Positions 1-64,000 of a stretch of 64,000 bases of DNA are shown here, piece by piece. Source of the stretch: an uncultured delta proteobacterium (GTDB lineage: Bacteria; Desulfobacterota; RBG-13-43-22); contig CAVVCH010000051.1 of assembly GCA_963746605.1 (NCBI GenBank), positions 6,136-70,135 of the forward strand, in the 5' to 3' direction. Each line of letters starts with the position of its first letter. Positions within the stretch are counted from its first letter, which is position 1. The notes below the pieces were generated by a model. The model did not search any database. It worked only from the letters and a program-made list of their open reading frames with translations, and was not told where the DNA came from. The position numbers were made by a program, and so were the translations under genes.

Positions 1-11
1 GGTCATAATGG

Positions 12-43
12 CTAGCCAAAAATATTTGAGATATTTTTGGCTG
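12..43. repeat. CTAG-anchored ~30-bp palindromic element, copy 1 of 4
   Basis: CTAGCCAAAAATATTTGAGATATTTTTGGCTG; near-identical elements at 20964, 34383 and 40806. Confidence 0.85.
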
Positions 44-83
44 TAATAAAAAGCACGGCAACAGATTTAATGATAGCCTTTTA

Positions 84-344
84 TTAATGGCGATAGATGT
101 CTTTGCGCTGGCCAATCTTCACTACCCAGACAGTCAGTTCCTGATCCTGAATAGAGTATAAAATTCGATATCGTCCTTGTCGGACCCGATACCTGTCTTG
201 GCCGGTCAACTTTTCGCAACCTGATGGCCGGGGATCTTCGGCCAGCGTTTTGATCCGCTGAAGAATCTTTTTCAGATCGCTTTTGGGTATTCCAGCAAAA
301 TCCTTCTCAACGGATTCCCGGAAGTAGAGCTTATAGGCGGCCAT
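84..344 (-). CDS. relE: RelE/ParE-family type II toxin
   Basis: 86 aa basic protein with PRPSGCEKLTG..YRVRQGRYRILY..VVKIGQRKDIY, typical of RelE/StbE; overlaps the upstream antitoxin. Confidence 0.85.
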   Translation of the reverse strand: MAAYKLYFRESVEKDFAGIPKSDLKKILQRIKTLAEDPRPSGCEKLTGQDRYRVRQGRYRILYSIQDQELTVWVVKIGQRKDIYRH

Positions 345-564
345 CTTTTTTCAGTCTTTTAATCAGCTCCTCATAACCGATCAAAGGCTCGCCACCCCTT
401 TCTTCAAACGCCGCCAGGTCCTCGGCATCCTCGGCCAGGGCTTCTCTAACGGCGCTGTTGACCAGCTCCGATACGGACGTAGATGTTTCGACGGCTTTCA
501 GACGCAAGGCTTTATGTAGATCGGGTTCCAGATAGACTGTGGCCCGTTTGGCTTGAGTCGCCAT
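331..564 (-). CDS. Ribbon-helix-helix (CopG-like) antitoxin
   Basis: RATVYLEPDLHKALRLKA..SVSELVNSAVREAL RHH pattern with an acidic C-terminus; directly upstream of and overlapping relE. Confidence 0.75.
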   Translation of the reverse strand: MATQAKRATVYLEPDLHKALRLKAVETSTSVSELVNSAVREALAEDAEDLAAFEERGGEPLIGYEELIKRLKKDGRL

Positions 565-846
565 GATAGCACCTCCTGATGAGACTATAACACTTTAACA
601 CAATAACGTTTTAGCGTCAATTTTTTCAACCTCAGCACCAGAGAAAATCCGGTTCCTCGAACAGGGAATTCCCTGTCGGGGCACTCCCCCTGACGCTTTC
701 TCGGGATTGGGTACTCTACGGACACCGGACCTTTTCTGACTCCACTATCTCCTTGACCCTCGGCCCGCGAGCTTTTATACTCGTTCTATTCTCACCCAGG
801 GAATTTCTGGATAAATCCCAACAATTGAAACGGAGAAACGGAACTC

Positions 847-2040
847 ATGAAGAAATGGTTGGTGGTTGTTTTAATCGTCCTCTTCTCAGCCGGTCTGGCT
901 CAGGCCCGAAAGGCTGCCCCCAAGAAAACTTCGAGCACCAAAAAACCTGCCCAGACCAAGGTTATTGCAGCCCCGGAGGAACCCTATAAGGCTTTTATCG
1001 TTGTCGAGGCCCGCAGCGGGAAGGTCCTGGAGGGGGAGAATATCCACCTGAAAAGGGCCCCGGCCAGCGTCGTGAAACTCATGCTGGCGTGCGTGGTGAT
1101 GGAAAAGCTGGCCAAAGGAGAGGTCAAGCTGACGGAACCGATAACGGTCACCCGGGAGGCTTCCAAAATGGGCGGCAGTCAGGTCTATCTGAAAGAAGGC
1201 GAGACCTTCACCCTGGAAGAAATGATGAAAGCTGTGATGGTGGCCTCGGGCAATGATGCCGCCTATGCGGTGGCCGAACACCTGGCCGGGACCAAGGACG
1301 CCTTTGTCAAGCTGATGAATGAGAAGGCCAAGGCTTTGAATATGGTGGATACGGAATTCCATTCCGTTCATGGACTTCCGCCTTCCAAGGGGGAACCGGA
1401 CGATCAAAGTTCCTGCAGCGACCTGGCCATCCTGGCCCGGGAGTTGGTTCGTTATCCGAAACTGCTCGAATGGACTTCCATCAAGACCGAAGGATTTCGA
1501 AACGGCCAGTTAATTATGAACAATCATAATAAGCTCCTGTTTAGGATGGCGGGGGTCGATGGGCTGAAGACCGGCTATTACCGGGAAACCGGTTTCAATG
1601 TAGTGGCTACGGCGTTGAAAAATGATTTACGCTTTATCGTGGTGGTCCTGGGAAGTCCCAAGGCCAGGACGCGGGATGAACTGGCCCTGGAGAAATTCAA
1701 AAAGGCCTTCGCCCAATATAAAACGGTAAGTGTTGTGAAAAAGGGGGAAGAGGTTAATAAGGAAGTCACCCTGACGGAGGCCAAAATCGGGAAGATAAAA
1801 GGGGTAGCCGGTGCGGACTTCCTCTTCCCCGTCCCCAATGATCAGAAAGAACCCTTCAAGAAGGAACCGATCCTGACGGAGAAGGTCAAAGGGGAAATTA
1901 AACAAGGACAGAAGCTTGGGGAACTGGTTATAAAATTGGATAATCAGGTTGTGGGCAAAGTGGACGTCGTCTCCCCGGTATCCGTTCCCAAAGCCAATTT
2001 TTTCACCATCCTGATCCGGAAACTGGGTATCAATATCTAA
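847..2040 (+). CDS. dacA: D-alanyl-D-alanine carboxypeptidase (PBP5/6, peptidase S11)
   Basis: Signal peptide; SxxK (ASVVK), SxN (SGN) and KTG (LKTG) motifs; PBP5 C-terminal domain. Confidence 0.9.
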   Translation: MKKWLVVVLIVLFSAGLAQARKAAPKKTSSTKKPAQTKVIAAPEEPYKAFIVVEARSGKVLEGENIHLKRAPASVVKLMLACVVMEKLAKGEVKLTEPITVTREASKMGGSQVYLKEGETFTLEEMMKAVMVASGNDAAYAVAEHLAGTKDAFVKLMNEKAKALNMVDTEFHSVHGLPPSKGEPDDQSSCSDLAILARELVRYPKLLEWTSIKTEGFRNGQLIMNNHNKLLFRMAGVDGLKTGYYRETGFNVVATALKNDLRFIVVVLGSPKARTRDELALEKFKKAFAQYKTVSVVKKGEEVNKEVTLTEAKIGKIKGVAGADFLFPVPNDQKEPFKKEPILTEKVKGEIKQGQKLGELVIKLDNQVVGKVDVVSPVSVPKANFFTILIRKLGINI

Positions 2041-2139
2041 TCAAAAGCAACTAAAGGACGACCTGAAGAGCTTTTTTTAAACACCTCGGAGCGGACGAAT
2101 TTAGGGCGAGCCCCTCATCAGGGGCTGCCCCGAAAATTC

Positions 2140-3069
2140 ATGAAATCCTCAAATCCTACTACCGCCGAGTTCCCCAGCCGGTTCCGCGAGTTTCAGCACA
2201 CTCCGCTCATGGGCACGTTATTGAGGGGATTTGTTCGTTCCGCGGGTTTCTTGCCGGTTTGGATGATGCGCCTGTTGGCCGTCTTCGTCGTCCTGCCGGT
2301 TGCCATTCCGTTTACCTGGAAAAACTTCCGGGGAATTATGGCCAACATGGGCCGTATGGATCCCGGCGGATCTGCGGTCGGACGCATCCTTAATTCCTGG
2401 GCTGTTTACAAAAATTACGCCTATTATCTGATTGACCTGGTTTACCTGAGCCATGGAAAGGCCCGGGTCCGGGAATACCGGACTACGGTGACCGGCGGAG
2501 AAAACCTGCATAAGGCCCTGCAACAGGGCAAGGGCGTGATACTCCTGACTACCCACCTGGGGAACTGGGAAATTGGGGGGGAAGCTATCGGAGTGACGGG
2601 CAAGAAAATCCACTTGGTTTATGCTCCCGATAGCTCGGCCATCTTCGAACATCAGCGCAACCTCATGCGCGGCGAAACCAGTGTCGAGGGGGTGGCCTTG
2701 AAGCCTGGGGAATTGGTCTCGCTAAGACTGTACCGGCTCCTCGAACAAGGGGAATTGGTAGCCCTGCAAGGCGACCGCCTACAGTTCGATCGGGGGGTTT
2801 CCATGTCTTTCTTTGGCTCTCAGGCCACTTTTCCCCAAGGGGCGGTTCGTATCGCCCAGCTTTCGGGAAGCCCGGTGCTGCCCATCTTTATTCCCCTGAA
2901 AGGATACAAAACCTACGAGATTATTATCGAGGAACCACTGGTAATGAACCCCGATAAACCGGTAGAATATAATCTGGCGAAGCTGTTGACCGTTTTTGAG
3001 CGCCAGATCGGCAAATACAGAACGCAGTGGTACATGTTCATGCCCTTCTGGGAAAAAGATCAAGAATGA
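2140..3069 (+). CDS. Lysophospholipid / lipid A lauroyl (LpxL/HtrB-like) acyltransferase
   Basis: N-terminal hydrophobic helix; LLTTHLGNWE, ALQGDR, FFGSQATFPQGAVRIA and QWYMFMPFW family motifs. Confidence 0.75.
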   Translation: MKSSNPTTAEFPSRFREFQHTPLMGTLLRGFVRSAGFLPVWMMRLLAVFVVLPVAIPFTWKNFRGIMANMGRMDPGGSAVGRILNSWAVYKNYAYYLIDLVYLSHGKARVREYRTTVTGGENLHKALQQGKGVILLTTHLGNWEIGGEAIGVTGKKIHLVYAPDSSAIFEHQRNLMRGETSVEGVALKPGELVSLRLYRLLEQGELVALQGDRLQFDRGVSMSFFGSQATFPQGAVRIAQLSGSPVLPIFIPLKGYKTYEIIIEEPLVMNPDKPVEYNLAKLLTVFERQIGKYRTQWYMFMPFWEKDQE

Positions 3070-4361
3070 AACTCAAACTCATTTTTCCGGATCTGGGACA
3101 CTTTCCTCTGGTTTATCGTCGGTACATCCCGGTACTCGGACCGGCCATTTTGGCCGGCCTCACGCCGCCGGAGGTCGAGGTCTCCTTTACCGACGAGCGC
3201 TTAGGCACCGTGGATATCCGGGAAGACTGCGATCTGGTGGCCATCTCGGTCATGACTCCCCAGGCCGGGCGGGCCTACGAGCTTTCCCGCCTTTATCGGG
3301 AGAAGGGCATCCCTGTAGTCCTGGGCGGAGTGCATGTTTCGCTGCTCCCCGAAGAGGCTCAACGCCACGCGGATGCCATTGTCATCGGCGAGGCCGAAGA
3401 AATCTGGCCGAAGGTGTTGGAAGACTTCAGCCAAGGAACGTTGCAGAAGGTTTACCGCTGCCAAACTCCACCGCAAACGGTTGCCCTTCCCCGCTGGGAT
3501 CTCTTTCCCCGCGATTCCTATATCCCCATGAATTCGGTTCAGGTGGCCCGGGGCTGTCCGGTGAACTGCGACCTGTGCTCCGTACCGCAGACTTTCGGGC
3601 GGGAGTTCCGGCTCTTCGATCTGGAGACGTTACTGAAGAACCTGGCTGAATTGGACCACTATCTTTTCCTGGTGAACGACAACCTTCACCTGGCCAAACG
3701 CCGCATCCGGCCGTTGTTTGAAGGCCTGGCCGGGCTCGGTAAACCCTGGGTCGGGCTGGCCTCTCTACCCTTTGCCAAGGACGAGGATTACTTGCGGCTC
3801 CTTAAGAAGAGCCATTGTTGGGCCATGTATGTGGACCTCAGCCCCTGGGTCTCTGCCGGTCTCAACGAAGTCATTGGAGGGGTGGAGGTCCGGCGCGCCG
3901 GGGAATACTTGAAACGGGTCCGGGACCAGGGCATCAAGGTCATCGCTTCTTTTGTCTTCGGTTTCGACCACGACAAAAAGGATGTCTTTGAAAAGACGGT
4001 GGCTTTTGCGAAAGCCCATCAAATTGAAGAGGCGGAGTTCCACATCCTCACTCCCTATCCCCGGAGCAGACTTTATGCCCGGCTGGAAAGGGAGGGCCGG
4101 TTGTTCAATAAGGATTTCTCCGATTATACGGCGGGTGTGGTGGTCTATGAACCCCGGCATATGACCCCCGACGAACTCTACGGAGGGTATCTCCAGGCCT
4201 GGCGCGATTTTTATGACCAAACGGAGATACGGGAGACCGATGGCGGACCGGTGGTCCTCTCTTACGACGGCTTCCCCATTTCTCTGGAGGAGATTTATCG
4301 AATCCGGGGCCGGGCCTGGCTGGATGGACTCTTCGAAACCCGGTTCGTAAAACAAACGTGA
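3066..4361 (+). CDS. Cobalamin-binding radical SAM protein
   Basis: N-terminal B12-binding-like domain (DLVAISVMT..VVLGGVHVS) and CxxxCxxC (GCPVNCDLC); ATG at 3066 overlaps the acyltransferase stop (ATGA). Confidence 0.85.
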   Translation: MKLKLIFPDLGHFPLVYRRYIPVLGPAILAGLTPPEVEVSFTDERLGTVDIREDCDLVAISVMTPQAGRAYELSRLYREKGIPVVLGGVHVSLLPEEAQRHADAIVIGEAEEIWPKVLEDFSQGTLQKVYRCQTPPQTVALPRWDLFPRDSYIPMNSVQVARGCPVNCDLCSVPQTFGREFRLFDLETLLKNLAELDHYLFLVNDNLHLAKRRIRPLFEGLAGLGKPWVGLASLPFAKDEDYLRLLKKSHCWAMYVDLSPWVSAGLNEVIGGVEVRRAGEYLKRVRDQGIKVIASFVFGFDHDKKDVFEKTVAFAKAHQIEEAEFHILTPYPRSRLYARLEREGRLFNKDFSDYTAGVVVYEPRHMTPDELYGGYLQAWRDFYDQTEIRETDGGPVVLSYDGFPISLEEIYRIRGRAWLDGLFETRFVKQT

Positions 4362-4403
4362 AACAGACAATGGCCATCCGTCTTAGATCCAAATGGCAAG
4401 CAA

Positions 4404-4960
4404 CTAATCGATGGTTTTCGGGAGGCAGACCAGGACGGCCCGTTCGTCCCTTTCGAAAAGGCACTTTTCTTCCAGAATGGCTTTTAATTTCTTCCGGGCC
4501 CGATGAAGCCGGACCTTTACATTTTCGACGGATATTTCCAGTACCTCGGCCATTTCCCGGTGATCGAATTCCAGTTCGTCGGAAAGGATGAGTACCGCTC
4601 GGTAGGAATCGGGCAAAAGGTCCATCTGGCGCTGAACGCAAGCACTCATTTGGTGCTGTTCCAACTTTTCCTGTGAAGGGGCGATCTCAAGGATGGAGAT
4701 GATCTCCGGGTCTTGAAGGTCTGTTACCGCTCCTTTTTTTTGGCCCCGAAAATAATCCTGGCAGAGGTTATAAGCGATACGAAAAATCCAGGAAGAAAGC
4801 TTGGCAGGGGTCTTGAAGGGTGTCCAGCTTCAGGCTGACTCTTGATGAAGGTCTCCTGAACCAGGTCATCCGCCACCCAGGCATCTCTGACCAGGGAGAG
4901 GATGAACCTCCGAACCCGTCCGTAATATTGGTCGTGAAGTTCTAATAGATCCGGGTGCAT
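4404..4960 (-). pseudogene. ECF sigma-70 factor, frameshifted as given (at least two indels near 4805-4845)
   Basis: Region 2 (ADDLVQETFIK) in ORF 4724..4960 and region 4 (LPDSYRAVLIL..SVENVKVRLHRARKKL) in ORF 4404..4664; the missing middle (SSWIFRIAYNLCQDYFR) reads in a shifted frame. Confidence 0.8.
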
Positions 4961-4972
4961 TTGCTCTGGGTG

Positions 4973-5233
4973 TTACGAGCAGCAGGAGGATGCGGATGAT
5001 CCGCCACAAGCCTGGGGATTCCGCTTCTCCCCTCCCAAGCAGTCATACACGGCTGCTTTGATAGTTAGATTAGCGCCATTCTTGACCTGGTTCGCCACCT
5101 CGACGGCCTCTTTAATCTCCTCAGCGGTCAGACCCAATTTCCCGGCCTTGGCGTAGTAGTGTTGAAAGCAGGGGATGCAATTCACGGCCGTTGAGACTCC
5201 CAAGGCTAGCATGATTTTGGTTTTTTCGTCCAT
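4973..5233 (-). CDS. Carboxymuconolactone decarboxylase / AhpD-like protein
   Basis: LALGVSTAVNCIPC..AKAGKLGLTAEEIKEAV CMD pattern with CxxC; C-terminal CGGSSASSCCS tail. Confidence 0.7.
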   Translation of the reverse strand: MDEKTKIMLALGVSTAVNCIPCFQHYYAKAGKLGLTAEEIKEAVEVANQVKNGANLTIKAAVYDCLGGEKRNPQACGGSSASSCCS

Positions 5234-5342
5234 GATTATTCTCTCCTCAGAATGGTCAGGTTTAGGATCTCTCTGGTGTCAGGCCGGCACAACCCCTAAC
5301 CAGATATGGTTCAAATTGACAGACTGTTTGAAATCCCTAGCG

Positions 5343-5748
5343 CTACCCTCTCGAGAGGATGGTGGATTTTTTCTCCTCGTACTCTTGCTTCTGGAGTCTC
5401 GCCCTTCGCGAAGCGCTCGTTCAAGATCTGCAATGCGGAATAGGTCGGATCGCCCCAGGAGCGGCCCGGCTCAGATGGTCGGTCCATCATCTGCCACGGT
5501 CCCCAACGATGATGCCCGGCACCTGATCTGTGACCGAGAAAGAAAATGGCGACACAGATGATGATCATGAACAGCGGAAAGATCCACCAAAATCCCCATC
5601 CGCCACTACACATGTGCCAAGGACCCGGCCAACCCCATGGAGGCTGCTGCGGACCAGTTGGCTGCTGGGTCTGCTGTGCAAATGCCAACCACGGGTGCAA
5701 TAGAGCGAAGAAGGCCACGGTTAGAGACGCTGAACGCTTTGTTTCCAT
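5343..5748 (-). CDS. Small membrane protein with C-terminal SHOCT domain (one indel near 5395)
   Basis: Signal peptide, W/G-rich segment and TM helix, then ALQILNERFAKGE; removing one base gives GEIQKQEYEEKKSTILSRG-stop, the SHOCT consensus. Confidence 0.7.
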
Positions 5749-5770
5749 TTTGTTCTCCTTATGGTTAGGG

Positions 5771-6547
5771 TTAGGGCCGACTCAACGGCAGACCGACACA
5801 ATCGATGAACCGGATATGAGCAAAATTAGTGAGCTCCCATTGAGCATCCTGAAAATCACTTCTTTCAATTTCCGCGTCTTCGAAATCGGCTTGCGAGAGA
5901 TTGGCTGAGCGGAAATCCGTGCCGAGAATTCTGGCGGAATTTAGACTGGCTTTTTGTAAGTTCACCGTTCGAAAATCGGCCCTGATAATCTCGGCCCCCG
6001 ACAGAACGGCTTCATACAGATCGGCCTGTTTCATTTTCGTCTCCTGGAATTGGGCCTTGGTTAAATTGGCCTGACGTAGGTTCGAAGATTCCAGTTCGGT
6101 AAATCTGAGGTTGGCGGACTGAAGGTTCGCCCCGGAAAGTTGGGTTTTAAAGAAAAAGGCATTGTGCAGGTAGGCCCTCTCCAGGTTGGCGTTGGTCAGG
6201 TTCCCCTCAGAGAAATTGGAAAAATGGAGGTTGGCCTCTTGAAGGTCAGCCCCCTGGAGGTGGGCACCGTTTAAGATAGTCCACTGCAGGTTGGCCCGGC
6301 GCAGGCGGGTTCCTTGAAGGTCGGCCCCGCGCAGGTTGGCAATTCGAAGATTAGCCCCTTCTAGATTCGTCTCTCTGAGGATGGCCTTTTCCAGGTTGGC
6401 ATTTTGAAGATTAAACCCGCGAAGGTTAATCCCGGCAAGATCGGCCCTTTTCCCTTCCCGGCCCTGGCTATCCAGCCATCTTTGGTGCTGATTTAATAGT
6501 TCGGGCAATAGCTCTTTTCTCATACCACGGGTCTCCTTTTTGGCCAA
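5771..6547 (-). CDS. Pentapeptide repeat protein
   Basis: Long A(D/N)LxxA(D/N)L pentapeptide array preceded by HQRWLDSQGREGKRADL. Confidence 0.9.
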   Translation of the reverse strand: MAKKETRGMRKELLPELLNQHQRWLDSQGREGKRADLAGINLRGFNLQNANLEKAILRETNLEGANLRIANLRGADLQGTRLRRANLQWTILNGAHLQGADLQEANLHFSNFSEGNLTNANLERAYLHNAFFFKTQLSGANLQSANLRFTELESSNLRQANLTKAQFQETKMKQADLYEAVLSGAEIIRADFRTVNLQKASLNSARILGTDFRSANLSQADFEDAEIERSDFQDAQWELTNFAHIRFIDCVGLPLSRP

Positions 6548-6813
6548 GGTCGTCTTCTCAGGGAGTCTTTTGGCAGCCGGAGTTAAGCGGTCAGCCAGGA
6601 ACCCTGGAATAGCCGATCGATTCCTCGGAGGAATCCGGAGCCGCCCGGGTTCCTGGAACTCCCCCGCATTAACGGAAGGGTGATTTTAGAGTAAGACGGA
6701 TGAACAGGGCGAAAGGTTACAGGGGGAGAGCGAAAAAGAAACGCTTGATATTCCCAAGTCTATGTCCCGTCCTTCGGGTTCAGATCCGGGTGGGTTCCTG
6801 GGGCTTGAAGCCT

Positions 6814-7593
6814 TTACTCATCCGGGACCCAGAAGAAAGCAGCGATACGGGATCGTTCCCGCATGGGCAGGTTTTCCACGGCCGAACCCATGGCAATTAC
6901 AGAGATTTTAAGACCCGGGTGCTTTTTGCGAAGCTGAAAGGGAATGCCCAGGTAGTAGTCGGAATGGAAATGGCCGCAGCAAAACAGGATACGCCGGTCT
7001 AAAAAGGGTTCGAGGGCCTGGGCCATCACGGCATCTTTGACGAGTTGTCCCTTGTATAACCCTTTGGGATTGATTTGGCCCATGGGACCCATGGGGGGCA
7101 TGTCCCCTATGGTGTCCATAAACAGCCTTCGGTATTTTCCGGAATCATAGGGAGGGGTTGGGGGGAGATAAATCCCGTCGGGTCCCATCACCCGCCTGGA
7201 AAGCCGGTTAGCCTTGGCCACGGCCGCGGCAGCCCTTCGGGGGACATTGGCGGCGATGACCGGGAGGCCCTTGGATTTCGCCAATTCCACCAAGGGACGG
7301 TAATCCTCGGGATAGTTCGGCCAGGGTCGTGATCCATCCAGAAATTCTTCCTCCGTGACCGCTCCCTTCAGGTAGTCGTCCAGAAGAGGCTGAATGTCCC
7401 GTTCAAACATCTCCAGGGCCAGGACCAGGTTGGGGTCGTGCCCAATCAGGCCGGTCAGGACGGCAAGTTCCGCCTCGTGGGATTCCCGGGAGAGGTGCTC
7501 TTCTCCAATAAAAATCACGTTATATTCCAAAAGCAGTTTGAGAGCCGTTTCCAGGGTATAAATAAACCCGGTATTGTTCATCAAATAGGGCAT
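6814..7593 (-). CDS. ChaN-family (heme/iron-uptake, Tiki superfamily) protein
   Basis: VIFIGEEH, LALEMFERDIQPLLDDYL, VIAANVPR and CGHFHSDY motifs. Confidence 0.75.
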   Translation of the reverse strand: MPYLMNNTGFIYTLETALKLLLEYNVIFIGEEHLSRESHEAELAVLTGLIGHDPNLVLALEMFERDIQPLLDDYLKGAVTEEEFLDGSRPWPNYPEDYRPLVELAKSKGLPVIAANVPRRAAAAVAKANRLSRRVMGPDGIYLPPTPPYDSGKYRRLFMDTIGDMPPMGPMGQINPKGLYKGQLVKDAVMAQALEPFLDRRILFCCGHFHSDYYLGIPFQLRKKHPGLKISVIAMGSAVENLPMRERSRIAAFFWVPDE

Positions 7594-7665
7594 GGCGGTT
7601 GGTTCCTTTCAGGGGTTTAGTATGTAAATAAAGTCGAACATCGCTTTCAGGCCTTTTTCCTGGGT

Positions 7666-7753
7666 CGTCATACCGGACTCGATCCGGTATCCAGGACTTC
7701 CAGAGCTTATCCGAGGCTGGATTCCGGATCGGCTTCGCTTGTCCGGAATGACG
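7666..7753. repeat. CGTCAT...ATGACG long imperfect palindromic (REP-like) element
   Basis: CGTCATACCGGACTCGATCCGGTATCCAG...CTGGATTCCGGATCGGCTTCGCTTGTCCGGAATGACG, with inverted ends and internal hairpins. Confidence 0.75.
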
Positions 7754-7770
7754 AACCTTCGTTAATCCTT

Positions 7771-7810
7771 ATTTTCATGCTTCGTGGGTGCCCGGGCGGG
7801 CATGAGGTTA
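7771..7810 (+). repeat. ~40-bp dispersed repeat, copy 1
   Basis: ATTTTCATGCTTCGTGGGTGCCCGGGCGGGCATGAGGTTA; similar copy on the minus strand at 35113-35153. Confidence 0.7.
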
Positions 7811-8006
7811 ATACGTACGAATGGATGATATCAGAATGGTTCTGCCCTGACAATTCCTGTTTCTGGCCGGATAAAGACTATCCCAAATCCAAAAATATTA
7901 TAGTATAAGAGACTAAAAGGCCGGCTTGTAGATCCGGCTTCGGCGTTGGTTTTTTCCGGATGTTTGACCCCAACCTTAACAATTCGGGAAAGGAGACCGC
8001 ACTCCC

Positions 8007-9005
8007 ATGAATCTCGCGAAATTTCCTCGAAGAAGGTATACGGCCGGGCAGACGCCCATTGAAAGGGTCCCCCGCTTCTCCGAAGCCCTGGGTGGTCCGA
8101 ATATCTACATCAAGCGGGATGATCTATTAGGACTGACCGCCGGAGGGAATAAGACCCGAAAGCTGGAATTCCTGGTGGCCGAGGCCCTGGTCCAGGGAGC
8201 GGATACGCTGATTACCTGCGGGGCTATCCAATCGAACCACTGCCGGCTGACCCTGGCGGCGGCCGTCAAAGAAGGATTGAAATGCCGGTTGGTCCTGGAG
8301 GAGCGGGTCCAGGGAAGCTACCGCCCCCAAGCCAGCGGCAATAATTTTCTCTTTAACCTCCTGGGGGTGGAGCAGGTCAAGGTCGTGCCGGCCGGGGCTT
8401 CCATGTTGGAGGAAATGGCGGCAGTGGCCGGGGAGTTGGCTGCCGTGGGCCGAAAAGGCTACGTGATTCCCGGAGGCGGATCGAATCCCCTGGGGGCCTT
8501 GGGATACGTGGCCTGCGCTCAGGAGATTTTGGCGCAGACTTTCGATCTCGGGCTGGACCTCCAAACCATCGTCTGCGCCAGCGGAAGCGCCGGGACCCAG
8601 GCCGGTTTGGTAACCGGCGTTCAGGGATGCAACCTGAATGTGCCCGTCCTGGGGATCAATGTGAGCCGTACCAGAGAGGCCCAGGAGGCCTTGGTTTATG
8701 GACTGGTTCAGCAAACGGCGAAGTACGTGGGTCTCAGTGCCTCGGTTCCCCGGGAAACGGTGACCTGCTTTGGCGATTACGTCGGACCGGGATACTCCCT
8801 GCCCACGCCGGGCATGGCGGAAGCCGTACAACTGTTGGCCAGGACGGAGGGAATCCTGCTGGACCCCGTGTATACCGGCAAGGCCATGGCCGGGCTGATT
8901 GACCTGGTGAGAAAAGGGTATTTCGAACGAGACAGCAATATCCTTTTCGTCCATACGGGCGGCTCGCCGGCCCTTTATGTCTATGAGGAGTATCTTCTTT
9001 CCTAA
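8007..9005 (+). CDS. dcyD: D-cysteine desulfhydrase / ACC deaminase family PLP enzyme (CuyA sulfo-lyase-like)
   Basis: IKRDDL..GGNKTRKLEFL (PLP lysine), GAIQSNHCR, IPGGGSNPLG, ASGSAGT and LLDPVYTGKA motifs. Confidence 0.9.
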   Translation: MNLAKFPRRRYTAGQTPIERVPRFSEALGGPNIYIKRDDLLGLTAGGNKTRKLEFLVAEALVQGADTLITCGAIQSNHCRLTLAAAVKEGLKCRLVLEERVQGSYRPQASGNNFLFNLLGVEQVKVVPAGASMLEEMAAVAGELAAVGRKGYVIPGGGSNPLGALGYVACAQEILAQTFDLGLDLQTIVCASGSAGTQAGLVTGVQGCNLNVPVLGINVSRTREAQEALVYGLVQQTAKYVGLSASVPRETVTCFGDYVGPGYSLPTPGMAEAVQLLARTEGILLDPVYTGKAMAGLIDLVRKGYFERDSNILFVHTGGSPALYVYEEYLLS

Positions 9006-9051
9006 AAGCGATTTCACCGCAGAGACGCAAAGGACGCAGAGATTGCATTAT

Positions 9052-9085
9052 TTTTCATTTGCCGGGAGATGCCGGCAAATGAAAA
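9052..9085. repeat. Perfect 14-bp-stem hairpin between dcyD and the racemase, next to an ACCGCAGAGACGC-type repeat
   Basis: TTTTCATTTGCCGG-GAGATG-CCGGCAAATGAAAA. Confidence 0.6.
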
Positions 9086-9206
9086 GCTCTCAGTCTCCGA
9101 GGGGTGTCCCTCGGTGCTCATTGTTGGGGCGCCGTTAAAGAGGCATCTTCAGGATTTTCGGGCTGAGAAAAAGGGACTTCAAAAAAAACAGGGAGTGGGG
9201 CAGGGG

Positions 9207-9934
9207 ATGAAAGAGAAGATCGTGGGCATCATCGGGGGGCTCGGACCGGAGGCCACCGTGGATCTCATGAGACGGGTTATCCAGGCCACGCCGGCCAGTG
9301 ATGACCAGGACCATATCCGCATGATCGTTGACTGCAATCCCAAGGTCCCTTCACGCATGAAGGCCATCCTGGAAGGGACCGGAGAAGACCCGGCCCCCTA
9401 CCTGGTAATCATGGCCAAAGACCTGGCGGCCTGGGGGGCGGATTTCCTGGCTATCGCCTGCAACACGGCGCATCTCTATCTTGGACCGGATCCAAGAGGC
9501 CGTTCCCATTCCGGTGCTCAACATGATCGATTTAACGGTCGATCAAGGTGGTCTCGGAAAATCCCGTTATCCGGAAAGCGGGTCTGCTGGCCTCTTGGAC
9601 CGTGATCCGGCCCGGACTTTACGAATCCGCCTTTCGAGAAGAGAGGGATCGCTCTGCTCCACCCCTCTCCAGCGCTGCAGGATCGGCTGCTGACCGCCAT
9701 CCGCCGAATTAAGACCGGTCACTACGGGCTGCCGGAAAGGGAGGCGCTCGAGGATGCCGGGAGGGAATCTGGTGGATCAGGGGGCCGCAAGCCCTGATCA
9801 TTGCCTGTACGGAACTCTCGGTGATAGCGGATGGACTCCAGATGAAGACCAGAATCTTCGATGCCTCCCAGGTCCTGGCCGAAGCCATAGTCCAGACGGT
9901 GAAGGGAGGAAACACCGAGACCATTCGATCTTAG
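9207..9934 (+). pseudogene. Aspartate/glutamate racemase family protein, frameshifted as given (several indels 9480-9660)
   Basis: GIIGGLGPEATVD, AIACNTAH (first Cys) and, in a shifted frame, LIIACTELS (second Cys) and FDASQVLAEAIV. Confidence 0.8.
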
Positions 9935-9940
9935 GGAGTC

Positions 9941-10402
9941 TTACTGGGTAGTACGGGAAATGAATTCATCCATCCTGAGGTCCCGGGCCTTCTGAAGTTC
10001 CATGAATTTTTGAATTTGTTCCACTGTCAAAATCGGGCGCACTTCTCTGTAAATCTGAGCGCGCTGCACGGCCAGTTCGGCCGCAATGGTTGACACTTTC
10101 TCGACTTGGGCCTTGATGGCGTCTTCACTCCAGGATTCCGATTGGATCAGATCCCTCAAGGCGCGGCGTTCCATGATAAACTGGTTCCTCAGAGGTTGGA
10201 TTGCCGGTTTATGGGCTTTAATAATTTCCTTGATCTGCAGTTTCTGGTCCTCGGAGAGTCCCAGAGCGGCTATCATTTTTTTCATGGGTTCACCTCCCCA
10301 GGAACTCCCATGAAAACCGGCCAGGGCCGGAATTTGTAAAATAATCAAACTCATCGCTACCACAAAAGCGACCATTCCAAGATTCTTCACAGTTTTTTTC
10401 AT
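9941..10402 (-). CDS. Spy/CpxP-family periplasmic chaperone-like protein
   Basis: Signal peptide; LGLSEDQKLQI and ILTVEQIQKF LTxxQ-type motifs; helical. Confidence 0.8.
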   Translation of the reverse strand: MKKTVKNLGMVAFVVAMSLIILQIPALAGFHGSSWGGEPMKKMIAALGLSEDQKLQIKEIIKAHKPAIQPLRNQFIMERRALRDLIQSESWSEDAIKAQVEKVSTIAAELAVQRAQIYREVRPILTVEQIQKFMELQKARDLRMDEFISRTTQ

Positions 10403-10529
10403 TATGGTTTCCTCCTTGTTTGATTATTGGACTTTGACCGGACCAATAAGGTTAAAAAGCCCTTGGACAGGAACGAGAGAGCAATAAAATAGTTTTACAA
10501 AATCCCTTGATGATTTTATAAAAGAACCC

Positions 10530-11885
10530 ATGTCTGAATCCACTTCTCCGGCGTCCGGACAACCTGAAGGGGCCGCCGGTCCTCATCCAAAGGTCTTTTA
10601 CGGCTGGTGGATCGTGCTGGGGTGCACGGCCATCCTCTTTGTCTCCTCCGGTATCGGTTTTTACGGTCACGGTGTCATCCTGGATCCGTTGCGGGAACGG
10701 TACGGTTGGTCCAAGGGAGTCATCTCCTCCGCGGTCACCCTGTATTTTTTCACCGCCGGAATCATGGGCATGTTGATGGGGCGCTTTATCGATCGCTACG
10801 GACCCAGACCCGTACTGATCCTCGGCTCGGCGACCATGGGAATCGGTTTACTGCTTTTGAGCCGGGTAACGCAGCTCTGGCAGTTCTATGCCGTTTATAT
10901 TCTTATGGCCGTAGGCTGGAGCGGCACCTCTCTGATCCCCGTAGGGACGTTGGTCGCCAACTGGTTTATCCGCAAACGGGGATTGGCCATGAGCCTGACC
11001 ATGACCGGGCTGAGCCTGGGGGGGATGGTCCTCGTGCCCCTGGCAGCCTATCTCGTCTTCCATTGGGGTCTGCGAGTGACCTTGCCGATCCTGGGATCCC
11101 TTTATTGTCTGGCAGTCATCCCGACTGCGGTCTGGGTCATTAAGCAGCGTCCCTCGGATGTGGGTCAGCTCCCGGACGGTTCACCCCCCACCTCCTCAAG
11201 GGGGAAGCCGGGCCGACCAACCCGCTATGCCTCTCAGTGGCGGGTCTGGACCCGGGCCGAAGCCCTGCGGACTACCGCCTTCTGGGCGATCGTCACGGCG
11301 TTTATGCTGGCCCTGAGCGGTCAGGTTGCTTTTCTGGTCCATCAGGTGTCGTTTCTGAGCCAGACCTTGGGGCCGAAGGGCGCCGCTTTGGCGGTAAGCG
11401 TGACGGCCGGCGCCAGCATCATCGGCCGCCTGTTCCTGGGATCGATCGCCGACCGCTCCGACAAGCGGTTCCTGGCCATGGTCTGTTTTCTTATCCAGGC
11501 CGGGGCCGTCCTTTCTATGGCCTATTTCCGTTCCGTGGGGGTCCTCTACCTCGGGACCTTGGGTTTTGGTCTGACCATGGGCGGGATCGTTATGCTGCAG
11601 CCGCTGCTCATCGGCGAGTGCTTCGGGCTGGTCTCTTTCGGCACGATAACGGGTTTGGCCGGGCTCTTTTCGGTTTCGGGGGCGGCCTTCGGGCCGGTTA
11701 TCGCCGGTCTGATTTTTGATGCCACCCGGGATTATCGGATCGCCTTTACCATTTTTGCCACGGCCAGCTTAGTGGCCATGGTGGCGGTCTTATTTGCCCG
11801 GCCGCCGGTTCGCCCCTTCGTCTCCGAAACGGAGACCCCTGATGGCCGGTCGAGCTCTGAACCGGGCAAGGGAAAATTCATGTGA
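10530..11885 (+). CDS. MFS transporter (monocarboxylate / oxalate-formate antiporter-like)
   Basis: About 12 TM helices; GRFIDRYGPR motif A; FYGWWIV N-terminus; GSIADRSDKR. Confidence 0.9.
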   Translation: MSESTSPASGQPEGAAGPHPKVFYGWWIVLGCTAILFVSSGIGFYGHGVILDPLRERYGWSKGVISSAVTLYFFTAGIMGMLMGRFIDRYGPRPVLILGSATMGIGLLLLSRVTQLWQFYAVYILMAVGWSGTSLIPVGTLVANWFIRKRGLAMSLTMTGLSLGGMVLVPLAAYLVFHWGLRVTLPILGSLYCLAVIPTAVWVIKQRPSDVGQLPDGSPPTSSRGKPGRPTRYASQWRVWTRAEALRTTAFWAIVTAFMLALSGQVAFLVHQVSFLSQTLGPKGAALAVSVTAGASIIGRLFLGSIADRSDKRFLAMVCFLIQAGAVLSMAYFRSVGVLYLGTLGFGLTMGGIVMLQPLLIGECFGLVSFGTITGLAGLFSVSGAAFGPVIAGLIFDATRDYRIAFTIFATASLVAMVAVLFARPPVRPFVSETETPDGRSSSEPGKGKFM

Positions 11886-12062
11886 AGGGCCGGGCCGTTC
11901 GTATACTTTTTTATTGATTTCTCTATTGGATTCTTGCATTGATAAGAGCGGTTCAGTTGGCGCCTGTCCTTATTTAAATGAAACGCCGGGGTAGCGGGCG
12001 TTGTTCCTTCGGTTTCGCTTTTAATTTTTTTACCGGTCAAACCTTGGAAGTGGAAACCAACC

Positions 12063-12897
12063 ATGAGTGAGAAAGTCGGTTCTCATCAGGGGATTCTGTC
12101 GTGTCGAAGGATTAAGTAAGGATTTCGGTGCACTAAGGGCCGTTAATCAAGTAACCCTTGAGGTTGAATCCGGCGTTCATTCCATTATCGGGCCTAACGG
12201 CGCCGGTAAAACGACGTTATTTAACCTGCTGACCGGATTTCTGAAACCGGACGAAGGAAGGATCTTCTACCAGGGAAGAGATATCACCCACCTCGAGCCT
12301 TTCGCGATTTCGCAGTTGGGCATGGCCCGCTCTTTTCAGATCACCAGCATCTTTCCCGAATTGACCGTTCACGAAAATATTCGCTTGGCCCTGGCTCATT
12401 TGCCGTTGAATCTCCAATCCCAGATGGTTTTTTATTACTTCCTGCTTCGTTCGGTGATCCTTTCGGCCCTGATTCTCATCCGGGTGGTCAATTCCCCCTT
12501 CGGGAAGACCTTGCAGGCCCAACGGGAAAATCGGAATCGGGCCATGAGCATCGGCTATGATGTCGATCGCTTCAAGCTGACCGCTTTTATTATCTCCGCC
12601 TTCTTCTCCGGGCTGGCCGGGGGTTTTTATGCCCTCCTGCTGAACTTTGTCCCCTTGAGTTCACTCCATTGGACCAATTCAGGAGAAGTGGTGGTCATGA
12701 CCATTACCGGAGGCCTGGGAACACTTTTCGGTCCGGTCTTAGGCGCCGTGGGCGTCATTCTCTTGCGGGATATCATCAGCAACTACACCGAAAGTTGGAC
12801 TTTTATTATGGGGATCCTCTTTATGGCCGCCGTCCTGGGATTCAGAAGCGGCCTGATCGGCATCCTGCGGACGAAGCTTAGACTGACTATTTATTAA
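12063..12897 (+). pseudogene. Chimera of a LivG-type ABC ATPase N-terminus and a LivM-type permease C-terminus
   Basis: Walker A GPNGAGKTT and ARSFQITSIFPELTVHENIRLA join in frame to FYYF..NSPFGKTLQAQREN..GGLGTLFGPVLGA; no Walker B or ABC signature; extra base near 12099 after MSEKVGSHQGIL. Confidence 0.75.
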
Positions 12898-13006
12898 TAA
12901 ATGGGCCTAGGGCAGGTAAGTTTCGTTATATGGGTCGGAAGGATAAAGGCTTGATGGTTCTGGTCAAACCGTTCTTTCAGTTCGAGGATTACAGGGGGAA
13001 GAGCGA

Positions 13007-14284
13007 TCATTTCTTTTTTTCCGACTTTTGTTTTTGAGGCGGCCCGAATAGTCGCCACAGGGCGTCCACGGGCAAGGCCTGTAATCGGGGGCCAAAAGGA
13101 ATAGGTTCTGCCCCGGTATAAAGGACCAGGCCCCGATGAAATCGTTTCCCCACTTCCTCGGCCAGAAATTTTAGAGATTTAAAGTCATGGGCATCCACTG
13201 TTGCGCTGGCTTTGATTTCGATACCCACCAATCGTCCCTGGGCATCTTCCAGGATGATATCTACCTCCTGGCCAGTTTGGGTGCGGAAATGAAATAATTG
13301 GGGCTGTGTCCGGCTCCATGAAATTTGTTTCCGAAGTTCCATCACCACAAAATTTTCAAGAAGAGGCCCGATATGGGGAGTATCGACGCTATCATGCTCC
13401 GACCTGAATCCTAATAGATGAGCCATCAAACCCGAGTCAGTGAAGAATATTTTAAAGGATTTTACCAACCTTTTACTCAGGTTTCCCGACCAGGACGGGA
13501 GCGTTTGGATCAAGAAGGTGGTCTCCAACAGACTCAGATACCGTTTAAGTGTCGTTTGGGGAATAGCGGTACTTCGGGAAAGTTCGGAGAAATTGAGCAG
13601 AGAGGTACTTCGAACCGCCAAAAGAGAGAGCAGCCTGGGCAACAGGGTAAGGCCTTCTATCTGGGCCAGATCGCGCACTTCCCGTTGCAGAATAGTGGTA
13701 ACATAGGAATTGAACCAGGCCTTGCGGCGGGATTCCCGGGATCGGCCGAGAATCTCCGGGAAACCTCCCGGCAAAACCATTTTATTCAGGAGATCAGCCC
13801 GGGTTGCCGGTTTTCCAGTCCAGGCCGGTAAATTGTCACTGAAAATTCCATCAATAAAGCCTTCCGATACCCCTTCTTTTTCGCCCTGAGAAAAGGGCCA
13901 GAGGGTAAGAATTTCCATCCTTCCCACCAGGGATTGGGAAAGATGGGGAAGAAACAGGACATTGGCTGATCCGGTGAGCAGAAACCGACCGGGTCGGCGC
14001 CGGCGGTCCACTTCGGCCTTTATGGCCAGGAAGAGATCCGGCACCCTTTGGACTTCATCCAGGACAACGGAGCCCTCCAGACCGGCCAGAAACCCGGCAG
14101 GATCATGACGGGCGGCCGACAACACATTCCCATCATCAAAAGTCAGGTAACGGGCGAGATGTTCTCCGGAGGCCAACCAGCGAACCAGTGTACTTTTCCC
14201 GGTTTGACGAGCCCCGACCAACATGACTACCGGGGTATCGGCTAGAGCTTCCAAAAGAAGAGGGGTGATGTTTCGTCGAATCAT
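13007..14284 (-). CDS. AAA+ ATPase with C-terminal DUF4143 / PD-(D/E)xK-like domain
   Basis: GARQTGKST Walker A, VLDEVQRVP Walker B, LLTGSA, C-terminal EVDIILE..IEIKAS. Confidence 0.85.
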   Translation of the reverse strand: MIRRNITPLLLEALADTPVVMLVGARQTGKSTLVRWLASGEHLARYLTFDDGNVLSAARHDPAGFLAGLEGSVVLDEVQRVPDLFLAIKAEVDRRRRPGRFLLTGSANVLFLPHLSQSLVGRMEILTLWPFSQGEKEGVSEGFIDGIFSDNLPAWTGKPATRADLLNKMVLPGGFPEILGRSRESRRKAWFNSYVTTILQREVRDLAQIEGLTLLPRLLSLLAVRSTSLLNFSELSRSTAIPQTTLKRYLSLLETTFLIQTLPSWSGNLSKRLVKSFKIFFTDSGLMAHLLGFRSEHDSVDTPHIGPLLENFVVMELRKQISWSRTQPQLFHFRTQTGQEVDIILEDAQGRLVGIEIKASATVDAHDFKSLKFLAEEVGKRFHRGLVLYTGAEPIPFGPRLQALPVDALWRLFGPPQKQKSEKKK

Positions 14285-14412
14285 GGTTAAATATTATCCA
14301 TTTAATGGTTAATTTTCAACCATAAAAAATATCCGTTTTACGGCATTTACAAATTATTTCCTTTATTCCCTGATTATCAATATAATACCATCATACCGCT
14401 ATGGAGGGAAAA

Positions 14413-14697
14413 ATGCCGGCCTACGTCATCGGACATATCACAGTCAAAGACCCTGAAAAGTGGGCGGAATACCGTGGACAGGTTCCCGCCACCCTTGCGC
14501 CGTGGGGGGGCGAGGTCATCCTTCGGGGGCGGCGGATCACCGTCTTGAGCGGCGAGCACCCCTACAGCGACACGGTGGTGATTCAATTTCCCGACGCGGC
14601 CGCCATCGCCGCATGGTACCGATCGCCGGCCTATCAAGCGCTGATTCCGCTTCGCTCTCAGGCGGCCGAGATGGTCTTGATCAGCTACGAATCGTAG
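14413..14697 (+). CDS. DUF1330 family protein
   Basis: MPAYVIGHITVKDPEKWAEY..WGGEVILRG..VVIQFPD..AWYRSPAYQAL..R; GGAGG RBS upstream. Confidence 0.85.
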   Translation: MPAYVIGHITVKDPEKWAEYRGQVPATLAPWGGEVILRGRRITVLSGEHPYSDTVVIQFPDAAAIAAWYRSPAYQALIPLRSQAAEMVLISYES

Positions 14698-14707
14698 GTG
14701 AGGAGGA

Positions 14708-15553
14708 ATGAACCACCGGGAGGGAACTTTTAAAACGGGGCAGGGGACCAACCTTTTTTACCAGGGCTGGTTGCCGGCAGGGCCGCCTGCCGCCGTATTG
14801 CTGATCGTCCACGGATTAGCCGAGCACAGCGGACGATACGGGAATGTGGTCAATCATTTTGTCCCGCGGGGATATGCTGTGTACGGAATCGATCATCCGG
14901 GGCATGGCCGATCGGATGGCCCCAGGGCTTACGTGGAACGGTTTCAGGATTTTTTGGATCCGCTTCAGGTTTTCCTGGACCGGATACGAGATTGGCAGCC
15001 AGGGACTCCGATTTTTCTGGTTGGGCACAGCCTGGGAGGGCTAATCAGCGCGGCGTACCTGCTCGATCAGCCGGATGAACCGGCCGGGGCCATTCTTTCC
15101 GCTCCGAGCGTCAAAATGCCCGGCTCGGTTTCGACGCCGACCCTCTTGGCCGGTAAAGTGCTTTCCACCCTTCTGCCGAGGCTGGGGCTGGTCCGGCTGG
15201 AGGCGGAAGGGGTAAGCCGGGATCCGGCCGTGGTCCGGGCATACTGCAACGACCCCCTGGTATTCAGGGGAAAGGTCACGGCTCGGTTAGGAACCGAACT
15301 ACTCAAGGCCATGAACCGGGTTTTGTCCGAGGCCCGGAAGATCAGACTGCCGCTTTTGATTCTACAGGGTGCCGCAGACAGACTGGTGGACCCCACGGGT
15401 GCCCAGGTGTTATTTGACCGGGTCGGCTCCCGCGATAAAACCATCAAGATGTACGAGGGCCTTTACCACGAAGTTTTCAATGAGCCGGAACATGACCGGG
15501 TGTTAGGCGATGTGGAAAAATGGTTAGCCGGGCAACTCGAATCGCGACCGTAG
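14708..15553 (+). CDS. Alpha/beta hydrolase, lysophospholipase / monoacylglycerol lipase family
   Basis: VHGLAEHSGRY, DHPGHGRSDG, GHSLGG nucleophile elbow and GLYHEVFNE. Confidence 0.9.
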   Translation: MNHREGTFKTGQGTNLFYQGWLPAGPPAAVLLIVHGLAEHSGRYGNVVNHFVPRGYAVYGIDHPGHGRSDGPRAYVERFQDFLDPLQVFLDRIRDWQPGTPIFLVGHSLGGLISAAYLLDQPDEPAGAILSAPSVKMPGSVSTPTLLAGKVLSTLLPRLGLVRLEAEGVSRDPAVVRAYCNDPLVFRGKVTARLGTELLKAMNRVLSEARKIRLPLLILQGAADRLVDPTGAQVLFDRVGSRDKTIKMYEGLYHEVFNEPEHDRVLGDVEKWLAGQLESRP

Positions 15554-15714
15554 AAAAAAGGTTGTTCTGGCCGGTCCGGAGTCCCTTTGGAAAATCCTTT
15601 CTCCGAAACTTGGTGGCCATACCCGATATGAGGGATACCTACCCAAGAGGACGAAGCCTCACCTTTGATGACCTCGCAAGAAGTCCCGAACTGCCATCCT
15701 GAACCCTTCGCCTG

Positions 15715-15826
15715 TTGTCATCCTGAACGAAGTGAAGGATCTCGTTTTTCAGCTTTGGGTAAACCCCCTGAAGGATCCGTGAACTAGTAAAGAAACAAGA
15801 TTCTTCGCATTCGCTCAGAATGACAA
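15715..15826. repeat. TTGTCATCCTGA...TCAGAATGACAA palindromic (REP-like) element
   Basis: Left arm GTCATCCTGAACGAAGTGAAGGATCTC, right arm AGATTCTTCGCATTCGCTCAGAATGAC; partial extra copy near 15691. Confidence 0.75.
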
Positions 15827-15833
15827 ACTCTCC

Positions 15834-16104
15834 CTACGGGATTTTCCCGAGTCCGTCAAAGAAGAATTCACGATCCCTCATCGGTTGCCAACAGCAACAT
15901 TTCGGCTCCCAGTATGGCTGTTTTTTGCGCCGGGGTAGAAACCGGGTTGTTTTTGAAAATCAGAGGAAGAAAAATAAACGCCGGCAGTGCCGATAGACGC
16001 TGGGAATCGGAATCGGCGGTCCACCCCGGGTTTGCTACCAGGAGGTTGGCTGCTAAAAACCCTAGTAAAAAAAGGTAGAAAAATTTTCTTTTCAGGCGTT
16101 TCAT
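15834..16104 (-). CDS. Small exported hypothetical protein (probable indel near 15878)
   Basis: Basic N-terminus plus hydrophobic signal; FIFLPLIFKN motif; as given it stops at 15868, and one base removed extends it to DEDREFFFDGLGKIP-stop. Confidence 0.45.
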
Positions 16105-16500
16105 GGCCCCAGCACCAATCCGGTTATTTTGCGGCAATCGGCCGCTTGACAACCAATCGGATTATCGATCTGAATTGATATCAAAAAAAATGGTAACGGT
16201 TTTTCCCAGGGCCATCGCGGTATTCAGCAACACCAGGTACCGGTTGGCATTCGCCGTAGTGGTAGCCGTGGTACCAATCTCAATGGCGAAAGATGAAAGA
16301 CCTCCCGGGGGGGTTGCACATGAAACCACAACGCGAGGTACCCCTGGAATGGAATTGCTATCCTGTTCCAACGAGGCCACAGTGTTGACAATGCATGGAA
16401 AAATATCCACGGTCACGGCGCCCAGTGTTCCGACCAAGGGAAGCGATAGAAGGGTAAAGATAAAAAGCAGGGTCCCCGATAAAAATAAGTTTTTCTTCAT
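16101..16500 (-). CDS. Small secreted Cys-containing hypothetical protein (probable indel near 16165)
   Basis: Signal peptide; shifted frame continues DNPIGCQAADCRKITGLVLGP-TGA, whose stop overlaps the ATG of the next gene (ATGA). Confidence 0.55.
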
Positions 16501-16541
16501 AGTCCGGTTTCTCCTTTCGTTAAAGCAACTAAACTCCTGGT

Positions 16542-17483
16542 CTAATTCACCCGCCCCCCGCTTTCCAGGAACTTCACAGCGGAATCGGCGGCCGTGGCCC
16601 CGTCCCCGGCGGCGGTGACGATCTGCCGCAACGTCTTAACCACCACATCCCCGGCGGCAAAAATTCCGGGGATGGAAGTTTCCAGACGAGGGTTGACCTT
16701 GATGAAACCCTCTTCATCCAGGTCCAGCAGTCCGTCGAATAATTCGGAGTTGGGTTTCATGCCGATGCCGACAAATATCCCGTCCGTTTCAAAGACCTGC
16801 TGTTTTCCCGTTTCCTTGTCCTTGAGTTGAAGGGAACGGACCTGTTCCCCTTCGCCCTGAACACCCTCCACCTCCCGGTTCAGGAGGATCCGTATTTTGG
16901 GATTGGTCGCGGCCGCTTCCTGGACGGACTGTTCGGCCCGGAGCTTGGTTCCCTTGTAAATAACGGTCACCTCTTCGGCGTAGCGGGAGACGTACAAGGC
17001 GGCATGCAGGGCCGAATTCCCGCCGCCGATTACGCTGGCCTTGGCTTTTTTCATGGCCTGGAAGACCGGGGCGTCGCAATGGGCGCAATAGTAGATGCCC
17101 CGGCCCCGGTATTCCTTTTCTCCGGGGACATCCATATTGATAGGAGAGGAGCCGGTGGCGATGATCAGCGACCGACCGGTGTATTCCCGCTCGTCGGTGG
17201 AGACCCGGATCCCCTCTCCTGCCCGGGTAATTCGAAGGGCGTTCTTCAGGACCCTTTCCACTCCCAAGACATCCACCTGCCGGATCATGCTCATCATGAG
17301 CATGGCCCCGGAAACCCCGTCGGGGAAACCCGGGTAATTGCCCACATGTTCATAATTCACCGGATTACCGCCGGGGTTTTCCCCCAGGATGAGGGTCTTC
17401 ACCCTGGCCCGGCCGGCATAAAGTCCGGCTGTCAACCCTGCCGGCCCGGATCCCAGAATAATCAGGTCATAATCCTTGTCCAT
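16542..17483 (-). CDS. trxB: Thioredoxin-disulfide reductase
   Basis: GSGPAGLTAG FAD motif, YCAHCD CxxC, GGGNSA NADPH motif, IFAAGDV. Confidence 0.9.
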   Translation of the reverse strand: MDKDYDLIILGSGPAGLTAGLYAGRARVKTLILGENPGGNPVNYEHVGNYPGFPDGVSGAMLMMSMIRQVDVLGVERVLKNALRITRAGEGIRVSTDEREYTGRSLIIATGSSPINMDVPGEKEYRGRGIYYCAHCDAPVFQAMKKAKASVIGGGNSALHAALYVSRYAEEVTVIYKGTKLRAEQSVQEAAATNPKIRILLNREVEGVQGEGEQVRSLQLKDKETGKQQVFETDGIFVGIGMKPNSELFDGLLDLDEEGFIKVNPRLETSIPGIFAAGDVVVKTLRQIVTAAGDGATAADSAVKFLESGGRVN

Positions 17484-17778
17484 AGGGTGCTCCTTCGATT
17501 AATCTCTAATGGGGATCAATTCGCCTACGCCTTCCTGTTTTCGACGATAAAAGTAGTTTAATTATGGTCCTCCCCCTGAAAAAGTCAATCCCCAATTGTG
17601 GCCCTGGGGAGGGGACGCGAAATACCGAACACCTTATAATTCTTGCTAATAAGATAATAATCATGGTAAAGATTTGAACGAGAAAAAAGATTGACACTTT
17701 CGCCTATTCCGATTTAGTTATAAAATAGCTTTTTGAGATTCCGTGGAAGGACCGAAGCTGGATAAAAGAGAGGTGGTT

Positions 17779-19464
17779 ATGTCCAAAATGTTTAAAGACG
17801 ATCAGATTCAAAAATCTGAACAGGGGAAGGTCGCCTGGCAAAAAGAGTTGGACCAGCGTCTGGCCAAGCACCCGGAATGGAAAAAAAGATTCTCCACCGT
17901 CTCGGACCTGGAAATCAAGAATATCTACACCCCGGAAGATATCAAAGACCTGGATTTTGAACAGGACCTGGGCTATCCCTGTTTTTATCCGTACACCCGG
18001 GGCGTTCAGTTGTCCATGTACCGGGGGCGTCTTTGGACCATGCGCATGTTTGCCGGGCTGGGTTCGGCGGAAGACACCAACCGGCGGTTTCATTATCTGG
18101 TGGAACAGGGGCAGACCGGGTTGAGCGTGGCCTTTGACATGCCCACCCTGATGGGCTACGACACCGATTCCCCCAAGGCCCGGGGCGAGATGGGTAAATG
18201 CGGGGTAGCCATCGACACCCTGAAGGACATGGAAATCCTGTTTGACGGACTGCCCATTGACCGCATCACCACTTCCATGACCATCAATCCTCCGGCCTCG
18301 ATTGTCTGGGCCATGTACATCGCCATGGCCGAGAACCGCGGAATCCACCGCAGCAAGATCGGCGGGACCATTCAGAACGATATGCTCAAGGAGTTTGCGG
18401 CGCAGAAGACCTTCATGTGTCCCATTCGTCCCTCCCTGCGACTGGTGACCGACACGGTGGAATTCGGGACCAAAGAAGTCCCCCGCTGGAATACCATCAG
18501 CATCAGCGGGTACCACATCCGGGAAGCAGGGGCCACGGCGGTTCAAGAGTTAGCCTTTACCCTGGCCGATGGACTGGCCTACGTGGAAGATGCCATCAAG
18601 CGGGGCTTGCAGGTGGATGATTTCGCCCCCCGGCTGTCTTTCTTCTTTGACGCCCATATCGATTTTTTTGAAGAGATCGCCAAATTTCGGGCGGCCCGGC
18701 GGATGTGGGCCCGTTTCATGAAGGATCGTTTCAAGGCCCAGAACTGGCGATCCCTGTGGCTCCGATTTCACACCCAGACGGCGGGTTGTTCCCTGACCGC
18801 CCAACAGCCCTATAATAACGTGATACGCACCACCATCGAGGGACTCTCGGCCGTCTTGGGCGGCACCCAGTCCCTGCACACCAATTCCCTGGATGAAGTC
18901 TTGGCCCTGCCCACCGAACAGGCGGCCACCATCGCCCTGCGCACCCAGCAGATCATCGCCGAGGAATCCGGTGTGATCAACACCATCGATCCCCTGGCCG
19001 GCTCCTATTTCATCGAGGCCCTGACCAACGAGATGGAGGAAAAGGCTCTGGAGTACATCCATAAGATTGATGAAATGGGTGGTATGGTCGAGGCCCTGGA
19101 CCGACACTTTCCACAAATGGAGATCGCCGAATCGGCTTACCAGTTTCAGCGCCAGTTGGACCGCCAGGAAAAGATTATGGTGGGGGTCAACCAATATGTG
19201 ACCCAGGATATTCTGAAGCCGGAAGTACTCCGGATCGACCCGGCCCTGGAAGAGACCCAGATCGCCCGGACCAACGAGATCAAAAACAGCCGGAATAACG
19301 TCCGGGTCCGGGAATGTCTGGCTAAGCTGGGGGAGGACTGCGTGAACAACCGCAATGTCATGGAGACGTTGATTGAGGCGGTCAAGGAACACGCCACCCT
19401 CCAGGAATGCTGCGACGTTTACCGCCAGGCGTTCGGGACGTATCGAGACCCGGGGATATTTTAA
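17779..19464 (+). CDS. icmA: B12-dependent acyl-CoA mutase large subunit, probably isobutyryl-CoA mutase
   Basis: YPYTRGV..WTMRMFAG, GLSVAFD, QNDMLKEFAAQ, ISISGYHIREAGA and SLHTNSLDE; Phe and Gln at the specificity positions; no B12 domain. Confidence 0.8.
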   Translation: MSKMFKDDQIQKSEQGKVAWQKELDQRLAKHPEWKKRFSTVSDLEIKNIYTPEDIKDLDFEQDLGYPCFYPYTRGVQLSMYRGRLWTMRMFAGLGSAEDTNRRFHYLVEQGQTGLSVAFDMPTLMGYDTDSPKARGEMGKCGVAIDTLKDMEILFDGLPIDRITTSMTINPPASIVWAMYIAMAENRGIHRSKIGGTIQNDMLKEFAAQKTFMCPIRPSLRLVTDTVEFGTKEVPRWNTISISGYHIREAGATAVQELAFTLADGLAYVEDAIKRGLQVDDFAPRLSFFFDAHIDFFEEIAKFRAARRMWARFMKDRFKAQNWRSLWLRFHTQTAGCSLTAQQPYNNVIRTTIEGLSAVLGGTQSLHTNSLDEVLALPTEQAATIALRTQQIIAEESGVINTIDPLAGSYFIEALTNEMEEKALEYIHKIDEMGGMVEALDRHFPQMEIAESAYQFQRQLDRQEKIMVGVNQYVTQDILKPEVLRIDPALEETQIARTNEIKNSRNNVRVRECLAKLGEDCVNNRNVMETLIEAVKEHATLQECCDVYRQAFGTYRDPGIF

Positions 19465-19469
19465 AAAAC

Positions 19470-19556
19470 AAATCCGAAATTCGAAGCACGAAATCCGAAA
19501 CAATAAACTTGGTCATTTGAATTTGTTTCGAATTTCGGATTTCGAGTTTCGAATTT
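19470..19556. repeat. Inverted repeat built from 7-bp units (AAATCCG / TTTCGGA family)
   Basis: AAATCCGAAATTCGAAGCACGAAATCCGAAAC...GTTTCGAATTTCGGATTTCGAGTTTCGAATTT; related copies at 32625 and 46901. Confidence 0.85.
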
Positions 19557-19594
19557 AAGCTCAGAAGAGGGTTGAGCTTTTTTGGGGAGGGACT

Positions 19595-19999
19595 ATGGCA
19601 GGGGAGAGAAAATTGCGTGTCTTAGTCGGGAAACCGGGGTTGGACGGCCACGACCGCGGGTCCCGAATCATCGCCCGGACCTTCCGGGACGCCGGGTTTG
19701 AGGTGGTCTACACCGGGCTGCACCAGACCCCCGAGGAGATCGTCCTGGCGGCCATTCAGGAGGACGTGGATCTGATCGGCCTGTCCAGTCTGGCCGGGGC
19801 GCACCTGTACCTCTTTGAGCGGGTCGCCGAACTGCTCAAGGAAAAGGGGGCCGAAGATATCGCCCTGATCGGGGGAGGGATCTTCCCGGAAGAGGATGTC
19901 CCGAAATTGAAGGCCATCGGCTACAAGGAAATTTTTGTTCCCGGCGAGACCCTGGACCACATCGTGGACTGGGTCCGCGCCCATGTCAAACCCCGATGA
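19595..19999 (+). CDS. icmB: Acyl-CoA mutase small, cobalamin-binding subunit
   Basis: [10 protein letters not shown] (DxHxxG) and [10 protein letters not shown]. Confidence 0.85.
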
Positions 20000-20967
20000 G
20001 CGGGGAGTGGACGGAAAAAATTTTAGCCGGGGACATGCGGACCGTGGCCCGGCTCATCCGGGATATCGATGACCATATGCCCCAGGCCCGGGAGATCCTG
20101 AAGGAACTCTATCCCCACACCGGGAAGGCCTATGTCATCGGCATCACCGGGTCTCCGGGGGTGGGCAAGAGTACCCTGGTGGACCGGATGATCCAGCATT
20201 TGCGGGGCCGGGGGAAAACCGTGGGCGTCCTGGCGGTGGATCCCACCAGTCCCTTCAGCGGCGGGGCCATCCTGGGAGACCGGATCCGCATGCAGCGGCA
20301 CAGCACCGACGAGGGCGTCTTCATCCGCAGCCTGGCCACCCGGGGCCACTTTGGAGGGCTGACGCCGTCCACCCGTGGGGCCATCGCGGTCCTGGATGCC
20401 ATGGGCAAGGATTACGTTCTGGTGGAAACGGTGGGGGTGGGGCAGGATGAAGTGGAGATCGTTCGGGCCGCCCATACCACCCTGATCGTCCTGATCCCCG
20501 GCATGGGCGACGATATTCAGGCCATCAAGGCCGGGATCCTGGAGGCCGGGGACGTCTTCGTGATCAACAAGGCAGATCGGGAAGGAGCCGATAAGACCCG
20601 TCAGGAATTGATGATGATGATCGAGATGGACAAGGATCGGAAATCGAAAGGCGGCTGGACTCCGACCATTTTTAAGACCGAGGCCGTGCGCAATGAGGGG
20701 GTGGCCGAGTTGATGGCCGGAATCGAGGAGCACCGCGACTTCCTCTTTAAAAAGGATCCGGCCACCCTGACGCAATTCGAGATGGATCGGGCCCGGATGG
20801 AACTGCTGGACCTGATTAAGCAGGACGTGATCCGGACGATTATGGACTATCTGGAAAAGACCGGCCAGTGGGAACAGTATCTTGAAGGCCTGGTACACAA
20901 GAAAACCGATCCGTACTCGATTTCCGAGATGATCGTGGATCGGTACCTCAATCAATGTAAGACCTAG
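19996..20967 (+). CDS. meaB: MeaB/ArgK GTPase chaperone of B12 mutases
   Basis: [46 protein letters not shown]; ATGA overlap with icmB. Confidence 0.95.
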
Positions 20968-20993
20968 CCAAAAATTTTTCAAATTTTTGGCTA
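20964..20993. repeat. CTAG-anchored palindromic element, copy 2
   Basis: CTAGCCAAAAATTTTTCAAATTTTTGGCTA; its TAG is the meaB stop codon. Confidence 0.85.
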
Positions 20994-21017
20994 AAGATAA
21001 ATTCTCAGATAAGAAGT

Positions 21018-22247
21018 CTAAAAATCCCCGCTACGCGAAGTTCCGATCAGCGCCTTGGCTTTTTTTATTTCCGAGAACAGCGAACTGTCGAGGATCAAGT
21101 CCTGTAATTTTCTCTTTGGAAACAGGGTTCGGTAGGAGAGATCCAAGGAGGCAACCGAAGAACCGTCCGGTCCTTTATCGGCCAAGAGCTTGGCAACCTG
21201 GTCCGACAGAAACAGGACCAGCAGGTATTTGAGGTCATCGCTGTCCAGTCCCAGCCGTTCCATCTCCAAGAAGCCGGGAGCATGATGCCATTCCACCGTT
21301 TGGATCATCAGATCCGAAAAGGCCCACTCCTCAAAAGCCAGCCTGCCCAGCAGGGCATGGTTGATCCCAAAGAAGGTCTCTTCTTCCCCGATCGATAATT
21401 CCGAAAAGGGGATCTCCTGAAAATTTCCTTCCCCCGGCCTCAACGGCATTCGTCTCAAAATAAATTTCCCCACATCATGGAGCAGTCCCAGGGTGAAGAC
21501 GGTCCCTTTATCCAAGCCGGGAAACAGGTTTTGAATGTGAGAGGCGCTGATGGAAGTCAAAAAGGAGTGCTCCCACAGCGATTCCACGAAAGGGTCCTGC
21601 GAGTCGGTTTTGAGGTTCAGGGTTTTCAGGAGGCCTTCCTGGTAGAGGAGATTCTTGATGTTGGTCAAACCAATAATCATCAAGGCCTGACCGATGGAAT
21701 TCACTTTTTGTTGCAGACCGAAATAGGCCGAATTGGCGATCTTAAGGATCTTGCCGGAGAGGATCGGGTCGGTAACAATAATTTTCGCCAGGTTGGACAT
21801 GCTGCTGTCCGGGTCGTCCAAGGCCCGACAAAGGTCGTAGGTTTTCCGAAAATCTTTTAGGTTTCTGATCTGGTCCAGGGCCAGGCGCTGGACCTCGGGA
21901 GCCAGGTCATTCATCCGGAGGACTTTTGGGCCCGGAGATTTCAAGGAGGGTTTTATCGAGAAGATCAAGGTCATCCCCTCGCGCAGGGTCTTCCTTAGAC
22001 TTTCAGCCTGGTCCGGGACTGCCGGATCCTGATTCAGCTCTCCGGAGGCGCTGGGGAGTCGGTCCGGGACAGGGAGGGAAGGTCCTTGGCCCCGCTCTGC
22101 CCAAAGCCCATCGGCGGGGTGTTTTCCAGAAACGGCCGCTCTTCCCTTTTTGAAAGCATCGGAATTCGGCTTGTTTCTCCCCCGGAAAAAAAAGAGAATG
22201 AGCAGTACGCCGGTGATTAGCAGAAGGCCGATCATCAAAGGCCACAT
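21018..22247 (-). CDS. HDOD-domain signalling protein with N-terminal membrane anchor
   Basis: DPILSGKILKIANSAYFG, LWEHS, GLLHDVGK, NHALLG and VEWHH HDOD motifs; N-terminal TM helix. Confidence 0.85.
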   Translation of the reverse strand: MWPLMIGLLLITGVLLILFFFRGRNKPNSDAFKKGRAAVSGKHPADGLWAERGQGPSLPVPDRLPSASGELNQDPAVPDQAESLRKTLREGMTLIFSIKPSLKSPGPKVLRMNDLAPEVQRLALDQIRNLKDFRKTYDLCRALDDPDSSMSNLAKIIVTDPILSGKILKIANSAYFGLQQKVNSIGQALMIIGLTNIKNLLYQEGLLKTLNLKTDSQDPFVESLWEHSFLTSISASHIQNLFPGLDKGTVFTLGLLHDVGKFILRRMPLRPGEGNFQEIPFSELSIGEEETFFGINHALLGRLAFEEWAFSDLMIQTVEWHHAPGFLEMERLGLDSDDLKYLLVLFLSDQVAKLLADKGPDGSSVASLDLSYRTLFPKRKLQDLILDSSLFSEIKKAKALIGTSRSGDF

Positions 22248-22298
22248 GGAAGATTCCTTTATTAGGCAGAGATGCCGTCAGGATGCTGGAGCCCCGGG

Positions 22299-23108
22299 TT
22301 ACTCCGGGAGGGGCCAATAGCGGCCGTTCTTTTTAAGCAACCGCAGGGAGACGCCGTAGAGTTGCTTCAGGGTTGAAGTGCGAAGCACTTCCTCTGTGTC
22401 TCCACTGCGGATGATTCGGCCGTCTTTCAGGAGCAAGGTTTTCCGGAATAGAGGCAAAATCTCTTCCACGTGATGGGTGACATAAACCAGGCTGGGGATT
22501 TTTCCATTGTCGCCGATTGCGGAGAGGGAGGACAAGAAAAGTTCCCGGGCCCCCGGATCCATTCCGGCGCAGGGCTCATCCAGGATAATGAGGTAGGGGT
22601 CGGCCATCCTCGCCCGACAGACCAACACCTTCTGTTGTTCCCCTTGCGATAAGGAGCCGAAGAGGTGGGAGCTCAAGGCTTCGCAGCCCAACTCCTTCAA
22701 ACAAACCCGCGCTTCTTCATAAACACGCTCAGGGATAGGTTCCCAGGGATATTCGAGCAGACCGATCTGGGCATATTTCCCTGAGACCACCGTATCCAGG
22801 ACCGGTTCCCGATCGGGGATCTCGTCGGCCAGGGTGGAGGTCACCCAGCCGATGCTTCGCCGCAGTTGACCCAGGTCAGTCAATGAGTCCCCTTTTCGAT
22901 AGACCTCCCCTCCGGCATTGGGCCAGAGGTAGCCGCAGACTATTTTAAGCAGCGTCGTTTTACCGGCCCCGTTGGGACCGAGAATGGCCCAGTGCTCTCC
23001 GGGTTCGACCCGCCAGGTTATGGTATCCAGTATCCGAGTTCCGTTCAGTGCGTAGGTGACTTCCCGAAGATCCAGATAGGGGAAACGATCGGTCTTGTTC
23101 ATTCCCAT
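22299..23108 (-). CDS. Stand-alone ABC ATP-binding protein (ModF/YlmA-like)
   Basis: GPNGAGKTT, LSQGEQQKV, ILDEPCAGMDPGARE, VTHHVEE; no permease adjacent; start codon uncertain. Confidence 0.8.
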   Translation of the reverse strand: MGMNKTDRFPYLDLREVTYALNGTRILDTITWRVEPGEHWAILGPNGAGKTTLLKIVCGYLWPNAGGEVYRKGDSLTDLGQLRRSIGWVTSTLADEIPDREPVLDTVVSGKYAQIGLLEYPWEPIPERVYEEARVCLKELGCEALSSHLFGSLSQGEQQKVLVCRARMADPYLIILDEPCAGMDPGARELFLSSLSAIGDNGKIPSLVYVTHHVEEILPLFRKTLLLKDGRIIRSGDTEEVLRTSTLKQLYGVSLRLLKKNGRYWPLPE

Positions 23109-23597
23109 CTTTCTATTGGCCTCGTCAAGAAACAAAATGGTGAGCGTCGCTGCAAATGAGATGGCGTTCCTAGTGATCAGGATTTGGTCCTGACGTCCCG
23201 GAGCGAAGTCTTTAACCCGGGTATTTGAACCCGCCGTCAATGCTCACCGGCATCAATTTTATCAAAAAGGAAGCTGAAGGCAAAGGTCTATTTGCAGGAG
23301 TCATAAATCATGGGCAAGGCAATCCAGAGCCTCCCACCCCCACCCGAAAGCCTTTGAACTTCAGATAGACGCAACGGATTCCCACCTTCCTTCCCAGGAG
23401 ATGCGCTTGAACAGGGTTTCCGGGCTCCAGAAGATGACTCGATATCCCTCCTCGCGTTTTTCACTCTGCTTTTCTTCTTGAAACTATTTTCTTCATACCC
23501 TAAACTCTTTCGGGGAAAAGCCGTGTCTTATCAAATTCTTTCCGCATCTTCGCATTCATGGGAGCGGCTACCGACTCCATTGAAGAAAGGATCCTAG

Positions 23598-24248
23598 ATG
23601 TCGATCATCACTATTTCGAGAGGCTCCTATTACCGTGGCCGAGAAGTGGCTGAAAAATTGGCTGAAAAATTGGGATACGAATGCCTTTCCCGGGACATTC
23701 TTCTGGAGGCTTCAGAAGAATTCAATATCCCGGAGATTAAGCTGATCCGAGCCATCAAGGACGCCCCCTCCATCCTTAACCGGCTCACTCGCCAAAAAGA
23801 AAGGTATGTGGCCTATATCCGCTCCGCCCTGTTGAAGCACGTGCAAAAGGATAACGTGGTCTACCATGGACTATTCGGGCATTTTTTTCTGCAAGATATA
23901 CCCCATGTCCTGAAGGTGCGCGTGGTGGCCGCCCTGGAGGACCGGGTGGCGGACGAAGTGAAGCGAGAAGGGATCTCCGAAGCCAAGGCCAGGGAAATCA
24001 TCATGAAGGATGATGAGGAGAGGCGCAAATGGGCTCTCCATTTATATGGTGCCGATTGGTGGGATGCCACCCTCTATGACCTGGTCATTCACCTCAAAAC
24101 CATCACGGTGGATGACGCGGTCAGTCTCCTTTGTCATGTGGTGCAGCTACCGGGGTTCCAAACCACGCCCGAATCCCAGGGGGTCATCAATAACCTGGTG
24201 GAGGCGACAAAAATGGAGATGGCTCCGGTGTGGTGGGAGGGTGCTTAG
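23598..24248 (+). CDS. Cytidylate kinase-like family protein
   Basis: IITISRGSYYRGREVAEKLAEKLGY, VRVVAALEDRV, DEERRKW and YDLVI motifs. Confidence 0.8.
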   Translation: MSIITISRGSYYRGREVAEKLAEKLGYECLSRDILLEASEEFNIPEIKLIRAIKDAPSILNRLTRQKERYVAYIRSALLKHVQKDNVVYHGLFGHFFLQDIPHVLKVRVVAALEDRVADEVKREGISEAKAREIIMKDDEERRKWALHLYGADWWDATLYDLVIHLKTITVDDAVSLLCHVVQLPGFQTTPESQGVINNLVEATKMEMAPVWWEGA

Positions 24249-24302
24249 CGCTCGATCATAGGAAAATGACCGGATAAGATTAAAGAAAGCCTTTTTCGTC
24301 GG

Positions 24303-26171
24303 ATGGACCAGCATAAGCTTAAAGAAAAGACGCATATTCTGGTTATTGGCGCTCTGGGAGTCGTCTTTGGCGATATCGGCACCAGTCCGCTGTATGTGCT
24401 TAAGGTCTGTTTCACCGGCCAACACGCGCTTATTCCATCACCGCAAAATATTCTGGGTTTGATCTCTCTGATTTTTTGGTCGTTGGTCCTGGTGGTGAGC
24501 GTTAAATATGCCGTATTCATTATGCGTGCCGATGATGAAGGGCAAGGCGGCGTCTTCGCCATGTTGGCCTTGCTGCACAAGAACCTGGGTCCCAATTTGG
24601 GGAGGGGATTGGTCCTCGGCGGGCTCTTCGGTTCGGCCCTTCTTTACGGCGATGGACTGATCACTCCGGTCATCTCGGTACTGTCGGCCCTGGAAGGTCT
24701 GGAAGTGGCCACCACCCAAGCCAAGCCTTTCGTACTGCCTTTGACTTGCCTTGTCCTGTTGCTCCTGTTCGGAGTTCAAAGTCGCGGAACCGGGAGCATT
24801 GGCAGACTTTTCGGTCCGGTAATGATCCTTTGGTTTATCGTCCTCGCCGGGCTGGGCCTCAGGGCCATTGGGAACAATCCCGAAATTTTGGGGGCAGCCG
24901 ACCCCAGGTATGCCGTACAATTCTTCCTCCAGAATGGATGGATTGGTTTTTTTCTTTTGGGCGGGGTGGTTCTTTGCATTACCGGATGCGAGGCCCTTTA
25001 CGTCGATATGGGACACTTCGGGGTAAAGTCCATCCGTATCTCCTGGTACTTTATCGCCCTGCCGGCGCTCCTCTGCAACTACTTCGGCCAAGGCGCTTTG
25101 ATTTTGCAGGATCCCAAGACTGCCACCGACTCCTTTTACCATCTTGTTCCCCATAGGATGCTTTATCCCATGGTCGCCCTTTCCACCGTGGCAACCATCA
25201 TCGCCTCTCAGGCTATTATTTCGGGAGTCTTTTCACTGACCAGGCAGGCGATGCAGTTGGGTTTCCTCCCGGGGATGCGGGTGCGTCATACTTCAAGAAT
25301 GGCTGAAGGTCAGGTGTATGCCCCGGACGTGAACCTGATGATGCTGGTGGCCGCCATCTTACTCACCCTTTACTTCAAGACCTCCGAAAATCTTGCCGCT
25401 GCTTATGGCATCGCGGTTACCGGGGACATGATTATTACCTCGATAGTTTTCTTTTTTATCACCAGGCGGATTTGGGGCTGGAGCTTAACCAAGGGCCTGC
25501 CTCTTTGCCTTTTGTTTTGGACTTTAGATCTGACCTTCTTCAGCGCCTGTCTTGGAAAACTAACCTCCGGGGGTTGGTTCCCCTTAGGCATTGCGTTGGC
25601 TATCATGTTCGTTATGGTCTCTTGGTGGGACGGCTGGAAGACTCTGGCCTTAAGGGTAGTAACCTTGACCATCCCTAAAGACCAGTTTATCGAAAAAGTG
25701 GCGGCCGAAAAACCTATTCGGTTGCCCGGGACTGGCGTATTTCTTTCCACCTTTCATAAGGAAGTCCCGCCCATGCTTCTCCGCTATCTTACCCAAACCA
25801 GCGCTTTGCCTGAACACCTCGTAATATTATCCGTATTGACTTCTGATGTCCCTGAGGTTGATGAAGACAGACGGGTGGAAATCCATGTCCTGGGGCACGG
25901 GGTTTACCGGGTTACCGTCCATAACGGCTTTATGGAGACTCCGGATGTCCCGGCCATATTACAAGCGCAGAGACGCAAAATGAATATCGATCTTGACAAT
26001 GTGACTTATTACATAGGTCGCATAACCCTCGTTCCGGCCCGCAATAAAAAAATCAATAAATTCCAAAGGTTTCTTTTCGCCTTTATGCTTCGTAACGCAG
26101 TCAGCCGATCCACTTATTTAAACATTCCCCCGGCCAAGGTTCTGGAAATAGGAATACAAATGGAATTTTAA
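24303..26171 (+). CDS. kup: KUP/HAK/KT potassium transporter
   Basis: GVVFGDIGTSPLY, ADDEGQGG, YGDGLITPVISVLSALEG and EALYVDMGHFG; about 12 TM. Confidence 0.95.
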   Translation: MDQHKLKEKTHILVIGALGVVFGDIGTSPLYVLKVCFTGQHALIPSPQNILGLISLIFWSLVLVVSVKYAVFIMRADDEGQGGVFAMLALLHKNLGPNLGRGLVLGGLFGSALLYGDGLITPVISVLSALEGLEVATTQAKPFVLPLTCLVLLLLFGVQSRGTGSIGRLFGPVMILWFIVLAGLGLRAIGNNPEILGAADPRYAVQFFLQNGWIGFFLLGGVVLCITGCEALYVDMGHFGVKSIRISWYFIALPALLCNYFGQGALILQDPKTATDSFYHLVPHRMLYPMVALSTVATIIASQAIISGVFSLTRQAMQLGFLPGMRVRHTSRMAEGQVYAPDVNLMMLVAAILLTLYFKTSENLAAAYGIAVTGDMIITSIVFFFITRRIWGWSLTKGLPLCLLFWTLDLTFFSACLGKLTSGGWFPLGIALAIMFVMVSWWDGWKTLALRVVTLTIPKDQFIEKVAAEKPIRLPGTGVFLSTFHKEVPPMLLRYLTQTSALPEHLVILSVLTSDVPEVDEDRRVEIHVLGHGVYRVTVHNGFMETPDVPAILQAQRRKMNIDLDNVTYYIGRITLVPARNKKINKFQRFLFAFMLRNAVSRSTYLNIPPAKVLEIGIQMEF

Positions 26172-26195
26172 ATCCAAAGGGGTCGTGGGCCATTG

Positions 26196-27252
26196 CTAAT
26201 CCAAAAGGAGTTTCTTAATTATTTGGGCGGCAATGGGGTAGGTTCGGTCCAGCCCGGCCTTCCGGGGATTGAATTCGGTCAGGTCCAGCCCGGCCAGCTT
26301 CACTCCTCTATCCAATATCTCCCTCAGGTATCCAATCAGTCGAAAAAGCTGCGGCTCGTTGAGACCCTGCCGGTCCAGAAAGCGGACGCCCTCGAGGGCA
26401 TTGCGGGCCCCGATATCCATATCCACCGAAATATAGAGGTAGGGCGTCTTTACCCCCTCCAGGATTCGGCGTACTCGAGCGGGCGAACTCACCAGTTCGT
26501 CTTTGGTAACCAGGGTTACCCCGGCATTTTTCAGTTCCCGATAAAAATGAACGTAATTCCTAATTCGCTCATCTTTCAGGCGAAAGGCCTGTTTGGGAGG
26601 ATAGTCGCTGATCCCCAGGAGGTAAAGGTTTCGGGGAAGGACCACCCCTTCGACCAGGAGGTTATAAAGAAAGGAGCTGGAGTTATAGGATTCGGGCCGA
26701 TTGTATAAAAGAGGGTCTTCGGGATCATGAAGCGAATCAGGGTTATTTGCCGCATCATACTGGATGGCGGGGGCCAGGATACTCATGGGCACGGCATCGG
26801 TATGGGAATCCAGGATGACGAGGGCCGTTTCCTCCGGGGCGTATTTTTCCGCCACCCGACGATAGACTCCCCCAGTCAAACAATGATCCACGGCGATGAG
26901 GCAGGGAATATTAGGGAAGACCTCTTCCTTGACAAACCGGCCTGCCTCCTCGGCCGCCTCCCAACACCCGTTTCGGTCGATAAAGGCGATGATCCCGGAG
27001 GAGGTCAATTGCGGTTGGCTGGAAGCCGGCGGAAGCGGGTGTAGCCAGTCCGGAATAGGGATCAGTCCCTTGGACTCCCAGCGGGCGGGGTCCAGTTCGC
27101 GGGTGACCAGGGAAAGAACGGATTGATAAGGGTCGGTAAAGATCTTCCTCCCTGTCTATCGAAACGAGTTTCTCCTGCAGGGCATCGTAACGTTCGTCGC
27201 TGTCCAAGAGACAGCCGAAAAAGATCACTTTTTTAGTGATGTCCGGCGTCAT
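26196..27252 (-). pseudogene. Arginase / ureohydrolase family protein, frameshifted as given (near 27130)
   Basis: AVDHCLTGG, VILDSHTD (DxHxD) and ISVDMDIG (DxD) metal ligands, GLDLTEFNP; N-terminus MTPDITKKVIFFGCLLD in another frame. Confidence 0.7.
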
Positions 27253-27416
27253 GATTGGGTAAAGGGGAAAATGGACCACATAATGTTTTGGGGACCTAAC
27301 CGCCGTAATCGAGGTGGTCGTTCGCGAAGCAAGAAATTTTAGGGGAGGGGAGGATTCAGCCTCCTCACTGGGAGACTAAGGTCGCCCCTCCCCTCAATAA
27401 TGAAAGTCATTGATTC

Positions 27417-28050
27417 CTATTTTACGGTAATCAAATCCTTAATCTTGCTGAATTTGCCTTCTTTGATCCCTTTCACCTTCATCACATCCTCGATTTTGGT
27501 ATAAGGCCGTCCATCGATGATCGCCTGAGCCAGGACCGGTCCTATTTCCGGCAAGGCTTCCAGCGTGGCCTTGTCGGCCGAGTTGAGGTTCACCTTTTGA
27601 CCAGGCGCCAGTTTAGGGTGCCGCCGGGGTTTTTTCCTTTCCTGCGGGTTCCTTGGAGGCTTTCTCCTTGGACGGCCGGTTTTCTTTGACGGCCGGGGTT
27701 TCTTTAGCCGAGGCAGCGGGGGCGGCGACCTTAGTGGGAGCCGGGGAGGCCGTTGCCGGGCCGGCTGTCACCAGGGGCTTCAGGGCTTCAACGGCCTTAT
27801 CGTTTAAACCGGCTTTTTTTAACTCATCCGTTGATTTGTAAGGGCGCCCGGCCACAATCTTCTTGGCTGTAGCCGGGCCCACGCCCGGAAGCGCTTCGAG
27901 GTCTTTTTCAGAGGCGCTGTTCAGATCAACGAGGGGTTTCTTCGCCTGTCCCAGAGCGGGGTTGGAGTTCAAAACCAAGCCGGTCGCCAGGATCAGGGTG
28001 ATTAAGAAAAACCAATTGAAACGCCAAAAAAACAGACCATCTCTTTTCAT
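27417..28050 (-). CDS. Secreted ComEA-like protein with two helix-hairpin-helix DNA-binding repeats (extra C near 27615)
   Basis: VDLNSASEKDLEALPGVGPATAKKIVAGRPY; after an Ala/Pro/Lys linker and one shift, VNLNSADKATLEALPEIGPVLAQAIIDGRPY..VKGIKEGKFSKIKDLITVK-stop. Confidence 0.8.
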
Positions 28051-28136
28051 AATGTTCCTCCTTTGAATTTTTGGTTTAAAGCGGAGATCTGAATTTCGAA
28101 ATAAAAATAAGTGAGCAACCAGGAACAGATGGTGCT

Positions 28137-28544
28137 CTAAGCCAGGCCGGACTTCAACATACTCAAAGCTTTTTCCAGCATGCCGGATTCGGGAACGGAG
28201 CCGTCCGGCGTGAGCTTGTCGATTATTTGGGGCAAAAGGCCGGCCAGCCTTCCTGATACCTCTTCGCTCGAGGTTCCCAATTTTTCGGCCATCTGTTGGA
28301 TCGGACCGCTGCCCAGGACCTCCTGAATCTGTTGGCCGGAGATGGGGAGGTTATCCCCGGTGCCAACCCAGGAAGACACGATGTCGCCCAATCCTTTCCT
28401 GTTAAAGCTTTGAATCAATCCGGAAAGTCCCCCGCCCTGGGAGCCGGACAGGAGATTGCCGACCATTCCCAGCAGGGGATTCGAGCCTTCCCCGCCCAAC
28501 AATTTGCCGGCTACACCTTCCAATAGTCCATCCAGTAATCCCAT
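28137..28544 (-). CDS. YidB / DUF937 family protein
   Basis: GGLSGLIQSF..GLGDIVSSWVGTGDNLPIS..LAGLLPQIIDKLTPDGSVP. Confidence 0.9.
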   Translation of the reverse strand: MGLLDGLLEGVAGKLLGGEGSNPLLGMVGNLLSGSQGGGLSGLIQSFNRKGLGDIVSSWVGTGDNLPISGQQIQEVLGSGPIQQMAEKLGTSSEEVSGRLAGLLPQIIDKLTPDGSVPESGMLEKALSMLKSGLA

Positions 28545-28679
28545 AGTCACCTCCAATTCAAGATAGTAACCGAAATATCTTATTTTATCCTATTTAAAAC
28601 CTTGCAGACAACCCCTTTAATTTGAATGATTCCCGACGCATTCCACCGGGGGATCCCGGCAGCTTCTTTCCTTCTTGGC

Positions 28680-29673
28680 TCACGGTACATCCCCTTCATT
28701 CTCAGTTTTATCCAAGGAGCACCGACTAAAGGGCCAGAGGGACTTCAATCCCTGTTTGGTCTTCCCGGCCAGAACGTTGCCCGCGGAGACGATTTTCTTT
28801 CCGGTGGCTTTGGTCAACGCCAGACCGATTTTCTGAGCGCCCTCCATGACGATGGCGCCCAACAATTTGGCCGCCTGGGCCGCGGCCTGCCGCCGCGCTT
28901 TCTTTTTCTCTATTCGCACCAAGGGCGCACAGTACCAGGAAGTGATAATCCCCACCCTCAGGGTCAGGAAGGCGTTGGCCGTCCCATCCAGCGTGGCCGC
29001 CACGAAGGGCGTGACCATGGCGCCCACGATGGGAACGGCGGTGATGCCGCTCATGGCCGATTCGACCAGGGGCTCGACCTGCTCGGTGAGATCGATTTCC
29101 TCCAGGGCGTAGGACATAAATGCAGTAGCGGCCACATTGGAGTAGAGATAAAGAAGGTCTCGGAGGGTAGGACGCTGGTAATACAGGCCGGCAATGCGGC
29201 GGACCATGGTGATTTGGGCGGCCAGCACGATCAACATGTCCAGGACGCCGTTTTGAGATAGAGCGGTCCCCAGGAAGACCCGCTTGGCCCAATCCACGGA
29301 AATCTGCTGCGCCTCGGTATGCAGTTTGGCAATGGCGACTTCCAGGTCGGAAACAGTACTGAGGCGAGGATTCCAGCAGGACCGGATTGCCGGTCAGGCG
29401 TTTGCGGATCCGTTCGAGGTGCCGTTCATAAAGGGGGCCGAATTCCTCCTGGGGAGGGGTAATCGGCTTGGGCAGTCGCAGGAAGGAGACCGCCGGGATC
29501 AGAACCAGCGCCAGGCCTAGGCCCAGGGCCAGAAAGGCGGCGATTCGACCCAGCGTTTCGTTCACACCGTAAAGCAGTCGGACCAATTCTGCCAATTGCA
29601 CCGTCAGGAAGATTAGAAAGGCGCCTATAATAACCAAGGCGAAGGCGACCAACCAAGCTTTGCTTTTTCCCAT
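28680..29673 (-). pseudogene. DUF697 / YcjF-family membrane protein, frameshifted as given (near 29300-29350)
   Basis: Two N-terminal TM helices (ORF 28726..29778), then VFLGTALSQNGVLD..RIAGLYYQRP..DGTANAFLTLRVG (ORF 28680..29297). Confidence 0.7.
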
Positions 29674-29791
29674 GGAGGCACCTCGGGAATTTTGAACTCC
29701 GAAATCTGAAATGGTTTTGGATTGGGTCCATAGTAGGGGTTCTGGAGGGCGAGGGCAATAAGAAATTCCGGTTTCCAATCTTGAATTTTAC

Positions 29792-29820
29792 TTGACGGCC
29801 TGGAATCTCATCCTTACTAT
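29792..29820 (+). promoter_or_regulatory. Candidate sigma-70 promoter of the cyclophilin gene
   Basis: TTGACG-N17-TACTAT, about 35 bp upstream of the ATG. Confidence 0.5.
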
Positions 29821-29854
29821 AGCCATACTAAAATCTGCCTTAAGGAGTAAAATA

Positions 29855-30448
29855 ATGAAACGCCTATTGAAAAGACTTCTTTGTATCCCCTTATGCCTGA
29901 TTCCGGTCCTGGTTTTGGCTGAAACCCGATTTAAAAATTATTCCAAGGAGGAAATTAAAAAAATGACGGATACCACGGCGGTTATTGATACCAAGTTTGG
30001 AAAAATCGAGCTCAAGTTTTTCCCGGAAGTCGCTCCCAACCACGTGAACAATTTCATCACGTTAGCCAAAAAGGGTTTTTATGACGGGACCACCTTCCAT
30101 CGGGTGATTCCGGGGTTCATGATCCAGGGAGGCGATCCCAACTCCAAAGATCCCGATCGCAAGAAACACGGGATGGGCGGGCCGGGATATTCCGTTAAAG
30201 CCGAATTCAATAGTACGCCTCACAAACGAGGCATACTTTCCATGGCCCGGTCAGCCGATCCCGACAGCGCGGGCTCCCAGTTTTTTATCTGCGTGGCCGA
30301 CGCCCCTTTTCTCGACCGGCAATACACGGCCTTCGGCCAAGTGACCTCCGGAATGGAAGTGGCCGACAAGATCGTCAGCCAACCCCGGGACAAACAGGAT
30401 AATCCCCTGGAGCGGGTGGAAGTGAAAGTCACGGTTGTCGAGAAATAA
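29855..30448 (+). CDS. Cyclophilin-type peptidyl-prolyl cis-trans isomerase (exported)
   Basis: FYDGTTFHRVIPGFMIQGGDP, RGILSMAR, SAGSQFFI, YTAFGQV; signal peptide. Confidence 0.95.
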   Translation: MKRLLKRLLCIPLCLIPVLVLAETRFKNYSKEEIKKMTDTTAVIDTKFGKIELKFFPEVAPNHVNNFITLAKKGFYDGTTFHRVIPGFMIQGGDPNSKDPDRKKHGMGGPGYSVKAEFNSTPHKRGILSMARSADPDSAGSQFFICVADAPFLDRQYTAFGQVTSGMEVADKIVSQPRDKQDNPLERVEVKVTVVEK

Positions 30449-30463
30449 GCGGACGATCTCCGG

Positions 30464-31382
30464 TTAAAGAAAAAAATCCAGAGCGTTGCGGTTCAGGAAG
30501 CGGTCTAACCTTTCCCGGGAAAGGTCTAGACCGCTGATCCGTTTCAGTTCCCGGTCCCAGTTGTAGGGGATATTGGGGAAATCCGTTCCGTACATAACCC
30601 GGTCGGCTCTGAAGGCCTGGATATCAGGGAAGGCCAACCCGGGGAAAAAGTCGGCCAACATCATGGCGCTGTCCACCCAGAGATTTTCGAAGGTGTTCAA
30701 CAGCCGCTGGTAACCCTCAAATTCATCACATCCCAGGTGGGGGACGCAAACTTTCAGATCAGGGTATTCCCGCAAGACCCGTTCCAGTTTGTCGGCCCGG
30801 CAGATCAGGTACGGGTCGCAGGGATAGGCCGGACTTTTGGGTTCCCGGCCCGCATGCATGACCAGCGGTTTCCGCCGGGCGCTGCAGCGGGTATAGATCA
30901 GCTTCCATGGCCGGTCCGTTCAGGTCGAAGCATTGCACGTGGGCATGCAGCTTGATTCCCTCCAGTCCCAGGTCAAAGGCCTCCTCGATGATCTCCTCCG
31001 CTCCTGCCTCTCCGGGGAAAACCGTTCCCAGAGCGATCAACGCCGGGTATCTCCGGGCCAGCCCGGCCTGAAATTGATTTAACTGTCGGGCGATCCCCGG
31101 GCGGTGGGCGTAGGTCAAGCCTACCAAACGGGTGGCTCCCCGCTCCAGTAAGAATTCGATGACCGCTTCGGAAGACATCCGATAGCGGATCGGCCAGGCA
31201 TGACGGTCAAACCATTTCCAGATGGATTTAAAAAGGTCCTCCGGAAAAAGATGGATATGGGTATCGATGACCGGAGGGAAATGATCCGGTATCCGCTCCC
31301 CATCGGGGTCGTTGAAGCCCGGCTGGGGGGCAGCGAGCAGCCCTTTTTTCTTAGAGTCGTCGGGAAGATTCTTTGGAGGCAT
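30464..31382 (-). pseudogene. Amidohydrolase_2 family metallo-hydrolase, frameshifted as given (near 30880)
   Basis: VIDTHIHL (HxH), GIKLHAH; second frame gives VPHLG, WVDSAM and VMYGTDFPNI. Confidence 0.8.
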
Positions 31383-31526
31383 AAAAACCAATATCCCCTG
31401 GTAACCCCAACCCTCTCCGACGGGGGGAGGGTTGAGGCACCAGGGAACGGATCGAATAGCTGATTTTTTCCAGTGAATGGACAGGACTAAAGGTCACCCG
31501 ATCCTGTCCGGAAGATGGAATGGGAC

Positions 31527-32546
31527 CTATCCGGCCTTGAAGTAGTCGTCCCGGGCCTTCTTGATCTGACGAATATTTTCCAAAGGCGAACGGGGGGCGA
31601 TGCCGCAACCGGGGCAGAGAAAGTCGGTGCCGTTTTCCAGAGCGGCGATGGCTTCCCGGTAGACTTCTTCCGGAGTGCCGCTGAAGAGGGTCGTGGCCGT
31701 GGCCACGTTGCCGAAGATCCGGACGCCCTTCTGGTGGGCGATTTCCGCGGCCCGTTTCATGTCCGCTTTTTCCTCGATGCTGAGGCCGGCGGCACCGGTC
31801 TGACACATCAGTTCGATGATCGAATCCGTATTGGCGCAGACGTGCAGGACCACCGGGCCTTTGATTTGGCTGATGATCTCCTTTTCCAGCGGCAGAACGA
31901 GTTTTTCATAGAGGCGAGGACTCAGCAGGGCCGGACCGGAGGTCGGTTCGGCGAAAACGTAAAAATCCGCCCCGTTGTCAAAGGCGAAATTGGCGGCGGT
32001 GATGGCGGCCTGCGTGGTCACTTCGAAGACCCGGGCTACCAGATCCTGCTTTTTGAAACACCATTTCATGAATTGGTCGGTGCCCACCAGGTTGGCCGCG
32101 GCGGTGAAGGCCCCCTCCGACTCCCCGAAGATGGCCAACCCATCGCCCACCTTGGCCTTAAGCAGCCGGAACTGCTCCTGGTAGACCGGGAAGCGGCCGC
32201 GATTCAAAAAGTCGGCCGGGAATTCCAGGTTGTCCAAGCTGTCGGCGTAGGGATGGGCCTTGATATAGTACTGGCGGTCGATGAGCGGCTCCCCCAACAC
32301 GCACCCCAGCGCATCGCTTAAGGGGGTGATATCCCAGCCCATGGCCTTGACCCATTCGAAGCCACCGTACTGATGGCCGGCGTAGGCCAGTTCGGCCATG
32401 GCCTGCGGATCGGTATCGGCGAGCGGCCGGGCGTATCCGCATTTTTCCATGAAGTCCACCACCCCGTAGGTGGTGGTGCAACCCACCGGGGTCATATCCA
32501 CTTCTTTACCCTGAAGTCGGTTCATTACGCGTTCTTTTAAGGTCAT
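31527..32546 (-). CDS. MtaA/CmuA-family (UroD-like) corrinoid methyltransferase
   Basis: Zn-ligand pattern VVLHVCAN (HxC) and PGCGIAP; EPTSGPALLSP; IFGNV. Confidence 0.85.
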   Translation of the reverse strand: MTLKERVMNRLQGKEVDMTPVGCTTTYGVVDFMEKCGYARPLADTDPQAMAELAYAGHQYGGFEWVKAMGWDITPLSDALGCVLGEPLIDRQYYIKAHPYADSLDNLEFPADFLNRGRFPVYQEQFRLLKAKVGDGLAIFGESEGAFTAAANLVGTDQFMKWCFKKQDLVARVFEVTTQAAITAANFAFDNGADFYVFAEPTSGPALLSPRLYEKLVLPLEKEIISQIKGPVVLHVCANTDSIIELMCQTGAAGLSIEEKADMKRAAEIAHQKGVRIFGNVATATTLFSGTPEEVYREAIAALENGTDFLCPGCGIAPRSPLENIRQIKKARDDYFKAG

Positions 32547-32624
32547 GGTTGCTACTCCTTTTTCCGCTCAAAACCTGCGGAGGTGTAAATCCCTGGTCAT
32601 TTGAGTTTTGGGCATTGCTGTTTG

Positions 32625-32655
32625 TTTCGGATTTCGGATTTCGGATTTCGGATTT
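32625..32655. repeat. (TTTCGGA)x4 half-copy of the 7-bp-unit repeat
   Basis: GTTTCGGATTTCGGATTTCGGATTTCGGATTT between the corrinoid protein and methyltransferase genes. Confidence 0.75.
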
Positions 32656-32658
32656 TAT

Positions 32659-33339
32659 TTAAGCTTGACTCTGCAGTTTACGCAGATTGGCGATCATCCG
32701 GATAGCTTCCTGAACGGCATTGCCCGCGGAATCGGCGTATCCGTCGGCGCCGAAGAGCGTCGCCGTATTCTGGGTAACCGGGGCGCCGCCCAGCATGATC
32801 AGCACGCCGGGGTTTTTCTCCTTGATCATCTCGATCGCCTTTCTCATGCCCATCATGGTGGTGGTCATCATGGCGGAGAGAGCGACGATCTCGGAATCGG
32901 TCCGCACCTGCTCCTGGATGAATTTATCCAGCGGCACGTCGCGCCCCAGATCATGAACGGTGAACCCGGCCACCTCGAACATCATTTTGATGATGTTTTT
33001 GCCGATGTCATGGACGTCGCCCTCCACGGTCCCGATGACCACCTGACCCTTGACCTTGTCGCTCAGGTCCTCCATACGGATGTGGGGTTTCAAGATATCC
33101 AGTCCGGCGTAAAGGGCGTCGGCGGCCAGCAGGAGTTCCGGCACAAAATATTCCTGGCTGTCATAAAGGGCGCCCACCCGTTCCATGCCGGCGGCCACCC
33201 CGTTCATGACCGCGTCGTAGGCGTTGAACCCTTCTTCCAGGGCCTTTTGGGCGGCTTCCACCACCTTCTCTTCGTCCAGTTCCACTACGCCGTCGTGCAG
33301 TTGTTTTAAGAGTTCTTTTCTCCGTTCTTCTCGATCCAT
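32659..33339 (-). CDS. Methyltransferase cognate corrinoid protein (MtaC/MttC-like)
   Basis: B12-binding_2 cap (GMERVGALYDSQEYFVPELL) plus EGDVHDIGKNI (DxHxxG), LSAMMTTT and GGAPV. Confidence 0.9.
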   Translation of the reverse strand: MDREERRKELLKQLHDGVVELDEEKVVEAAQKALEEGFNAYDAVMNGVAAGMERVGALYDSQEYFVPELLLAADALYAGLDILKPHIRMEDLSDKVKGQVVIGTVEGDVHDIGKNIIKMMFEVAGFTVHDLGRDVPLDKFIQEQVRTDSEIVALSAMMTTTMMGMRKAIEMIKEKNPGVLIMLGGAPVTQNTATLFGADGYADSAGNAVQEAIRMIANLRKLQSQA

Positions 33340-33364
33340 AGGAACCATCCTCCAGTAGTTATTT

Positions 33365-34145
33365 CTATTTTCCAATTTGAGATTTATAAAACGCTTCGGT
33401 TGTAAGGGGAGGGCCTTCCTCCGGCACACAACAGCCCAAGGGTTTTAGAAGGGTTTGCCGATCCACGATCTTTCCGGTCTGCGTGTCCACAAAAATGGCC
33501 CAGCCCGCTTCCGGGGAGGCCGGGTGCAAGGCCTCCCGGGGAGGAAAGAAGTTGAAGACATAAACCAGATAATACCGCGGAGGGGCGGTCTTTCGATCCG
33601 GATAAATAATAAGATTTTCGGTCAGGAGTTTATAGCGCTGCTTATGAAAACCGTCTATCGACCGGATCGAAGTTTGAAGGGCCTGTTCCCGGTCGACCTT
33701 CAGGGAGGCCGGGACTTGGATATTCGGGTAAATTACCGATCCGGTGGAGAAGATACGTCCCATGACGATCCAGACTGAAGCCGAGGGAGGATCCGTAAAC
33801 GATAAAGTCCCCGGCGGTTTGCCAGTAGCTGACAAACCAGAGGCCGCCTATTTTTTCGGCCGATTTCAACCTGATTTGCTGCGGGGTGAGCGGCAACAAA
33901 GGACGTAATCGTTCGATGACCATCGGGCCGCTTTGGAAAACCCGGGAACGGGTTTGAGCCCCTTTCAAGGTGACGATCGGGCGGTCGATCCCCCGGATAA
34001 TAACCGGGCTTTGGGTCAGGGGGTCCCGGTTAACTTGAAAATCCTGGCCTTTTAGCCGAATGACTTCAAAATCCCCCGCCGGCAGGCGGCTTGCCAGAAA
34101 GAGGGCCAGCCCGGCGGCAATCCAGTGTGATCTTTTTTTGATAAC
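33365..34145 (-). pseudogene. Exported protein resembling an FTP/PepSY peptidase propeptide, frameshifted as given (near 33765); start uncertain
   Basis: Signal-like HWIAAGLALFLA; VSYWQTAGDFIVYGS and C-terminal YYLVY..GWAIFVDTQTGKIV PepSY-like motif; no HExxH catalytic domain. Confidence 0.45.
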
Positions 34146-34228
34146 GGCCTTCCCCTTCAGCTCCGGGTTTCCCCAGGCGAGTCCGTTAGGATCTGTAAAC
34201 AAATAACCTTGACAAAGCGACACTACAA

Positions 34229-34295
34229 CCGTTCGCCCTGAGCTTGTCGAAGGGTGAACGATACGGCCATGCTTCGACAGGCTCAGCATGAACGG
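34229..34295. repeat. CCGTTCGCCCTGAGC...GCTCAGCATGAACGG palindromic element
   Basis: CCGTTCGCCCTGAGCTTGTCGAAGGG-spacer-TGCTTCGACAGGCTCAGCATGAACGG, inverted arms. Confidence 0.75.
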
Positions 34296-34382
34296 AGATA
34301 CCGCGGCATTGTACAGCTTATTTCTTGACGGGTTCTTAGGTACTTATTTCATTTTCCTGAGAAAATATCTCTAACAATTATT

Positions 34383-34412
34383 CAGCCAAAAATTTAAGAA
34401 ATTTTTGGCTAG
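34383..34412. repeat. CTAG-anchored palindromic element, copy 3 (reverse orientation)
   Basis: Minus strand CTAGCCAAAAATTTCTTAAATTTTTGGCTG; its TAG is the livF stop codon. Confidence 0.85.
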
Positions 34413-35110
34413 ACTTTGACGCTTAAATAACGGTCCTGGATCTCCGGGGCGGCCTCTAATTCGGCCGGTGTCCCTCGATAGACCACGGAACCTTTCTCCA
34501 TGATATAAATGCGATGACAGATGTCTTTAAGGGTCTTGAGGTTCTGTTCCACCAGGAGGATGGTGGTTCCTTTGGCGTTGATGGCTTTTACGGTCTGGCT
34601 GATGGCCTGAACCAGCAAAGGCATGAGTCCTTCCGTGGGTTCATCCAGGAGGATCAATCGAGGCTTGATGATCAGTGCCCGACCGACGGCCAGCATCTGC
34701 TGTTCCCCTCCGGAAAGGGTGCCGGCCTTCTGTTTGAGCCTTTCTTTCAACCGGGGAAAGTAGTCAAATATTTCCTCCAGTGTTTCCGGATCGATCTGTC
34801 CCTGGACGATGGGGATGCGGAGGTTCTCCATGACCGTCAGCTTGGGAAAAAGATGTCGGCCCTGGGGGACATAGGCAATGCCCCGTCGGGGGATCTGATA
34901 CGCCGGCAGACTGGATAACGTTTCCTGATCAAAACGGATTTCTCCGCTCCTAGGCGGAACCAACCCCATAATCGATTTCAAGGTGGTGGTTTTCCCGACC
35001 CCGTTGCGCCCGGCCAGGCCCACCAGTTCCTTTTCTCGAATCTCCAGGGAGGTGTCGTTCAGGACATGGCTCTTGCCGTAATAACAATTTACTTCATTCA
35101 TGAATAACAT
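34409..35110 (-). CDS. livF: HAAT (branched-chain amino acid type) ABC ATPase
   Basis: GRNGVGKTT, YVPQGRHLFPKLTV, LSGGEQQMLAVGRAL, LLDEPTEGL. Confidence 0.9.
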   Translation of the reverse strand: MLFMNEVNCYYGKSHVLNDTSLEIREKELVGLAGRNGVGKTTTLKSIMGLVPPRSGEIRFDQETLSSLPAYQIPRRGIAYVPQGRHLFPKLTVMENLRIPIVQGQIDPETLEEIFDYFPRLKERLKQKAGTLSGGEQQMLAVGRALIIKPRLILLDEPTEGLMPLLVQAISQTVKAINAKGTTILLVEQNLKTLKDICHRIYIMEKGSVVYRGTPAELEAAPEIQDRYLSVKV

Positions 35111-35112
35111 AC

Positions 35113-35153
35113 TAACCCTCAGCCCGCCTTGGGCGCCCGCGGAGCATGAAAAT
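35113..35153 (-). repeat. ~40-bp dispersed repeat, copy 2
   Basis: Reverse complement ATTTTCATGCTCCGCGGGCGCCCAAGGCGGGCTGAGGGTTA resembles 7771-7810. Confidence 0.7.
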
Positions 35154-35173
35154 ATTCTAATTATTCTTCTTTC

Positions 35174-35283
35174 GTAGGGGAGGGGTTAACCCCCTCCCGA
35201 GCTTGGGAACCAAGGGGCCAAATTTTTTCCAGTTGTGTGATCTATGCCAGGCTGATTGGGGAGGGGATGAACCCCTCCCCTAC
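35174..35283. repeat. GTAG-type REP doublet (inverted pair)
   Basis: GTAGGGGAGGGGTTAACCCCCTCCC ... GGGAGGGGATGAACCCCTCCCCTAC between livG and livF. Confidence 0.8.
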
Positions 35284-35319
35284 GCTGACTCCTTGGCCCT
35301 GTTTTTGTCTATTTTCGTA

Positions 35320-36072
35320 TTACTGGCCCAAATAGACCTTTTTAACCTCTTCGTTATTCCTGATTTCCTCCGGGGAACCTTCCGCCAGGATTTCGCCGTA
35401 GTGAAGAACGGAAATCCGATCGGCCAGTTCCATAACCACTCCCATATCATGTTCCACCAGGATAATGGTCTGACCGGACAGCATGGCCCTCATTTTTTTA
35501 ACCAGGGCCATGGATTCCTGCGTGTTGAGACCGGCCGTCGGCTCGTCGAGCAGGAGGAGGTCCGGATCGGTGCTCAGGGCAATGCCCATCTCCAGGATGC
35601 GCTGCTCTCCGTAGGCCAGTTCGGAGCATATCCATTCGGCTTTGTCCTGAAGTCCGGTAAGCTCCAGCATTTGATGGGTCTTGTCCCCGACGTCCCGCCA
35701 TTTATGGGCCCGGATGAAGGGATTGAAAAATTTTTTTCGTGACTGCACGGCCGCCCAGATATTTTCGAAAACCGTCAATCCGGAAAACAGACTGGTAATC
35801 TGCATGGTCCTGGAAATCCCCTGGTGAGAGATCCGGTCCGGGCTGAAGCGGGTAATCTCCCGGTTTTTAAAATAGATCTTTCCCTGGGAGACCGGGTAGA
35901 TGCCGGTAATCAAATTGAGCAGGGTGGTTTTTCCGGCCCCGTTCGGCCCGATCAAAGCCCGCAACTCTCCTTTTTTTACCGATAGATGGGCATTGTTTAT
36001 AGCCAGAAGACCGCCGAAAGACTTGCTGACCTCTTGTACTGCCAAAATAGATTCCGAAGATGATGGGTTCAC
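35320..36072 (-). CDS. livG: HAAT ABC ATPase
   Basis: GPNGAGKTT, ISRTMQITSLF, LAYGEQRILE, LLDEPTAGL, VEHDMGVV. Confidence 0.9.
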   Translation of the reverse strand: MNPSSSESILAVQEVSKSFGGLLAINNAHLSVKKGELRALIGPNGAGKTTLLNLITGIYPVSQGKIYFKNREITRFSPDRISHQGISRTMQITSLFSGLTVFENIWAAVQSRKKFFNPFIRAHKWRDVGDKTHQMLELTGLQDKAEWICSELAYGEQRILEMGIALSTDPDLLLLDEPTAGLNTQESMALVKKMRAMLSGQTIILVEHDMGVVMELADRISVLHYGEILAEGSPEEIRNNEEVKKVYLGQ

Positions 36073-37023
36073 TTATTTCCCTTTTCTTTGCAGAAGGCCG
36101 ACCAGACCTTTGGGAGCCACCAGAACCATAAAGACCAGTACAATCCCGATCACCAGATCGGTGCCTTCCAGGTAGTTAACTAAATAATGTTCCAGCGACA
36201 TGATGATACCCGTTCCCAAAACCGGGCCAAAAAGGGTCCCCATGCCCCCGACAATGGTATAAACCACCGCATGGCCGGAGATCCCCCAATGCAGGAAATT
36301 GGCGGATGAGTATTTAAGGGTCATCGCGTACAACCCCCCCGCGACGCCGCTCAGGCCGCCGGCGATCACGAAAGCCAGCAGCTTGTAGCGCTGGACATTG
36401 TAGCCGATCAATCGTGCCCGATCCTCATTTTCCCGGATGGCGATAAAGACTTTACCCAGCGGCGACTGCACCATGCGTCTCAATAGAAGGAAACAGAGAG
36501 CTACCACGATCAAGACCAGGAAATAATTGGTCTTGATATTCAGGAAATCGATTTTGATCGGGCCTAGGTCAAGCGGGCTGAAAGGGATGGTCAACCCGTC
36601 GGAGCCTCCGGTCACGGAAGTCCAGGTTTCCCCGATGGTGCTGCCGATCAGGGCAAAGATCAGGGTAATAATGACGAAATGGATCCCGGACAGTTTTACG
36701 GAAAAATAGCCCACAAACCAGGCAAAGAGCATGGGAATAATGATGGCCAGGAGGAAGGCCGACCCGGGTCCCAGGCCCAGTTTTGAAACCGGGATGGCGA
36801 CACAATAAGCCCCCAGGCCGAAAAAGAGGGCTTGCCCAAAACTGAGCAGGCCCGTATAGCCGAAAATGAGGTCAAAGGAAACGGCAAAAAGAACCCAGAC
36901 CAGGACTTCGGTCAGAAAGGTCTGGTAGAAGAGATCCACGAAAAAAGGCACAGCGACCAGGACCGCGATGACTATTGAAAAACCCAAGATAAAACCTGCC
37001 GATTTTGGTTGAGGAGTGGACAC
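36073..37023 (-). CDS. livM: HAAT ABC permease
   Basis: GYTGLLSFGQALFFGLGAY, TGGSDG, SPLGKVFIAIRENE, GGMGTLFGPVLG. Confidence 0.9.
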   Translation of the reverse strand: MSTPQPKSAGFILGFSIVIAVLVAVPFFVDLFYQTFLTEVLVWVLFAVSFDLIFGYTGLLSFGQALFFGLGAYCVAIPVSKLGLGPGSAFLLAIIIPMLFAWFVGYFSVKLSGIHFVIITLIFALIGSTIGETWTSVTGGSDGLTIPFSPLDLGPIKIDFLNIKTNYFLVLIVVALCFLLLRRMVQSPLGKVFIAIRENEDRARLIGYNVQRYKLLAFVIAGGLSGVAGGLYAMTLKYSSANFLHWGISGHAVVYTIVGGMGTLFGPVLGTGIIMSLEHYLVNYLEGTDLVIGIVLVFMVLVAPKGLVGLLQRKGK

Positions 37024-37032
37024 GATCGACCC

Positions 37033-37884
37033 CTATTCTCCGAATAGCCCCTGAGGGCGAAACAATAAGACGATGATCATGAAGGCCAGGGAAAAGACGG
37101 TGGCCATGGCCGGGGGAGCAAATATGGACCCCACTCCCTGGATCAGGGAGATAATAATAGCCGCCAGGACCGATCCCTCCAGATTGCCCATACCCCCCAC
37201 GATGACGATAATGAAGGCCATGATGAGGATCTCCCGACCCATCATAAAATCCACATAAACAATGGGAGCCGCCAGAACTCCGGAGAAGGCCGCCAAGGCT
37301 GAACCGAGCACGAAGGTCCACATATAGACCTGATTAACCGGGATACCCAGGGCCACGGCCATCTCCCGATCTTGAACCACGGCCCGCATCCAGAGCCCGT
37401 ACTTGGTTTTGTTTAAGAAAAACCACAGGGCGATCATGACGGCCAACGAGATCAGGGCGATGACGATCCGCATCAGGGGATACTGCAATTCAAAAAGCTG
37501 AAATCGGGCTTCTATGGGAATGTTGATTCGCCGGGGTGTGCCTCCAAAGGTCATGAAGACTAAATGCTGGACGGCCAGCATAATGCCGAAGGTGCAGATG
37601 ATGGTGGTAATGGGCTTATCCTCGATAGTCCGAAGCAGCCCCCGTTCCATGGCCATCCCCATCGCCCCGACAACAACCGGAGCCAGGATCAGGGCGATCC
37701 AGAAGTTTCCGGTCAGGTCAATAAAGTACCAAGCCACCACGGCCCCCAACATATAAAGGACCCCGTGGGCCATGTTGATAATATGCAGGAGGCCAAAAAT
37801 CATGTTCAAGCCCAGGGCGATCAGGGCCATGATCATTCCCCAAATCACCCCGTTTAAGATCGCTACGGCCAGATTGGAAATCAC
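37033..37884 (-). CDS. livH: HAAT ABC permease
   Basis: ALGLNMIFGLLHIINMAHG, TKYGLWMRAV, IVGGMGNLEG, RPQGLFG; GTG start inferred. Confidence 0.9.
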   Translation of the reverse strand: MISNLAVAILNGVIWGMIMALIALGLNMIFGLLHIINMAHGVLYMLGAVVAWYFIDLTGNFWIALILAPVVVGAMGMAMERGLLRTIEDKPITTIICTFGIMLAVQHLVFMTFGGTPRRINIPIEARFQLFELQYPLMRIVIALISLAVMIALWFFLNKTKYGLWMRAVVQDREMAVALGIPVNQVYMWTFVLGSALAAFSGVLAAPIVYVDFMMGREILIMAFIIVIVGGMGNLEGSVLAAIIISLIQGVGSIFAPPAMATVFSLAFMIIVLLFRPQGLFGE

Positions 37885-38006
37885 GATTCCGTATTCCTCT
37901 TTTTTACAATAAACGTATGATCTGAAACCCCCCCCCAACCCTCCTTGAACCAAAGGGAGAAGCAAGGGGGGGATTTATGAATGATTTAAATTGGAACTAT
38001 TTTTGT

Positions 38007-39329
38007 TTAAAGCTTTCCCCTCAGATCAACGGTCGGCTCATACATCAGTTTTTCCTTGGGGATTCGGGCGATCACCTTCAATTTAAGGTCCGGGGTAACC
38101 TCGGAGATATAATGGTCATGGAAACCCTGGTGGTCTTCCTCCCGCATGACCAGATCTCCTTGGGGCGCCCAGGGGCCGGCCTTGATCTTCATCTTGACCA
38201 CGGCCTTGATGAAATCGGTATTTTTGGAGTTGTCCTTCCAGCCCGTCTGTTCCACGCCCATGTTTGATCATGTACGGCGGCGGTCCACATGGACCACATG
38301 TGGGAGTGGGCGCAGGTTATCTTGGGGTCTTTGGTGTCTTTCCCGTCATTCGTGACCCCTACGGCGCTACGATAGGCCTTTTCATAGGCCTGGAGTTCTT
38401 TGGGAACTTGATCAAAATAGCGCGGTTGATATTCGATATAGTGGGCGCCGGCGGATTCTTTTCCCACCACATCCTGGCCGATGCCCTCGGTGCAGCAGAT
38501 TACGGTATAGCGTTTCATTTTTTTGTGGAGGCCGAGTTCAACGGACTGCCGCATGACGCCCAAAGCGGCGGGATTGAGGAAGGCTGTAAAAAGCACATCG
38601 ATATCGGGATCGATTTTCTGCAGGAAAGGGCACAAAGTCCTTGGTGGTCTGGGGAGCGCGGATCCCTTGGATCTTTGCCGCCGGCCGCCTTGACCCGTTT
38701 CCCGAATTCCTCCTCCAGCGAATGCCCCCAGGCATAGTCGGCCACCACAAAGGCCCAGTTTTTGCCTAGGTTCTTAAAACCCCATTCCCATCCGGCCATG
38801 GCCTGCATCAGGGCGTGGGTATGAATGCGAATATAATGAGGGAACGGCGGCCTTTCCGGTCAGGGCCGAGGCCATGGCTCCGCCTCCGAAATAGGGGATC
38901 TTGTATTGTTCGGCAATGGGAAAGCAGGCCAATTGGATCCCGGAATGGATGGAACCCATGATAAAATCGACCTTATCTTCCAGGACCAATTTTTTGAACA
39001 TCTGGGCCCCATGGGCGGGGTTGAATTTCGTGTCGTAATCGATGAGTTCTACTTTTCGACCGGCAATGCCTCCTTCGGCATTCAGTTTGGCCACGGCGGC
39101 CTTGCCTACCTTGTCCATCCAGTAGCCGTATTCAGTGGCCCCCACCGTCAGTTCCTGAATCATGCCGATCTTGATCGGTTTCTCCGCTCCATAGGTGAAC
39201 GGCGTAAAGACCCAGGAACTGAGGCCCAAGCCGGCTGCTCCGACCGCCGCTGTTTTCAAGAAATTCCGGCGGCTGACCCCTTGTTGTTCCGTAACGGTTT
39301 CGGCTGGCAGCTACTTGTTTGGTTTCCAT
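38007..39329 (-). pseudogene. livK: HAAT ABC substrate-binding protein with Tat signal, frameshifted as given (about 5 indels)
   Basis: SRRNFLKTAA twin-arginine signal; IKIGMIQELT, LNAEGGIAGRKVEL, VADYAWGHS and TKDFVPFLQKI pieces spread over ORFs 39132..39329, 38774..39259, 38515..38808, 38189..38635 and 38007..38261. Confidence 0.8.
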
Positions 39330-39467
39330 ATCCTCTCCTCGTAGCCATCAAAAAAGTTATGGTGAATGAATCAATAGCCCTTTCTTAATAAAAGCCGGTT
39401 AAAAGAAAAAATCACCTCCTTCGATCTTCCGGTCATATCAATAGTTGCCGTAATGAATCCCTTCTGA

Positions 39468-40790
39468 TTATGACTTTTCGGGAAGCGCCTGATCAATCAG
39501 TTCAATCAGATCAATCAGTTTCATGGAGCTGCCCAGGGCCTGAGATCCTTGGTTTAAGTTAAAATGGCAGAAGGGGCAGATGGAGATCATGTGCTCGGCC
39601 CCGGTATCCAGCCCTTCCTGGATACGGAGGGCGGCATTGCGCTGGGCCCAATCCGGGAACCCGGTCATGACCCCGCCGCCGCCGCCGCAGCAGAAGGAAT
39701 TGGCCCGGGTCCGTTCCATTTCCACCAGCTCAATACCGGGGATGGCCTTCAAGAGGTCCCGGGGAATATCATAAAGGCAATCCTCTTCGTTCAGATTGAT
39801 ATAGGCCCCGGGCCAGAGCTGGGAGCCGTCTTCGTCCACCAGGTATTTGGTCAAATGCCGGCCCGCGTGGCAGGGGTCATGGTAGGTGACTTTCATGGGG
39901 AGCGGTTGGGAAAAAGTCAATCGGCCGGCCTGGTGCAGTTCGCTGAGAAACTGCGTCACATGGATGACCCGGATACCCTGCATCAGCTCCTCGTATTCCC
40001 CGGCCAGGGAGTAATCCTTGAGGATGGCCCGGTAGCAGCCGGCACAGGCGGTGACGATCGTCTCGACCCCCCGGGTTTCACGCAGATTTTTGAAGGTCTG
40101 CAGATTGACTTCGGCCACCCGTTTAAAGGCCTCGGCATCGCCCAAACGCATGGCCGTGGAGCCGCAGCAGAGTTCGTTTTCGCCCAGGATGCCGAAATCC
40201 ACTCCCAGTTTCTGAAAGACCGAGGCCGTGGCCTGAGGCAGGACCCGGGCCGGGAGGTTGTAGGCGCCGGTGCACCCCACAAAGTACAAAACCGGAGCCG
40301 GTTCCTTATTGATATCCTTGATGGGCCGTTTTTCTTTCTTGAAGGACCGGGTCCAATCCCAGCGGACCCGCCTGGGGCCCTGGTAGGGATTGTCGTAACT
40401 CTTAAGCGACTGGGCGATGACCTTCTGCTGGGGCAGGGGGCCGGCGCCGGCCTCCACGGCTTTCCGCCGCAGGGCTTCAAAAATTTCCGGGATATGGGGC
40501 TTGTGGTCAAGCTGGCACTGGGTCTGGCAACCGGCGCAGAGGGTGCAGCGGTAAACGGCCTCGGCCAGGTCGTCGTCCCATTCCAGTTCGCCGCTGAGAA
40601 TGCCCCGGGCAAAGGCGATTTTCCCCTTGGAGGCCATAAAACCTTCAAAGCCGAATTCCGTCCCCGAGGGGCAGATTTCCCGGCAGCGGGAGGGGGGGCC
40701 GTATTCGTAGGTTACTTTACAGGTCCCGCAGGCCGTGCAGCGCCAGATGGCGTCTTCCAGTTCTTCCAGCGAAGGGATATTCCAATGCAT
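39468..40790 (-). CDS. (Fe-S)-binding CCG-domain protein (GlcF/HdrD-like)
   Basis: CTACGTC..CREICP and CTLCAGCQTQC ferredoxin motifs; LCCGS, YHDPCHAGR and FCCGGGGG CCG domains. Confidence 0.9.
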   Translation of the reverse strand: MHWNIPSLEELEDAIWRCTACGTCKVTYEYGPPSRCREICPSGTEFGFEGFMASKGKIAFARGILSGELEWDDDLAEAVYRCTLCAGCQTQCQLDHKPHIPEIFEALRRKAVEAGAGPLPQQKVIAQSLKSYDNPYQGPRRVRWDWTRSFKKEKRPIKDINKEPAPVLYFVGCTGAYNLPARVLPQATASVFQKLGVDFGILGENELCCGSTAMRLGDAEAFKRVAEVNLQTFKNLRETRGVETIVTACAGCYRAILKDYSLAGEYEELMQGIRVIHVTQFLSELHQAGRLTFSQPLPMKVTYHDPCHAGRHLTKYLVDEDGSQLWPGAYINLNEEDCLYDIPRDLLKAIPGIELVEMERTRANSFCCGGGGGVMTGFPDWAQRNAALRIQEGLDTGAEHMISICPFCHFNLNQGSQALGSSMKLIDLIELIDQALPEKS

Positions 40791-40805
40791 ACCAACCTCC
40801 AAAAC

Positions 40806-40836
40806 CTAGCCAAAAATATTTTGAAATTTTTGGCTG
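40806..40836. repeat. CTAG-anchored palindromic element, copy 4
   Basis: CTAGCCAAAAATATTTTGAAATTTTTGGCTG, just upstream of the RBS of the GlcF-like gene. Confidence 0.85.
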
Positions 40837-40933
40837 AAATAAAAACACTCATAGATTCAAAGATGCAACGGTCGGGTCTCAGGTCTTACGTCATTGTTAG
40901 AGACAAATTCTAAGAACAATGGATGCCAGAGTC

Positions 40934-42364
40934 TTATATGCCCAGTTTCCCGGGATTCATAATGTCGTTGGGATCCAGGAGTTTTTTCACCTGCCTCAGC
41001 AGGGAAAGATACCCCGGGTGGGCCCGCTGATTGATCTCCCGGGCAAAGTCCACCGGGGGCTTGTAGGGCATGCCGCCGTGATCCAGATCGACCTTGAGAC
41101 ACTCCACGATGGCCTGTCGGGCGTTTTCCGTTTCCTCGGGACTTTTCTTATTGAAGGGAATCATGGCCCGGAGCATACCGTAGTGGACACCCCGGTACAT
41201 GCTCATGCGAACCGAAGGAGAGAGGTTATGCTCGATCAGGATTTTTTTCCAGTCGTTATAGACCGGGGCCCATTTGTTGGCCGGCGTAAAAGTGCCCGGC
41301 CAGGAAATGCCCGCGCCGCCCTGTTTGCAGTAGTTTTTGGTGGAGCCGACAATTTGGCTGGGTAACTGGGTCCGGGCCCGCAAGGCCTCTTCCGGGTATT
41401 GGGTTACCTGAAGGGAGGTCCCCTTTTTCTTCTCCTCCGCGACCACCGTCTCCCAGATTTCTTCCCGGGCTTCCTTTTCCTTTTCGGTGAAGGAGTTGGT
41501 ATTGGCGAAACTGAACCATTCCGGGGCGGAATCGGGTTTGGGTTTGAAGGGATACGGGATGGGCACCTGGGCCAGCCACCAGGAGACGGCCGTCAGGTCG
41601 TCACAGATCTCATAAGTGCTCAGATTCATCATGTAGGAGACCATGTCTTCCACATTCTCGCAGGAGACGGTGAAGACCTTCAAGACCGGCGGAATGGGAT
41701 GAACGGTGATTCCCAGTTTGGTGACCACGCCGGTGCTTCCCAGCCAGCCTTTGAACAGGCCGTCCAGTTGGGGCATCGGCAGCACGCTGTGCCAGGCCTC
41801 GGCGTTGATGGCGCAGGAACCCACCCGCACCAGCTCGCCGGTGGGCAGGACCACTTCCATGCTGGTAATCTCCTGGCTGTTCAAGCCGTAGCGGGCGTTC
41901 AATCCGCCAATCCCGTGGGAAATGGCGCAGGAGGAAACAGAGGCCGAAGGGGGGCCCACCGGCCAGCCGAAACGCAGGTTATGTTTATAGAGAGCGCTGG
42001 CCAACTGGCCATGGGAGACCCCCGGTTCAATCACGGCATAATGGGATTCGGTATCGATTTTGAGAATCTTATTCATCCGTTTCAGATCCAGAATAATGCC
42101 GCCCCGTTCCGGAATGGTCAGACCCCCGATGTTGGTTCCGGCCGTGTAGGGCACCACGGGGATCTTCTCCCGGTTGGCCAGTTTCAGGACCGCCTGAATC
42201 TGCTCCACGGTGGTGGCCATGACCACATAGTCCGGCAGTTTGGGTTGCACGAAGGACATGTCGTAGGAATAAGCATAACGAATGTGTTTGGCCGCGGTGG
42301 CATTCTTGGGGCCCACGATAGAGGCCAACTCATTTAAAACAGCATCTTTGCTGGTGACATGCAT
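40934..42364 (-). CDS. FAD-binding oxidoreductase (GlcD / D-2-hydroxyacid dehydrogenase, VAO/PCMH family)
   Basis: PYTAGTNIGG, LDLKRMNKIL, VIEPGV, TGVVTKL and C-terminal LDPNDIMNPGK. Confidence 0.85.
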   Translation of the reverse strand: MHVTSKDAVLNELASIVGPKNATAAKHIRYAYSYDMSFVQPKLPDYVVMATTVEQIQAVLKLANREKIPVVPYTAGTNIGGLTIPERGGIILDLKRMNKILKIDTESHYAVIEPGVSHGQLASALYKHNLRFGWPVGPPSASVSSCAISHGIGGLNARYGLNSQEITSMEVVLPTGELVRVGSCAINAEAWHSVLPMPQLDGLFKGWLGSTGVVTKLGITVHPIPPVLKVFTVSCENVEDMVSYMMNLSTYEICDDLTAVSWWLAQVPIPYPFKPKPDSAPEWFSFANTNSFTEKEKEAREEIWETVVAEEKKKGTSLQVTQYPEEALRARTQLPSQIVGSTKNYCKQGGAGISWPGTFTPANKWAPVYNDWKKILIEHNLSPSVRMSMYRGVHYGMLRAMIPFNKKSPEETENARQAIVECLKVDLDHGGMPYKPPVDFAREINQRAHPGYLSLLRQVKKLLDPNDIMNPGKLGI

Positions 42365-42484
42365 AAAATCCTCCTTTGTTTCAGGAATGAAGGCTACGTA
42401 AGCGTCTTTACCAGGGCGGACCCCGGATCGCCTTCCGGGCCGGATGCCCAGTCCAGTCACCCGGGTCCGATGAATAAACAAGGA

Positions 42485-44002
42485 CTATTTTCGGCCGATG
42501 GTCCCCTCCCAGGTGCTGACCTTGGTCTCTTTTTTCTCCTCTTCGCCGAACCAGCGGGAGGTGACACATTTGGATTCCGTGTAGAAGGCCACCCCGTCTC
42601 GGCCCATGACATGCAGGTCGCCAAAAAAGGACTGCTTGTGTCCGGAAAAGGGGAAGTAGGAGATGGGCACGGGAATGCCTACATTGACCCCGACCATACC
42701 GGCGTCGGTCCTCCGGGTGAATTCCCTGGCGTAATAGCCGTTTTGAGTAAAGATGGCCGAACCGTTGGCAAAGGGGCTGGCGTTCATGATGGCCAGGCCT
42801 TCTTCGAAATCCTTGACCCGTTTGATACAGGTCACCGGACCGAAAATCTCGGAATCGCCCACGCTCATCCCCGGTTTGACATGATCGAGAAGGGTGGGGC
42901 CGATGAAGTGACCGTTTTCAAACCCGGGGACGACGATGTCCCTTCCGTCGAGAACCAGTTCTGCGCCCTCGGCGACACCCTTGTTGATCCAGTCGATAAC
43001 CGATTTCTTATGCTCCGCGGAGACCACCGGTCCCAGTTCCGTATCAGGATGGTAGGCGCATCCGACCTTGCGCTCCTTGGCGAACTTGATCAGGTAACCC
43101 AGGAATTCGTCGGCGCAGGCTTCTTCCACGCAGAGGACCGGCAAGGCCATGCAGCGCATGCCGGCGCAGCCGAAGGTCGAATTGATGATCCCTAAAGCGG
43201 AGCGCTCCAGTGCGGCATCGCGCATGACCAGGGCGTGGTTTTTGGCCTCGCAGAGGGCTTGAACTCTTTTGCCGTGGGCGGCGGCCGTGGCATAAATATG
43301 GCGGCCCACCGCAGTGGACCCGACGTAAGAAATCCCCCGGACGTCGGGGTGCTTGAGAAGCAGCCCCGCTTCATCGCGGCTGCAGGTCACCAGGTTCACC
43401 ACCCCGGGGGGCATCCCGGCTTGAATGAGCAGCTCCAAAACCCGCACCGCGGTCTGAGGCGTCAAACTGGCCGCCTTGAGGACAAAGGTGTTGCCCATGG
43501 TGATACACAGGGGAATCATCCAGCCGAAGGGGATCATGGACGGGAAGTTGAAGGGAACGATCCCCGCAAAAACGCCGATCGGCTCGCGGTACATGACAGT
43601 ATCGTGCCCGGTGGAAACGTTCATCAGGGCGTCGCCCTGCATGAGCACGGGAGCGGCGCAGGCCAGCTCCACCACCTCGATGCTTTTAAGGACATCCCCC
43701 CGGGCTTCATCCAGGTTTTTGCCTAACTCCATGGAAACCGAAAGAGTCAACTCCTCCAGATGGGCCTCCATAAGCTGACGCAAACGGAACATTAAGTCGG
43801 TTCGCTGTTGCACGGACTTGCTCGACCATTTCGGGAAGGCCGCTTTAGCCGCCGCCACGGCGCTTTCCACTTCGTCAACGGTACAGCAAGGGGCCTCCGC
43901 CATAATCTCTCCCGTGCTGGAATTCGTCACCGGCATACATTTGCCGGTACTGGATTCCCTCCACTCGTTGTTGACACAATACTTTAAATTTTTGACTGCC
44001 AT
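42485..44002 (-). CDS. mmsA: (Methyl)malonate-semialdehyde dehydrogenase, CoA-acylating
   Basis: GIVPFNFPSMIP, SYVGSTAVG, EAKNH, GCAGMRCMA catalytic Cys, VGVNVGIPVP, FSGHKQSFFGDLH..GRDGV. Confidence 0.9.
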   Translation of the reverse strand: MAVKNLKYCVNNEWRESSTGKCMPVTNSSTGEIMAEAPCCTVDEVESAVAAAKAAFPKWSSKSVQQRTDLMFRLRQLMEAHLEELTLSVSMELGKNLDEARGDVLKSIEVVELACAAPVLMQGDALMNVSTGHDTVMYREPIGVFAGIVPFNFPSMIPFGWMIPLCITMGNTFVLKAASLTPQTAVRVLELLIQAGMPPGVVNLVTCSRDEAGLLLKHPDVRGISYVGSTAVGRHIYATAAAHGKRVQALCEAKNHALVMRDAALERSALGIINSTFGCAGMRCMALPVLCVEEACADEFLGYLIKFAKERKVGCAYHPDTELGPVVSAEHKKSVIDWINKGVAEGAELVLDGRDIVVPGFENGHFIGPTLLDHVKPGMSVGDSEIFGPVTCIKRVKDFEEGLAIMNASPFANGSAIFTQNGYYAREFTRRTDAGMVGVNVGIPVPISYFPFSGHKQSFFGDLHVMGRDGVAFYTESKCVTSRWFGEEEKKETKVSTWEGTIGRK

Positions 44003-44042
44003 ATCTTATCCTCCCGCGTGTGGTCTTAGTTATTTTATGGAA

Positions 44043-44966
44043 TTATTTAATCTCTAACGAACGCTTGGTTATGCCGGTCGGGGGTTGGGAAGCCAGATAC
44101 AGCGGACTGGTCCCCACCCGCTTCAAAATAACCCCCCGGTTTTTCATCAGCGGATCTCCCTCGGCTACCACCCGGGCCCCCGGGTTCAGGAGCAGGTGCC
44201 AGTGACTGGAAGACCAGAACTGGGGGAATTCCTGGGGGTCGAAAGGCGCGGTTTTAGTGACCTCAGCCAGATAGTTGCCGACCTCGAGCAGGTCGTTGCC
44301 CATGGCCACCGCGGCGGCCAGAGGATCTTTCTGAATCATGCATTCCAGGATCAGCCGATGGGATTTGCGGACGCCCTGATAGAAATCGACCCCCAGACGC
44401 AATTCGGTCTTCAGGGAGCTGAGTATGTTGTCCACAAAATCGATGATCAGATTGAGCAGGGTATTGTCCACCATCCGGGCCAGGTAACGGTGAAAGCCGA
44501 TTTCTTTGGAGACCTCGTTCTCGCTTTTGGTGACGGTGCGGCCGATGATCTTTTTGAGGTTGAAGATGTCTTTATCCGTACCCCGGGTGGCGGCAATCCC
44601 GGCCACCGTGGGCTCGATGAGGTAGCGGACCATGGTGATTTCTTTGAGGGAGACTTTCTCGAAGCGCAGGAAATTGATCAGGCTGTTCAGGGTGGTCCGC
44701 ATGTCCACGTCGGCCACAAAGGCGCCGCCCGAAGTCCCTTTGCGGATTTCGATCAGGCCCATGGCTTCCAGGACCCGCAGGGCTTCGCGGAGGGTGGCCT
44801 TGCTTACTCCGAACTGGAGGATCAGTTCTTTTTCTGAAGCCACCCGTTCACCGGGTTTCAGTTGGCCGGAAAGGATGGCGTCCCGGATCTGATCGATGAT
44901 CTGGTCCGAGATCTTACGGTTTTTACTGGCCGCCTGGAACAAGGAGGTCCCTTCCTTAACAATCAT
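44043..44966 (-). CDS. GntR/FadR-family transcriptional regulator
   Basis: LKPGERVASEKELILQFGVSKATLREALRVLEAMGLIEIRKG wHTH followed by an FCD domain. Confidence 0.9.
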   Translation of the reverse strand: MIVKEGTSLFQAASKNRKISDQIIDQIRDAILSGQLKPGERVASEKELILQFGVSKATLREALRVLEAMGLIEIRKGTSGGAFVADVDMRTTLNSLINFLRFEKVSLKEITMVRYLIEPTVAGIAATRGTDKDIFNLKKIIGRTVTKSENEVSKEIGFHRYLARMVDNTLLNLIIDFVDNILSSLKTELRLGVDFYQGVRKSHRLILECMIQKDPLAAAVAMGNDLLEVGNYLAEVTKTAPFDPQEFPQFWSSSHWHLLLNPGARVVAEGDPLMKNRGVILKRVGTSPLYLASQPPTGITKRSLEIK

Positions 44967-45186
44967 CTCCCCGCCCTTGATGGGAGGGGTTAGGGGGGTG
45001 GGTGAACAAGGTTAACTAAAATTTTGGCGCTATCTTAGTCAGAGCCTTTGATTGCTGTCAAGTGAAATATTATAATCATTATATTTTTTATACTATTTTT
45101 GTTTGACATTTATAAACCTCCTTATATATAAGATGGAAATCAATCTGTCGGTCAAAAAGACCGCAAACCGGCAAAGGAGATCAGAC

Positions 45187-45537
45187 ATGGGAGTCAAGAT
45201 CGATCCATTGAAATGCACCGCCTGCATGGCCTGCGAAATGGCCTGCGGATATCATCGGGACGACGCCTTCGCGCTGCTCTCGGCCTGCATCGTCACCTAC
45301 CGGACCAAAGAGAAAAAAGATTATTTCGGAGTGCTATTGAAAGAGGAGGAAAGCCTGGTCATCGCCCGGCCGGAAGGGCTGGAGGTAAAAAAGATCGGTG
45401 AGGTCGATGAAAAGTCCAAGGGCGATGCCTCGGCCAAACCCATGCTGCTTCGTGAACCCTGCGACCTCTGCCAGGACCGGGAGAGCGGCCCCTTGTGCCT
45501 GCAGTTCTGTCCGGTGGACGCCATTTACTTAGATTAA
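45187..45537 (+). CDS. 4Fe-4S dicluster ferredoxin-like protein
   Basis: CTACMACEMAC and CDLC..PLCLQFCP. Confidence 0.8.
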   Translation: MGVKIDPLKCTACMACEMACGYHRDDAFALLSACIVTYRTKEKKDYFGVLLKEEESLVIARPEGLEVKKIGEVDEKSKGDASAKPMLLREPCDLCQDRESGPLCLQFCPVDAIYLD

Positions 45538-45549
45538 AGGAGAGCTCCC

Positions 45550-46857
45550 ATGGAATATCTTTCATCCAATAAAATAGCCGTTGTGGATTTAGGGAAGGCC
45601 GAGGTCGGGGAAGAAGAACTGGAAGACTCCCTGGTTCAGGAAAAGATCGGCGGGGCCGGAATCACCACCGCCTTATACCGGCGTTTCGAAGCCGAGGATC
45701 CCATCGTGATCGGGACCGGGCTGCTGACCGGCACCCTGGTCCCCGGGTCGGCCCTGGGTCTGGTAACGGCGAAAAGTCCCCTGACCGGTAAGCTCGCCCA
45801 CGCCCCCTTGACGTTATACCTGGGGATGGAGCTGAAGTTTTCAGGGTTTGATTATATCGTCATTAAAGGGACTTCGGCCAAGCCGGTGTACCTCTGGCTT
45901 CATGACGGGATTCTGGATATTCAACCGGCTGATGAAATCTGGGGCCAGGACACCTTGGCGGCCACGGATGCCATCCGACTGACCCTGGGCGATGACCTGA
46001 TCCAGGTCCTGACCATCGGCCCGGCCGGCGAAGCGGGGTCTTCCCTGGCCCAGCTTATCGTCAATTACTGGGGCAGCGGGGACCGCTGGGGGTTCGGCGG
46101 GCTGTTCGGTTCAAAAAAGTTGAAAGGGATCGCCGTCCGAGGCATGGGGCTGCTGGAAATTTCCGACCCGGAGGGATTTATTATCCGCTGCCAGTCCCTG
46201 CTTTCCGAGATTAAGCAAGGCTCCTGGGCCGGGAAAAAAGGCCTCCCGGATATGGCGGCCGCCCTGGGGGAGAATGACGTGGCCGACTGGCTGGGGCCTA
46301 TTATCCACCGCCATAAATCCTGTTTTAACACCCCCTATGCCACCAATACCTTTGTTTATCTGGATGAAGACCCCAGGCTCTATAATGAGCCCGATGGGGC
46401 CGATCCCGGGTTTTTAGTCAACGACCTGTACGGACTGTTGGGCTTTAAAAAGATCGGCCTTTCCGCCGTCGATTCTTGCCGTTTGCTGAAATATTGTGCC
46501 CGGTTGGGCCTCGATCCGGCCGCCGTGGCCGAATTGAGCCTGAAGGCCGGCAACCGGGACTTCGAAAGCATCCGGCAATCTTTACCCGGATTACAGGGAA
46601 CCCTGGAATGTGTGGGGCAATCGCCTTTCAGCCCCTGGACCCCGATGAAACCGATCTTTGCCGATTTCGGAGTAACGGCCGACGAGGCCTGGTGGAGACG
46701 CCGGCAGGCCGTGGCCTATATTTTTGGCATTCACCCGATTTTTGCCCTGATGTCCCCCGAGCTGAGCGAGGACGTTCTGTTGGAACTGGCCGGCCTCGGA
46801 ACGGGGATGGAGTTTACGCCGGAGACGCTGGAACAGGTGATAAACGACCTTGGTTAA
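45550..46857 (+). CDS. Aldehyde:ferredoxin oxidoreductase-like protein, short and degenerate
   Basis: AOR N-terminal domain (AKSPLTG, SGFDYIVIKG, IGPAGE, GSKKLKGIAVRG); only 435 aa; the CxxCxxxC position reads SCFNTPYAT. Confidence 0.75.
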   Translation: MEYLSSNKIAVVDLGKAEVGEEELEDSLVQEKIGGAGITTALYRRFEAEDPIVIGTGLLTGTLVPGSALGLVTAKSPLTGKLAHAPLTLYLGMELKFSGFDYIVIKGTSAKPVYLWLHDGILDIQPADEIWGQDTLAATDAIRLTLGDDLIQVLTIGPAGEAGSSLAQLIVNYWGSGDRWGFGGLFGSKKLKGIAVRGMGLLEISDPEGFIIRCQSLLSEIKQGSWAGKKGLPDMAAALGENDVADWLGPIIHRHKSCFNTPYATNTFVYLDEDPRLYNEPDGADPGFLVNDLYGLLGFKKIGLSAVDSCRLLKYCARLGLDPAAVAELSLKAGNRDFESIRQSLPGLQGTLECVGQSPFSPWTPMKPIFADFGVTADEAWWRRRQAVAYIFGIHPIFALMSPELSEDVLLELAGLGTGMEFTPETLEQVINDLG

Positions 46858-46900
46858 CCGTCCGAGCTATGATTTCTGTCAACAATTAAAAGAGATAGCT

Positions 46901-47054
46901 AAATCCGAATTCGAAGCACGAAATCCGAAACAAATTCGAATAACCGAAATTCAAATGACCGAAACCAGAACCTTTAAGCGCGGGGCATGTTTTGAATTTT
47001 GAAAATTTGATCATTTCGATTTGTTTCGGATTTCGTGCTTCGAGTTTCGAATTT
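46901..47054. repeat. Long inverted repeat of 7-bp units (AAATCCG / TTTCGGA family)
   Basis: AAATCCGAATTCGAAGCACGAAATCCGAAACAAAT...ATTTGTTTCGGATTTCGTGCTTCGAGTTTCGAATTT. Confidence 0.85.
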
Positions 47055-47058
47055 CTTC

Positions 47059-48291
47059 ATGTCTCCCTGGATGATTAGGCGGACTACCATCGTGGGGCCT
47101 CATTTGGAAAACCCTTCGATCGCCATCTACACCGGGCACGGCAGTTCCCATTCCTGGCTTTGGTTCGTCGATATCTTCGAGCGGGCGGGCCTGACGAACC
47201 TGGCCTTTTTCGATGAGAAGGACCTCAAGGCCGGGAAGCTGACCGGGAGTCAGGTCCTGGCCGTCTCCGGGGGGGACACCTTCGCCCTGGCCGAAGGCCT
47301 GGGCCGGGAAGGGGCCGCCGCCTTGGAGGCCTGGGTCCGTGGGGGGGGGCTTTATCTCGGCTCCTGCGCCGGCGCCTACCTTCCTTTGCGCTCTTCCAAA
47401 GAACCGCTGGACCTGTTTAACTTCGTGGAAGCCAAAATAAGCAACCTGACCGCCATCCTGCCCACCCCTCAAAAATTCAAAGAAAAGTTCAGCCAGCCTT
47501 ACGGCTGTTCCTTCATCTATCACCCGGTCCGGGAGGCAGTCCGCATCTCCGGCTATGGCCATCCCCCGTTTTCCGGGACAGACGACTTCCCGGTACCCCT
47601 GTACGGAGGCCCGGCCATGATCCCCCGGGGGGAGGTCGAAACCCTGGCCTGGTACAGCGGCTTTACCGAAAAAACGGTCTTTCTGATGGATCCGGAATTG
47701 GCCCGGGAAACCCTGATCGGGAAGTCGGCGGTGATTCGAAAAAGGCTGGGCGCAGGCTCCTTCTATTTGTTCGGCCCCCACCTGGAACATCCCCATTATC
47801 GGAAGGCCAACCAACTGGTCATCGATACGATCCGGTTTGAAAAGAAACCGGACCAAGGGCTGAGGGATTCCGAGTGTGAAAGGGAAGTGATCCTGGATAA
47901 CCGGCGGATCGGGGAATGGCTCCGGGCCCTCAAACGGGAATTGAGCAACGCCCGGATTGTGGTGGCCGGCATCGAAAATGAACCGATTTTCTGGCAAATC
48001 GGTCGCAAGACTTACGAACCCCTCAAAATGCGGGTCTTTCTGGAGGCCCTCTGGAAACGCCTGCCTACGATGGAAAAAGCCGGTCCACTGGTTATTCCCG
48101 GCCGGTGTCGGGGTCTGATCGAAAAGGCCGAGGACCTGACCGGGAAGGTGCGGCGCCTGAAAAATCGATTCGATCGGAAACAGGAGACCGCCCCGCTGGC
48201 GGAAGAGATTTTTACTCTTTTAAAAAGATTGGCTCCGGATTTTCTCACGGTTTATTTTAGCACGAATAAGGCCGTCGGCCATGCGCTGTAA
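47059..48291 (+). CDS. BPL_N-like (class I glutamine-amidotransferase fold) protein with helical C-terminal extension
   Basis: IAIYTGHG, LAVSGGD, GGGLYLGSCAGAY, YGGP and FGPHLEH motifs; start uncertain. Confidence 0.7.
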   Translation: MSPWMIRRTTIVGPHLENPSIAIYTGHGSSHSWLWFVDIFERAGLTNLAFFDEKDLKAGKLTGSQVLAVSGGDTFALAEGLGREGAAALEAWVRGGGLYLGSCAGAYLPLRSSKEPLDLFNFVEAKISNLTAILPTPQKFKEKFSQPYGCSFIYHPVREAVRISGYGHPPFSGTDDFPVPLYGGPAMIPRGEVETLAWYSGFTEKTVFLMDPELARETLIGKSAVIRKRLGAGSFYLFGPHLEHPHYRKANQLVIDTIRFEKKPDQGLRDSECEREVILDNRRIGEWLRALKRELSNARIVVAGIENEPIFWQIGRKTYEPLKMRVFLEALWKRLPTMEKAGPLVIPGRCRGLIEKAEDLTGKVRRLKNRFDRKQETAPLAEEIFTLLKRLAPDFLTVYFSTNKAVGHAL

Positions 48292-49153
48292 CAAAACCCT
48301 GCCGCTGTTTCTGATGGCCCAGTTCCTGATCCTGGGCGGATGTCTGTTGTTGGCCCGGCCGATCAACGCCCGCGAGATTCCTCCCGACTCCTCCTGGTTC
48401 ATCGACCTGAGCCGTTTTTCCCAGTCCGCCCATGGGACCCTGAATTGTGAAGCCTGCCATGGGAACATGAAAGAATCGGGAAAAGCTCACCCGGAGAGCA
48501 ACGATCCTCAATTTCTTCGCCGGGAAGCTACCCGGGTCTACGACTACGGCCGCTGCCGATCCTGTCATCGCCTAGCCTATGAACGCAGCCGCTCCGGGGC
48601 TCATGCCCAGGCCCTGCAGAAGGAAAAGGAAGGCACCGCTTCAAGAAAAGCGGCTGATCCCAAGAAATATCCGGCTCCGACCTGCGGGAATTGTCATTCC
48701 TCCCATTATGAAAAGGCCCATCGATCCCGTCTGGCAATCGGTCGGGCGATGACCGACACCTGCGGGGCCTGCCATCCGGCTCAGGCGGCCTCCTATCTGG
48801 AAAATCCCCATGGTAAAAAGGCCGTCTACCTGGGGAAAGTCAGCTCGGCCTATTGCACCGACTGCCACGGGGCACATTCGTGCCGATCTCTGAAAGATCG
48901 AAAGACCGCCCTGGACGCCTGTCAACGCTGTCATCCTCAGGCCCGGGAGCAGTTGACCGGCTTTGTGATCCACGCCACCGATCAGGGCTTGACCGAAAAA
49001 GACCGGGATAAAAAATACCGGGTCGATCTGATCCGGACGGTGACCCTGGTCATGCTGGTGCTGGTCCTCGGGCTGGTGGTTTTTTTCTATGGGCATAGTT
49101 TTATGTGGCTTCTGCGGGAGCTTCACGAAAAATTGAAAAGGCGTAAATCATGA
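48281..49153 (+). CDS. Hexaheme c-type cytochrome with signal peptide and C-terminal TM helix (CbcL-like c domain)
   Basis: Six CxxCH (CEACH, CRSCH, CGNCH, CGACH, CTDCH, CQRCH); TM ending FFYGHSFMWLLR. Confidence 0.9.
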   Translation: MRCNKTLPLFLMAQFLILGGCLLLARPINAREIPPDSSWFIDLSRFSQSAHGTLNCEACHGNMKESGKAHPESNDPQFLRREATRVYDYGRCRSCHRLAYERSRSGAHAQALQKEKEGTASRKAADPKKYPAPTCGNCHSSHYEKAHRSRLAIGRAMTDTCGACHPAQAASYLENPHGKKAVYLGKVSSAYCTDCHGAHSCRSLKDRKTALDACQRCHPQAREQLTGFVIHATDQGLTEKDRDKKYRVDLIRTVTLVMLVLVLGLVVFFYGHSFMWLLRELHEKLKRRKS

Positions 49154-49851
49154 CCCCGGCTCGACAGGAAAACCTGGAGGTAATTCGTTTCCCGGTTATT
49201 CACCGTCTGCTGCACTGGGTCATCATGGTGGGTTTTATCGGTCTGGCCCTGACCGGCTTTTCCCTGAAGTTCAGTTCATGGACCTGGGCCCAATGGATCG
49301 TTTCCCTGCTGGGCGGTCCCGGCTGGACCGGTTACTGGCACCGCTGCTGGGCGGCCATCACTTACAGCGGCGTGATCGTTCACCTGGGCTGGCTGGTCTA
49401 TTTCAAGACTGTGCTGAAGGGGCGCCTCACCGGCCCGCAATCGGCTTTTCCCCGCGGTCAGGATGTCAAGGACCTGCTGGCGCATATAAAATATTTTCTG
49501 GGGCAAGGACGGCCGCCGCAATTCAATCGCTATGCCTACTGGGAAAAACTGGACTACTGGGCCATGCTGGTGGGCATGAATACCATGGGTCTGACCGGGC
49601 TGGTATTGTGGTTCCCGTTGTTTTTCAGCGGTGGCCTGCCCGGGTATTTTATCAATCTGGCCCGGATACTTCACTGGTACGAAGCCCTGCTGGCCGTGGC
49701 CTTAAAATTCGTGGTCCATGTGGTTACCGCCCATCTGCGTCCGGAAGTTTATCCCCTGGATAAAGCCATCTTTACCGGGAAGACAACGTTGGAGAGGATG
49801 AAACACGAGCATCCAGGGGAATGGGAAGAAGTCATAAAGGGAAGAAACTAA
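49150..49851 (+). CDS. Cytochrome b membrane subunit (FdnI/HyaC-like)
   Basis: RFPVIHRLLHW..LALTG, WHR, FNRYAYWEKLDYW, ILHWYEA..VHV; ATGA overlap with the hexaheme gene. Confidence 0.85.
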   Translation: MTPARQENLEVIRFPVIHRLLHWVIMVGFIGLALTGFSLKFSSWTWAQWIVSLLGGPGWTGYWHRCWAAITYSGVIVHLGWLVYFKTVLKGRLTGPQSAFPRGQDVKDLLAHIKYFLGQGRPPQFNRYAYWEKLDYWAMLVGMNTMGLTGLVLWFPLFFSGGLPGYFINLARILHWYEALLAVALKFVVHVVTAHLRPEVYPLDKAIFTGKTTLERMKHEHPGEWEEVIKGRN

Positions 49852-49853
49852 CC

Positions 49854-51416
49854 ATGGGCTTCTTTAAGCAAAATAGCATTATTCACAATGCCGAAAGGCA
49901 GGGAAAGGCGTCGAAATCGTCATTCCGGCGAAACCTGCCCCGGCAGGTTGTAAGTCGGGGGCCGGAATCCAGGGGCAATCCCCCCCTTGGGCTCCTGCTG
50001 ATCGGCGTTATTCTAGCCGGCATCTTGTGCGCCGGATCCGGCTGGGCGGCGGAGCCGGTTTCCATGCCCCTAACGGTTGAGGGGAAGGAACGGGTTTGTC
50101 TCGATTGCCATCGCCGGCCGAATATCCAGAGCAACGAAGGGGCGTTTACTTCTCAGGCCCTGTGTTTCGAATGCCACGGCCGGGAGGGAATAAAACGAAA
50201 GTGGGGCGAAACCGCCGTTTCTCTAAAGGTAACCCCCGAATCCTTTGCCGGCAACCGTCACCGGCTCGTGGCCTGCATCGCCTGTCATATCGATGTGGCC
50301 CGATCCCCCCATCGGACCCGAGTGGGAGCCCAATGCCTTTCTTGCCACACCGTCCACGGAGAAGGAACCGCCCATGACCCGCATCTCCGGGTGAGCTGTC
50401 AGGCCTGCCACCGGCAGTCACCTGCGGTGACCTTAAATAAAACTACCGACCGGGTGGTCCTCTCCCGGCTTAATGACCAGGGTGCTCCTTTAGCCTTGAC
50501 GGACCACCGGCTGCCGGATACCCGGGATCAGAAATTCTGTGAGCGCTGCCATGTGCCGGGGAACAAGGTCGGGGCGGCCGCGGCGGTGCTGCCCGCCAAA
50601 AGCCTTCTCTGCCTGCCCTGCCACTATGCCCCGATCGCCGTCGGGCATTCTCTGTTCTGGGCGGCCTTGGTTGTTTTTGGCCTGGGTCTTTTGTTGACCG
50701 GGATGTTCTGGATCAGCGGCAGCGTGCAGGGAGAGGAGAAATCGGTCCACCGGAAAATCGCCCTCGGTTCCGAAGCGGCCTGGTCTATCCTGTTCTCCCG
50801 GCAATGCTGGACGATTCTGAAAACGTTTTTCTTGGATGTGCTGCTTCAGCGGAGGATTTTGCAGGAGAGCGTCCGGCGCTGGTTCCTCCATTCCCTGATT
50901 TACTACGCCATCCTGTTCCGGTTCGGACTGGCCCTGTTCACCCATTTCGCCTACTTCTTCAAACCCGGCGGCGCCTTGGCCTACGCCCTGATCGATAAAA
51001 ATCATCCTTTTGTGGCCCTGACGAACGACCTCCTGGGCCTGTTCATCGTCTTGGGCTTGGCGGCCGCGCTCTTCCAGCGATTCGTAGTGAAACCACCCCA
51101 CGTGGTCAGTGAGTGGAAGGACAATTGGGCCCTGGCCATCATCGGAGCCCTGGTTCTAATGGGTTTTTTACTGGAGGGGGCCCGCATTCTAGTTACCCAG
51201 GTCCCGGCCGAAAAGGCGGCCTATTCGTTCGTGGGCTATCTCCTTTCATTGCTCTTGGCCGTTTTTCCGGCGGACTGGCCGATCCTCTATGTCTACTTCT
51301 GGTATGCCCATGCCGTCCTGGGAGCGCTGCTGGTGGCCTACCTCCCCTTCGGGAAATTAAAGCATATTTTCGTGACGCCGCTGAGCCTGGTGTCGCAGTA
51401 TAAAAAGAAGGATTAA
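49854..51416 (+). CDS. Heptaheme cytochrome c fused to a NarI/DsrM-like cytochrome b domain
   Basis: Seven CxxCH (CLDCH, CFECH, CIACH, CLSCH, CQACH, CERCH, CLPCH) followed by TM helices with RRWFLHSLIYY and WYAHAVLGALLVAYLPFGKLKHIF. Confidence 0.85.
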   Translation: MGFFKQNSIIHNAERQGKASKSSFRRNLPRQVVSRGPESRGNPPLGLLLIGVILAGILCAGSGWAAEPVSMPLTVEGKERVCLDCHRRPNIQSNEGAFTSQALCFECHGREGIKRKWGETAVSLKVTPESFAGNRHRLVACIACHIDVARSPHRTRVGAQCLSCHTVHGEGTAHDPHLRVSCQACHRQSPAVTLNKTTDRVVLSRLNDQGAPLALTDHRLPDTRDQKFCERCHVPGNKVGAAAAVLPAKSLLCLPCHYAPIAVGHSLFWAALVVFGLGLLLTGMFWISGSVQGEEKSVHRKIALGSEAAWSILFSRQCWTILKTFFLDVLLQRRILQESVRRWFLHSLIYYAILFRFGLALFTHFAYFFKPGGALAYALIDKNHPFVALTNDLLGLFIVLGLAAALFQRFVVKPPHVVSEWKDNWALAIIGALVLMGFLLEGARILVTQVPAEKAAYSFVGYLLSLLLAVFPADWPILYVYFWYAHAVLGALLVAYLPFGKLKHIFVTPLSLVSQYKKKD

Positions 51417-51532
51417 TTTTTTTTACCGCAGACTCACACGGACAAAGATAGGACCAAAGGCGAATTCCCACCGTACAGCTTGGTCGGTGGCCATAATGAG
51501 CTTTTCTTTATCGTTTGTTGTTAGGTGATATA

Positions 51533-52921
51533 ATGACTGAAGAAGTTCCGGTTGAAACCAGCGTTTCAACAATCCCGCCGGGGCCGCAGCCCTCTGAATC
51601 CGTAGAACCTGAGACGGAAACGCGTCCAGAGCCGACTCGTGAACTCCCCCTTTCCAACCTGTCTGCCGCCCGATTGATCCAGCTTGAGGCCTGCACCCGC
51701 TGCGGGGAATGCCTGAACTGGTGTCCGGTCCACGACCAGGACGCCCGGGAACAGGTCATCCCCCGGAAGAAGATCGCCGATTTCCTGCATATCGTGAAGA
51801 CCCAGCAATCCCTCTTGACTCGGATCATGAGGCAGGAAAAAGTGAGCGATCCGATCAAAAGGCTGTTGGCTACCGTATTCCGCTATCGAGAGATCAATCA
51901 AAACGAAATCGATGATTTTGTTCGCAACTTGTATGAGTGCTCCACCTGCGGGCAGTGCCAGATCGTCTGCCCGGCCAACATCGATACGGTCAACCTCTGG
52001 GAGGATATCCGGCGTCTGGTCGTTTCGGCCGGTTACGGGCCGCTGGAGACGCAGAAGGTGCTGGTCAAAAGCGTCAAGGCCTATGATAACCCCTGGCAAC
52101 AGCCCCGGGCAGCCCGCACCAAATGGGCGCGTCGGGCGCAAAAAGACAATCAGATTGCCGCCCCGCCCCGGGAGATCAAGAAGACCAGGGCCAAAGTCCT
52201 GCTCTGGTTGGGCTGTACGGCGGTCTATGATGTGAACGTGAAGCAGATCGCCATCAGCACCATCAATATCCTCGAAAGCCTGGGGATCGATTACGGCTGC
52301 CTCGGCGGCGACGAGAAGTGCTGCGGCAGCGTGCTCCTGCGTATGGGAGACGCGGAATTCGAACGTATCGCCGGCGACAACATCAAACAGCTTAACGAGC
52401 TGGGCATTCAGACCCTGGTCAGTTCCTGTTCCGGCTGTTTCAAGACCATCAAGGAAGACTATCCCAAGGTGGGCAAGCTGAATTTCGAGGTGCTCCACAC
52501 CGTGGAATTCCTCCGGCGACTGCTGGAGGATAAGAAGCTGCCCTTTGTTCAACCGTTGGAAAGAAAGGTCACCTACCACGATCCCTGCCACCTGGGACGG
52601 GCCAGCGGCGTCTTTGAGGATCCCCGGGTACTGATGAAGGCCATCCCGGGACTGGACTTGATCGAAATGCCCCGGAGCGGCGAATATTCCCGCTGCTGCG
52701 GCGCCGGCGGCGGACTGAAGGCCGGCTATCCGGACATCCAGAACAAGATGGCCCAGGAGCGGGTGCGCGAGGCCGAAGGCACCGGCGCCAGCGAACTGAT
52801 CTCGGCCTGCCCCTTCTGCTATGCCGGGCTCCAGGTGGGGATCAAGGCCCTGGATTCGCCCCTGGTCATGAAAGACCTGAGCTGCCTGGTCGAGGAGGCA
52901 CTGATTAAAAAAGCCGATTAA
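51533..52921 (+). CDS. (Fe-S)-binding CCG-domain protein (HdrD/DsrK/TmcB-like)
   Basis: CTRCGECLNWCP, CSTCGQCQIVCP, KCCGS, YHDPCHLGR and RCCGAGGG. Confidence 0.9.
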   Translation: MTEEVPVETSVSTIPPGPQPSESVEPETETRPEPTRELPLSNLSAARLIQLEACTRCGECLNWCPVHDQDAREQVIPRKKIADFLHIVKTQQSLLTRIMRQEKVSDPIKRLLATVFRYREINQNEIDDFVRNLYECSTCGQCQIVCPANIDTVNLWEDIRRLVVSAGYGPLETQKVLVKSVKAYDNPWQQPRAARTKWARRAQKDNQIAAPPREIKKTRAKVLLWLGCTAVYDVNVKQIAISTINILESLGIDYGCLGGDEKCCGSVLLRMGDAEFERIAGDNIKQLNELGIQTLVSSCSGCFKTIKEDYPKVGKLNFEVLHTVEFLRRLLEDKKLPFVQPLERKVTYHDPCHLGRASGVFEDPRVLMKAIPGLDLIEMPRSGEYSRCCGAGGGLKAGYPDIQNKMAQERVREAEGTGASELISACPFCYAGLQVGIKALDSPLVMKDLSCLVEEALIKKAD

Positions 52922-53000
52922 TGATGATGCTTAGTGACTTCATAAAAAGCCGAAAAGATCGTCATCGCGAGCGAAGCAATCCCCGTCCCTTTAGTTATTC

Positions 53001-53028
53001 TTGACGTGGCCATAATTATAGCTATAAT
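53001..53028 (+). promoter_or_regulatory. Sigma-70 promoter of phd-vapC with an overlapping 14-bp palindrome
   Basis: TTGACG-N16-TATAAT; perfect palindrome ATTATAGCTATAAT at 53015-53028. Confidence 0.6.
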
Positions 53029-53110
53029 ATTCCTTCAGGATTGCTTAAGTTCGGGTAGAGCAGCGCGAAACCCAACAGAGAAGGCGGGACTTTGAAAAGG
53101 AGTAATAAAG

Positions 53111-53393
53111 GTGAACAAAAGGGTATCGGTGGCCGAGGCCAAGAATAAACTCCCGGCCATTATCCATGAAGTGGAAAAGGGTTCCATTGTGGAGATCACC
53201 CGTTACGGCCGGGCCGTAGCCTTTGTAGTCCCCCAGAAGGATTATGAGCGACTGCAGGAGAAAGGCGGGGGATTTTGGGAAGCCCTGATCAGGGTCAGGA
53301 ATATCATGAATGCCGAGGGGATAGTTATGGAGGATCGCGATTTTTCCGACCTCCGGGACTCCTTCGCCGGGACGTCAGGTCGATTTGGATTGA
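53111..53393 (+). CDS. Phd/YefM antitoxin (indel near 53365)
   Basis: VSVAEAKNKLPAIIHEVEKG..EITRYGRAVA Phd motif; shifted frame ends PGRQVDLD-TGA just before the vapC ATG. Confidence 0.8.
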
Positions 53394-53812
53394 ATGAAGT
53401 ACCTTTTAGACACCAACCTGATTTCCGAATTGATTAAACCCAATCCGGACCGGGGTGTGAAGGAGAAGTGCCGCCAGATACCGACGGGACCTGGCTACCG
53501 CCGCTCCGGTCTGGCATGAATTGCAGTACGGTTGTTACAGATTGCCTCATTCCCGAAAAAGGGAACTATTGGAATTGTTTCTGGAAGAGGTCGTTTCAAA
53601 CAATCTGCCTATACTCCCCTATGATGAACAGGCTGCCCGCTGGCATGCCCTGGAAAGGGCGCGCTTATCCTTGACGGGGCAGCCACCTTCCTTTGCCGAC
53701 GGCCAGATAGCCGCCATCGCCGTCACCAATGGGCTGACGCTGGTGACCCGAAACAATGACGATTTCCAATTCTTTCACCGGATTACACCTGGAAGATTGG
53801 CACACCTCTTAG
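53394..53812 (+). pseudogene. vapC: VapC PIN-domain toxin, frameshifted as given (about 2 indels)
   Basis: MKYLLDTNLISE, WHELQYG, FADGQIAAIA, LVTRNNDDF; C-terminus TGLHLEDWH in a shifted frame. Confidence 0.85.
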
Positions 53813-53886
53813 TCGGGAAAGAATAAAAATGGCGTAGCCATCCGGTACTTATTTTGATACCGGATTCAGATTAAAAAGGACCGGTC

Positions 53887-54857
53887 ATGAAAAACAAATT
53901 ATCAACAATCGGACTGGCCGTTTTGCTTCTCATCCTGCTGGTCCAGGGGTGCCCCGAAGCGCCGAAAAAAAACCGATCCGGATCGCCTACTTGCAAAGTG
54001 ACATCCACCATCTCCCTTGTTGGATCGCCCTCGAAAAAGGGTTCTATTCCCGGGAAGGGCTGGAGGTGGAGGTGGCCGGGGTGTTCAAAGCCGGGCCGGA
54101 GTTGATGAGCGCCTTTGCGGCCGGGGCCCTGGACGCCGGTTACGTGGGGGAAGCGCCGGCCACCACGGCAGTGGCCAACAAGGCCGCCCGGGTGGTGGTA
54201 TTGGCCCAGGTCAACACCGAGGGCTCGGCTGTGGTGGTCAGGAAAGAGGGGCCGATTCAAAAAGTGGCCGACCTGGCGGGCAAGAGCGTGGCCATCCCCG
54301 GCCATGCTACCGTTCAGGATTTTCTCTTAAGAAGGGCACTGAAGCTGCACAAGCTGGACCCCGGGGCGGTACGGACCATCGTGATCAAGCCCCCCGAAAT
54401 GATCGGGGCCCTGCGGACCGGCCAGGTGGACGGCTTCATCGCCTGGGAACCGTACCCGGCCAAGGCCCAGACCTTGGAGATAGGACGGGTGCTGGCCCAT
54501 TCCCGGGATATCTGGAAGGATCATCCGTGCTGCGTTCTGGCGGTGGACGGGAAGTTTTTCACCGCCCAGCCGGACCAGGCCAAAAAGCTGGTCCGGGCCC
54601 ACGTGAAGGCCACGGATTTCATCCACCAGAACCGGGAGGAAGCCGTTAGAATCGGAGTCAAGTACACCGGCATGGATGAAAAAACGGTGAACCTGGCCAT
54701 GCAGAACGTCCATTACACCTACCAACTCAGCGTGGAAGCGGAAAAAGAATATGTGGATTTCCTCTCCCTGATGAAATACATCAAGGTGGAGAGCCCCCAG
54801 GCCTTCATCAGGGAATTTCTCAATTTGGAAATCCTCCCTGAAATCCTGAAAAAATGA
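53887..54857 (+). CDS. SsuA/TauA/NMT1-type ABC substrate-binding protein (indel in the A8 run at 53965-53972)
   Basis: Lipoprotein-like signal LLVQGC; IRIAYLQSDIHHL, GPELMSAF..LDAGYVG, DLAGKSVAIPG, VDGFIAWEPY and HPCCVL. Confidence 0.85.
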
Positions 54858-55609
54858 AAGTTGAAAAATTTCTATTTCCCCTGATCCTGCTGTTGATCTG
54901 GCAGGGGCTGTCTTCCGGGGCGATCATTCCGGCCTACAAGCTTTCCTCTCCGGTGGAGATTCTTTACGGCTTCGGGGGGCTGGCCTTCGAGGGCATGCCG
55001 CCGGGGCACCTACTCCATAAGCATATCCTGTACAGCCTCGTTCGGGTCGGGCTGGGATTCGGAGCCGCCACCGCCTTGGCCGTCCCGTTAGGCTTGCTGA
55101 TGGGCTGGTCCGGAAAAATCCGGCGCTTTTTCCGGCCCGTCCTGGAAGTGATCCGGCCCATTCCGCCGCTGGCCTGGATCCCAATCGCCATCCTCTGGTT
55201 CGGCATCGGGATCCCGAGTGCGGCGTTTATCATCTTTCTGGGGGCCTTTTTTCCGATTTTGCTGAACACCATATCGGGCGTGCTGGCCATCAACCCTACG
55301 CTGGTGGAGGCGGCTCTATCTCTCAAAGCCCGGGAGAAGGATATCTTCTTCAAAGTACTTTTACCTGGGTCGATTCCCTCCATCTTTGTGGGCCTGCGGA
55401 TTGCCGTCGGCATCGGCTGGATGACGCTGGTGGCGGCGGAGTTTACCGGGGTCAGGGAGGGATATGGTCTGGGGTATATGATCATGACCGCCCGCGATAT
55501 CCAGCGACCGGATGAAATTCTGGCCGGCATGCTGGTCATCGGGCTGATCGGTCTGCTGATCGACGTGCTGCTGCGCAAGGTCGAAACCAGGGTCATCCCC
55601 TGGAAATGA
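54854..55609 (+). CDS. SsuC/TauC-type ABC permease
   Basis: RPIPPLAWIPIAILWFG, GAFFPILLNT, PGSIPSIFVGLR, VAAE. Confidence 0.9.
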   Translation: MKVEKFLFPLILLLIWQGLSSGAIIPAYKLSSPVEILYGFGGLAFEGMPPGHLLHKHILYSLVRVGLGFGAATALAVPLGLLMGWSGKIRRFFRPVLEVIRPIPPLAWIPIAILWFGIGIPSAAFIIFLGAFFPILLNTISGVLAINPTLVEAALSLKAREKDIFFKVLLPGSIPSIFVGLRIAVGIGWMTLVAAEFTGVREGYGLGYMIMTARDIQRPDEILAGMLVIGLIGLLIDVLLRKVETRVIPWK

Positions 55610-55623
55610 AAAAGGAATAACCC

Positions 55624-56382
55624 TTGAGTCTGGAGATGGTCCATCTGCACAAGGTTTATGCCGCCAGACCCGGCCACTCGGAACTGGCCGTCCTGGAAGA
55701 CATCAACTATCAGGTGGCCGACGGGCACTTCGTGACCATCGTCGGACCGAGCGGCTGCGGGAAGACGACCCTCCTGCGGGTAATGGCCGGGCTGGAACAG
55801 GTCACCAGTGGAAGAGTGCTTTTACGGGGAGAAGAAATTACCGGACAGGCGGGAAAAGTCGGGCTGGTTTTTCAGGAATATGCCTTGTTCCCCTGGCGGA
55901 CCACTCTGGAGAATATCGAAATGGGTCTGGAAATTCGAGGGCTCCCCAGGCCGGACCGGAAGGCTGCCGCCCTGGAGTACGTTAAGCTTTTCGGCCTGAG
56001 TGGGTTCGAGGGGCACTATCCGCGGGAGCTTTCCGGCGGCATGCAGCAGCGGGTGGCCATTGCTCGGACCCTGGTCTTGAATCCGCGAGTCGTCCTGATG
56101 GACGAACCCTTTGCCTCTCTGGACAGCCAGACGCGCAACGCCCTCCAAGAATTTCTGGTCGACATCTGGCAGCAGCGGAACGAGACCATCCTCTTCGTTA
56201 CCCATAACGTGGACGAGGCCGTGTTCCTGAGCGACCGGATTGTGGTCCTGTCACAACGGCCGTCCAGGATCATCCGGGATTTCGAGGTGAATATCCCCAA
56301 GCCGCGGGACCGCACCAGCAACGCCTGCAATGATTTGCGAAGGGAAGTCCTGAAGGTGCTGGGGGAACAGAAGATTTTGTAA
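55624..56382 (+). CDS. SsuB/TauB-type ABC ATPase
   Basis: GPSGCGKTT, VFQEYALFPWRT, LSGGMQQRVAIAR, LMDEPFASLD. Confidence 0.9.
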   Translation: MSLEMVHLHKVYAARPGHSELAVLEDINYQVADGHFVTIVGPSGCGKTTLLRVMAGLEQVTSGRVLLRGEEITGQAGKVGLVFQEYALFPWRTTLENIEMGLEIRGLPRPDRKAAALEYVKLFGLSGFEGHYPRELSGGMQQRVAIARTLVLNPRVVLMDEPFASLDSQTRNALQEFLVDIWQQRNETILFVTHNVDEAVFLSDRIVVLSQRPSRIIRDFEVNIPKPRDRTSNACNDLRREVLKVLGEQKIL

Positions 56383-57395
56383 TGCTGGAATTAAAACGCC
56401 TGGTCACCGAACTGCAGAGCCTCGGGCTGCGGATCGAAAATGAAATCCTCAGCCGGAAAGGAGGGGCCGGTCCGGCCGAAGGGGGAAACCTCCTCATCGG
56501 CAGCCGCCCGGTTTCCGTTCCCATGGGCAGCCCCTTTGTTGCCCGCTCTCCATACACCTTGAGAAAAGTCAAGGAAGAATTTCGGATCTGCCGGAACAAC
56601 AAGCCGCTGGTCCTTGCCGAAACAATCCATCCGCCGCGTTTTTATCAGGAGCGGACAGCGGAGGGGATATCCTATCAACAGATCGCCCTGCTGCATGGGC
56701 GAGATTGCCTGGCCACGACGGTACGGCAGACCTGCCTCCATTGGGCCCGGGGGATTCCCTGCCGGTTTTGCGGGATCGAGGTTTCCCTGCAAAAAGAGTC
56801 CACCCTAACGCTGAAAACTCCGGAGCAGTTGGCCGAAGTAGCCTCTCGCGCCAGGGACATGGACGGCATTCGACATGTCGTATTGACCACCGGGACCTGC
56901 GGAGTCCCGGAAAAAGACATCGACCAACTGGCCCGGTGCACGGTCACCATTAAAAAGGCGGCGAGCCTACCGATCCACGTCCAGTGCCTGCCTCCGCAGA
57001 AACCCGGTGTTCTGGAAACCCTGAAAGAGGCCGGAGTGGATACCATCGGCCTTCATATAGAGAGTTTCGATGAAGCCGTGCTAGCTGAAACGGCCCCGGC
57101 CAAGGCGGTCATTGGCTTGAAGGGTTACCTGCGGGCCTGGAAGGAAGCGGTAGAACTGTTCGGGCCCAACCAGGTCAGCAGCTTTCTCGTAACGGGATTG
57201 GGTGAAAAGAAAGAATCCATCCTCCAGGGAAGTGCCCTGCTGGCCGATCTGGGAGTCTATCCTTTTATCGTTCCCTTGCGACCCATCCCCGGCTCTTTAA
57301 TGGAAAATGCCCGGCCGCCCGATCCGGCCTTCATGGCAGGGGTCTATGAAGCGGTGGCCGAAATTCTGAAAAACAGGGGGACTGGCTTCCTCTAA
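56382..57395 (+). CDS. MSMEG_0568 / NitD-family radical SAM protein (C-terminus shifted by an extra G near 57378)
   Basis: ELQSLGLR..RKGGAGP, IALLHGRDCLATTVRQTC..CRFCGIE (Cx8Cx2C), NQVSSFL, YPFIVPLRPIPGS; shifted frame gives SLAGCVRCGACSALPFYE. Confidence 0.85.
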   Translation: MLELKRLVTELQSLGLRIENEILSRKGGAGPAEGGNLLIGSRPVSVPMGSPFVARSPYTLRKVKEEFRICRNNKPLVLAETIHPPRFYQERTAEGISYQQIALLHGRDCLATTVRQTCLHWARGIPCRFCGIEVSLQKESTLTLKTPEQLAEVASRARDMDGIRHVVLTTGTCGVPEKDIDQLARCTVTIKKAASLPIHVQCLPPQKPGVLETLKEAGVDTIGLHIESFDEAVLAETAPAKAVIGLKGYLRAWKEAVELFGPNQVSSFLVTGLGEKKESILQGSALLADLGVYPFIVPLRPIPGSLMENARPPDPAFMAGVYEAVAEILKNRGTGFL

Positions 57396-57445
57396 AAGCC
57401 TGGCCGGCTGTGTCCGCTGCGGGGCCTGCTCGGCCCTGCCATTCT

Positions 57446-57899
57446 ATGAACGCCCGGCGGAAGCGCTTATCTGTCATCCGGTCCGGACCCGAGAAGAGGG
57501 AGAACAGGGCCGCGGCCATCCGTCACCGGGTGTTCGTGGAGGAACAGCGTCTGTTTCCGGAAACCGACCGGGACGAGAATGACCGCAAGAGCATTCATTT
57601 GGTGGCCGAGATGGAAGGGAGGATTGTCGGCACCGTGCGGGTCTTCCCCGTGGAAAACAACGGCCGCTGGATCGGCGGCCGACTGGCCATCCAAAAGAGA
57701 CTTTCGCTTCAGCGGTGCCGGGGAGCGCCTGGTCCGGGAGGCGGTGGCCGCTGTAAAGCAGAAAGGCTGCACCTGTTTCACCGCCCACATTCAACAGGAA
57801 AACGTCCCTTTTTTCACCCGCCTGGGCTGGAAACCGGTCGGACCGGTCTTCGAATATCGGGGAAAGCCCCACCAGCGCATGGAAGCCGATCTTACCTGA
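57446..57899 (+). CDS. MSMEG_0567 / Sll0786 / NitE-family GNAT acetyltransferase, frameshifted; probably fused to the radical SAM
   Basis: IRHRVFVEEQRLF..DRDEND..IHLVA..VGTVRV..WIGGRLA, then GAGERLVREAV..FTAHIQQENVPFFTRLGW..PHQRMEADL. Confidence 0.8.
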
Positions 57900-58149
57900 T
57901 TTTTCTTCGAACGAGGCGGATGTGCTTGTGGTAAATCCTTCGGCGAGGAAGTTCTGACCAAGCGCTGAAGCCGATCGTGGCCTGTCGGGCCACTCCGGCT
58001 CACCTGTGACTAAGCCGAGGAGTGAGACTATCGTGAACAGAGTCTTTGTGGGAAGAGATGTCCAGGAATTAACGCGGGTGCTGTTTCGCCGGACGGATTC
58101 ATCAGCAGATGCAGGCGGATTTATCGGCCCCTGACCAGGCCGATGGCTG

Positions 58150-58560
58150 TTAAGAATTGTCCAAATCAAACCAAGTGCTTTGTTCCTTCGATAACTGGGT
58201 CCTGTCGACCTGAAATAGTTCAATCAGCACATTGTCCGGCGCCAGGACCGTGATGTATTTCCAGAATCCAAAATCCGTTATCCCTTTTTTCAAAGGCACC
58301 CCTCCGGCGGTGAGTTTTTTGACCATCTCCTCCAGGTTGTCGGTTTGGATACCTATATGGTGGATATTCCCCCGGACCGGATTCTTAGGGGCCTGATCAT
58401 AAAAGTGAAGCCTCCCTCGACCGACGCTTAGGAAGACATTCCGGGAATTGGCCATTTTCAGGTCCATCACTACCCGCCCGCCGAAGAATTCCGTATAGAA
58501 TTGGATGCTTTTATTTATGTCCGAAGCAAATAGATGCGTGTGGTGTAAGCTACAAGCCAT
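58150..58560 (-). CDS. VOC / glyoxalase family protein
   Basis: LHHTHLFASDINKSIQFY, IHHIGIQTDNLEE, APDNVLIELF. Confidence 0.85.
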   Translation of the reverse strand: MACSLHHTHLFASDINKSIQFYTEFFGGRVVMDLKMANSRNVFLSVGRGRLHFYDQAPKNPVRGNIHHIGIQTDNLEEMVKKLTAGGVPLKKGITDFGFWKYITVLAPDNVLIELFQVDRTQLSKEQSTWFDLDNS

Positions 58561-58721
58561 TCGATGCCTCCTGTGCCAATTATAGATGATACAGCCTGGT
58601 AGTTAAATGTACCAAGACGACGGGAACCCTGTCAAAAGGTTTATTTTGACTCGGCGGCATGGTATCCCAACCTAATTCCCTTGTAGGGTAAATAAAAAAT
58701 AATTTGATAAATAATTATTCA

Positions 58722-58740
58722 AATGATAATAATTCTCAAA
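58722..58740. promoter_or_regulatory. Fur-family 7-1-7 box
   Basis: AATGATAATAATTCTCAAA; core TGATAAT-A-ATTCTCA has one mismatch to TGATAATnATTATCA; 34 bp upstream of fabH. Confidence 0.55.
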
Positions 58741-58773
58741 CCATTTAGGACCGATTAAAAGAAGGATATTCCA

Positions 58774-59760
58774 TTGAAAAAAGTGTGCATCCAGGGGACA
58801 GGGTCTTTTATCCCGGAACGGGTAGTTCCCAACGCTTATTTCGAAGGTCTGGTAAATACCTCCAACGAATGGATCGTCAGTCGCACCGGAATCAAAGAAC
58901 GAAGGATGGTTTTGCCCGGGCAGGCCCTGAGCGATCTCGTTGTCCCGGCCGCGGAAAAGGCCTTGGAGATGGCAGACCTATCACCGGCTGAACTGGACCT
59001 CGTTATTATCGGGACCTCCACAGCCGATATGCCCTCTCCATCCGCGGGCTGTATAGTCCAGCACCGGATCGGGGCCAAAAGGGCTGTAGCCTTTGATCTG
59101 AATGCCGCCTGTCCGGGTTTTATTTACGGCCTGGCGGTGGCCCAGAAGTTTATGCAGGACGGCTCCCATCATCATGCCTTGGTAGTGGGGGGAGAAATCG
59201 TATCCCAACGGACCGATTTTCAGGATCGAAATACGTGCGTGCTCTTTGGAGACGGGGCCGGGGCGGTCGTTTTGGGCCAGCACACTCGAAAAGAGGAGGG
59301 CGAACTCCTTTCCACCCGGATCTATTCCGACGGAGACCTTTGGGGACTCCTGAATGTCCCCGGCGGAGGCTCTCTCAACCCGCCAACCCATGAGATGATC
59401 GACAAGCGACTCCAATATGTAAAGATGAAGGGCAATGAGGTGTTCAAACATGCCGTTCGTTTCATGGTGGAAGCCTCAAAGGCCGCCCTGGAAGAAGGTG
59501 GGATTTCCGGCCGGCAGATCGATTGGTTCATCCCCCACCAGGCCAATATCCGGATTATCGAAGCCGTGGCCAAGTTAATGGAAGTCCCCATGGAAAAAGT
59601 GATCCTGACCGTTCACAAGTACGGCAATACCTCAGCGGCTACCATTCCCACGGCCCTGGATGAAGCGGTTCGCTCCGAACGGATTAAACGAGGCGATCTG
59701 GTTCTGACCACCTCTTTTGGAGCCGGTTTTACCTGGGGAGCCTCTCTTTTTCGTTTTTAA
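58774..59760 (+). CDS. fabH: 3-oxoacyl-ACP synthase III
   Basis: RTGIKERR, AACPGF (Cys), LFGDGAGA, FIPHQAN (His), YGNTSAA (Asn), FGAGFTWG; TTG start. Confidence 0.95.
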   Translation: MKKVCIQGTGSFIPERVVPNAYFEGLVNTSNEWIVSRTGIKERRMVLPGQALSDLVVPAAEKALEMADLSPAELDLVIIGTSTADMPSPSAGCIVQHRIGAKRAVAFDLNAACPGFIYGLAVAQKFMQDGSHHHALVVGGEIVSQRTDFQDRNTCVLFGDGAGAVVLGQHTRKEEGELLSTRIYSDGDLWGLLNVPGGGSLNPPTHEMIDKRLQYVKMKGNEVFKHAVRFMVEASKAALEEGGISGRQIDWFIPHQANIRIIEAVAKLMEVPMEKVILTVHKYGNTSAATIPTALDEAVRSERIKRGDLVLTTSFGAGFTWGASLFRF

Positions 59761-60171
59761 CGGGGCAGCAAAAACGGACCGCTTCCGCGGGATTTCTTCG
59801 TCCCTGTTTCCCCCTGCCGGACTTCCCGATATTCTCGGAATATTTCATCGAGGCTCCTTCCTGGGACCGCCCCTCATTTTGAAATCCCTTGTTTTCCCCG
59901 ACCGGAAGTTTCTTCCGTAGACCAGCTGCTCTTTCAGCAATGACTGTCCGCTCACTTCAGGTAGACTCAAAGGTTCGTGGGAAGGGGGCTTTTCGTTTTC
60001 CTTTTTTTGTCGATAGTCGGTGCGCCTACGTTAAACAGGTTCATCCCTGTTTGAAACCTCGGCGCGAGGAATCGGTAGAGCAAAAAGTGGTTATGGGCAA
60101 CATCTTGACTTCCCTAAGAAAACCTACTAAGATGGCCGCGAAGTTGTTATCAATACAGAAAGGGGAAAGGC

Positions 60172-60939
60172 ATGGATATTAAAGATGGGGTAGCTGTGAT
60201 AACCGGCGGCGCTTCCGGTTTGGGGGAGGCCACGGTGCGCTATTTGTTGGGAAAAGGGGCCAAGGCATCGATCCTGGATTTTGCCCAGGACCGGGGAGAA
60301 AAGCTGGCGGCCGAGCTTGGCGGGGATGCGCTGTTCTGCAAAACCGATGTGACGGATGAAGCCAGTGTTAAGGAAGCCATTTTGAAAACAGTGGAAGTTT
60401 TCGGGGCCATCCATTTCGTGGTGAATTGTGCCGGTGTGGCCACACCCGGGAAGGTACTGGGAAAAGAGGGGCCGATGGATATCGGTCGCTTCAACCAGGT
60501 AATCCAGATCAACCTGATTGGCACCATGAACGTGATCCGTCTGGCTGCCGAACAGATCAATAAAAATCAACCCAACGAGGACGGCGAAAAAGGCGTGATG
60601 GTGAATACCGCTTCGATCGCGGCCTTTGAAGGCCAAGTCGGCCAGGCGGCTTATGCGGCCTCCAAGGCCGGGGTGGCCGGCATGACCCTGCCCATCGCCC
60701 GGGAGTTCGCCCAATACGGGATTCGAATCGTGACGATCGCCCCCGGGTTGTTTGAAACCCCCATGATGGCCGGCATGCCGCCCAAAGTCTATGAGTCTTT
60801 GGTCAACATGACTCTTTTCCCGAAACGCCTGGGCCGGCCCGTGGAATTCGCCATGCTGACGGCCCAGATCATTGAAAACCCGCTATTGAACGGGGAAGTG
60901 ATCCGTTTGGACGGCGGACTGAGGATGGGGGCAAAGTAA
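60172..60939 (+). CDS. SDR, 3-hydroxyacyl-CoA dehydrogenase type II (HSD10-like)
   Basis: TGGASGLG, VNCAG, NTASIAAFEGQVGQAAYAASK, IAPGLFETPM, NGEVIRLDGGLRM. Confidence 0.9.
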   Translation: MDIKDGVAVITGGASGLGEATVRYLLGKGAKASILDFAQDRGEKLAAELGGDALFCKTDVTDEASVKEAILKTVEVFGAIHFVVNCAGVATPGKVLGKEGPMDIGRFNQVIQINLIGTMNVIRLAAEQINKNQPNEDGEKGVMVNTASIAAFEGQVGQAAYAASKAGVAGMTLPIAREFAQYGIRIVTIAPGLFETPMMAGMPPKVYESLVNMTLFPKRLGRPVEFAMLTAQIIENPLLNGEVIRLDGGLRMGAK

Positions 60940-61054
60940 AGACGTTTTCATACTACTGGCTCCTCGATAAAAACGAAAGAAGGATCTCGGGTGGGGCTGG
61001 TGGACACCCTGGACGGGGATTTTGGAACGGTCTGCAACATTCCCCGATAGCGGA

Positions 61055-62628
61055 TTAAAAGGTTTTCTTGTCCAGCGAAAGTCGTTTCCTTGTCTTGAAC
61101 TCCGTTTCCCGGGGGAGACTTTTTAACTTTTTTTTCGTCTGCTTAACGCGAATCGTCGGCTTGTTCTCTAAAAGGTGCGGGGCCGAGGGACGACCTCCCC
61201 CTTCCATCGGACTAGGCCTGAGCCCCTGGTTTTGTCCATGGTCAAGGCCTTCAATCAGGCCTACCAGGTCATTGACCAGGTCCTTCATTTGGGTAGCCTG
61301 GGCATTCAATTCCTCGGAGGCCGAGGCCGATTCTTCGGCCGCGGCCGCATTCTGTTGAACGATCCGGTCCATTTCCGCCACCGCTTGACTGACCTGGCCA
61401 ATCCCCTGGGATTGTTCCTCGGAGGCCGAGGCAATTTCATCGATCAAATTGGAAATTTTTCCGGATACCAGGGTGTTCTCTTGGAAGGCATCCCGGGTGG
61501 CGACCGTCAATTCGTTTCCTTTCTTAATGGCGGTTATCGTATTCTCGATCAGGCTGCTGGTGTTTTTGGCCGCCTCGGCGGCCCGCATGGCCAGGTTCCT
61601 GACCTCATCGGCTACCACGGCGAAACCGGCCCCGGCCTCTCCGGCTCTGGCCGCTTCCACCGCGGCGTTCAAGGCCAATAAGTTGGTCTGAAAGGCTATT
61701 TCATCGATAGTTTTAATAATTTTTTCCGTCTCCTCGCTGGTCCGGGTAATCTCGGTGATGGCCTGTCCCATCTGGTCCATGTGGGTATTCACTTTTTTGA
61801 CAATTCCTTGTGCTTCCCCCATCATGATTTTGGCTTGGCGGGCATGGTCGGCGTTTTGTTTGGTCATGGAACCCATCTCCTCCATGGAAGCCGAAGTTTC
61901 CTCCAGGCCGGCCGCCTGCTCGGATGCCCCCTCCGCCAGGGATTGGCTGGCGGAAGAGACCTGGATGGAGGAGGCGGACAATTGCTCCGAACTATCCGAA
62001 AGCCCTGCGATCACCTTTCTAATGGGTCTGGTGATGGAGCGGATAATAAGAAAGGCGGCTAGTAAGCCCAATAGGACCGCGCCCAAGGCGCCGGCGATCA
62101 TCCAGGTATTGGCCCGAACCATTTGGGCTTCCATTTTCTTCTTTTGATTTAGCCGGGCTTCGTTGGCCTTGGCCTCCACGGTCCGGCCGGTCTGGATCAG
62201 GACTTCATCGATCTCCCGAAAGCCCTTCTCCAGGTCCACGCGCTGCTCTGTTTTCTTGGCGTTCAATTCCACGACGCGGTTAAAGGCCTGCTCATAGCGA
62301 TCCGCGGCCGCCAGAACCTCATCCATTTGACTCTGATTCAGCGGGTCTTTGAATTTCTTTCGGGTATTCGAAGCCAGATCTTTCAGGCTGGCGATTTCCT
62401 TTTTAACCTCTTGGACATATTTGTATCCCCACGGATGATATAATTTTTTTCATGGCGGCGGGCCTGCAAAATCATTTTTATCATCAGATTGGTATCATCG
62501 GCCTTTTCCACTCGATCCACGATCTTGCCCATTCCGTCCCATCCCACATAGGAAACAAGGCAGGTCAAAATCAAGATGAAGATAAAACCACTCGCAATTT
62601 TGGTTTTTAATTTATAGCGGTTGAACAT
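61055..62628 (-). CDS. Methyl-accepting chemotaxis protein (one indel near 62425)
   Basis: TM1 and periplasmic four-helix sensor ([13 protein letters not shown]) in ORF 62383..62703; TM2 and [37 protein letters not shown] in ORF 61055..62326. Confidence 0.9.
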
Positions 62629-63263
62629 TGGTTTATCCCCCTTGTCCTCAGAGAAATGAAATTCATTGATATTTATTTCACTAATATCATCGGTACATGA
62701 CATTTTTAACTTTAAGTAAAAGGCAGGGCCTGCCCGGGGATTTCAATCCGAAAACGGGCAGGCCAAGAAGGGGAGGGAGACAAGGTCGCGATGATTGGAG
62801 TATTCTATCGTTGACCATAATAACATTTATTCAATAATCGTACCAAGAAATATAATTATAAAAAGTCTTTTAATTCTAGTAGGTTAATCATAAAGGACTG
62901 CTCTGAAAACCTTCAAGCCGTTTAATGAAGGCAAGAATTTGACGGTTTGGATGTTTGTTCCTCCTGCCAAAGGAGGGATTTTTTTGGTTCTGAACTCGCC
63001 CCTATTTGTTGCAAACAAACTATGTTAACGGTTAATATTAAAAAAGCATACCTTAACCTAAGTGTTTCTTTTCATGAAACGATAACGATAATTTGTTGTT
63101 TAATTTAAGCTAGATACAAAAAGGGAGTTTGGCACAGAATTGCTTTTGTATGTATGGTATAGATCTATCCAGGCAATTTCTTAGGGTGACCATTCTTCCG
63201 CAAGGCAGACCAAATTCTATTAAAGGTTGTCTGAGAAATGCCGATAAGAAAAAGAGAACAATC

Positions 63264-64000
63264 ATGAAACATCTATATTTCTTTCAAAAAAAATTCTTAT
63301 TTATTAGGTCGTTGTTGGGCGTAGGGGTATTTTTCTTTCTTTTGATCGCCTGCGGATCGGGGGAGTCCTTTGGTGAATTGATTTTATCCGGAAACCAAGA
63401 TTGGAAGGCGGACATTGATATAACCTTCGGCCCCGAGTCGACCGCACAGGAATCGGGGATAGTTCAAAAGATTCACAAAGCCCTCCAGAAAGAGGTTCAG
63501 CCTCACGGAGTGGCTTATCAGCTATCCAGGCGTTTGGAAAGAAACGCCGCCTTCACCTATACGATCACCCTTCAGGGAAACGAGGGGTTGGATCAGTTTA
63601 AAAAAGTGGTTTTTGTCGCCGCCGATCCGACCATCCCGCTCGACCGATGGCCCGGTGGCCCTCGAACTGATCGGAAGTATAAGAAAGGGGGAGTCGATCC
63701 CGGTGATTTTGGAAAGTAATCCGAGTACCGGGTTTATCTGGGAACTCACAAACGCCAATGCGCAGCAGGTCCTGCAACAGGGGGAAGCCGTTTTTGAGCC
63801 CAAAAGTGATCTTTTAGGCGCCTCCATGAGCCAGATCATCTATCTGGAAGGAATGGAGGAGGGCGAAGCCGCTGTACAATTTACCTATCGCCGGCCCTGG
63901 TTGGGGGATCAAGTCCCTAAGAGGAAGACTACCATCCGGGTCCCCGAGATCGCCCTGGTGGCCAACCTGGGCAATCCCAATCCATCTCTGATGCGTCCGC
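63264..64000 (+). CDS. Putative lipoprotein with a chagasin / inhibitor I42 domain (indel near 63645; truncated by window end)
   Basis: Lipobox-like LIAC; after the shift, LESNPSTGFIWE and VQFTYRRPW chagasin motifs. Confidence 0.65.

Follow-up and report, generated by a model that had tools for sequence, protein, structure and literature searches.

A pair of adjacent, co-directional genes at 8007-9934 in the window (the whole stretch of DNA that was analyzed, 64,000 nucleotides long) belongs to the CuyA and CuyB families, and the same genome encodes dsrAB and dsrD. The locus probably represents the published two-step L-cysteate route; the breaks in the assembled cuyB frame are most likely consensus errors and cuyB itself is probably a working gene. 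By analogy with the enzymes of Bilophila and Ruegeria, from which the substrate, the stereochemistry and the respiratory use of sulfite are taken over, CuyB, a cofactor-free two-Cys racemase, would convert imported L-cysteate into D-cysteate, and CuyA, a PLP-dependent beta-eliminating lyase, would split D-cysteate into pyruvate, ammonium and sulfite. The sulfite would then serve as electron acceptor for the DsrAB/DsrD dissimilatory sulfite reductase, and the pyruvate as a source of carbon and electrons. The CuyB/CuyA system is already published and curated, and this locus adds one more copy. The following features were recognized:

8007-9005, plus strand: cuyA, predicted D-cysteate sulfo-lyase; intact, 332 aa, PLP fold-type II, DcyD/ACC-deaminase superfamily
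9008-9091, no strand assigned: repeat and hairpin in the cuyA-cuyB spacer; CACCGCAGAGACGCAAAGGACGCAGAGA, a short dispersed repeat, followed by TTTGCCGG-GAGAT-CCGGCAAA
9207-9934, plus strand: cuyB, predicted cysteate racemase; cofactor-free two-Cys Asp/Glu racemase family, frame interrupted five times in the assembly
9480-9791, plus strand: stretch of cuyB holding five +1 insertions, at ~9483, ~9545, ~9635, ~9759-9768 and ~9788
9941-10402, minus strand: Spy/CpxP-like LTXXQ periplasmic protein; 153 aa, convergent with cuyB, PF13801 and PF07813
10530-11885, plus strand: MFS transporter, OFA/monocarboxylate-like; 451 aa, PF07690, candidate carrier

The product of the gene at 8007-9005 passed the NCBIfam equivalog NF052482 sulfolyase_CuyA ("D-cysteate sulfo-lyase CuyA") with 531.3 bits at a cut-off of 450. 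The gene is thus a member of the CuyA family, and D-cysteate sulfo-lyase chemistry is predicted for it. A PLP lyase of the DcyD/CuyA family starting at 8007 had been proposed in the initial annotation, in agreement with the intact gene found there. The protein also matched PF00291, the domain of fold-type II PLP enzymes, and scored 292 bits on the XcbE model and 250-253 bits on the ACC deaminase models, all below the cut-offs of these models. It contained the motifs GGN48K49TRK, QS76N77H, PVY289TGK and HT317GG, and in an alignment N48-K49, S76-N77, Y289 and T317 were identical to the sequence of the DcyD structure 7ysk. Among the residues kept, Lys49 forms the Schiff base and Tyr289 is the base for D-substrates. 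The residues were matched to N50, K51, S78, N79, Y287 and T315 of StDcyD by motif only; the listed active-site residues are shared by CuyA and Salmonella DcyD (PMC11193023). The cuyA orthologues from the same genus were 91-95% identical to the gene of the window.

The enzyme pair of Bilophila wadsworthia to which the initial annotation had pointed is indeed described in the literature, as the cysteate racemase BwCuyB and the D-cysteate sulfo-lyase BwCuyA (Liu et al., 2024, J Biol Chem, PMC11193023). BwCuyB racemises both L- and D-cysteate. From D-cysteate, which they prefer 50- to 100-fold over L-cysteate, BwCuyA and SpCuyA form pyruvate, ammonia and sulfite, and the sulfite derived from CuyA is respired by Bilophila (PMC11193023).

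Another reading of the pair would be a DcyD together with an aspartate or other amino-acid racemase, acting on cysteine or another amino acid and not on cysteate. The two lyases have their superfamily in common, D-cysteine desulfhydrase is the annotation of the best-matching solved structures (7ysk, 358 bits), and BwCuyA retains residual activities of 4% on D-cysteine and 17% on D-serine (PMC11193023). However, while the CuyA model was passed, all three DcyD equivalogs failed on the protein of the window (311.3 bits against a cut-off of 429, 302.1 against 469 and 296.6 against 610). The racemase, read through its frame breaks, obtained 265 bits on the CuyB model, compared with 166 for the generic asp_race model and 26 for Asp/Glu racemase, and BwCuyB is inactive on L-cysteine and L-serine (PMC11193023). 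We therefore regard a DcyD-type pair as very improbable; the cysteine alternative left beside cysteate in the initial annotation is disfavored by the failed DcyD equivalogs and by the little or no activity of BwCuyA and BwCuyB on cysteine (PMC11193023).

The cuyB gene starts with ATG at 9207, runs in the same direction as cuyA and ends with TAG at 9932-9934. In the assembly its frame is interrupted. According to the ORF list the longest open piece spanned 9207 to ~9480 (90 aa), and the remainder was scattered over the other two frames. The catalytic Cys85 (TGC at 9459-9461, in ACNTAH) lies in the first piece, while Cys199 (TGT at ~9806, in ACTELS) lies in another frame. As assembled, the gene failed the cut-off of 190 of the CuyB model NF052483, with one match of 140.2-140.8 bits (profile positions 1-86) and another of 36.5 bits (109-224); the N-terminal 90 aa scored 140.2 bits over profile positions 1-83.

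Three-way and five-way DNA alignments with relatives, among them the genomes G001 and G002, placed five +1 insertions in the gene. None of the five fell in a long homopolymer, and four were located within 1-6 nt of a substitution specific to the window. A read-through protein (P0001) was obtained by a translation that skips one base near each of the five sites. It ends at the natural stop, has 240 aa and both catalytic Cys, and is 83% identical to the CuyB of G002, whose gene is intact and scored 274.4 bits on the CuyB model. P0001 itself reached 264.9 bits on NF052483 and covered profile positions 1-224 of 225. Read through, the gene at 9207-9934 is a member of the CuyB family, and cysteate racemase activity is predicted for it. 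The initial annotation had described a co-directional two-Cys racemase extending to 9934: the family, the direction and the end coordinate were confirmed, and both Cys codons are present in different frames, but the assembled gene is not one open reading frame, since five +1 breaks divide it. The broken frame was absent from that annotation.

When the whole genome was searched with NF052483, the cuyB locus was recovered in pieces, together with a weak match of 54.7 bits on contig 51 (C51:136822-137286). This second match recurs across relatives, and we tentatively take it to be a housekeeping glutamate racemase. Programmed frameshifting or an alternative genetic code was considered for cuyB and appears implausible, as the five +1 sites have no common motif and are all missing in the relatives.

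The five extra bases in cuyB are most likely consensus or assembly errors of an indel-rich bin, which we consider clearly more probable than a very recent pseudogene, and the organism probably has a working cuyB. One line of evidence came from an indel survey, which took 247 intact ORFs from ~350 kb of the same-genus genome G002; 148 of these had an orthologue in the present genome at an identity of at least 70%. Frame changes were found in 19 of these 148 ORFs (13%), dsrA included, and the genome-wide break rate was ~0.14 per kb. In the alignments of these 19 ORFs there were 19 one-base insertions and eight one-base deletions, besides three longer insertions; most of these changes lay outside homopolymers. 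A technical cause of the cuyB breaks is argued for because one-base insertions break 13% of the conserved genes and dsrA is one of them.

The substitution pattern points in the same direction. With window-specific substitutions polarised by G001 and G002, cuyB showed 8, 7 and 26 changes at codon positions 1, 2 and 3 (divergence 5.7%), compared with 7, 5 and 25 in cuyA and 16, 9 and 54 in the MFS gene. Relaxed selection on cuyB was thus not seen, because its third-position bias matches that of cuyA and the MFS gene. A gene that had gathered five neutral indels would be unusual in lacking an excess of neutral substitutions, and insertions placed beside window-specific mismatches look like the product of a noisy consensus.

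All five insertions were missing in G001, G002 and the relatives L124, L125 and L129 at the sites that each covers. A Logan contig of run X2 lacked one base at 9480, 9543, 9636, 9761 and 9791, and one of run X3 lacked the first two, the sole sites that it covered. L125, a JGI contig with an MFS gene 91% identical to that of the window, has an intact cuyB with a called racemase gene of 235 aa. L124, with an MFS gene 98% identical, has a racemase gene of 218 aa with a different indel of its own. The runs in which the locus sequence occurred were wetland and soil metagenomes. Among the public contigs over the locus, four wetland runs contained near-identical cuyA pieces and none reached at least 99% identity over cuyB; among public metagenome contigs cuyB was covered only by relatives of ~92% identity. 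An exact-pattern scan of metagenome contigs at the first insertion site, with zero or one extra base, gave one match, from a relative of 88-91% identity without the extra base; this match bears on that relative and not on the present strain.

In G001, at least 12 bin-specific single-base indels were observed over ~14 kb of sequence syntenic with positions 1-22000 of the window, and its own cuyB and MFS genes are broken at positions other than those of the window. The scatter of indels in G001 is consistent with an error-prone long-read consensus in this set of bins. A comparable cluster was found in aprA of G002 (G002:C14:53502-55285), where seven mixed indels divide the gene into six pieces; as a test for an old pseudogene, its substitutions were counted, and 58% fell at third positions despite the seven indels.

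The density of the breaks gives some room to the view that cuyB is a genuine, recently inactivated pseudogene and that this lineage has lost, or is losing, the L-cysteate route, with CuyA alone limited to D-cysteate or to slow action on L-cysteate or D-serine. All five insertions lie within 310 bp, ~100 times the genome-wide rate, and they are unique to this genome, while the remaining 11 genes in synteny over the first 22 kb (cuyA, the MFS gene and nine more) are unbroken. This 22 kb has four further single-base indels specific to the window, all of them outside these 11 genes. Because its breaks are dense and its 11 syntenic neighbors unbroken, cuyB is a true outlier and could have been inactivated recently. 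Mobile-element debris lies directly downstream of the locus, and many genomes have cuyA without a nearby cuyB (1052 of 1720; PMC11193023). Against decay stand the absence of a substitution excess with the third-position bias kept, and the same type of one-base insertion in the broken conserved genes of the bin, dsrA among them. In addition, cuyB carries five insertions and zero deletions; real gene decay in bacteria is biased towards deletions. Overall, inactivation of cuyB appears rather unlikely, and assembly or consensus error is preferred.

The window is located on contig 51 of a bin of 4.56 Mb in 62 contigs, which is 94% complete. The closest named relatives were uncultured Syntrophaceae, Syntrophales and "delta proteobacterium" bins. 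A search for dsrAB had been suggested in the initial annotation, and dsrA, dsrB and dsrD were all found together on contig C61 (138.8-141.6 kb). The dsrA gene (C61:138831-140097) is split into two frames that scored 398.7 and 197.2 bits, and dsrB and dsrD scored 489 and 107 bits, respectively. Since the genome has dsrA, dsrB and dsrD, sulfite released by CuyA in the cytoplasm could be reduced. The models for aprA (TIGR02061) and sat (TIGR00339) gave zero matches in the 94%-complete assembly, which may reflect an assembly gap rather than loss. The aprA gene is intact in the same-genus genomes G001 (G001:C24:23315-25153) and G003, and a region of ~20 kb around apr in G001 was without counterpart here apart from ~1.4 kb at one end. 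Either an assembly gap or the loss of sulfate activation in some members of the genus would account for the missing aprA and sat.

The gap between cuyA and cuyB is ~200 bp. The hairpin in the 9008-9091 part of this spacer has a perfect 8-bp stem as read from the sequence, and ~8 partial copies of the spacer repeat were detected elsewhere in the genome. In four wetland metagenomes the summed contig depth was 88-254 in the bin over 9008-9091 versus roughly 0-22 in every other bin; therefore, the spacer repeat is common to many organisms or loci in those wetlands.

Downstream of cuyB, the Spy-like gene at 9941-10402 on the minus strand and the MFS gene at 10530-11885 on the plus strand were located as the initial annotation had placed them. 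The NCBIfam Spy/CpxP matches of the former were weak and below cut-off. The Spy-like gene is polymorphic: in the window, L124 and L125 it separates cuyB from the MFS gene, in G001 it is reduced to a 3' remnant of ~60 bp, and G002 and L129 lack it. The MFS gene directly follows cuyB in G001, G002 and L129, whereas the Spy-like gene intervenes on the opposite strand in the window, L124 and L125; the order in L125 is cuyA, cuyB, spy (minus strand) and MFS. The MFS gene has a promoter-like site of its own at 10464-10493. A pattern scan for sigma-70 promoters and terminators returned promoter-like sites at the shuffled expectation and terminator-like sites ~2.5 sd above it, and did not define transcription units.

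The best NCBIfam match of the MFS protein was an L-lactate MFS transporter model, at 177 bits with a cut-off of 320. A survey of species-representative genomes covered the 80 best cuyA loci; this MFS gene occurred at the same-genus locus only. The cuyAB genes were not found near the more distant MFS homologues P0012, P0016 and P0084 (64-74% identity). In two of these loci, and likewise in L125, a Peripla_BP_6 gene lies downstream of the MFS gene. The MFS gene could thus have been present at this site before cuyAB arrived, or belong to an older local context. The initial annotation had offered the MFS protein as the carrier: the gene does adjoin cuyAB within a genus-level clade, but the association does not extend beyond it. 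A role as cysteate carrier is possible and weakly supported, because the adjacency to cuyAB is confined to a small clade and the distant homologues occur in unrelated contexts.

We consider it unlikely that the protein encoded at 10530-11885 is an unrecognised cysteate carrier; in another, independent and likewise unlikely reading, cuyB would be truly decaying in a lineage that also lost sat and aprA. In the first case, the MFS protein would be an importer or a cysteate/product antiporter, recruited by this clade in place of the SDF, ABC or NhaC-type transporters found beside cuyAB elsewhere. In the second, the decay of cuyB with the loss of sat and aprA would be a snapshot of the remodelling of sulfur respiration.

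The segment 11890-14400 is inserted in the window and missing in G001, G002 and L129. It contains a chimeric ORF (12067-12897), which joins the N-terminal part of an ABC ATPase to the C-terminal part of a BPD_transp_2 permease, and, on the minus strand at 13007-14284, an AAA_14/DUF4143 ATPase. Downstream of the MFS gene, L125 has intact livG/livF-like genes and the Peripla_BP_6 gene, and L124 has a permease fragment and an HTH/DDE_3 transposase. The 11890-14400 segment has the appearance of debris left by the rearrangement of a Liv-type ABC operon.

This locus adds an uncultured Syntrophales-like lineage, from wetland and soil metagenomes, to the known range of the published CuyB/CuyA cysteate route, and suggests that in these habitats organosulfonates can be a source of sulfite for respiration. 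The indel survey also bears on the reading of this bin: with frame-breaking single-base indels in about one in eight of the conserved genes of this bin, apparent pseudogenes such as dsrA and cuyB need read-level confirmation.

Within the survey of the 80 best cuyA loci, cuyB was adjacent in 27, the window counted. Other neighbors of cuyA in these loci were RidA, YheO-type regulators, polar-amino-acid ABC systems and NhaC-like carriers. Near the cuyAB genes of the window, a regulator, RidA and a sulfite exporter were looked for and none was detected.

The locus most resembles BwCuyB/BwCuyA of Bilophila. The two have the same enzyme families according to curated equivalog HMMs, adjacent co-directional genes and a host with dissimilatory sulfite reductase, and the predicted chemistry, from L-cysteate via D-cysteate to pyruvate, NH4+ and sulfite, would be the same. 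They differ in their neighborhoods, since the Bilophila genes are accompanied by a transporter of the SDF family (dicarboxylate:cation symporter) and RidA, neither of which was identified among the neighboring genes here, while the Spy-like and OFA-type MFS genes follow in the window and cuyB is frame-broken in the assembly. The hosts differ as well: Bilophila is a gut member of the Desulfovibrionaceae, and the locus described here comes from an uncultured Syntrophales-like deltaproteobacterium of wetland or soil.

SpCuyA of Ruegeria (Silicibacter) pomeroyi belongs to the same lyase family and prefers D-cysteate (PMC11193023). S. pomeroyi has in addition the regulator CuyR and the sulfite exporter CuyZ, neither of which was identified next to cuyAB in the window. 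It encodes its CuyB homologue elsewhere in the genome and either exports or oxidises the sulfite. In the window cuyB lies next to cuyA, and the host presumably respires the sulfite. DcyD of E. coli and Salmonella (PDB 4D96 family) is similar to CuyA in fold, in the Schiff-base Lys, in the Ser-Asn pair and in the Tyr abstracting the alpha-proton of D-substrates. In contrast to DcyD, the CuyA of the window failed the DcyD equivalog cut-offs, and its predicted leaving group is sulfite and not sulfide.

CuyB and CuyA also catalyze the last steps of the D-cysteinolate pathway (Liu et al., 2025, PMC12814064). Among the genes beside cuyAB, neither a PLP-dependent cysteinolate racemase nor an HpsN-type dehydrogenase was found, in contrast to the D-cysteinolate clusters of sulfate- or sulfite-reducing bacteria, which comprise CuyC, HpsN, CuyB and CuyA (PMC12814064). 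The final CuyB/CuyA steps of these clusters are the same as those predicted for the locus described here.

Follow-up and report, generated by a model that had tools for sequence, protein, structure and literature searches.

A conserved flavoprotein/Fe–S protein/semialdehyde dehydrogenase island in an uncultured delta proteobacterium: a candidate route from 3-substituted propionates to acyl-CoA

Which compound is oxidised by a flavoprotein and an Fe–S protein whose genes lie between that of a semialdehyde dehydrogenase and those of an importer? The question is raised by a 64,000-nucleotide stretch of DNA from an uncultured delta proteobacterium of the sulfate-reducer type (the window). Here, the original prediction was that 3-hydroxyisobutyrate or 3-hydroxypropionate is imported, oxidised by the flavin/Fe–S pair, which would replace the NAD-linked MmsB, and then handed to MmsA. 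The nine co-oriented genes of that prediction are present, all on the minus strand and with the coordinates claimed for them. They are listed first, followed by the neighbouring genes that are considered below:

44043..44966, minus strand: GntR/FCD-family regulator, first gene of the string (PF00392 and PF07729)
42485..44002, minus strand: CoA-acylating (methyl)malonate-semialdehyde dehydrogenase (MSDH) family, branch A (TIGR01722)
40934..42364, minus strand: VAO/PCMH-superfamily flavoprotein of 476 aa, a distinct clade (FAD_binding_4)
39468..40802, minus strand: soluble Fe–S partner, HdrD/TfrB-like (PF13183, Fer4_8, and two PF02754, CCG)
38007..39329, minus strand: HAAT substrate-binding protein, predicted to be Tat-exported, frame broken by eight single-base indels
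37033..37965, minus strand: livH-like permease (PF02653)
36073..37023, minus strand: livM-like permease (PF02653)
35320..36072, minus strand: livG-like ATPase (PF00005)
34409..35110, minus strand: livF-like ATPase (PF00005)
33368..34160, minus strand: conserved secreted protein of ~264 aa with an invariant KPLGCCVPE motif
32659..33429, minus strand: methyltransferase-cognate corrinoid protein (PF02310 and PF02607)
31527..32546, minus strand: MtaA/CmuA-family zinc methyltransferase (TIGR01463)
26199..27252, minus strand: divergent arginase-fold (ureohydrolase-like) gene with one frame change
45103..52921, plus strand: divergent operon (ferredoxin, AOR-N-terminal-like and BPL_N-like genes, and a multihaem cytochrome/cytochrome b/NarI-like/CCG membrane module)

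The conserved unit spans ~32 kb and thus exceeds the nine-gene string. Co-conserved with the string are the MtaA-type methyltransferase and corrinoid protein, the arginase-like gene and the divergent ferredoxin/AOR-like/cytochrome module. An orthologue of the GntR/FCD regulator is found in 25 of 27 related loci, and the close relatives found are all uncultured MAGs. The identities of the genes, the conservation of the gene set, the loss of 2-hydroxyacid motifs from the flavoprotein and the signature of MSDH were observed directly. On balance, we lean towards the view that the nine genes form the central part of a conserved island for catabolism, in which a 3-substituted propionate is converted to (methyl)malonate semialdehyde and then to an acyl-CoA. 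The island is an uncharacterised form of known machinery, and the original interpretation is partly supported.

The open reading frame of the flavoprotein extends to a TTG at 42481, and its homologues begin at the ATG at 42364, for a length of 476 aa. The protein matches FAD_binding_4 (PF01565, E 5.5e-31) and, weakly, FAD-oxidase_C (PF02913, E 2.8e-10). Against the glcD equivalog TIGR00387 it reaches 124 bits, in the N-terminal half only, versus a cut-off of 567.9. The motifs GHAGDGNLH (His-x-GDGN-x-His) and GEHGIG, which we take to be the metal and substrate site that holds the metal ligands, are absent from the alignment of this clade, and RGVHYGMLRAM and PYKPP stand in their place. Both motifs are kept, with minor variants, in all ten aligned homologues of 26–32% identity (L047, L058, L060, L061, L065, L066, L069, L072, L075 and L084), and a paralogue from the same genome (L086) retains GHAGDGNLH. 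Because motifs kept by such distant homologues are missing here, the flavoprotein is, as judged by alignment, not an ordinary 2-hydroxyacid enzyme.

Its best full-length match among solved structures is PchF, the flavoprotein of p-cresol methylhydroxylase (1DII/1WVE; E 6.5e-37, residues 42–476), at an identity of only ~20–24%. In addition, Foldseek places the model on the 4-phenol oxidases, which include VAO and EUGO, with TM values of 0.75–0.79, and ranks mouse D-lactate dehydrogenase level with them. The clade-invariant Tyr345 aligns with Tyr384 of PchF, which links the FAD (an assignment by alignment only), and Tyr434 aligns with Tyr473. The phenolate triad of PchF (Tyr95/Tyr473/Arg474) is nevertheless incomplete, with Tyr95 falling in a gap and Arg474 replaced by Lys435. 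The partners differ as well: PchF works with the cytochrome c PchC, whereas the window flavoprotein is paired with a CCG Fe–S protein, and the genomic context of the island indicates an aliphatic acid rather than a phenol. That the best solved matches act on 4-alkylphenols and not on aliphatic acids counts against the island scheme.

The Fe–S partner contains two ferredoxin-type cluster motifs and two complete CCG domains (PF13183, PF02754 twice), the latter with their motifs at residues 212 and 371 and a trailing CxxC after each. A search for transmembrane segments found none. The protein scores 46.8 bits with the GlcF equivalog NF008434 (cut-off 333), and its best NCBIfam match is TfrB with 173 bits, under the cut-off of 385. 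Its gene adjoins that of the flavoprotein in 30 of the 31 loci with a flavoprotein identity of 79% or more. The description of the pair as GlcD/GlcF-like therefore holds at the superfamily level and fails below it (124 versus 568 and 47 versus 333 bits, GlcD motifs absent). At that higher level, the pair resembles GlcDEF glycolate oxidase and the D-lactate dehydrogenases of FAD/CCG type that sulfate reducers have. All of them combine an FAD_binding_4 flavoprotein with a ferredoxin-cluster/two-CCG protein, and in all of them the electrons probably pass to a membrane quinone or cytochrome pool.

By its family signature, the dehydrogenase of the island belongs to the CoA-acylating (methyl)malonate-semialdehyde dehydrogenases: it scores 552.5 bits with TIGR01722 (cut-off 448.5) and matches the B. 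subtilis enzyme 1T90 with E 6e-134. Relatives fall into two branches, and the GMRCMA motif with its catalytic pair Arg283-Cys284 is invariant in both. Branch A, to which the window protein belongs, is also marked by Lys106 and by Glu252 (the Glu in 'EAKNH'). Lys106 replaces, in all branch-A sequences, Arg106/107 of the B. subtilis enzyme, presumably the second carboxylate-binding Arg, which is kept in branch B and in the second MSDH of the genome. That second, canonical MSDH is encoded elsewhere.

Conservation of the association between mmsA and this flavoprotein clade was examined in loci with a flavoprotein at least 79% identical, in which an MSDH-family gene was sought within 10 kb. One is present in 22 of 27, mostly 26–130 bp upstream, so the association is conserved, with the two branches using the same slot. 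Loci that lack the window-type MSDH carry branch B (~40% identical) in that slot or within 10 kb, and in L001, L021 and L041 this branch-B gene scores 503–517 bits with TIGR01722, above the cut-off. The swap is a non-orthologous replacement inside one family. The association is one-directional: among the 80 closest metagenome loci with branch A, the flavoprotein occurs in only 5, and most branch-A copies lack it. Outside this set, a 62% identical flavoprotein/CCG pair in Methanofastidiosum has no MSDH nearby; its neighbours are RACo and a PLP enzyme of the Cys/Met kind.

The reciprocal test drew on metagenome loci that span 8 kb or more, contain branch-A MSDH and lack the flavoprotein, 43 in number. 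A class-III aminotransferase is present in 11 of these and an Fe-alcohol dehydrogenase in three; neither was seen in any of 42 flavoprotein loci. Formation of (methyl)malonate semialdehyde by the flavoprotein/CCG pair fits these neighbourhoods, because branch-A MSDH elsewhere adjoins aminotransferases or alcohol dehydrogenases and never does so along with the flavoprotein. This argument from exclusivity is a modest one, since 29 of the 43 loci show no semialdehyde-forming neighbour either. The canonical β-alanine and valine pairs, in which an ω-aminotransferase or MmsB is joined to an MmsA/IolA-type MSDH, share the family and signature of the dehydrogenase and the proximity of class-III aminotransferases seen for branch A; in contrast, the island would form the semialdehyde by a flavin/Fe–S dehydrogenase.

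An importer of the livKHMGF kind had been predicted. It is of the HAAT type and has all five components (binding protein, two permeases and two ATPases), but it lies under every LIV and urea equivalog cut-off (LivH 88 versus 379, LivG 216 versus 362, LivF 192 versus 441, binding protein 60 versus 477). The closest curated models for the ABC components are UrtB–E. A transporter, either HAAT type A, HAAT type B or a protein with 8–11 transmembrane segments, adjoins the flavoprotein set in every related locus. Both types of binding protein are closest to the carboxylate (benzoate-derivative) binders of R. palustris rather than to LIV or urea binders, and this similarity is weak (E ~1e-21). Tat export, also predicted, is borne out by the signal SRRNFLK in the window and by a TIGR01409 score above cut-off in the orthologue.

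Four reading frames are needed to follow the binding-protein gene, which has seven single-base insertions and one deletion relative to an intact orthologue of 438 aa (L008:12887-14203). When the indels are ignored, there are 110 synonymous and 21 non-synonymous differences, zero stop codons and 95% amino-acid identity, a pattern that resembles intact neighbouring genes. For these reasons, assembly error is far more likely than decay.

Beyond the nine genes, the methyltransferase is MtaA-type (TIGR01463, 253.7 versus 235.4 bits; PRK06252, 301.7 versus 244 bits; MtaA structure 4AY7, E 7e-73). Its LHVCAN and PGCGIAP align with the His-x-Cys...Cys motifs of MtaA, whose residues we take to be the zinc ligands. 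Of 23 related loci, 21 contain a gene of the URO-D family, which in 16 is of the MtaA type at an identity of at least 60%. The corrinoid protein scores 193 bits with TIGR02370, under the cut-off of 215, and in the type-B loci these functions occur in a four-part MtaA-family/corrinoid/MtrH/RACo layout that is typical of O-demethylases. In the divergent operon, the ferredoxin, AOR-like and BPL_N-like genes are found in 22–23 of 23 loci and the CCG gene in 16 of 22 at an identity of at least 45%; the operon is likely the electron outlet. The arginase-like, AOR-like and BPL_N-like genes are unexplained by the island scheme.

From these observations we infer a substrate class, an electron route and a mode of regulation. 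A small carboxylate with a heteroatom on C3, X-CH2-CH(R)-COO-, would be imported, here by an ABC transporter with its Tat-exported binding protein of the HAAT type and in some relatives by a polytopic membrane protein instead. The PCMH-like flavoprotein would take two electrons from C3 and pass them to the soluble two-CCG partner, from which they would reach the membrane cytochrome/CCG module of the divergent operon. From the resulting malonate or methylmalonate semialdehyde, the MSDH encoded next to the pair would produce acetyl- or propionyl-CoA together with CO2 and NADH. GntR/FCD would regulate both divergent promoters.

The identity of X separates several readings, of which the 3-hydroxyacid is one. 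A thiol or thioether (SH or SCH3) is proposed tentatively, because an MtaA-type methyltransferase and corrinoid protein are linked, and the island might, with similarly low probability, be an anaerobic route for 3-mercaptopropionate and methylmercaptopropionate. In FAD-dependent prenylcysteine oxidase, hydride is taken from the carbon that bears the sulfur; here, the PCMH-like flavoprotein would do the same at the corresponding carbon of its substrate. Hydrolysis would give malonate semialdehyde and H2S or methanethiol, MSDH would turn the semialdehyde into acetyl-CoA, and an S-methyl group would be captured by the MtaA-type methyltransferase and corrinoid protein, as by MtpA/MtpC. The latter are a methylmercaptopropionate:cob(I)alamin methyltransferase of Methanosarcina acetivorans, and MtpA is specific for mercaptopropionate and methylmercaptopropionate (bioRxiv 10.1101/548461). 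Compared by description, both systems join an MtaA-family zinc methyltransferase, with His-x-Cys...Cys kept in the window protein, to a cognate corrinoid protein. They differ in that the host of the island is a bacterium without coenzyme M and in that the link to a flavoprotein and MSDH is new. If this were the correct substrate, the flavoprotein/HdrD-like pair of methyl-reducing methanogens would have thiols or thioethers, and not lactate, as its substrates, and the missing anaerobic route for the two compounds would be supplied.

A hydroxyl group as X, and with it the 3-hydroxyacid pathway as first predicted, also has a low probability. This reading shares the full support of the general scheme, including the flavin/Fe–S pair as the semialdehyde-forming step, which fits the MSDH neighbours, and in 3–4 other loci the corresponding place next to branch-A MSDH is taken by an Fe-alcohol dehydrogenase. 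As a redox precedent, sulfate reducers oxidise lactate with FAD/CCG enzymes at a potential similar to that of 3-hydroxyacid oxidation. However, nothing in the binding protein or flavoprotein indicates a hydroxy group or singles out 3-hydroxyisobutyrate or 3-hydroxypropionate. The methyltransferase, corrinoid protein, arginase-like gene and divergent redox operon are left unexplained, and the surroundings of the Methanofastidiosum pair are unaccounted for. The proposed link to the isobutyryl-CoA mutase 15 kb away has no support from the 10-kb flanks that the comparison of loci covered.

More doubtful is an amino group, where the flavoprotein would replace the ω-aminotransferase and oxidatively deaminate β-alanine or 3-aminoisobutyrate, which the arginase-like enzyme might free from a guanidino acid. 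Among the functional neighbours of branch-A MSDH elsewhere, class-III aminotransferase is the most frequent, and no flavoprotein locus contains it. Moreover, urea-type models give the ABC components their best scores, and the arginase-fold gene is linked in the window and in L001 and L002, where it adjoins the MtaA-like gene. Against this, the arginase-like protein has diverged very far (best PDB E 2.5e-5; 28–39 bits versus curated ureohydrolase cut-offs of 174–229), urea binders are no nearer to the binding protein than others, and the methyltransferase and corrinoid protein are again unexplained.

It is improbable that the flavoprotein is a genuine 4-alkylphenol dehydrogenase whose substrate is a phenolic acid derived from lignin, with the MtaA-like and corrinoid proteins as an O-demethylase and MSDH in a later or unrelated step. 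The PchF match, with its aligned Tyr345 and Tyr434/Lys435, the benzoate-derivative binders and the O-demethylase-like layout of type-B loci agree with it, but the altered triad, the equal Foldseek rank of D-lactate dehydrogenase and the weak binder similarity do not. MSDH is moreover the tightest catabolic neighbour, and we know of no phenolic route that yields its substrate.

Equally improbable is a generic redox module that feeds electrons to a thiol/disulfide or quinone acceptor, with MSDH close by through shared regulation only. Colocated HdrD/GlcD pairs of methyl-reducing archaea have been proposed to reduce heterodisulfide with lactate (PMC6421429). By description, those of Methanomethylicia, Bathyarchaeota and Archaeoglobus resemble the window pair in joining a flavoprotein to an HdrD-like CCG protein, and differ in that the proposals lack MSDH. 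The Methanofastidiosum pair without MSDH and the match of the CCG partner to the thiol-dependent TfrB point the same way, yet an electron-input unit still requires an organic donor, two MSDH branches recur in the neighbouring slot, and an importer and acid-type regulator accompany the pair as in a catabolic operon.

Some minor features complete the locus. The gene of the secreted protein has one frame change in the window, and its product has no Pfam or NCBIfam hit. A 13-bp hairpin lies 3' of the livF-like gene and a pair of divergent promoter-like sites at 45032-45076, both as pattern matches only.

The nine genes of the island are co-oriented, as had been proposed, and run from 44966 to 34409 on the minus strand. 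They and two further genes discussed below are as follows.

First of the nine, minus strand: GntR/FCD regulator
Second, minus strand: aldehyde dehydrogenase, 552.5 bits against TIGR01722, the curated model of CoA-acylating (methyl)malonate-semialdehyde dehydrogenase (MSDH; cut-off 448.5)
40934-42364, minus strand: FAD_binding_4 flavoprotein
39468-40802, minus strand: protein with ferredoxin clusters and two CCG domains (the CCG partner)
38007-39329, minus strand: HAAT binding protein
Last four of the nine, minus strand: two permeases and two ATPases
33368-34160, minus strand: conserved secreted protein of approximately 264 aa with an invariant C-terminal KPLGCCVPE
26199-27252, minus strand: very divergent arginase-fold gene whose reading frame changes near 27135-27165

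The open reading frame of the flavoprotein extends to a TTG at 42481; homologues are 476 aa long and begin at the position of the ATG at 42364. The binding-protein gene is read through by means of repeated frame changes. An intact 438-aa orthologue is present in a sibling MAG (L008); compared with it, the window gene carries seven inserted single bases and one deleted base, and these eight indels fall within 1.3 kb and there are none in the flanking genes. When the indels are ignored, the same comparison yields 110 synonymous versus 21 non-synonymous differences and no stop codon, and the intact flavoprotein gene yields 104 and 17, with other neighbours being alike. Judged from these substitutions, the pattern shows purifying selection on the binding protein. 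As it is the same as that of intact neighbours, and as there is no stop codon, the frame breaks are almost certainly errors of assembly, probably of long reads, that cluster in this single gene. The frame changes in the arginase-like gene and in the secreted-protein gene (near 33760) fit this explanation. By pattern matching alone, a 13-bp A/T-rich hairpin lies directly after livF (34383-34411) and promoter-like hexamers stand back to back between gntR and the ferredoxin gene (45032-45076; 10/12 matches each); the promoter scan was not above chance, with 11 sites versus 9.0 +/- 2.7 expected.

Originally, the flavoprotein and its partner were labelled GlcD-like and GlcF-like. Both labels hold at superfamily level only: the flavoprotein scores far under the glcD equivalog cut-off and lacks the 2-hydroxyacid motifs, and the best curated match of the CCG partner is TfrB, not GlcF. 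The GHAGDGNLH and GEHGIG motifs contain the metal ligands of D-2-hydroxyacid dehydrogenases. In an alignment of 22 homologues, motifs of both types are present in 10/10 relatives at 26-32% identity (Syntrophorhabdus, Geobacter, Dehalococcoidia and others), and a paralogue in the window's own genome has GHAGDGNLH. In the clade of the window flavoprotein, these positions are replaced by RGVHYGMLRAM and PYKPP, and there is a clade-specific KNY(C/S)K insertion. Among solved structures, PchF alone matches over the full length of the sequence (E 6.5e-37); it is the flavoprotein subunit of p-cresol methylhydroxylase. The alignments with D-lactate dehydrogenase and glycolate oxidase cover the FAD domain only. 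Tyr345, within the insertion, aligns with PchF Tyr384, the FAD-linking residue, and Tyr434/Lys435 align with PchF Tyr473/Arg474; PchF Tyr95 has no counterpart. A fold search with the AlphaFold model (pLDDT 74.6) left the fold undecided, with phenol oxidases and mouse LDHD being equal at TM 0.75-0.79, and ESM Atlas gave generic names only, both for the flavoprotein and for the BPL_N-like protein.

From its sequence, the flavoprotein is not a GlcD but belongs to a clade of its own within the VAO/PCMH superfamily, one in which the 2-hydroxyacid signature has been lost and an HdrD-like partner acquired. Both CCG motifs of that partner are complete and it is free of membrane segments; flavoprotein/CCG pairing is of a textbook type. 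A flavoprotein 36% identical, also without the GDGN motif, is found in another locus (L079:9971-14269), accompanied by a CCG protein and a second FAD_binding_4 protein within a thiolase/enoyl-CoA hydratase/acyl-CoA dehydrogenase cluster that has its own HAAT transporter. This system appears to differ from the window island and to be uncharacterised; its context is one of beta-oxidation and is uninformative about the window clade.

Homologues at 79-96% identity are very many and come from uncultured Desulfobacterota, with a few labelled Acidobacteriota, Thermoleophilia or Actinomycetes; all close relatives found are MAGs. Eighty-five loci were fetched and searched with every window gene, and neighbourhoods were counted over non-redundant loci that had sufficient flank and a flavoprotein of 79% identity or more. 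The CCG partner is adjacent in 30/31 loci and GntR is nearby in 25/27. Ferredoxin, AOR-N-like and BPL_N-like genes accompany the flavoprotein in 22-23 of 23 loci, a URO-D-family (MtaA-like) gene in 21/23 and a HAAT transporter in 19/26. The conserved association of mmsA with this clade, by which the original prediction was to be checked, is borne out: an MSDH-family aldehyde dehydrogenase lies within 10 kb in 22/27 loci, usually 26-130 bp upstream. Dehydrogenases only about 40% identical to that of the window (branch B) still pass the MSDH model at 503-517 bits, so two MSDH branches replace one another beside the flavoprotein. Homologues at or below approximately 46% identity retain the CCG partner only. 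Loci without the HAAT transporter have instead a protein with 8-11 TM-like segments. In two of the related loci, L001 and L002, genes of 475-484 aa without Pfam hits were considered as MttB-type methyltransferases; their products have such segments and are thus probably transporters.

The window MSDH retains the Arg-Cys pair and matches that of B. subtilis at E 6e-134. In its branch, Lys106 and Glu252 stand in place of the canonical Arg and Gly, which are found in branch B and in the second MSDH-family gene of the same genome. That gene (G000:C45:58237-59661; L090:4220-5680) has the canonical Arg and GGAKNH motifs and, at 452.7 bits, is barely over the cut-off. A reciprocal search of metagenome contigs gave 80 closest MSDH loci (67-97% identity); the Lys/Glu signature is present in nearly all, the flavoprotein in only 5. 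Class-III aminotransferase occurs in 11/43 and Fe-alcohol dehydrogenase in 3/43 flavoprotein-free MSDH loci of at least 8 kb, most of which have neither neighbour; both enzymes are absent from 42 flavoprotein loci and from the window. Because aminotransferase plus MSDH is the textbook beta-alanine/3-aminoisobutyrate pair and is absent from flavoprotein loci, the flavoprotein/CCG pair is predicted to occupy the place held elsewhere by a semialdehyde-forming enzyme. This mutual exclusion is the strongest support for the proposed flavin/Fe-S enzyme as the semialdehyde-forming step.

The island extends beyond the nine genes. Downstream of livF are the secreted protein, a methyltransferase-cognate corrinoid protein and an MtaA/CmuA-family methyltransferase, which is over two family cut-offs, matches MtaA (E 7e-73) and aligns at the zinc ligand motifs. 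In loci with a window-like HAAT importer, the secreted protein always stands between livF and the corrinoid protein. It was rejected as a missing methyl-to-folate transferase: it is secreted, contains a Cys-Cys motif and gives no hit to any family. Other loci have a second layout of MtrH, a different MtaA-family gene, corrinoid protein and RACo. Orthologues of the arginase-like gene directly adjoin the MtaA-like gene in L001 and L002, and its product has no informative relative among solved structures. Beside the window's MtaA-like gene, two ORFs at 30464-31391 (minus strand) give a weak Amidohydro_2 match (E 2.4e-5, below cut-off), which was not found in any related locus at the search threshold. 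Upstream and divergent are a ferredoxin, a truncated AOR-like protein, a BPL_N-like protein and a membrane cytochrome/CCG module. The flavoprotein/CCG pair also occurs, at 62% identity and with RGVHYGMLRAM and PYKPP in its flavoprotein, in Ca. Methanofastidiosum (L040:8050-14480), where it lies between a divergent RACo-type corrinoid activator and a PLP enzyme of Cys/Met metabolism. Methanofastidiosum is a methanogen living on methylated thiols.

We lean, by a modest degree, towards a general scheme in which X-CH2-CH(R)-COO- would be imported, the flavoprotein would carry out a two-electron oxidation at C3, with electrons leaving via the CCG protein to the membrane module, and MSDH would convert the semialdehyde to acyl-CoA. 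The original prediction is partly supported. Each candidate for X explains one accessory gene. Hydroxyl is the simplest. An amino group fits the aminotransferase replacement and the arginase-like gene. Four observations agree with SH or SCH3: the corrinoid protein and its MtaA-type zinc-thiolate methyltransferase, the chemistry of CCG proteins with thiols, the presence of the pair in a methylated-thiol methanogen and the earlier example of MtpA/MtpC, a system specific for mercaptopropionate (10.1101/548461). Outside this scheme, the similarity to PchF, the aromatic-acid-like binding proteins and an O-demethylase-like gene layout would agree with a phenolic-acid substrate, which we consider improbable. 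There is a similarly slim chance of a generic electron-input role, along the lines of HdrD/GlcD proposals (PMC6421429).

All components come from known families. No description of the flavoprotein clade, of its association with an HdrD-like protein and MSDH, or of the entire island was found in the searched libraries and literature, the latter covering Methanofastidiosum, MMPA/malonate semialdehyde and 3-mercaptopropionate/corrinoid. The clade spans many uncultured Desulfobacterota, some Actinomycetota and one methanogen. Identification of its substrate would establish a new flavin/Fe-S path to malonate semialdehyde in anaerobes and give a role to a 30-kb island that is common among sulfate reducers of sediments and soils; it may also bear on the long-standing proposed HdrD/GlcD assignment in methyl-reducing archaea. 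A thio-propionate substrate, if true, would also supply a missing piece of the anoxic sulfur and DMSP cycle. In L001 (19703-21446), an AIR-synthase-like gene comes after a radical-SAM/GNAT fusion (NitD/NitE-like), and the radical-SAM gene lies within 10 kb of the flavoprotein in 7/23 loci.

Follow-up and report, generated by a model that had tools for sequence, protein, structure and literature searches.

A compact aldehyde:ferredoxin oxidoreductase-like protein with lost cofactor sites as a probable structural component of an as yet undescribed redox complex

The short AOR-like protein encoded in the window (the whole 64,000-nt stretch of DNA analysed), referred to below as mini-AOR, is probably not an aldehyde-oxidising enzyme but a structural component of a redox complex that is as yet undescribed. 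This role is suggested by the loss of the cofactor sites combined with the fixed cassette in which the gene resides, adjoining genes of membrane electron transfer.

Locus organisation

The gene of a 116-aa 2×[4Fe-4S] ferredoxin (45187–45537, plus strand; Pfam Fer4 families), with AGGAG ahead of its ATG, is followed by the uninterrupted ORF of the 435-aa mini-AOR (45550–46857, plus strand), which starts 12 nt past the ferredoxin stop; the preliminary description had located both correctly. The next gene (47059–48291, plus strand; start at 47059 or 47071) encodes a GATase1/S51-like protein (Pfam BPL_N and Peptidase_S51) and is the third member of the cassette. Genes at 48281–52921 (plus strand), characterised by Pfam, CXXCH counts and TM segments, encode a hexaheme cytochrome c, a cytochrome b561-type protein, a heptaheme c::NarI-type b fusion and an HdrD-like CCG Fe-S protein. 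Mini-AOR had been placed upstream of a cytochrome operon; the position is right, but the cytochrome genes belong to the same gene string, in which stops and starts overlap.

Upstream of the ferredoxin lies a divergent GntR/FCD regulator gene (44043–44966, minus strand; Pfam), which the neighbourhood comparison also places upstream in most Thermodesulfobacteriota loci. The divergent intergenic region contains a candidate sigma-70-like promoter (45048–45076, plus strand; TTGATT-17-TATAAT, 10/12 matches), proposed from consensus match only. Mini-AOR and the GATase1/S51-like gene are separated by a REP/MITE-like palindromic repeat with 51-nt inverted arms (46901–47053, no strand); it has 96 matches over the contigs of the genome and is an insertion outside the conserved cassette.

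The order ferredoxin–mini-AOR–GATase1/S51-like protein is held in nearly all of about 55 loci, and neither flanking partner is missing from any locus with a sufficiently long contig, down to 29–37% identity and including Actinobacteria. The deep four-Cys branches of the family are represented in this comparison by a few loci only (L064, L065, L073 and L081). Most loci also have an HdrD-like CCG protein close to the cassette, usually accompanied by a NarI-type cytochrome b; this holds for each of the context types to which Pfam was applied. Among proteins of 763 aa or more, fusions of mini-AOR were not found, only canonical AFOR_N+AFOR_C fusions, which is a weak negative.

Fold and family

Pfam assigns residues 7–198 of mini-AOR (45568–46143, plus strand) to the AOR N-terminal domain AFOR_N (PF02730/IPR013983) with an E-value of 3.6e-48 and 164 bits against a cut-off of 29.8 bits, whereas AFOR_C (PF01314/IPR001203) is absent at E up to 0.01. 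By sequence, the P. furiosus enzyme (1AOR) matches the N-terminal domain with an E-value of 2e-32, and the hhalign alignment with canonical AORs ends at residue 285. A model built on a 127-sequence alignment reached a pLDDT of 96.5 (only 53.7 with an alignment of 16 close homologues). In a fold search it matched 1aor_A with a Z-score of 36.0 and an rmsd of 2.4 Å, 420 of its 435 residues aligning with 1AOR residues 1–531, and the Foldseek TM-score was 0.84. Since almost the entire chain superposes, domains 2 and 3 keep their core, contrary to the initial impression that most of the C-terminal domain is missing, and mini-AOR as modelled is the whole three-domain AOR fold in compact form. The difference in length (435 aa against about 605) corresponds to about 209 canonical alignment positions, distributed over several internal stretches, the largest of about 60 residues near canonical 397–462, and the last ~75 residues.

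Hundreds of homologues share this length (427–443 aa); among the homologues listed, 120 of 120 span 404–443 aa and carry PF02730 only. The mini-AOR, or AFOR_N-only, family was defined by a length of 390–505 aa, L or A at the position of R76 in the P. furiosus enzyme (Pf numbering hereafter) and Asp at position 178, and the protein of the window belongs to it by length, by the residue at the R76 position, by Asp178 and by clade. In the tree, the short family forms one clade apart from canonical AORs, with a branch support of 100. Mean column identity is 77% along the whole length of mini-AOR for sequences down to 61% identity, and dN/dS is 0.09–0.17 in both halves (about 0.1 in the C-terminal part). 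The shared length and this purifying signal agree with the earlier judgement that the gene is not decaying.

Cofactor sites

Residues were mapped by alignment of mini-AOR with 62 canonical AORs. The canonical CxxCxxxC motif of the [4Fe-4S] cluster is replaced by the degenerate HRHKSCFNTPYATN (residues 253–266; 46306–46347, plus strand), where C258 corresponds to Cys1 and T261 and T265 stand at Cys2 and Cys3 in both hhalign and MAFFT alignments. The segment YIFGIHPIF (residues 390–398; 46717–46743, plus strand) aligns with canonical DxxG(L/I)C and places H395 at the position of the distal cluster Cys494. The protein had been described as lacking its cluster ligands, and indeed three of the four are replaced; one, C258, remains. 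None of the 50 full-length orthologues with at least 50% identity has Cys2–4. The four-Cys state is ancestral in the short family according to the tree, and it was lost at least three times; the cysteine loss is therefore a derived state inside the larger short family.

The pterin site is altered as well. The canonical pterin-phosphate/Mg loop AGRxGxGAVMGSK has given way to NYWGSGDRWGFGGLFGSK (residues 172–189; 46063–46116, plus strand), and GSGDRWGFGGLFGSK of mini-AOR aligns with AAGRGGVGAVMGSK of 1AOR. D178 within this region is the hallmark of the short family and nearly invariant, whereas canonical AORs mostly have G or A there. Other Pf pterin/Mg-binding positions are substituted as R76→L69, N93→P86, G95G96→T88L89, D338→A317 and D489→Y390, while the first DxxGLD motif keeps G341 and D343 (here G320 and D322). 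The Mg ligands of AORs are N93/A183, and their conserved second shell comprises T243, E313, Y427 and H448 (PMC12096430). In mini-AOR, T243 corresponds to L232 and E311/Y312/E313 to L289/V290/N291, and the stretches with Y427, H448 and K450 are deleted, those of Y427 and H448 being missing from 100% of short-family sequences.

Pterin/Mg-binding and second-shell residues are thus replaced or deleted throughout the short family, which makes catalysis by mini-AOR as an AOR appear unlikely on sequence grounds. The pseudoenzyme or non-catalytic subunit suggested in the preliminary description is accordingly the favoured reading. Replacements at former cofactor contacts are mostly conserved hydrophobic residues (L69, L89, L232, L289, V290, Y390), suggesting that the pocket has been turned into protein core. 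Polar residues that surround the sites of the lost cofactors (H84, H118, D119, N172, W174, D178, H253, R254, H255, E273 and D274) are conserved too, and in the wide family the nearly invariant polar residues are D13, T60, E94, K96, D178 and C258 only.

Cassette partners

The ferredoxin carries the motifs CxxCxxCxxxC and CxxCx8CxxxCP separated by an insert of ~70 residues, and its eight cysteines are each 98–100% conserved in 61 orthologues. Its gene always lies about 340–760 nt upstream of the mini-AOR start (−363 nt in the window), so the description of the ferredoxin as a dedicated partner holds. Its few sequence matches in the PDB include AorA (8c0z_C, 9e-5), BamC (4z3w_E, 0.01) and WOR1-S (9mqx_E, 0.03), all three of which are Fe-S small subunits docking on AOR-family enzymes. 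When the regions flanking the canonical AOR genes of the same genome were searched with the ferredoxin by tblastn, the only matches were insignificant ones to Fer4 motifs.

The GATase1/S51-like protein, a third partner passed over in the preliminary description, has a putative nucleophile-elbow Cys in the sequence GSCAGA (codon 47365–47367). This Cys aligns with the Ser of the PepE-family S51 motif G-x-S-A-G, although the match is weak (E-value 0.05 with the sequence alone and 1e-5 with a profile). The 50 orthologues compared show no variation at C111, H163, H249 and H252, and the Glu of the H-x-E-H-P motif, which stands between H249 and H252, is invariant in an alignment of 20 sequences. In nearly all loci the gene follows at ~1.1–2.0 kb from the start of mini-AOR (3.5 kb in the two actinobacterial ones), and in the window at about +1490–1520 nt.

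Discussion

Tungsten enzymes have their archetype in the AOR/WOR family, and mini-AOR belongs to an undescribed branch of it that kept the fold and lost the residues for W-bis-pyranopterin/Mg, the associated loops and the catalytic second shell. The ancestral mini-AOR would still have bound a [4Fe-4S] cluster, and the Thermodesulfobacteriota clade to which the gene of the window belongs later lost the cluster ligands as well. The protein itself presumably no longer performs redox chemistry. It could instead hold together, as core or adaptor, a cytoplasmic module that also contains the ferredoxin and the GATase1/S51-like Cys protein. The 2×[4Fe-4S] ferredoxin may then be a reduced form related to the small subunits of WorS/AorA/BamC type, which dock on the large subunits of AORs, and the module would be linked via the HdrD-like CCG protein to the NarI-type cytochrome b, multihaem cytochromes c and the quinone pool. 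Electrons would pass from the ferredoxin side to the membrane by way of the CCG protein. On balance, we lean towards this picture, in which mini-AOR is a scaffold without redox function inside a quinone-linked complex that is as yet undescribed, and is bypassed by the ferredoxin/CCG electron route.

Mini-AOR shares with the large subunit of P. furiosus AOR the order of motifs (the Cys1 position, GLD and the GxC position), yet at 435 aa it has no AFOR_C match, one of the four cluster cysteines, and replaced pterin/Mg and second-shell positions. A large AOR-fold subunit adjoining a Fer4 subunit is also the arrangement of AorAB (8C0Z), BamBC (4Z3W) and the L+S pairs of WOR1/WOR5. Unlike in those systems, the ferredoxin here has two clusters and not three or four, the large subunit appears to be devoid of an active site or cluster for accepting electrons, and there is an additional obligatory partner, the GATase1/S51-like protein. 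Most loci also resemble HdrED/DsrMK/HmeCD-type membrane modules in having a CCG protein next to the cassette, usually with a NarI-type cytochrome b. These modules act on CoM-S-S-CoB or DsrC, whereas no substrate of either type is encoded at the mini-AOR locus, and the ferredoxin, mini-AOR and the Cys-hydrolase-fold protein have no described counterpart.

The strong conservation along the whole length, together with the polar residues kept at the former cofactor sites, exceeds the apparent need of a passive scaffold. It is conceivable, if only tentatively, that a new site for ligand binding or catalysis has arisen from the former pterin pocket, with mini-AOR as the partner of the GATase1/S51-like Cys protein, while the ferredoxin and the CCG protein carry electrons. 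Family-specific, nearly invariant polar residues occur exactly at the pterin-loop sites: D178 in NYWGSxD, HR(H) ahead of Cys1, E273-D274-P275, and D292 beside the lost Glu313 position. The low dN/dS of the C-terminal part points in the same direction, as does the apparently complete nucleophile/His/Glu set of the GATase1/S51-like partner; GATase-type enzymes usually operate with a partner subunit. However, the hydrophobic residues at most former cofactor contacts suggest a filled pocket, no ligand can be named, and the polar residues that are nearly invariant family-wide are few. A more specific version, in which the ferredoxin, mini-AOR, the Cys-hydrolase-fold protein and the CCG protein make up a new quinone-linked cytoplasmic enzyme whose emptied pterin pocket binds a new substrate or cofactor around D178/HRH, appears rather doubtful. 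If it were true, the members with and without the cluster would mark two stages in the repurposing of the fold.

C258 and H395 are invariant in the 16 close homologues, with HRH ahead of C258, and the pair, with nearby H253 and H255, might bind another metal centre (mononuclear Fe/Zn or a partner-shared cluster) in place of the [4Fe-4S] cluster, as an electron relay or in a structural capacity. This is improbable, since in six Desulfarculaceae-type loci (L046, L049, L050, L051, L053 and L054) C258 is changed to D, S, N or A and H395 to D with unchanged synteny, and P0124 has D and Q at these positions. The subclade indicates that the pair is dispensable for the conserved function, and an essential replacement metal site at C258/H395 is disfavoured.

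A pterin/tungsten carrier or sensor, also considered in the preliminary description, has even less in its favour. The source genome carries seven canonical AORs that such a protein, still binding metallopterin or metal-free pterin, could serve; the overall AOR fold is kept, and G320 and D322 remain. Canonical AORs are encoded by five of five other carrier genomes tested (1–15 each), but this co-occurrence is uninformative on a carrier role, as these anaerobes all carry many. R76, N93, GG95/96 and D489 are replaced family-wide, there is no RG..H448/K450 loop, and conservation of the neighbourhood concerns respiratory Fe-S, cytochrome and hydrolase-fold genes and not moa/moe/tup, all of which makes this role very unlikely. 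A canonical AOR gene that has been truncated or is decaying, to which the short length and the missing canonical motifs might point, is ruled out for practical purposes by length and motifs conserved in hundreds of homologues, dN/dS of about 0.1 and synteny across phyla.

The mini-AOR branch shows that a complex metalloenzyme fold can outlive the stepwise loss of both of its cofactors and remain strongly selected. Relatives that keep the cluster cysteines but not the pterin residues still represent the intermediate state, and the branch may provide a natural series on the origins of pseudoenzymes and repurposed folds. The fixed cassette, in turn, probably marks an uncharacterised membrane-linked redox module widespread in Thermodesulfobacteriota.

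Among the papers searched, none described a short, pterin-less or AFOR_N-only AOR, or an AOR associated with DsrMK or GATase. Sequences entered the published 92-clade WOR survey only if they had both IPR013983 and IPR001203, and an AFOR_N-only protein would escape such a collection. In metagenomes, mini-AOR homologues carry the annotation “aldehyde:ferredoxin oxidoreductase”, and the aldehyde- and tungsten-dependent metabolism deduced for MAGs of sulfate reducers and syntrophs is likely inflated as a result.

The ferredoxin and mini-AOR gene pair

The ferredoxin gene (45187-45537, + strand; 116 aa), with a candidate sigma-70-like promoter ahead of it and AGGAG ahead of its start, encodes two complete [4Fe-4S] motifs with an insert of ~70 residues between them. 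The co-directional gene of mini-AOR, a short relative of the full-length (~600-aa) canonical tungsten AORs, begins 12 nt past the ferredoxin stop and is an uninterrupted ORF of 435 aa (45550-46857, +), as the preliminary description had it. Pfam assigns residues 7-198 to the AOR N-terminal domain (E 3.6e-48), the scan returning no other domain, and in a PDB sequence search only residues 11-244 align with Pyrococcus furiosus (Pf) AOR (1AOR; E 2e-32). There, mini-AOR GSGDRWGFGGLFGSK stands opposite 1AOR AAGRGGVGAVMGSK, which bears out the replacement of the GRxGxGAVMGSK-type motif. When mini-AOR is aligned with canonical AORs, profile to profile with five from its own genome and by MAFFT with 62, the three Cys positions of CxxCxxxC are taken by C258, T261 and T265 and that of the distal Cys by H395, so that a single Cys is indeed left at the cluster motif.

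Fold and cofactor sites

A first model from a shallow alignment was poor (pLDDT 53.7); one from 127 sequences, 62 canonical and 65 from the short family of AFOR_N-only relatives, reached pLDDT 96.5 and pTM 0.94. With this model, Foldseek at E ≤ 0.001 retrieved AOR-family structures only (1AOR, TM 0.84 by query length), and the structural alignment to P. furiosus AOR suggested earlier, performed with VIA-align, placed 420 of the 435 residues on 1AOR 1-531 (1aor_A, Z 36.0, rmsd 2.4 Å). Ranked after 1AOR are BamB, FOR, WOR5, WOR1 and AorB (Z 31-36); the nearest unrelated chain scores Z 4.4. Since the superposition extends over nearly the whole chain, the modelled mini-AOR is a compact whole AOR; the absence of most of the C-terminal domain was the sole wrong detail of the original observation. 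By alignment, ~209 canonical-majority columns are absent, including stretches near canonical 256-271 (~15 residues), 359-379 (~20), 397-462 (~60) and 465-474 (~12) and the last ~75 residues of the C-terminal end.

The alignment was screened for columns with 75% conservation or more among the 62 canonical AORs, and the short family was read at these columns. In mini-AOR, Pf R76 is replaced by L69, N93 by P86, G95-G96 by T88-L89, T243 by L232, E311-Y312-E313 by L289-V290-N291, D338 by A317, D489 by Y390 and C494 by H395; G341 and D343 are retained as G320 and D322, and the stretches with Y427, R-G…H448 and K450 are missing from every short-family sequence. A 2025 review (PMC12096430) gives T243, E313, Y427 and H448 as the conserved AOR second shell and N93/A183 as Mg ligands. 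These cofactor-site changes are common to the whole short family, beyond the window's gene, and because most of the substitutions are conserved hydrophobic residues, the former pterin pocket has probably become protein core.

Origin of the short family

Among the best 150 matches of an exhaustive search of 50%-identity cluster representatives, ~50 belong to the short family (roughly 390-505 aa, matching end to end), the remainder being canonical ~600-aa AORs matched in the N-domain only. The consensus of a 54-sequence short-family alignment reads HRxxACFNCPxPCxTF and LGICP, and all four Cys are therefore ancestral in the family. In a tree of short and canonical AORs from which the ligand columns were left out, the short-family sequences group as a single clade (support 100, branch length 0.93) whose deep branches are held by four-Cys members. 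Loss of the cluster ligands occurred on at least three occasions: in the clade of the window's gene, whose sister P0125 retains four Cys, in the P0136/P0137/P0144 group, and in P0138. Cysteine loss is thus derived and recurrent, and to the earlier query about conservation the answer is that short length is family-wide and the Cys loss is shared by the gene's clade.

By fold and descent mini-AOR belongs to the AOR family, but it fails the defining features of AOR enzymes, namely the AFOR_C signature, the four Cys, the pterin/Mg contacts and the second shell. The published WOR classification took only sequences with both IPR013983 and IPR001203 (PMC13328260), so that proteins bearing just the N-terminal-domain signature would have been missed, and no description of the short AFOR_N-only family was found in the searchable literature. 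In metagenomes, canonical AORs also occur fused to other enzymes (P0282-P0308): a class-III aminotransferase (~1054 aa, annotated 'putrescine aminotransferase'), a class II aldolase (PF00596), an OMP-decarboxylase-like protein (PF00215) or an Fe-alcohol dehydrogenase. Such fusions possibly serve substrate channelling, hinting at the aldehyde handled.

Conserved partners and wider locus

The window's neighbouring proteins were compared by tblastn with 78 loci from other genomes. Relative to the mini-AOR start, a ferredoxin gene lies 340-760 nt upstream and a gene for a 400-aa protein 1.1-2.0 kb downstream (3.5 kb in two actinobacterial loci); both occur in every locus whose contig reaches far enough, including the distant L061-L063 (39-42% identity), actinobacterial L064/L065 (36-37%) and L073 (29%). 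The partnership is obligatory, the ferredoxin being as dedicated as first supposed, and, both partners being retained across varied loci, the conserved core is ferredoxin, mini-AOR and this GATase1/S51-like protein (47059-48291, + in the window). The eight ferredoxin Cys are 98-100% conserved; its few PDB matches, of modest E value, include AorA (8c0z_C), BamC (4z3w_E) and the WOR1 small subunit (9mqx_E), and descent from a two-subunit WOR would be consistent with them. The third protein matches Pfam BPL_N and Peptidase_S51. A profile of 20 orthologues matches S51 peptidases; in that alignment the Ser of their corresponding G-x-S-A-G motif, which we take as the nucleophile of PepE, faces a Cys of GSCAGA that is invariant among the orthologues. 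Also invariant are H163 and an H-x-E-H-P motif. The third protein resembles a competent protein of the Cys-hydrolase or GATase type.

The window's 45187-52921 is a single gene string with overlapping or short junctions, except for a 200-nt gap after mini-AOR. The gap is filled by a ~150-nt palindromic element (46901-47053; 51-nt imperfect inverted arms) which, having 96 matches across contigs of the same genome, is a REP/MITE-like dispersed repeat; the spacer is much shorter in orthologous loci. Gene content downstream of the cassette varies. The window has a hexaheme c, cytochrome b561, a heptaheme c::NarI fusion and a CCG protein (HdrD-like Fe-S protein) downstream. Downstream of or neighbouring the cassette, L022 has NarI-like b, PetB/PetD-like b and a cytochrome c-Fer4-CCG fusion, and L015 a PsrB/NrfD/molybdopterin-like trio, multihaem c, NarI-like b, Fer4 and CCG. 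L073 carries two FAD_binding_4 proteins and CCG upstream, NarI-like b and Fer4-CCG downstream; L064 an FAD oxidase and CCG upstream, its mini-AOR and GATase-like genes being separated by that of a soluble Fer4-CCG. An HdrD-like Fer4+CCG protein lies near the cassette in most loci, and in all of those just described; the cassette usually comes with a NarI-type cytochrome b, and a GlcD/GlcF-like flavoenzyme is often next to it.

The window's FAD_binding_4 oxidase (40934-42481), adjacent to the cassette, is 81% identical to that of the Actinobacteria MAG loci L064 (4604-6043) and L065 and its CCG partner 65%, mini-AOR only 36-37%, which suggests an unusually constrained flavoenzyme or recent lateral transfer of the gene pair. 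In L064 the cassette is surrounded (at 7451-9605 and 14659-19186) by genes of the URO-D and arginase families and by radical SAM, AIR-synthase-related and TPP-enzyme genes, with a regulator of PucR type; the window has an ALDH/Liv-transporter island instead.

Possible role and constraint

The mini-AOR module is frequently linked to CCG and cytochrome b modules, and we somewhat favour a structural, non-redox role for mini-AOR as the core of a cytoplasmic module. In that module electrons would run through the ferredoxin clusters, linking the CCG protein with either the GATase-like subunit or an associated dehydrogenase, and the CCG protein would connect to the membrane. The main rival, a possible though less probable reading, is that the emptied pterin pocket now binds something new; family-specific polar residues (D178, HRH, the E273-D274-P275 motif and D292) are unusually conserved. 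A replacement metal site is improbable. Full-length orthologues of at least 50% identity from 50 species-level genomes all have C..T...(T/S/A/Y) and H or D, except six at C258 (L046, L049, L050, L051, L053, L054), where C258 is D, S, N or A and H395 is Asp; these loci, mostly labelled Desulfarculaceae, retain the same gene neighbourhood, which argues that a metal site on C258/H395 cannot be essential. Even less credit attaches to a pterin carrier or sensor; judged from the alignments, mini-AOR lacks pterin-binding and catalytic residues and, in this clade, the cluster ligands.

Decay, already doubted in the preliminary description, can practically be dismissed, and a simply truncated copy is ruled out by conserved length and low dN/dS: the best 120 homologues, mostly from Thermodesulfobacteriota MAGs, are all 404-443 aa with PF02730 only, and comparison with five orthologues gives a dN/dS of 0.09-0.17, with no difference between N-domain and C-terminal part. 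Mean column identity is 77% among 16 homologues down to 61% identity, and mini-AOR is under strong purifying selection. Its gene is an additional, distinct paralogue beside seven AOR-family genes of its own genome (L001-L007), most full-length; L005 is cut at a contig end, and L007 lies inside a 958-aa open frame that may be a fused form. In P0013 (79% identical), residues ~175-192 read GERRPLGPRRTVRVEKC versus GSGDRWGFGGLFGSKKL in all other homologues aligned; an assembly error in its MAG, or two frameshifts that compensate each other, probably explains the difference. In the MAG loci L052, L056 and L058 the mini-AOR frame is cut to 230-281 aa, likely through frameshifts introduced in assembly or faults of the contigs and not by genuine truncation.

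Follow-up and report, generated by a model that had tools for sequence, protein, structure and literature searches.

The four adjacent genes g1 to g4, located in the 64,000-nt stretch of DNA analyzed here (the window), may encode one three-terminal transmembrane electron-transfer complex, most likely one that serves an adjoining GntR-controlled catabolic island. We hold this reading with about even confidence. Such a complex would be a DsrMKJOP/Hmc-style hub of sulfate-reducing bacteria that combines HdrDE/EMO-like with FdnI/CbcBA-like parts, and we found no published description of it in the literature. The genes and their neighbors are listed in Table 1.

Table 1. Features of the g1–g4 locus, in window coordinates
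Feature	Positions	Strand	Description
HdrD-like CCG protein, divergent operon	39468-40802	-	CCG
GlcD-like FAD oxidase, divergent operon	40934-42481	-	FAD_binding_4 + FAD-oxidase_C
MMSDH, CoA-acylating, divergent operon	42485-44002	-	TIGR01722, 552 bits (cutoff 448)
GntR/FCD regulator, divergent	44043-44966	-	PF00392 + PF07729
fer	45103-45537	+	Small 2x[4Fe-4S] ferredoxin-like protein
aorN	45550-46857	+	435 aa; trimmed AOR-family fold without [4Fe-4S] ligands; PF02730 only
g0	47035-48291	+	Cytoplasmic class-I GATase/peptidase-S51/BPL_N-like; PF09825 and PF03575 matches
g1	48281-49153	+	290 aa; periplasmic hexaheme cytochrome c; N-terminal signal-like segment, C-terminal TM anchor
g2	49150-49851	+	233 aa; FdnI/HydC-type four-helix diheme cytochrome b (quinone module)
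g3	49821-51416	+	One polypeptide: signal/anchor, heptaheme c domain, five-helix NarI/HdrE/EMO-type cytochrome b
g4	51515-52921	+	468 aa; cytoplasmic HdrD-type Fe-S protein; two cubane-cluster motifs, two complete CCG motifs
NMT1-type ABC importer (binding protein, permease, ATPase)	53949-56382	+	PF13379/PF09084

All four core genes were found as + strand open reading frames. The reading frames of g0 and g1 overlap by 11 nt and those of g1 and g2 by 4 nt, and the g2 stop codon lies ~2 nt upstream of the second ATG of g3. Since g3 homologues are only 477–489 aa long, the real start codon of g3 probably lies downstream of both ATGs. A scan of the cluster sequence revealed no convincing internal promoter or terminator. 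The motif Cys and His residues of g1–g4 were all conserved across 70–109 homologues, and, judged by this conservation, the motifs cannot be of chance origin. Pfam matches and motif counts also bore out the domain calls of the original prediction, which had described 13 c-heme motifs, two different cytochrome b domains, and a third gene fusing seven c-hemes to a NarI-type domain: we counted six CxxCH motifs in g1 and seven, all invariant, in g3, where they are followed by NarI-like helices (PF02665), while the cytochrome b domain of g2 belongs to PF01292.

The CxxCH motifs of g1 are at residues 56, 92, 135, 161, 192, and 214, and its transmembrane segments span residues 7–25 and 250–268. Every CxxCH was conserved among 70 sequences, as were seven other periplasmic His residues and, on the cytoplasmic side of the anchor, H272 and H282. 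The g2 protein matched the cytochrome b561 family at 53.6 bits (cutoff, 30.1) and aligned over its full length with Escherichia coli FdnI (1kqf_C), retaining all four heme ligands (H22, H64, H175, and H190, equivalent to FdnI H18, H57, H155, and H169). Conservation of the b-heme ligands, which had been proposed as a check, was evident in both cytochromes b, with the four g2 His residues present in 95–100% of homologues and three g3 residues (H346, H486, and H504 in 520-aa numbering) invariant. Genes 1 and 2 had been likened to a split CbcL; this stands as an architectural analogy only. The g2 protein is a standard FdnI-type b with four His ligands, and the two-subunit CbcBA layout is equally alike.

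In g3, H346 falls in TM2, and H486 and H504 fall in TM5 at a spacing of 18; 14 positions past the TM2 His, the window has Ala where the consensus has Ser. The pattern reported for Syntrophus aciditrophicus EMO and modeled HdrE is H87, H233/H251, and A101 or Ser. By these residues, the three-His pattern of the g3 membrane domain is that of the HdrE/EMO subgroup, which refines the earlier label of NarI/DsrM-type. The best Foldseek matches to an AF2 model of g3 were Mycobacterium smegmatis EtfD (9ojn) and NarI, with EtfD the best structural match for the membrane domain; confidence in the heme domain was low (pLDDT <50 at residues 61–70, 82–92, and 142–175).

In the g4 protein, CxxCxxCxxxC occurs twice, as does a complete CCG motif (C234/C269-C270/C305/C308 and C358/C394-C395/C432/C435); the protein matched a Fer4 dicluster domain and, twice, PF02754. 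Its best solved relative was EtfD (9ojn, 1e-47). Against the DsrK, TmcB, and HmcF models, g4 scored 72–75 bits (cutoff, 400), 89 bits (cutoff, 735), and 67.5 bits (cutoff, 750), respectively. The signature of these three proteins is a single CCG motif plus T/GECGH, so of the predicted HdrD/DsrK-like character, for which the DsrK motif was to be checked, the HdrD/HdrB-type part holds and the DsrK-type part does not.

We then compared related loci with enough flanking sequence (n = 56 for the upstream genes). Both g0 and aorN were present in 56/56 loci, fer in 55/56, and g4 in 63/64, with median identities of 45–70%. The loci come from Desulfobacula, Desulfospira, Desulfatitalea, Desulfosarcina, and Desulfotignum, as well as Desulfatiglandales, Desulfarculaceae, and Desulfocapsaceae; cultured carriers include Desulfospira joergensenii DSM 10085 and Desulfatitalea alkaliphila M08but. 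In a sample of 401 genomes from the phylum, ~15 carried the cluster. The expected synteny was therefore confirmed as strong co-conservation (55–56 of 56 loci), but the unit is larger than the four genes first proposed: it comprises at least seven (fer, aorN, g0, and g1–g4) and adjoins a divergent GntR operon. A divergent gntR on the opposite strand was found in 48 of the 56 loci, and the gntR-headed operon encoding MMSDH, a GlcD-like protein, and a CCG protein lay beside the cluster in all nine genomes checked. Promoter-like sites at 45032–45076 point both ways. The CCG protein of the divergent operon is 38% identical to g4. Downstream, the ABC importer was present in 24–26 of 48 loci with enough flank.

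Of the upstream trio, g0 has a Cys-His-Glu triad conserved in 65 sequences (C111, within GxCxG, and H249-x-E251). The likely start of fer is at 45187; its homologues align from residue 23–29, and its motifs CxxCxxCxxxC and CxxCx8CxxxCP were both 100% conserved. The AF2 model of aorN (pLDDT 93) gave TM-scores normalized to the query (TMq) of 0.81 to 1aor and 0.80 to BamB (4z3w). Its only conserved Cys is C316, and Pfam did not detect in it the C-terminal AFOR_C domain, which binds pterins and the cluster in AORs.

Parts of the cluster recombine as modules. Four genomes of another family, and one further locus (L061), have g2 and g3 as a single 716-aa ORF, and in that family g1 and the g2::g3 fusion lie beside genes for HdrC/HdrB/HdrA-like proteins and an NAD-type formate dehydrogenase. 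Elsewhere, the fer-aorN-g0 trio accompanies a plain NarI-type b or, in one lineage, a Qrc-like module (NrfD, Fe-S protein, MopB, multiheme c, NarI-type b, and HdrCB). In another family (f54), fer-aorN sits between GlcD-like and CCG genes.

These arrangements suggest how a complex of g1–g4 might work. The first terminal would be cytoplasmic g4, seated on the HdrE/EMO-type b-heme domain that g3 supplies, which is the arrangement of HdrDE, DsrMK, and EtfD. The second would be the FdnI-type diheme b of g2, with a menaquinone site expected on the cytoplasmic side and TM-anchored g1 taking the place that FdnH has in formate dehydrogenase-N. At the periplasmic face, the third, the c-hemes of g1 and g3 would join the outer b-hemes of both modules and exchange electrons with soluble periplasmic cytochromes; several small four-heme ORFs in the genome are possible partners, and two [NiFe]-hydrogenase small subunits scored above the cutoff. 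The larger island probably supplies the complex with electrons from substrate oxidation: the GlcD-like FAD oxidase and the HdrD-like partner from its operon would act with fer, aorN, and g0 to oxidize an imported organic substrate, MMSDH would process the resulting semialdehyde, and electrons entering at g4 would pass to menaquinone, the periplasmic cytochrome pool, or both. The predicted pair of quinone-type modules with a periplasmic heme wire fits this anatomy and is reinforced by the g2::g3 fusions in another family. Their topology is consistent, with the end of g2 cytoplasmic, the g3 signal segment serving as a fifth helix, and the heme domain outside.

Several points count against this proposal. 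The electron flow might be coupled to the proton motive force, but a series path from g4 through the g3 b-hemes, the c-hemes, and the g2 b-hemes to menaquinone would cross the membrane twice; with menaquinone at the cytoplasmic side the path would therefore be electroneutral, and the elaborate wire would bring no obvious energetic benefit. In addition, aorN lacks cluster ligands, the importer and a downstream 6-Cys protein are missing from about half of the loci, and the sequence of the window occurs only in DNA metagenomes. Finally, g4 keeps all ten CCG Cys residues, like catalytic HdrB, which would also fit a thiol/disulfide substrate in place of a simple relay.

Alternatively, the cluster could encode two independent complexes, a CbcBA/CbcL-like quinol:cytochrome c oxidoreductase (g1-g2) and a Tmc-like cytochrome c:CCG unit (g3-g4), linked only via the soluble periplasmic cytochrome pool. 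Each pair does resemble a known self-sufficient unit (CbcBA; HdrDE/Tmc), distant g3 relatives (31–38% identity) are accompanied by a CCG protein but not by g2, and one locus (L052) also lacks g2. The g2::g3 fusions, the overlapping start and stop codons, and the near-invariable co-occurrence argue for one complex instead, as does the fact that g1, g2, and g3 stay together even when the cytoplasmic partner changes. We therefore consider two separate complexes unlikely.

The single complex might also run in the reductive direction, passing electrons from menaquinol or the periplasm inward to g4, then to ferredoxin, and on to the AOR-like protein or a disulfide, as a membrane-energized counterpart of BamBC-BamD or HdrDE. 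Part of class II benzoyl-CoA reductase consists of an AOR-family protein (BamB), a small ferredoxin (BamC), and an HdrD-like protein (BamD), a composition matched here, and the complete CCG motifs of g4 are those of catalytic HdrB/HdrD. In Tier 3 relatives, the cytochrome and CCG genes flank one for a GcvH-like lipoyl protein, pointing toward a dithiol/disulfide chemistry for the family at large. Against this, aorN has neither the conserved [4Fe-4S] Cys residues nor a detectable AFOR_C, the GntR/FCD-regulated neighbors are catabolic and oxidative (MMSDH, FAD oxidase), and no candidate thiol carrier is conserved in the genome. Inward flow thus seems improbable.

It is very unlikely that g1–g4 are a DsrMK(JOP)/Tmc paralogue that reduces the trisulfide of DsrC during sulfate respiration. 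With its dsrAB genes the organism is a dissimilatory sulfite reducer, and DsrMKJOP, Hmc, and Tmc have an analogous architecture, but a true DsrK (725 bits) adjoins dsrAB on another contig, g4 has the wrong CCG signature, and the cluster is tied to the catabolic island and is present in only a small minority of the sampled genomes. Least probable of all is an ETF:menaquinone oxidoreductase (EMO/EtfD) for beta-oxidation: EtfD is the closest solved relative of g4 and the best fold match of the g3 membrane domain, and the three-His pattern agrees with EMO, but at no locus examined are etfAB or acyl-CoA dehydrogenase genes found within or beside the cluster, two fused EtfD-like proteins are already encoded elsewhere in the genome (at C54 and C34), and both characterized EMOs have lost one of the ten CCG Cys residues that g4 keeps. 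Because the cluster has no etf genes, the suggested role in fatty-acid oxidation is unsupported; among the cytoplasmic reactions originally offered, a 2-hydroxyacid or thiol/disulfide reaction suits the neighbors better than ETF.

The cluster can be compared with several known systems. Like its upstream genes and their HdrD-like CCG partner, BamBC(D) and AorAB-type tungsten enzymes combine a large subunit of AOR fold with a small poly-ferredoxin and a CCG protein related to HdrD, but BamB/AOR-type subunits are ~600–650 aa long, aorN is missing the four cluster Cys residues and is recognized by Pfam through its N-terminal AOR domain alone, and HdrA or NuoEFG-like genes are not present here. DsrMKJOP and HmcABCDEF share the general design of a NarI-type b bearing a cytoplasmic CCG Fe-S protein, a periplasmic wire that includes c-hemes, and a second quinone module. 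As predicted, however, the layout is not that of DsrMKJOP, Hmc, Tmc, or Qrc: the second module of DsrMKJOP and Hmc is NrfD with an Fe-S protein rather than an FdnI-type b with a TM-anchored hexaheme c, their NarI-type subunit carries no fused heptaheme domain, DsrK and HmcF have one CCG motif with T/GECGH, g4 scores far under the NCBIfam equivalog cutoffs, and g1–g4 are linked to a catabolic island and not to dsr genes. TmcABCD likewise combines a multiheme c, a NarI-type b, and a CCG protein for transmembrane electron passage, but TmcA is a separate tetraheme c3 and Tmc has no FdnI-type b. FdnI shares its four helices and four heme ligands with g2, and FdnH and the heptaheme CbcA are, like g1, periplasmic redox subunits with a C-terminal TM helix; the catalytic FdnG or hydrogenase partner is absent beside g1-g2. 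CbcL fuses the two kinds of domain that g1 and g2 hold separately, but the likeness seen to the Cbc proteins is one of layout, the heme numbers differ (six in g1, seven in CbcA, nine in CbcL), and Geobacter CbcBA and CbcL serve extracellular electron transfer with no CCG module. Compared with HdrDE and EMO, g1–g4 have a second cytochrome b and an additional N-terminal heptaheme domain on g3, and lack an ETF or methanophenazine context. Nevertheless, the g3 membrane domain and g4 match the HdrE + HdrD composition, split as in HdrDE and not fused as in EMO, and share with both systems the five helices, the three His residues with 18-residue TM5 spacing, two cubane motifs, and two CCG domains; these systems also gave the best sequence and fold matches.

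ORF, motif and Pfam scans confirmed the original description of g1 to g4 (c-haem motifs, cytochrome b domains and a CCG protein), but its interpretation as a four-gene unit did not hold, as the unit comprises seven genes; the part of that interpretation that set the cluster apart from DsrMKJOP, Hmc and Tmc is supported by equivalog scores and by the lack of NrfD domains. A profile search with g3 homologues found relatives in 108 species-level genomes, and the analysis used the 80 best loci, at 49-89% identity. When the window's proteins were compared with the related loci by tblastn, fer, aorN, g0, g1, g2, g3 and g4 showed an identical order and orientation. The synteny anticipated across Desulfobacterota was thus recovered for seven genes, with the upstream genes in 55 or 56 of the 56 loci that have at least 5.2 kb of upstream flank, and g4 was found in 63 of the 64 loci with sufficient downstream flank.

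Coordinates and conservation of the cluster, its neighbours and related sets (L, loci of other genomes; C, other contigs of the window's own genome)
Feature	Coordinates	Description	Loci (of 56)
fer	45103-45537, probable start 45187	2x[4Fe-4S] ferredoxin-like protein	55
aorN	45550-46857	trimmed AOR-family fold	56
g0	47035-48291	class-I GATase / peptidase-S51 / BPL_N signature	56
g1-g4	48281-52921 (+)	four co-directional ORFs	g1, 56; g2, 55
GntR/FCD gene		opposite strand every time	48
Divergent operon	39468-44966 (-)	begins with the GntR/FCD gene	
Divergent operon, dehydrogenase		CoA-acylating methylmalonate-semialdehyde dehydrogenase (TIGR01722, 552 bits vs cutoff 448)	
Divergent operon, oxidase		GlcD-like, FAD-linked; 74-93% identity	
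Divergent operon, CCG protein		second HdrD-like CCG protein, 38% identical to g4	
Divergent operon, importer		Urt/Liv-type ABC importer	
Small ORF pair	53111-53437, 53521-53826	between g4 and ABC importer; first antitoxin-like	
Promoter-like site	53001-53028	strong; at the small ORF pair	
Post-g4 protein	L001:10267-10953	~230 aa, no Pfam match	
Corrinoid-binding protein, MtaA/CmuA-family methyltransferase	31527-33429 (-)	beyond the divergent operon's ABC importer	
NarI-type proteins	C23:22985-24385, C58:25951-27654	single CxxCH in long TM4-TM5 loop	
Tier 2 set	L086:478-14260	g1, b561::heptahaem::NarI, Hdr/FDH genes	
Tier 3 set	L093:3312-10916	11-haem c::NarI, lipoyl carrier, CCG protein	
Trio, Qrc-like set	L104:7491-17300	fer-aorN-g0 and a Qrc-like set	
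Trio, NarI-type b	L105:5402-11885	fer-aorN-g0-NarI-b	

Desulfospira joergensenii DSM 10085 and Desulfatitalea alkaliphila M08but are among the named carriers, and MAGs with the cluster belong to Desulfobacula, Desulfotignum, Desulfosarcina, Desulfatirhabdiaceae, Desulfatiglandales, Desulfarculaceae and Desulfocapsaceae. The divergent operon behind the GntR gene was kept in all nine further genomes examined, and an NMT1-type ABC importer lies downstream of the cluster in about half of the loci. A pattern-level scan placed promoter-like sites in the gntR-fer spacer and 3' of g4, and detected no convincing one within the cluster. The window sequence was found only in DNA metagenomes, from wetland and soil.

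Several observations concern the wider neighbourhood. The two small ORFs after g4 may be read as a putative toxin-antitoxin-like pair, and the antitoxin-like ORF also follows g4 in the closest relatives (L001, L002 and L004). In 30 loci, including L001, g4 is followed by a protein of ~230 aa with six conserved cysteines (C31, C54, C155-x2-H158, C186-x2-C189 and C208); we dropped it as a candidate thiol carrier, as the window's own genome encodes no homologue. On the far side of the divergent operon, the MtaA/CmuA-family methyltransferase keeps its position (69-77% identity) in six of the related genomes checked, and together with the corrinoid-binding protein it hints that the island handles a methylated substrate.

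g1 (290 aa) has an N-terminal signal-like segment, six CxxCH motifs and a C-terminal transmembrane helix. All six haem motifs are conserved, as are seven more periplasmic histidines and H272 and H282 at the cytoplasmic end of the anchor helix. The next protein, g2, is a helical protein of 233 aa without a c-haem motif that matches PF01292 above cutoff. It aligns over its full length to E. coli FdnI (1kqf_C), with four transmembrane helices and with H22, H64, H175 and H190 at the positions of the haem ligands H18, H57, H155 and H169, an FdnI/HydC-type layout whose histidines are 95-100% conserved. It scores below the equivalog cutoffs for a formate dehydrogenase gamma or hydrogenase b subunit (TIGR01583, 50.7 vs 115.85 bits; TIGR02125, 16.2 vs 121.5), and no FdnGH or hydrogenase genes adjoin it. 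The pair resembles FdnH/FdnI in placing a periplasmic redox subunit on a C-terminal helix beside a four-helix cytochrome b, and also the CbcA/CbcB arrangement of Geobacter as compared through published domain descriptions. A recent duplication relating g1 to the haem domain of g3 is unsupported because their similarity is marginal (E = 0.002, mostly haem motifs).

g3 combines seven CxxCH motifs with five or six hydrophobic helices, and PF02665 matches its C-terminal half. Judging from the length of its homologues (477-489 aa), the true start is probably downstream of both ATG codons, ahead of the signal-like segment PPLGLLLIGVILAGILCAGSGWA. Across 109 sequences, the seven CxxCH motifs and five additional periplasmic histidines were invariant, as were H346, R356, H486 and H504 in the membrane part, so that the ligand conservation proposed as a check was borne out for the b-haem histidines of g3 (H346, H486 and H504) as well as the four of g2. 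R356 occupies the position of NarI's second TM2 histidine, which we take to be ten residues past the first. For a five-helix NarI-family b with one histidine in TM2 and two in TM5 spaced 18 apart, the predicted ligand pattern is exactly that reported for the EMO/HdrE subgroup (EMO, ETF:menaquinone oxidoreductase); it also occurs in NarI-type proteins of the window's own genome. In the S. aciditrophicus enzyme, SaEMO, H87 and H251 ligate the proximal haem, and H233 alone ligates a stacked 'twin-haem' on the periplasmic side. The residue 14 past the TM2 histidine is A101 in SaEMO and Ser in modelled HdrE; the window's g3 has Ala at this position, and the g3 family consensus has Ser.

A fold search was needed for g3, since a single-sequence search of its membrane domain against the PDB gave no match and a profile search returned only weak c-haem matches and NarI at an E value of about 1. 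Foldseek with the AF2 model (pLDDT 74 on average and mostly 80-98 in the membrane part) gave M. smegmatis EtfD (9ojn) as the top match, and NarI was also among the best. The NarI-type proteins on contigs C23 and C58 carry a C-terminal Fe-S domain and a second TM2 histidine at +14, and represent an unusual b/c hybrid family distinct from g3.

g4 (468 aa) has no transmembrane segment; it carries two CxxCxxCxxxC motifs and two CX34-35CCGX34-36CXXC motifs, matched in Pfam by a Fer4 dicluster and two PF02754 CCG domains, and so has the two cubane [4Fe-4S] motifs and two CCG domains of an HdrD-type protein. Its closest solved relative is EtfD 9ojn (phmmer 1e-47). g4 keeps all ten CCG cysteines, whereas both characterised EMOs have lost one and DsrK, TmcB and HmcF have a single CCG motif plus a T/GECGH cysteine (PMC10861901). 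By its motifs, g4 is therefore of the HdrD/HdrB type, not the DsrK type, and the DsrK-like reading in the original prediction must be withdrawn: both CCG motifs are complete, and the DsrK model NF045796 gives 72-75 bits against a cutoff of 400. Every equivalog score was likewise far under cutoff for TmcB (89/735), HmcF (67.5/750), GlpC, GlcF, TfrB (214/385) and LdhH, and we rejected these identities.

The upstream trio adds a cytoplasmic component. aorN is predicted with an AOR-family fold (AF2 pLDDT 93) and resembles P. furiosus AOR (1aor) and BamB, with Foldseek TM-scores normalised to the query of 0.81 and 0.80. Pfam finds AFOR_N only, without detecting the pterin-binding AFOR_C domain, and C316 is the only conserved cysteine in place of the four that ligate [4Fe-4S]. 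Many conserved polar residues are retained, so the protein does not look as if it is decaying. In g0, the GxC111xG elbow and H249-x-E251 are conserved.

More distant fer-aorN(-g0) sets share 35-45% identity, but 64% in L104. In L105, L110 and L112, they stand beside a plain NarI-type b. In L104, the trio is followed by genes for a Fer4_11 protein, NrfD, a MopB-family protein and a multihaem c, a Qrc-like set, and then by NarI-type b and HdrC/HdrB-like genes; there, the trio is attached to a different dual-quinone-module complex. Four loci (L106-L109) have fer-aorN without membrane genes, in one operon with two genes each for GlcD-like oxidases and CCG proteins. In this small sample of distant sets, g0 was found only where NarI-type b is present. 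We conclude that the fer/aorN module partners repeatedly with CCG proteins and GlcD-like oxidases. L105 places the same trio in a different catabolic context, flanked by PreA-like (DHODH fold plus two Fer4), CoA-binding and LarA-like proteins.

Proteins of the g3 family were present in 37 of the 401 genomes sampled from the phylum, and their neighbourhoods fall into three tiers. Tier 1 (at least 48% identity, about 15 genomes) has the full cluster. Tier 2 comprises four genomes of another family, at 42-44% identity; in these, g1 is followed by a single ORF of 716 aa that fuses g2 to g3 (PF01292, seven haems, PF02665), and the flanks encode HdrC-, HdrB- and HdrA-like proteins, a NuoEF-GltD fusion and a selenocysteine-split formate dehydrogenase. 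The set in these loci (L086-L089) looks like a membrane-anchored Hdr/FDH system. The same fusion occurs in L061, a Tier 1 locus; long open frames in L099 and L101 were refuted as fusions by a frame check, leaving only L086-L089 and L061. The fused topology is sensible: the end of g2 is cytoplasmic, and what is a signal segment in g3 becomes a fifth helix. The fusion ORFs are the strongest evidence that g2 and g3 act in one complex.

In Tier 3 (31-38% identity), the NarI part is fused to 11 haems, and genes for a GcvH-like lipoyl protein and an HdrD-like CCG protein come next. The L093 example, from the group L090-L098, lies directly 3' of genes for an E2 acyltransferase, an E3 dihydrolipoyl dehydrogenase and an LplA/LipB-LipA fusion, and sets of this type may form a membrane-bound system that oxidises dihydrolipoyl proteins. 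We conclude that g1-g2-g3 serves as a transferable platform in the membrane, to which cytoplasmic modules of the HdrB/D type are joined.

By the anatomy, the distal haem or haems of g3 should face the periplasm, as should g2's outer haem; the 13 c-haems are expected to lie there, and g4 would dock on the cytoplasmic face of g3. The g2 quinone site would be cytoplasmic, by analogy with FdnI. Such a complex could be a three-terminal junction between the HdrD-type site, menaquinone and the periplasmic cytochrome pool; the window's own genome encodes small four-haem cytochromes and two [NiFe]-hydrogenase small subunits. A series path from g4 to the g2 quinone site would cross the membrane twice and be electrically neutral, and because the two crossings should cancel, we did not adopt a Q-cycle or reverse-loop energetic role as the main reading. 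In parallel use, the two b modules would connect the periplasmic haems with the inside, and electron transfer through both would have the same electrical sense, as in Fdn-N/Qrc and Tmc/Hmc. For the three-terminal junction, we favour electron input at g4, since the enzymes encoded nearby are catabolic and oxidative and stand under a GntR/FCD regulator. The GlcD-like oxidase/CCG pair and the fer/aorN/g0 module might supply these electrons, by direct transfer or via a thiol/disulfide carrier. This account of function is inferential as to direction, substrate and energy coupling; in DsrMKJOP, the role of the two quinone modules is likewise uncertain, with quinone cycling, bifurcation and pumping under discussion (PMC10861901).

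A more elaborate reading, which we consider rather unlikely, is a previously unrecognised 'b-c13-b' respiratory machine that, within one complex, joins a cytoplasmic FdnI-type and a periplasmic HdrE/EMO-type site by a 13-c-haem wire and works with an AOR-derived partner enzyme. The HdrE/EMO-type distal-haem site, possibly a twin-haem, would then be on the periplasmic side, and the machine would carry out quinone cycling or membrane-potential-gated transfer among menaquinone, periplasmic cytochromes and the HdrD-type catalytic site, and would in effect contain its own redox loop, running forward or in reverse. The AOR-derived partner in the cytoplasm would be a new enzyme, poor in cofactors, that acts with a Cys-His-Glu hydrolase-like protein.

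Complete-oxidising sulfate reducers are the dominant agents of carbon mineralisation in anoxic sediments and wetlands, and to our knowledge the route of electrons from their cytoplasmic dehydrogenases to the membrane is poorly understood. By analogy, the cluster, present in more than 100 species-level genomes, may be seen as a naturally occurring version of the DsrMKJOP/Hmc design with dihaem cytochromes b as both of its membrane modules. The quinone-site sidedness of each is known from solved relatives, FdnI and NarI/EMO, so that the purpose of two periplasm-joined quinone modules, a question of long standing whose candidate answers are quinone cycling, bifurcation or a three-way junction, becomes directly testable. 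The degenerate AOR-fold protein and ferredoxin that recur with HdrD-like proteins and GlcD-like oxidases point to an uncharacterised cytoplasmic redox module. We found no published description of the cluster in the full-text literature searched, and an earlier mention in the subscription literature is possible. The main additions made here are the seven-gene unit with its divergent operon, the g2::g3 fusion and the modular recombination of cytochrome and cytoplasmic modules; further additions are the HdrE/EMO-type haem pattern of g3 and the CCG signature of g4, which is of the HdrD and not the DsrK type.

Compared with known complexes, g1-g4 reach no NCBIfam equivalog, falling short for DsrK, TmcB, HmcF, HmcA and FDH-gamma, and neither NrfD nor Fer4_11 domains were detected in the seven proteins scanned (fer, aorN, g0 and g1-g4). 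DsrMKJOP requires an NrfD-type DsrP, the Fe-S protein DsrO and the trihaem DsrJ, whereas the c-haem proteins of the cluster have six and seven haems. The genuine DsrK of the organism (725 bits) adjoins dsrAB on contig C61, so the cluster is not its Dsr complex. HmcABCDEF differs in its NrfD-type HmcC and in HmcA (16.4 bits vs 400) as well as HmcF, and TmcABCD differs in TmcB and in having a separate tetrahaem TmcA where the cluster has a hexahaem and a fused heptahaem protein. HdrDE and EMO are set apart by their partners, CoM-S-S-CoB/methanophenazine or ETF: the host is a bacterium with dsrAB, and no etf genes occur in the cluster or its conserved flanks. The complex would work like DsrMKJOP, Hmc or Tmc with units that are HdrDE/EMO-like and FdnI/CbcBA-like. 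The L104 layout indicates that in Tier 1 the FdnI-type b and hexahaem pair takes the place of the NrfD-type quinone module, and the Tier 1 cluster is the DsrMKJOP/Hmc design built from different parts.
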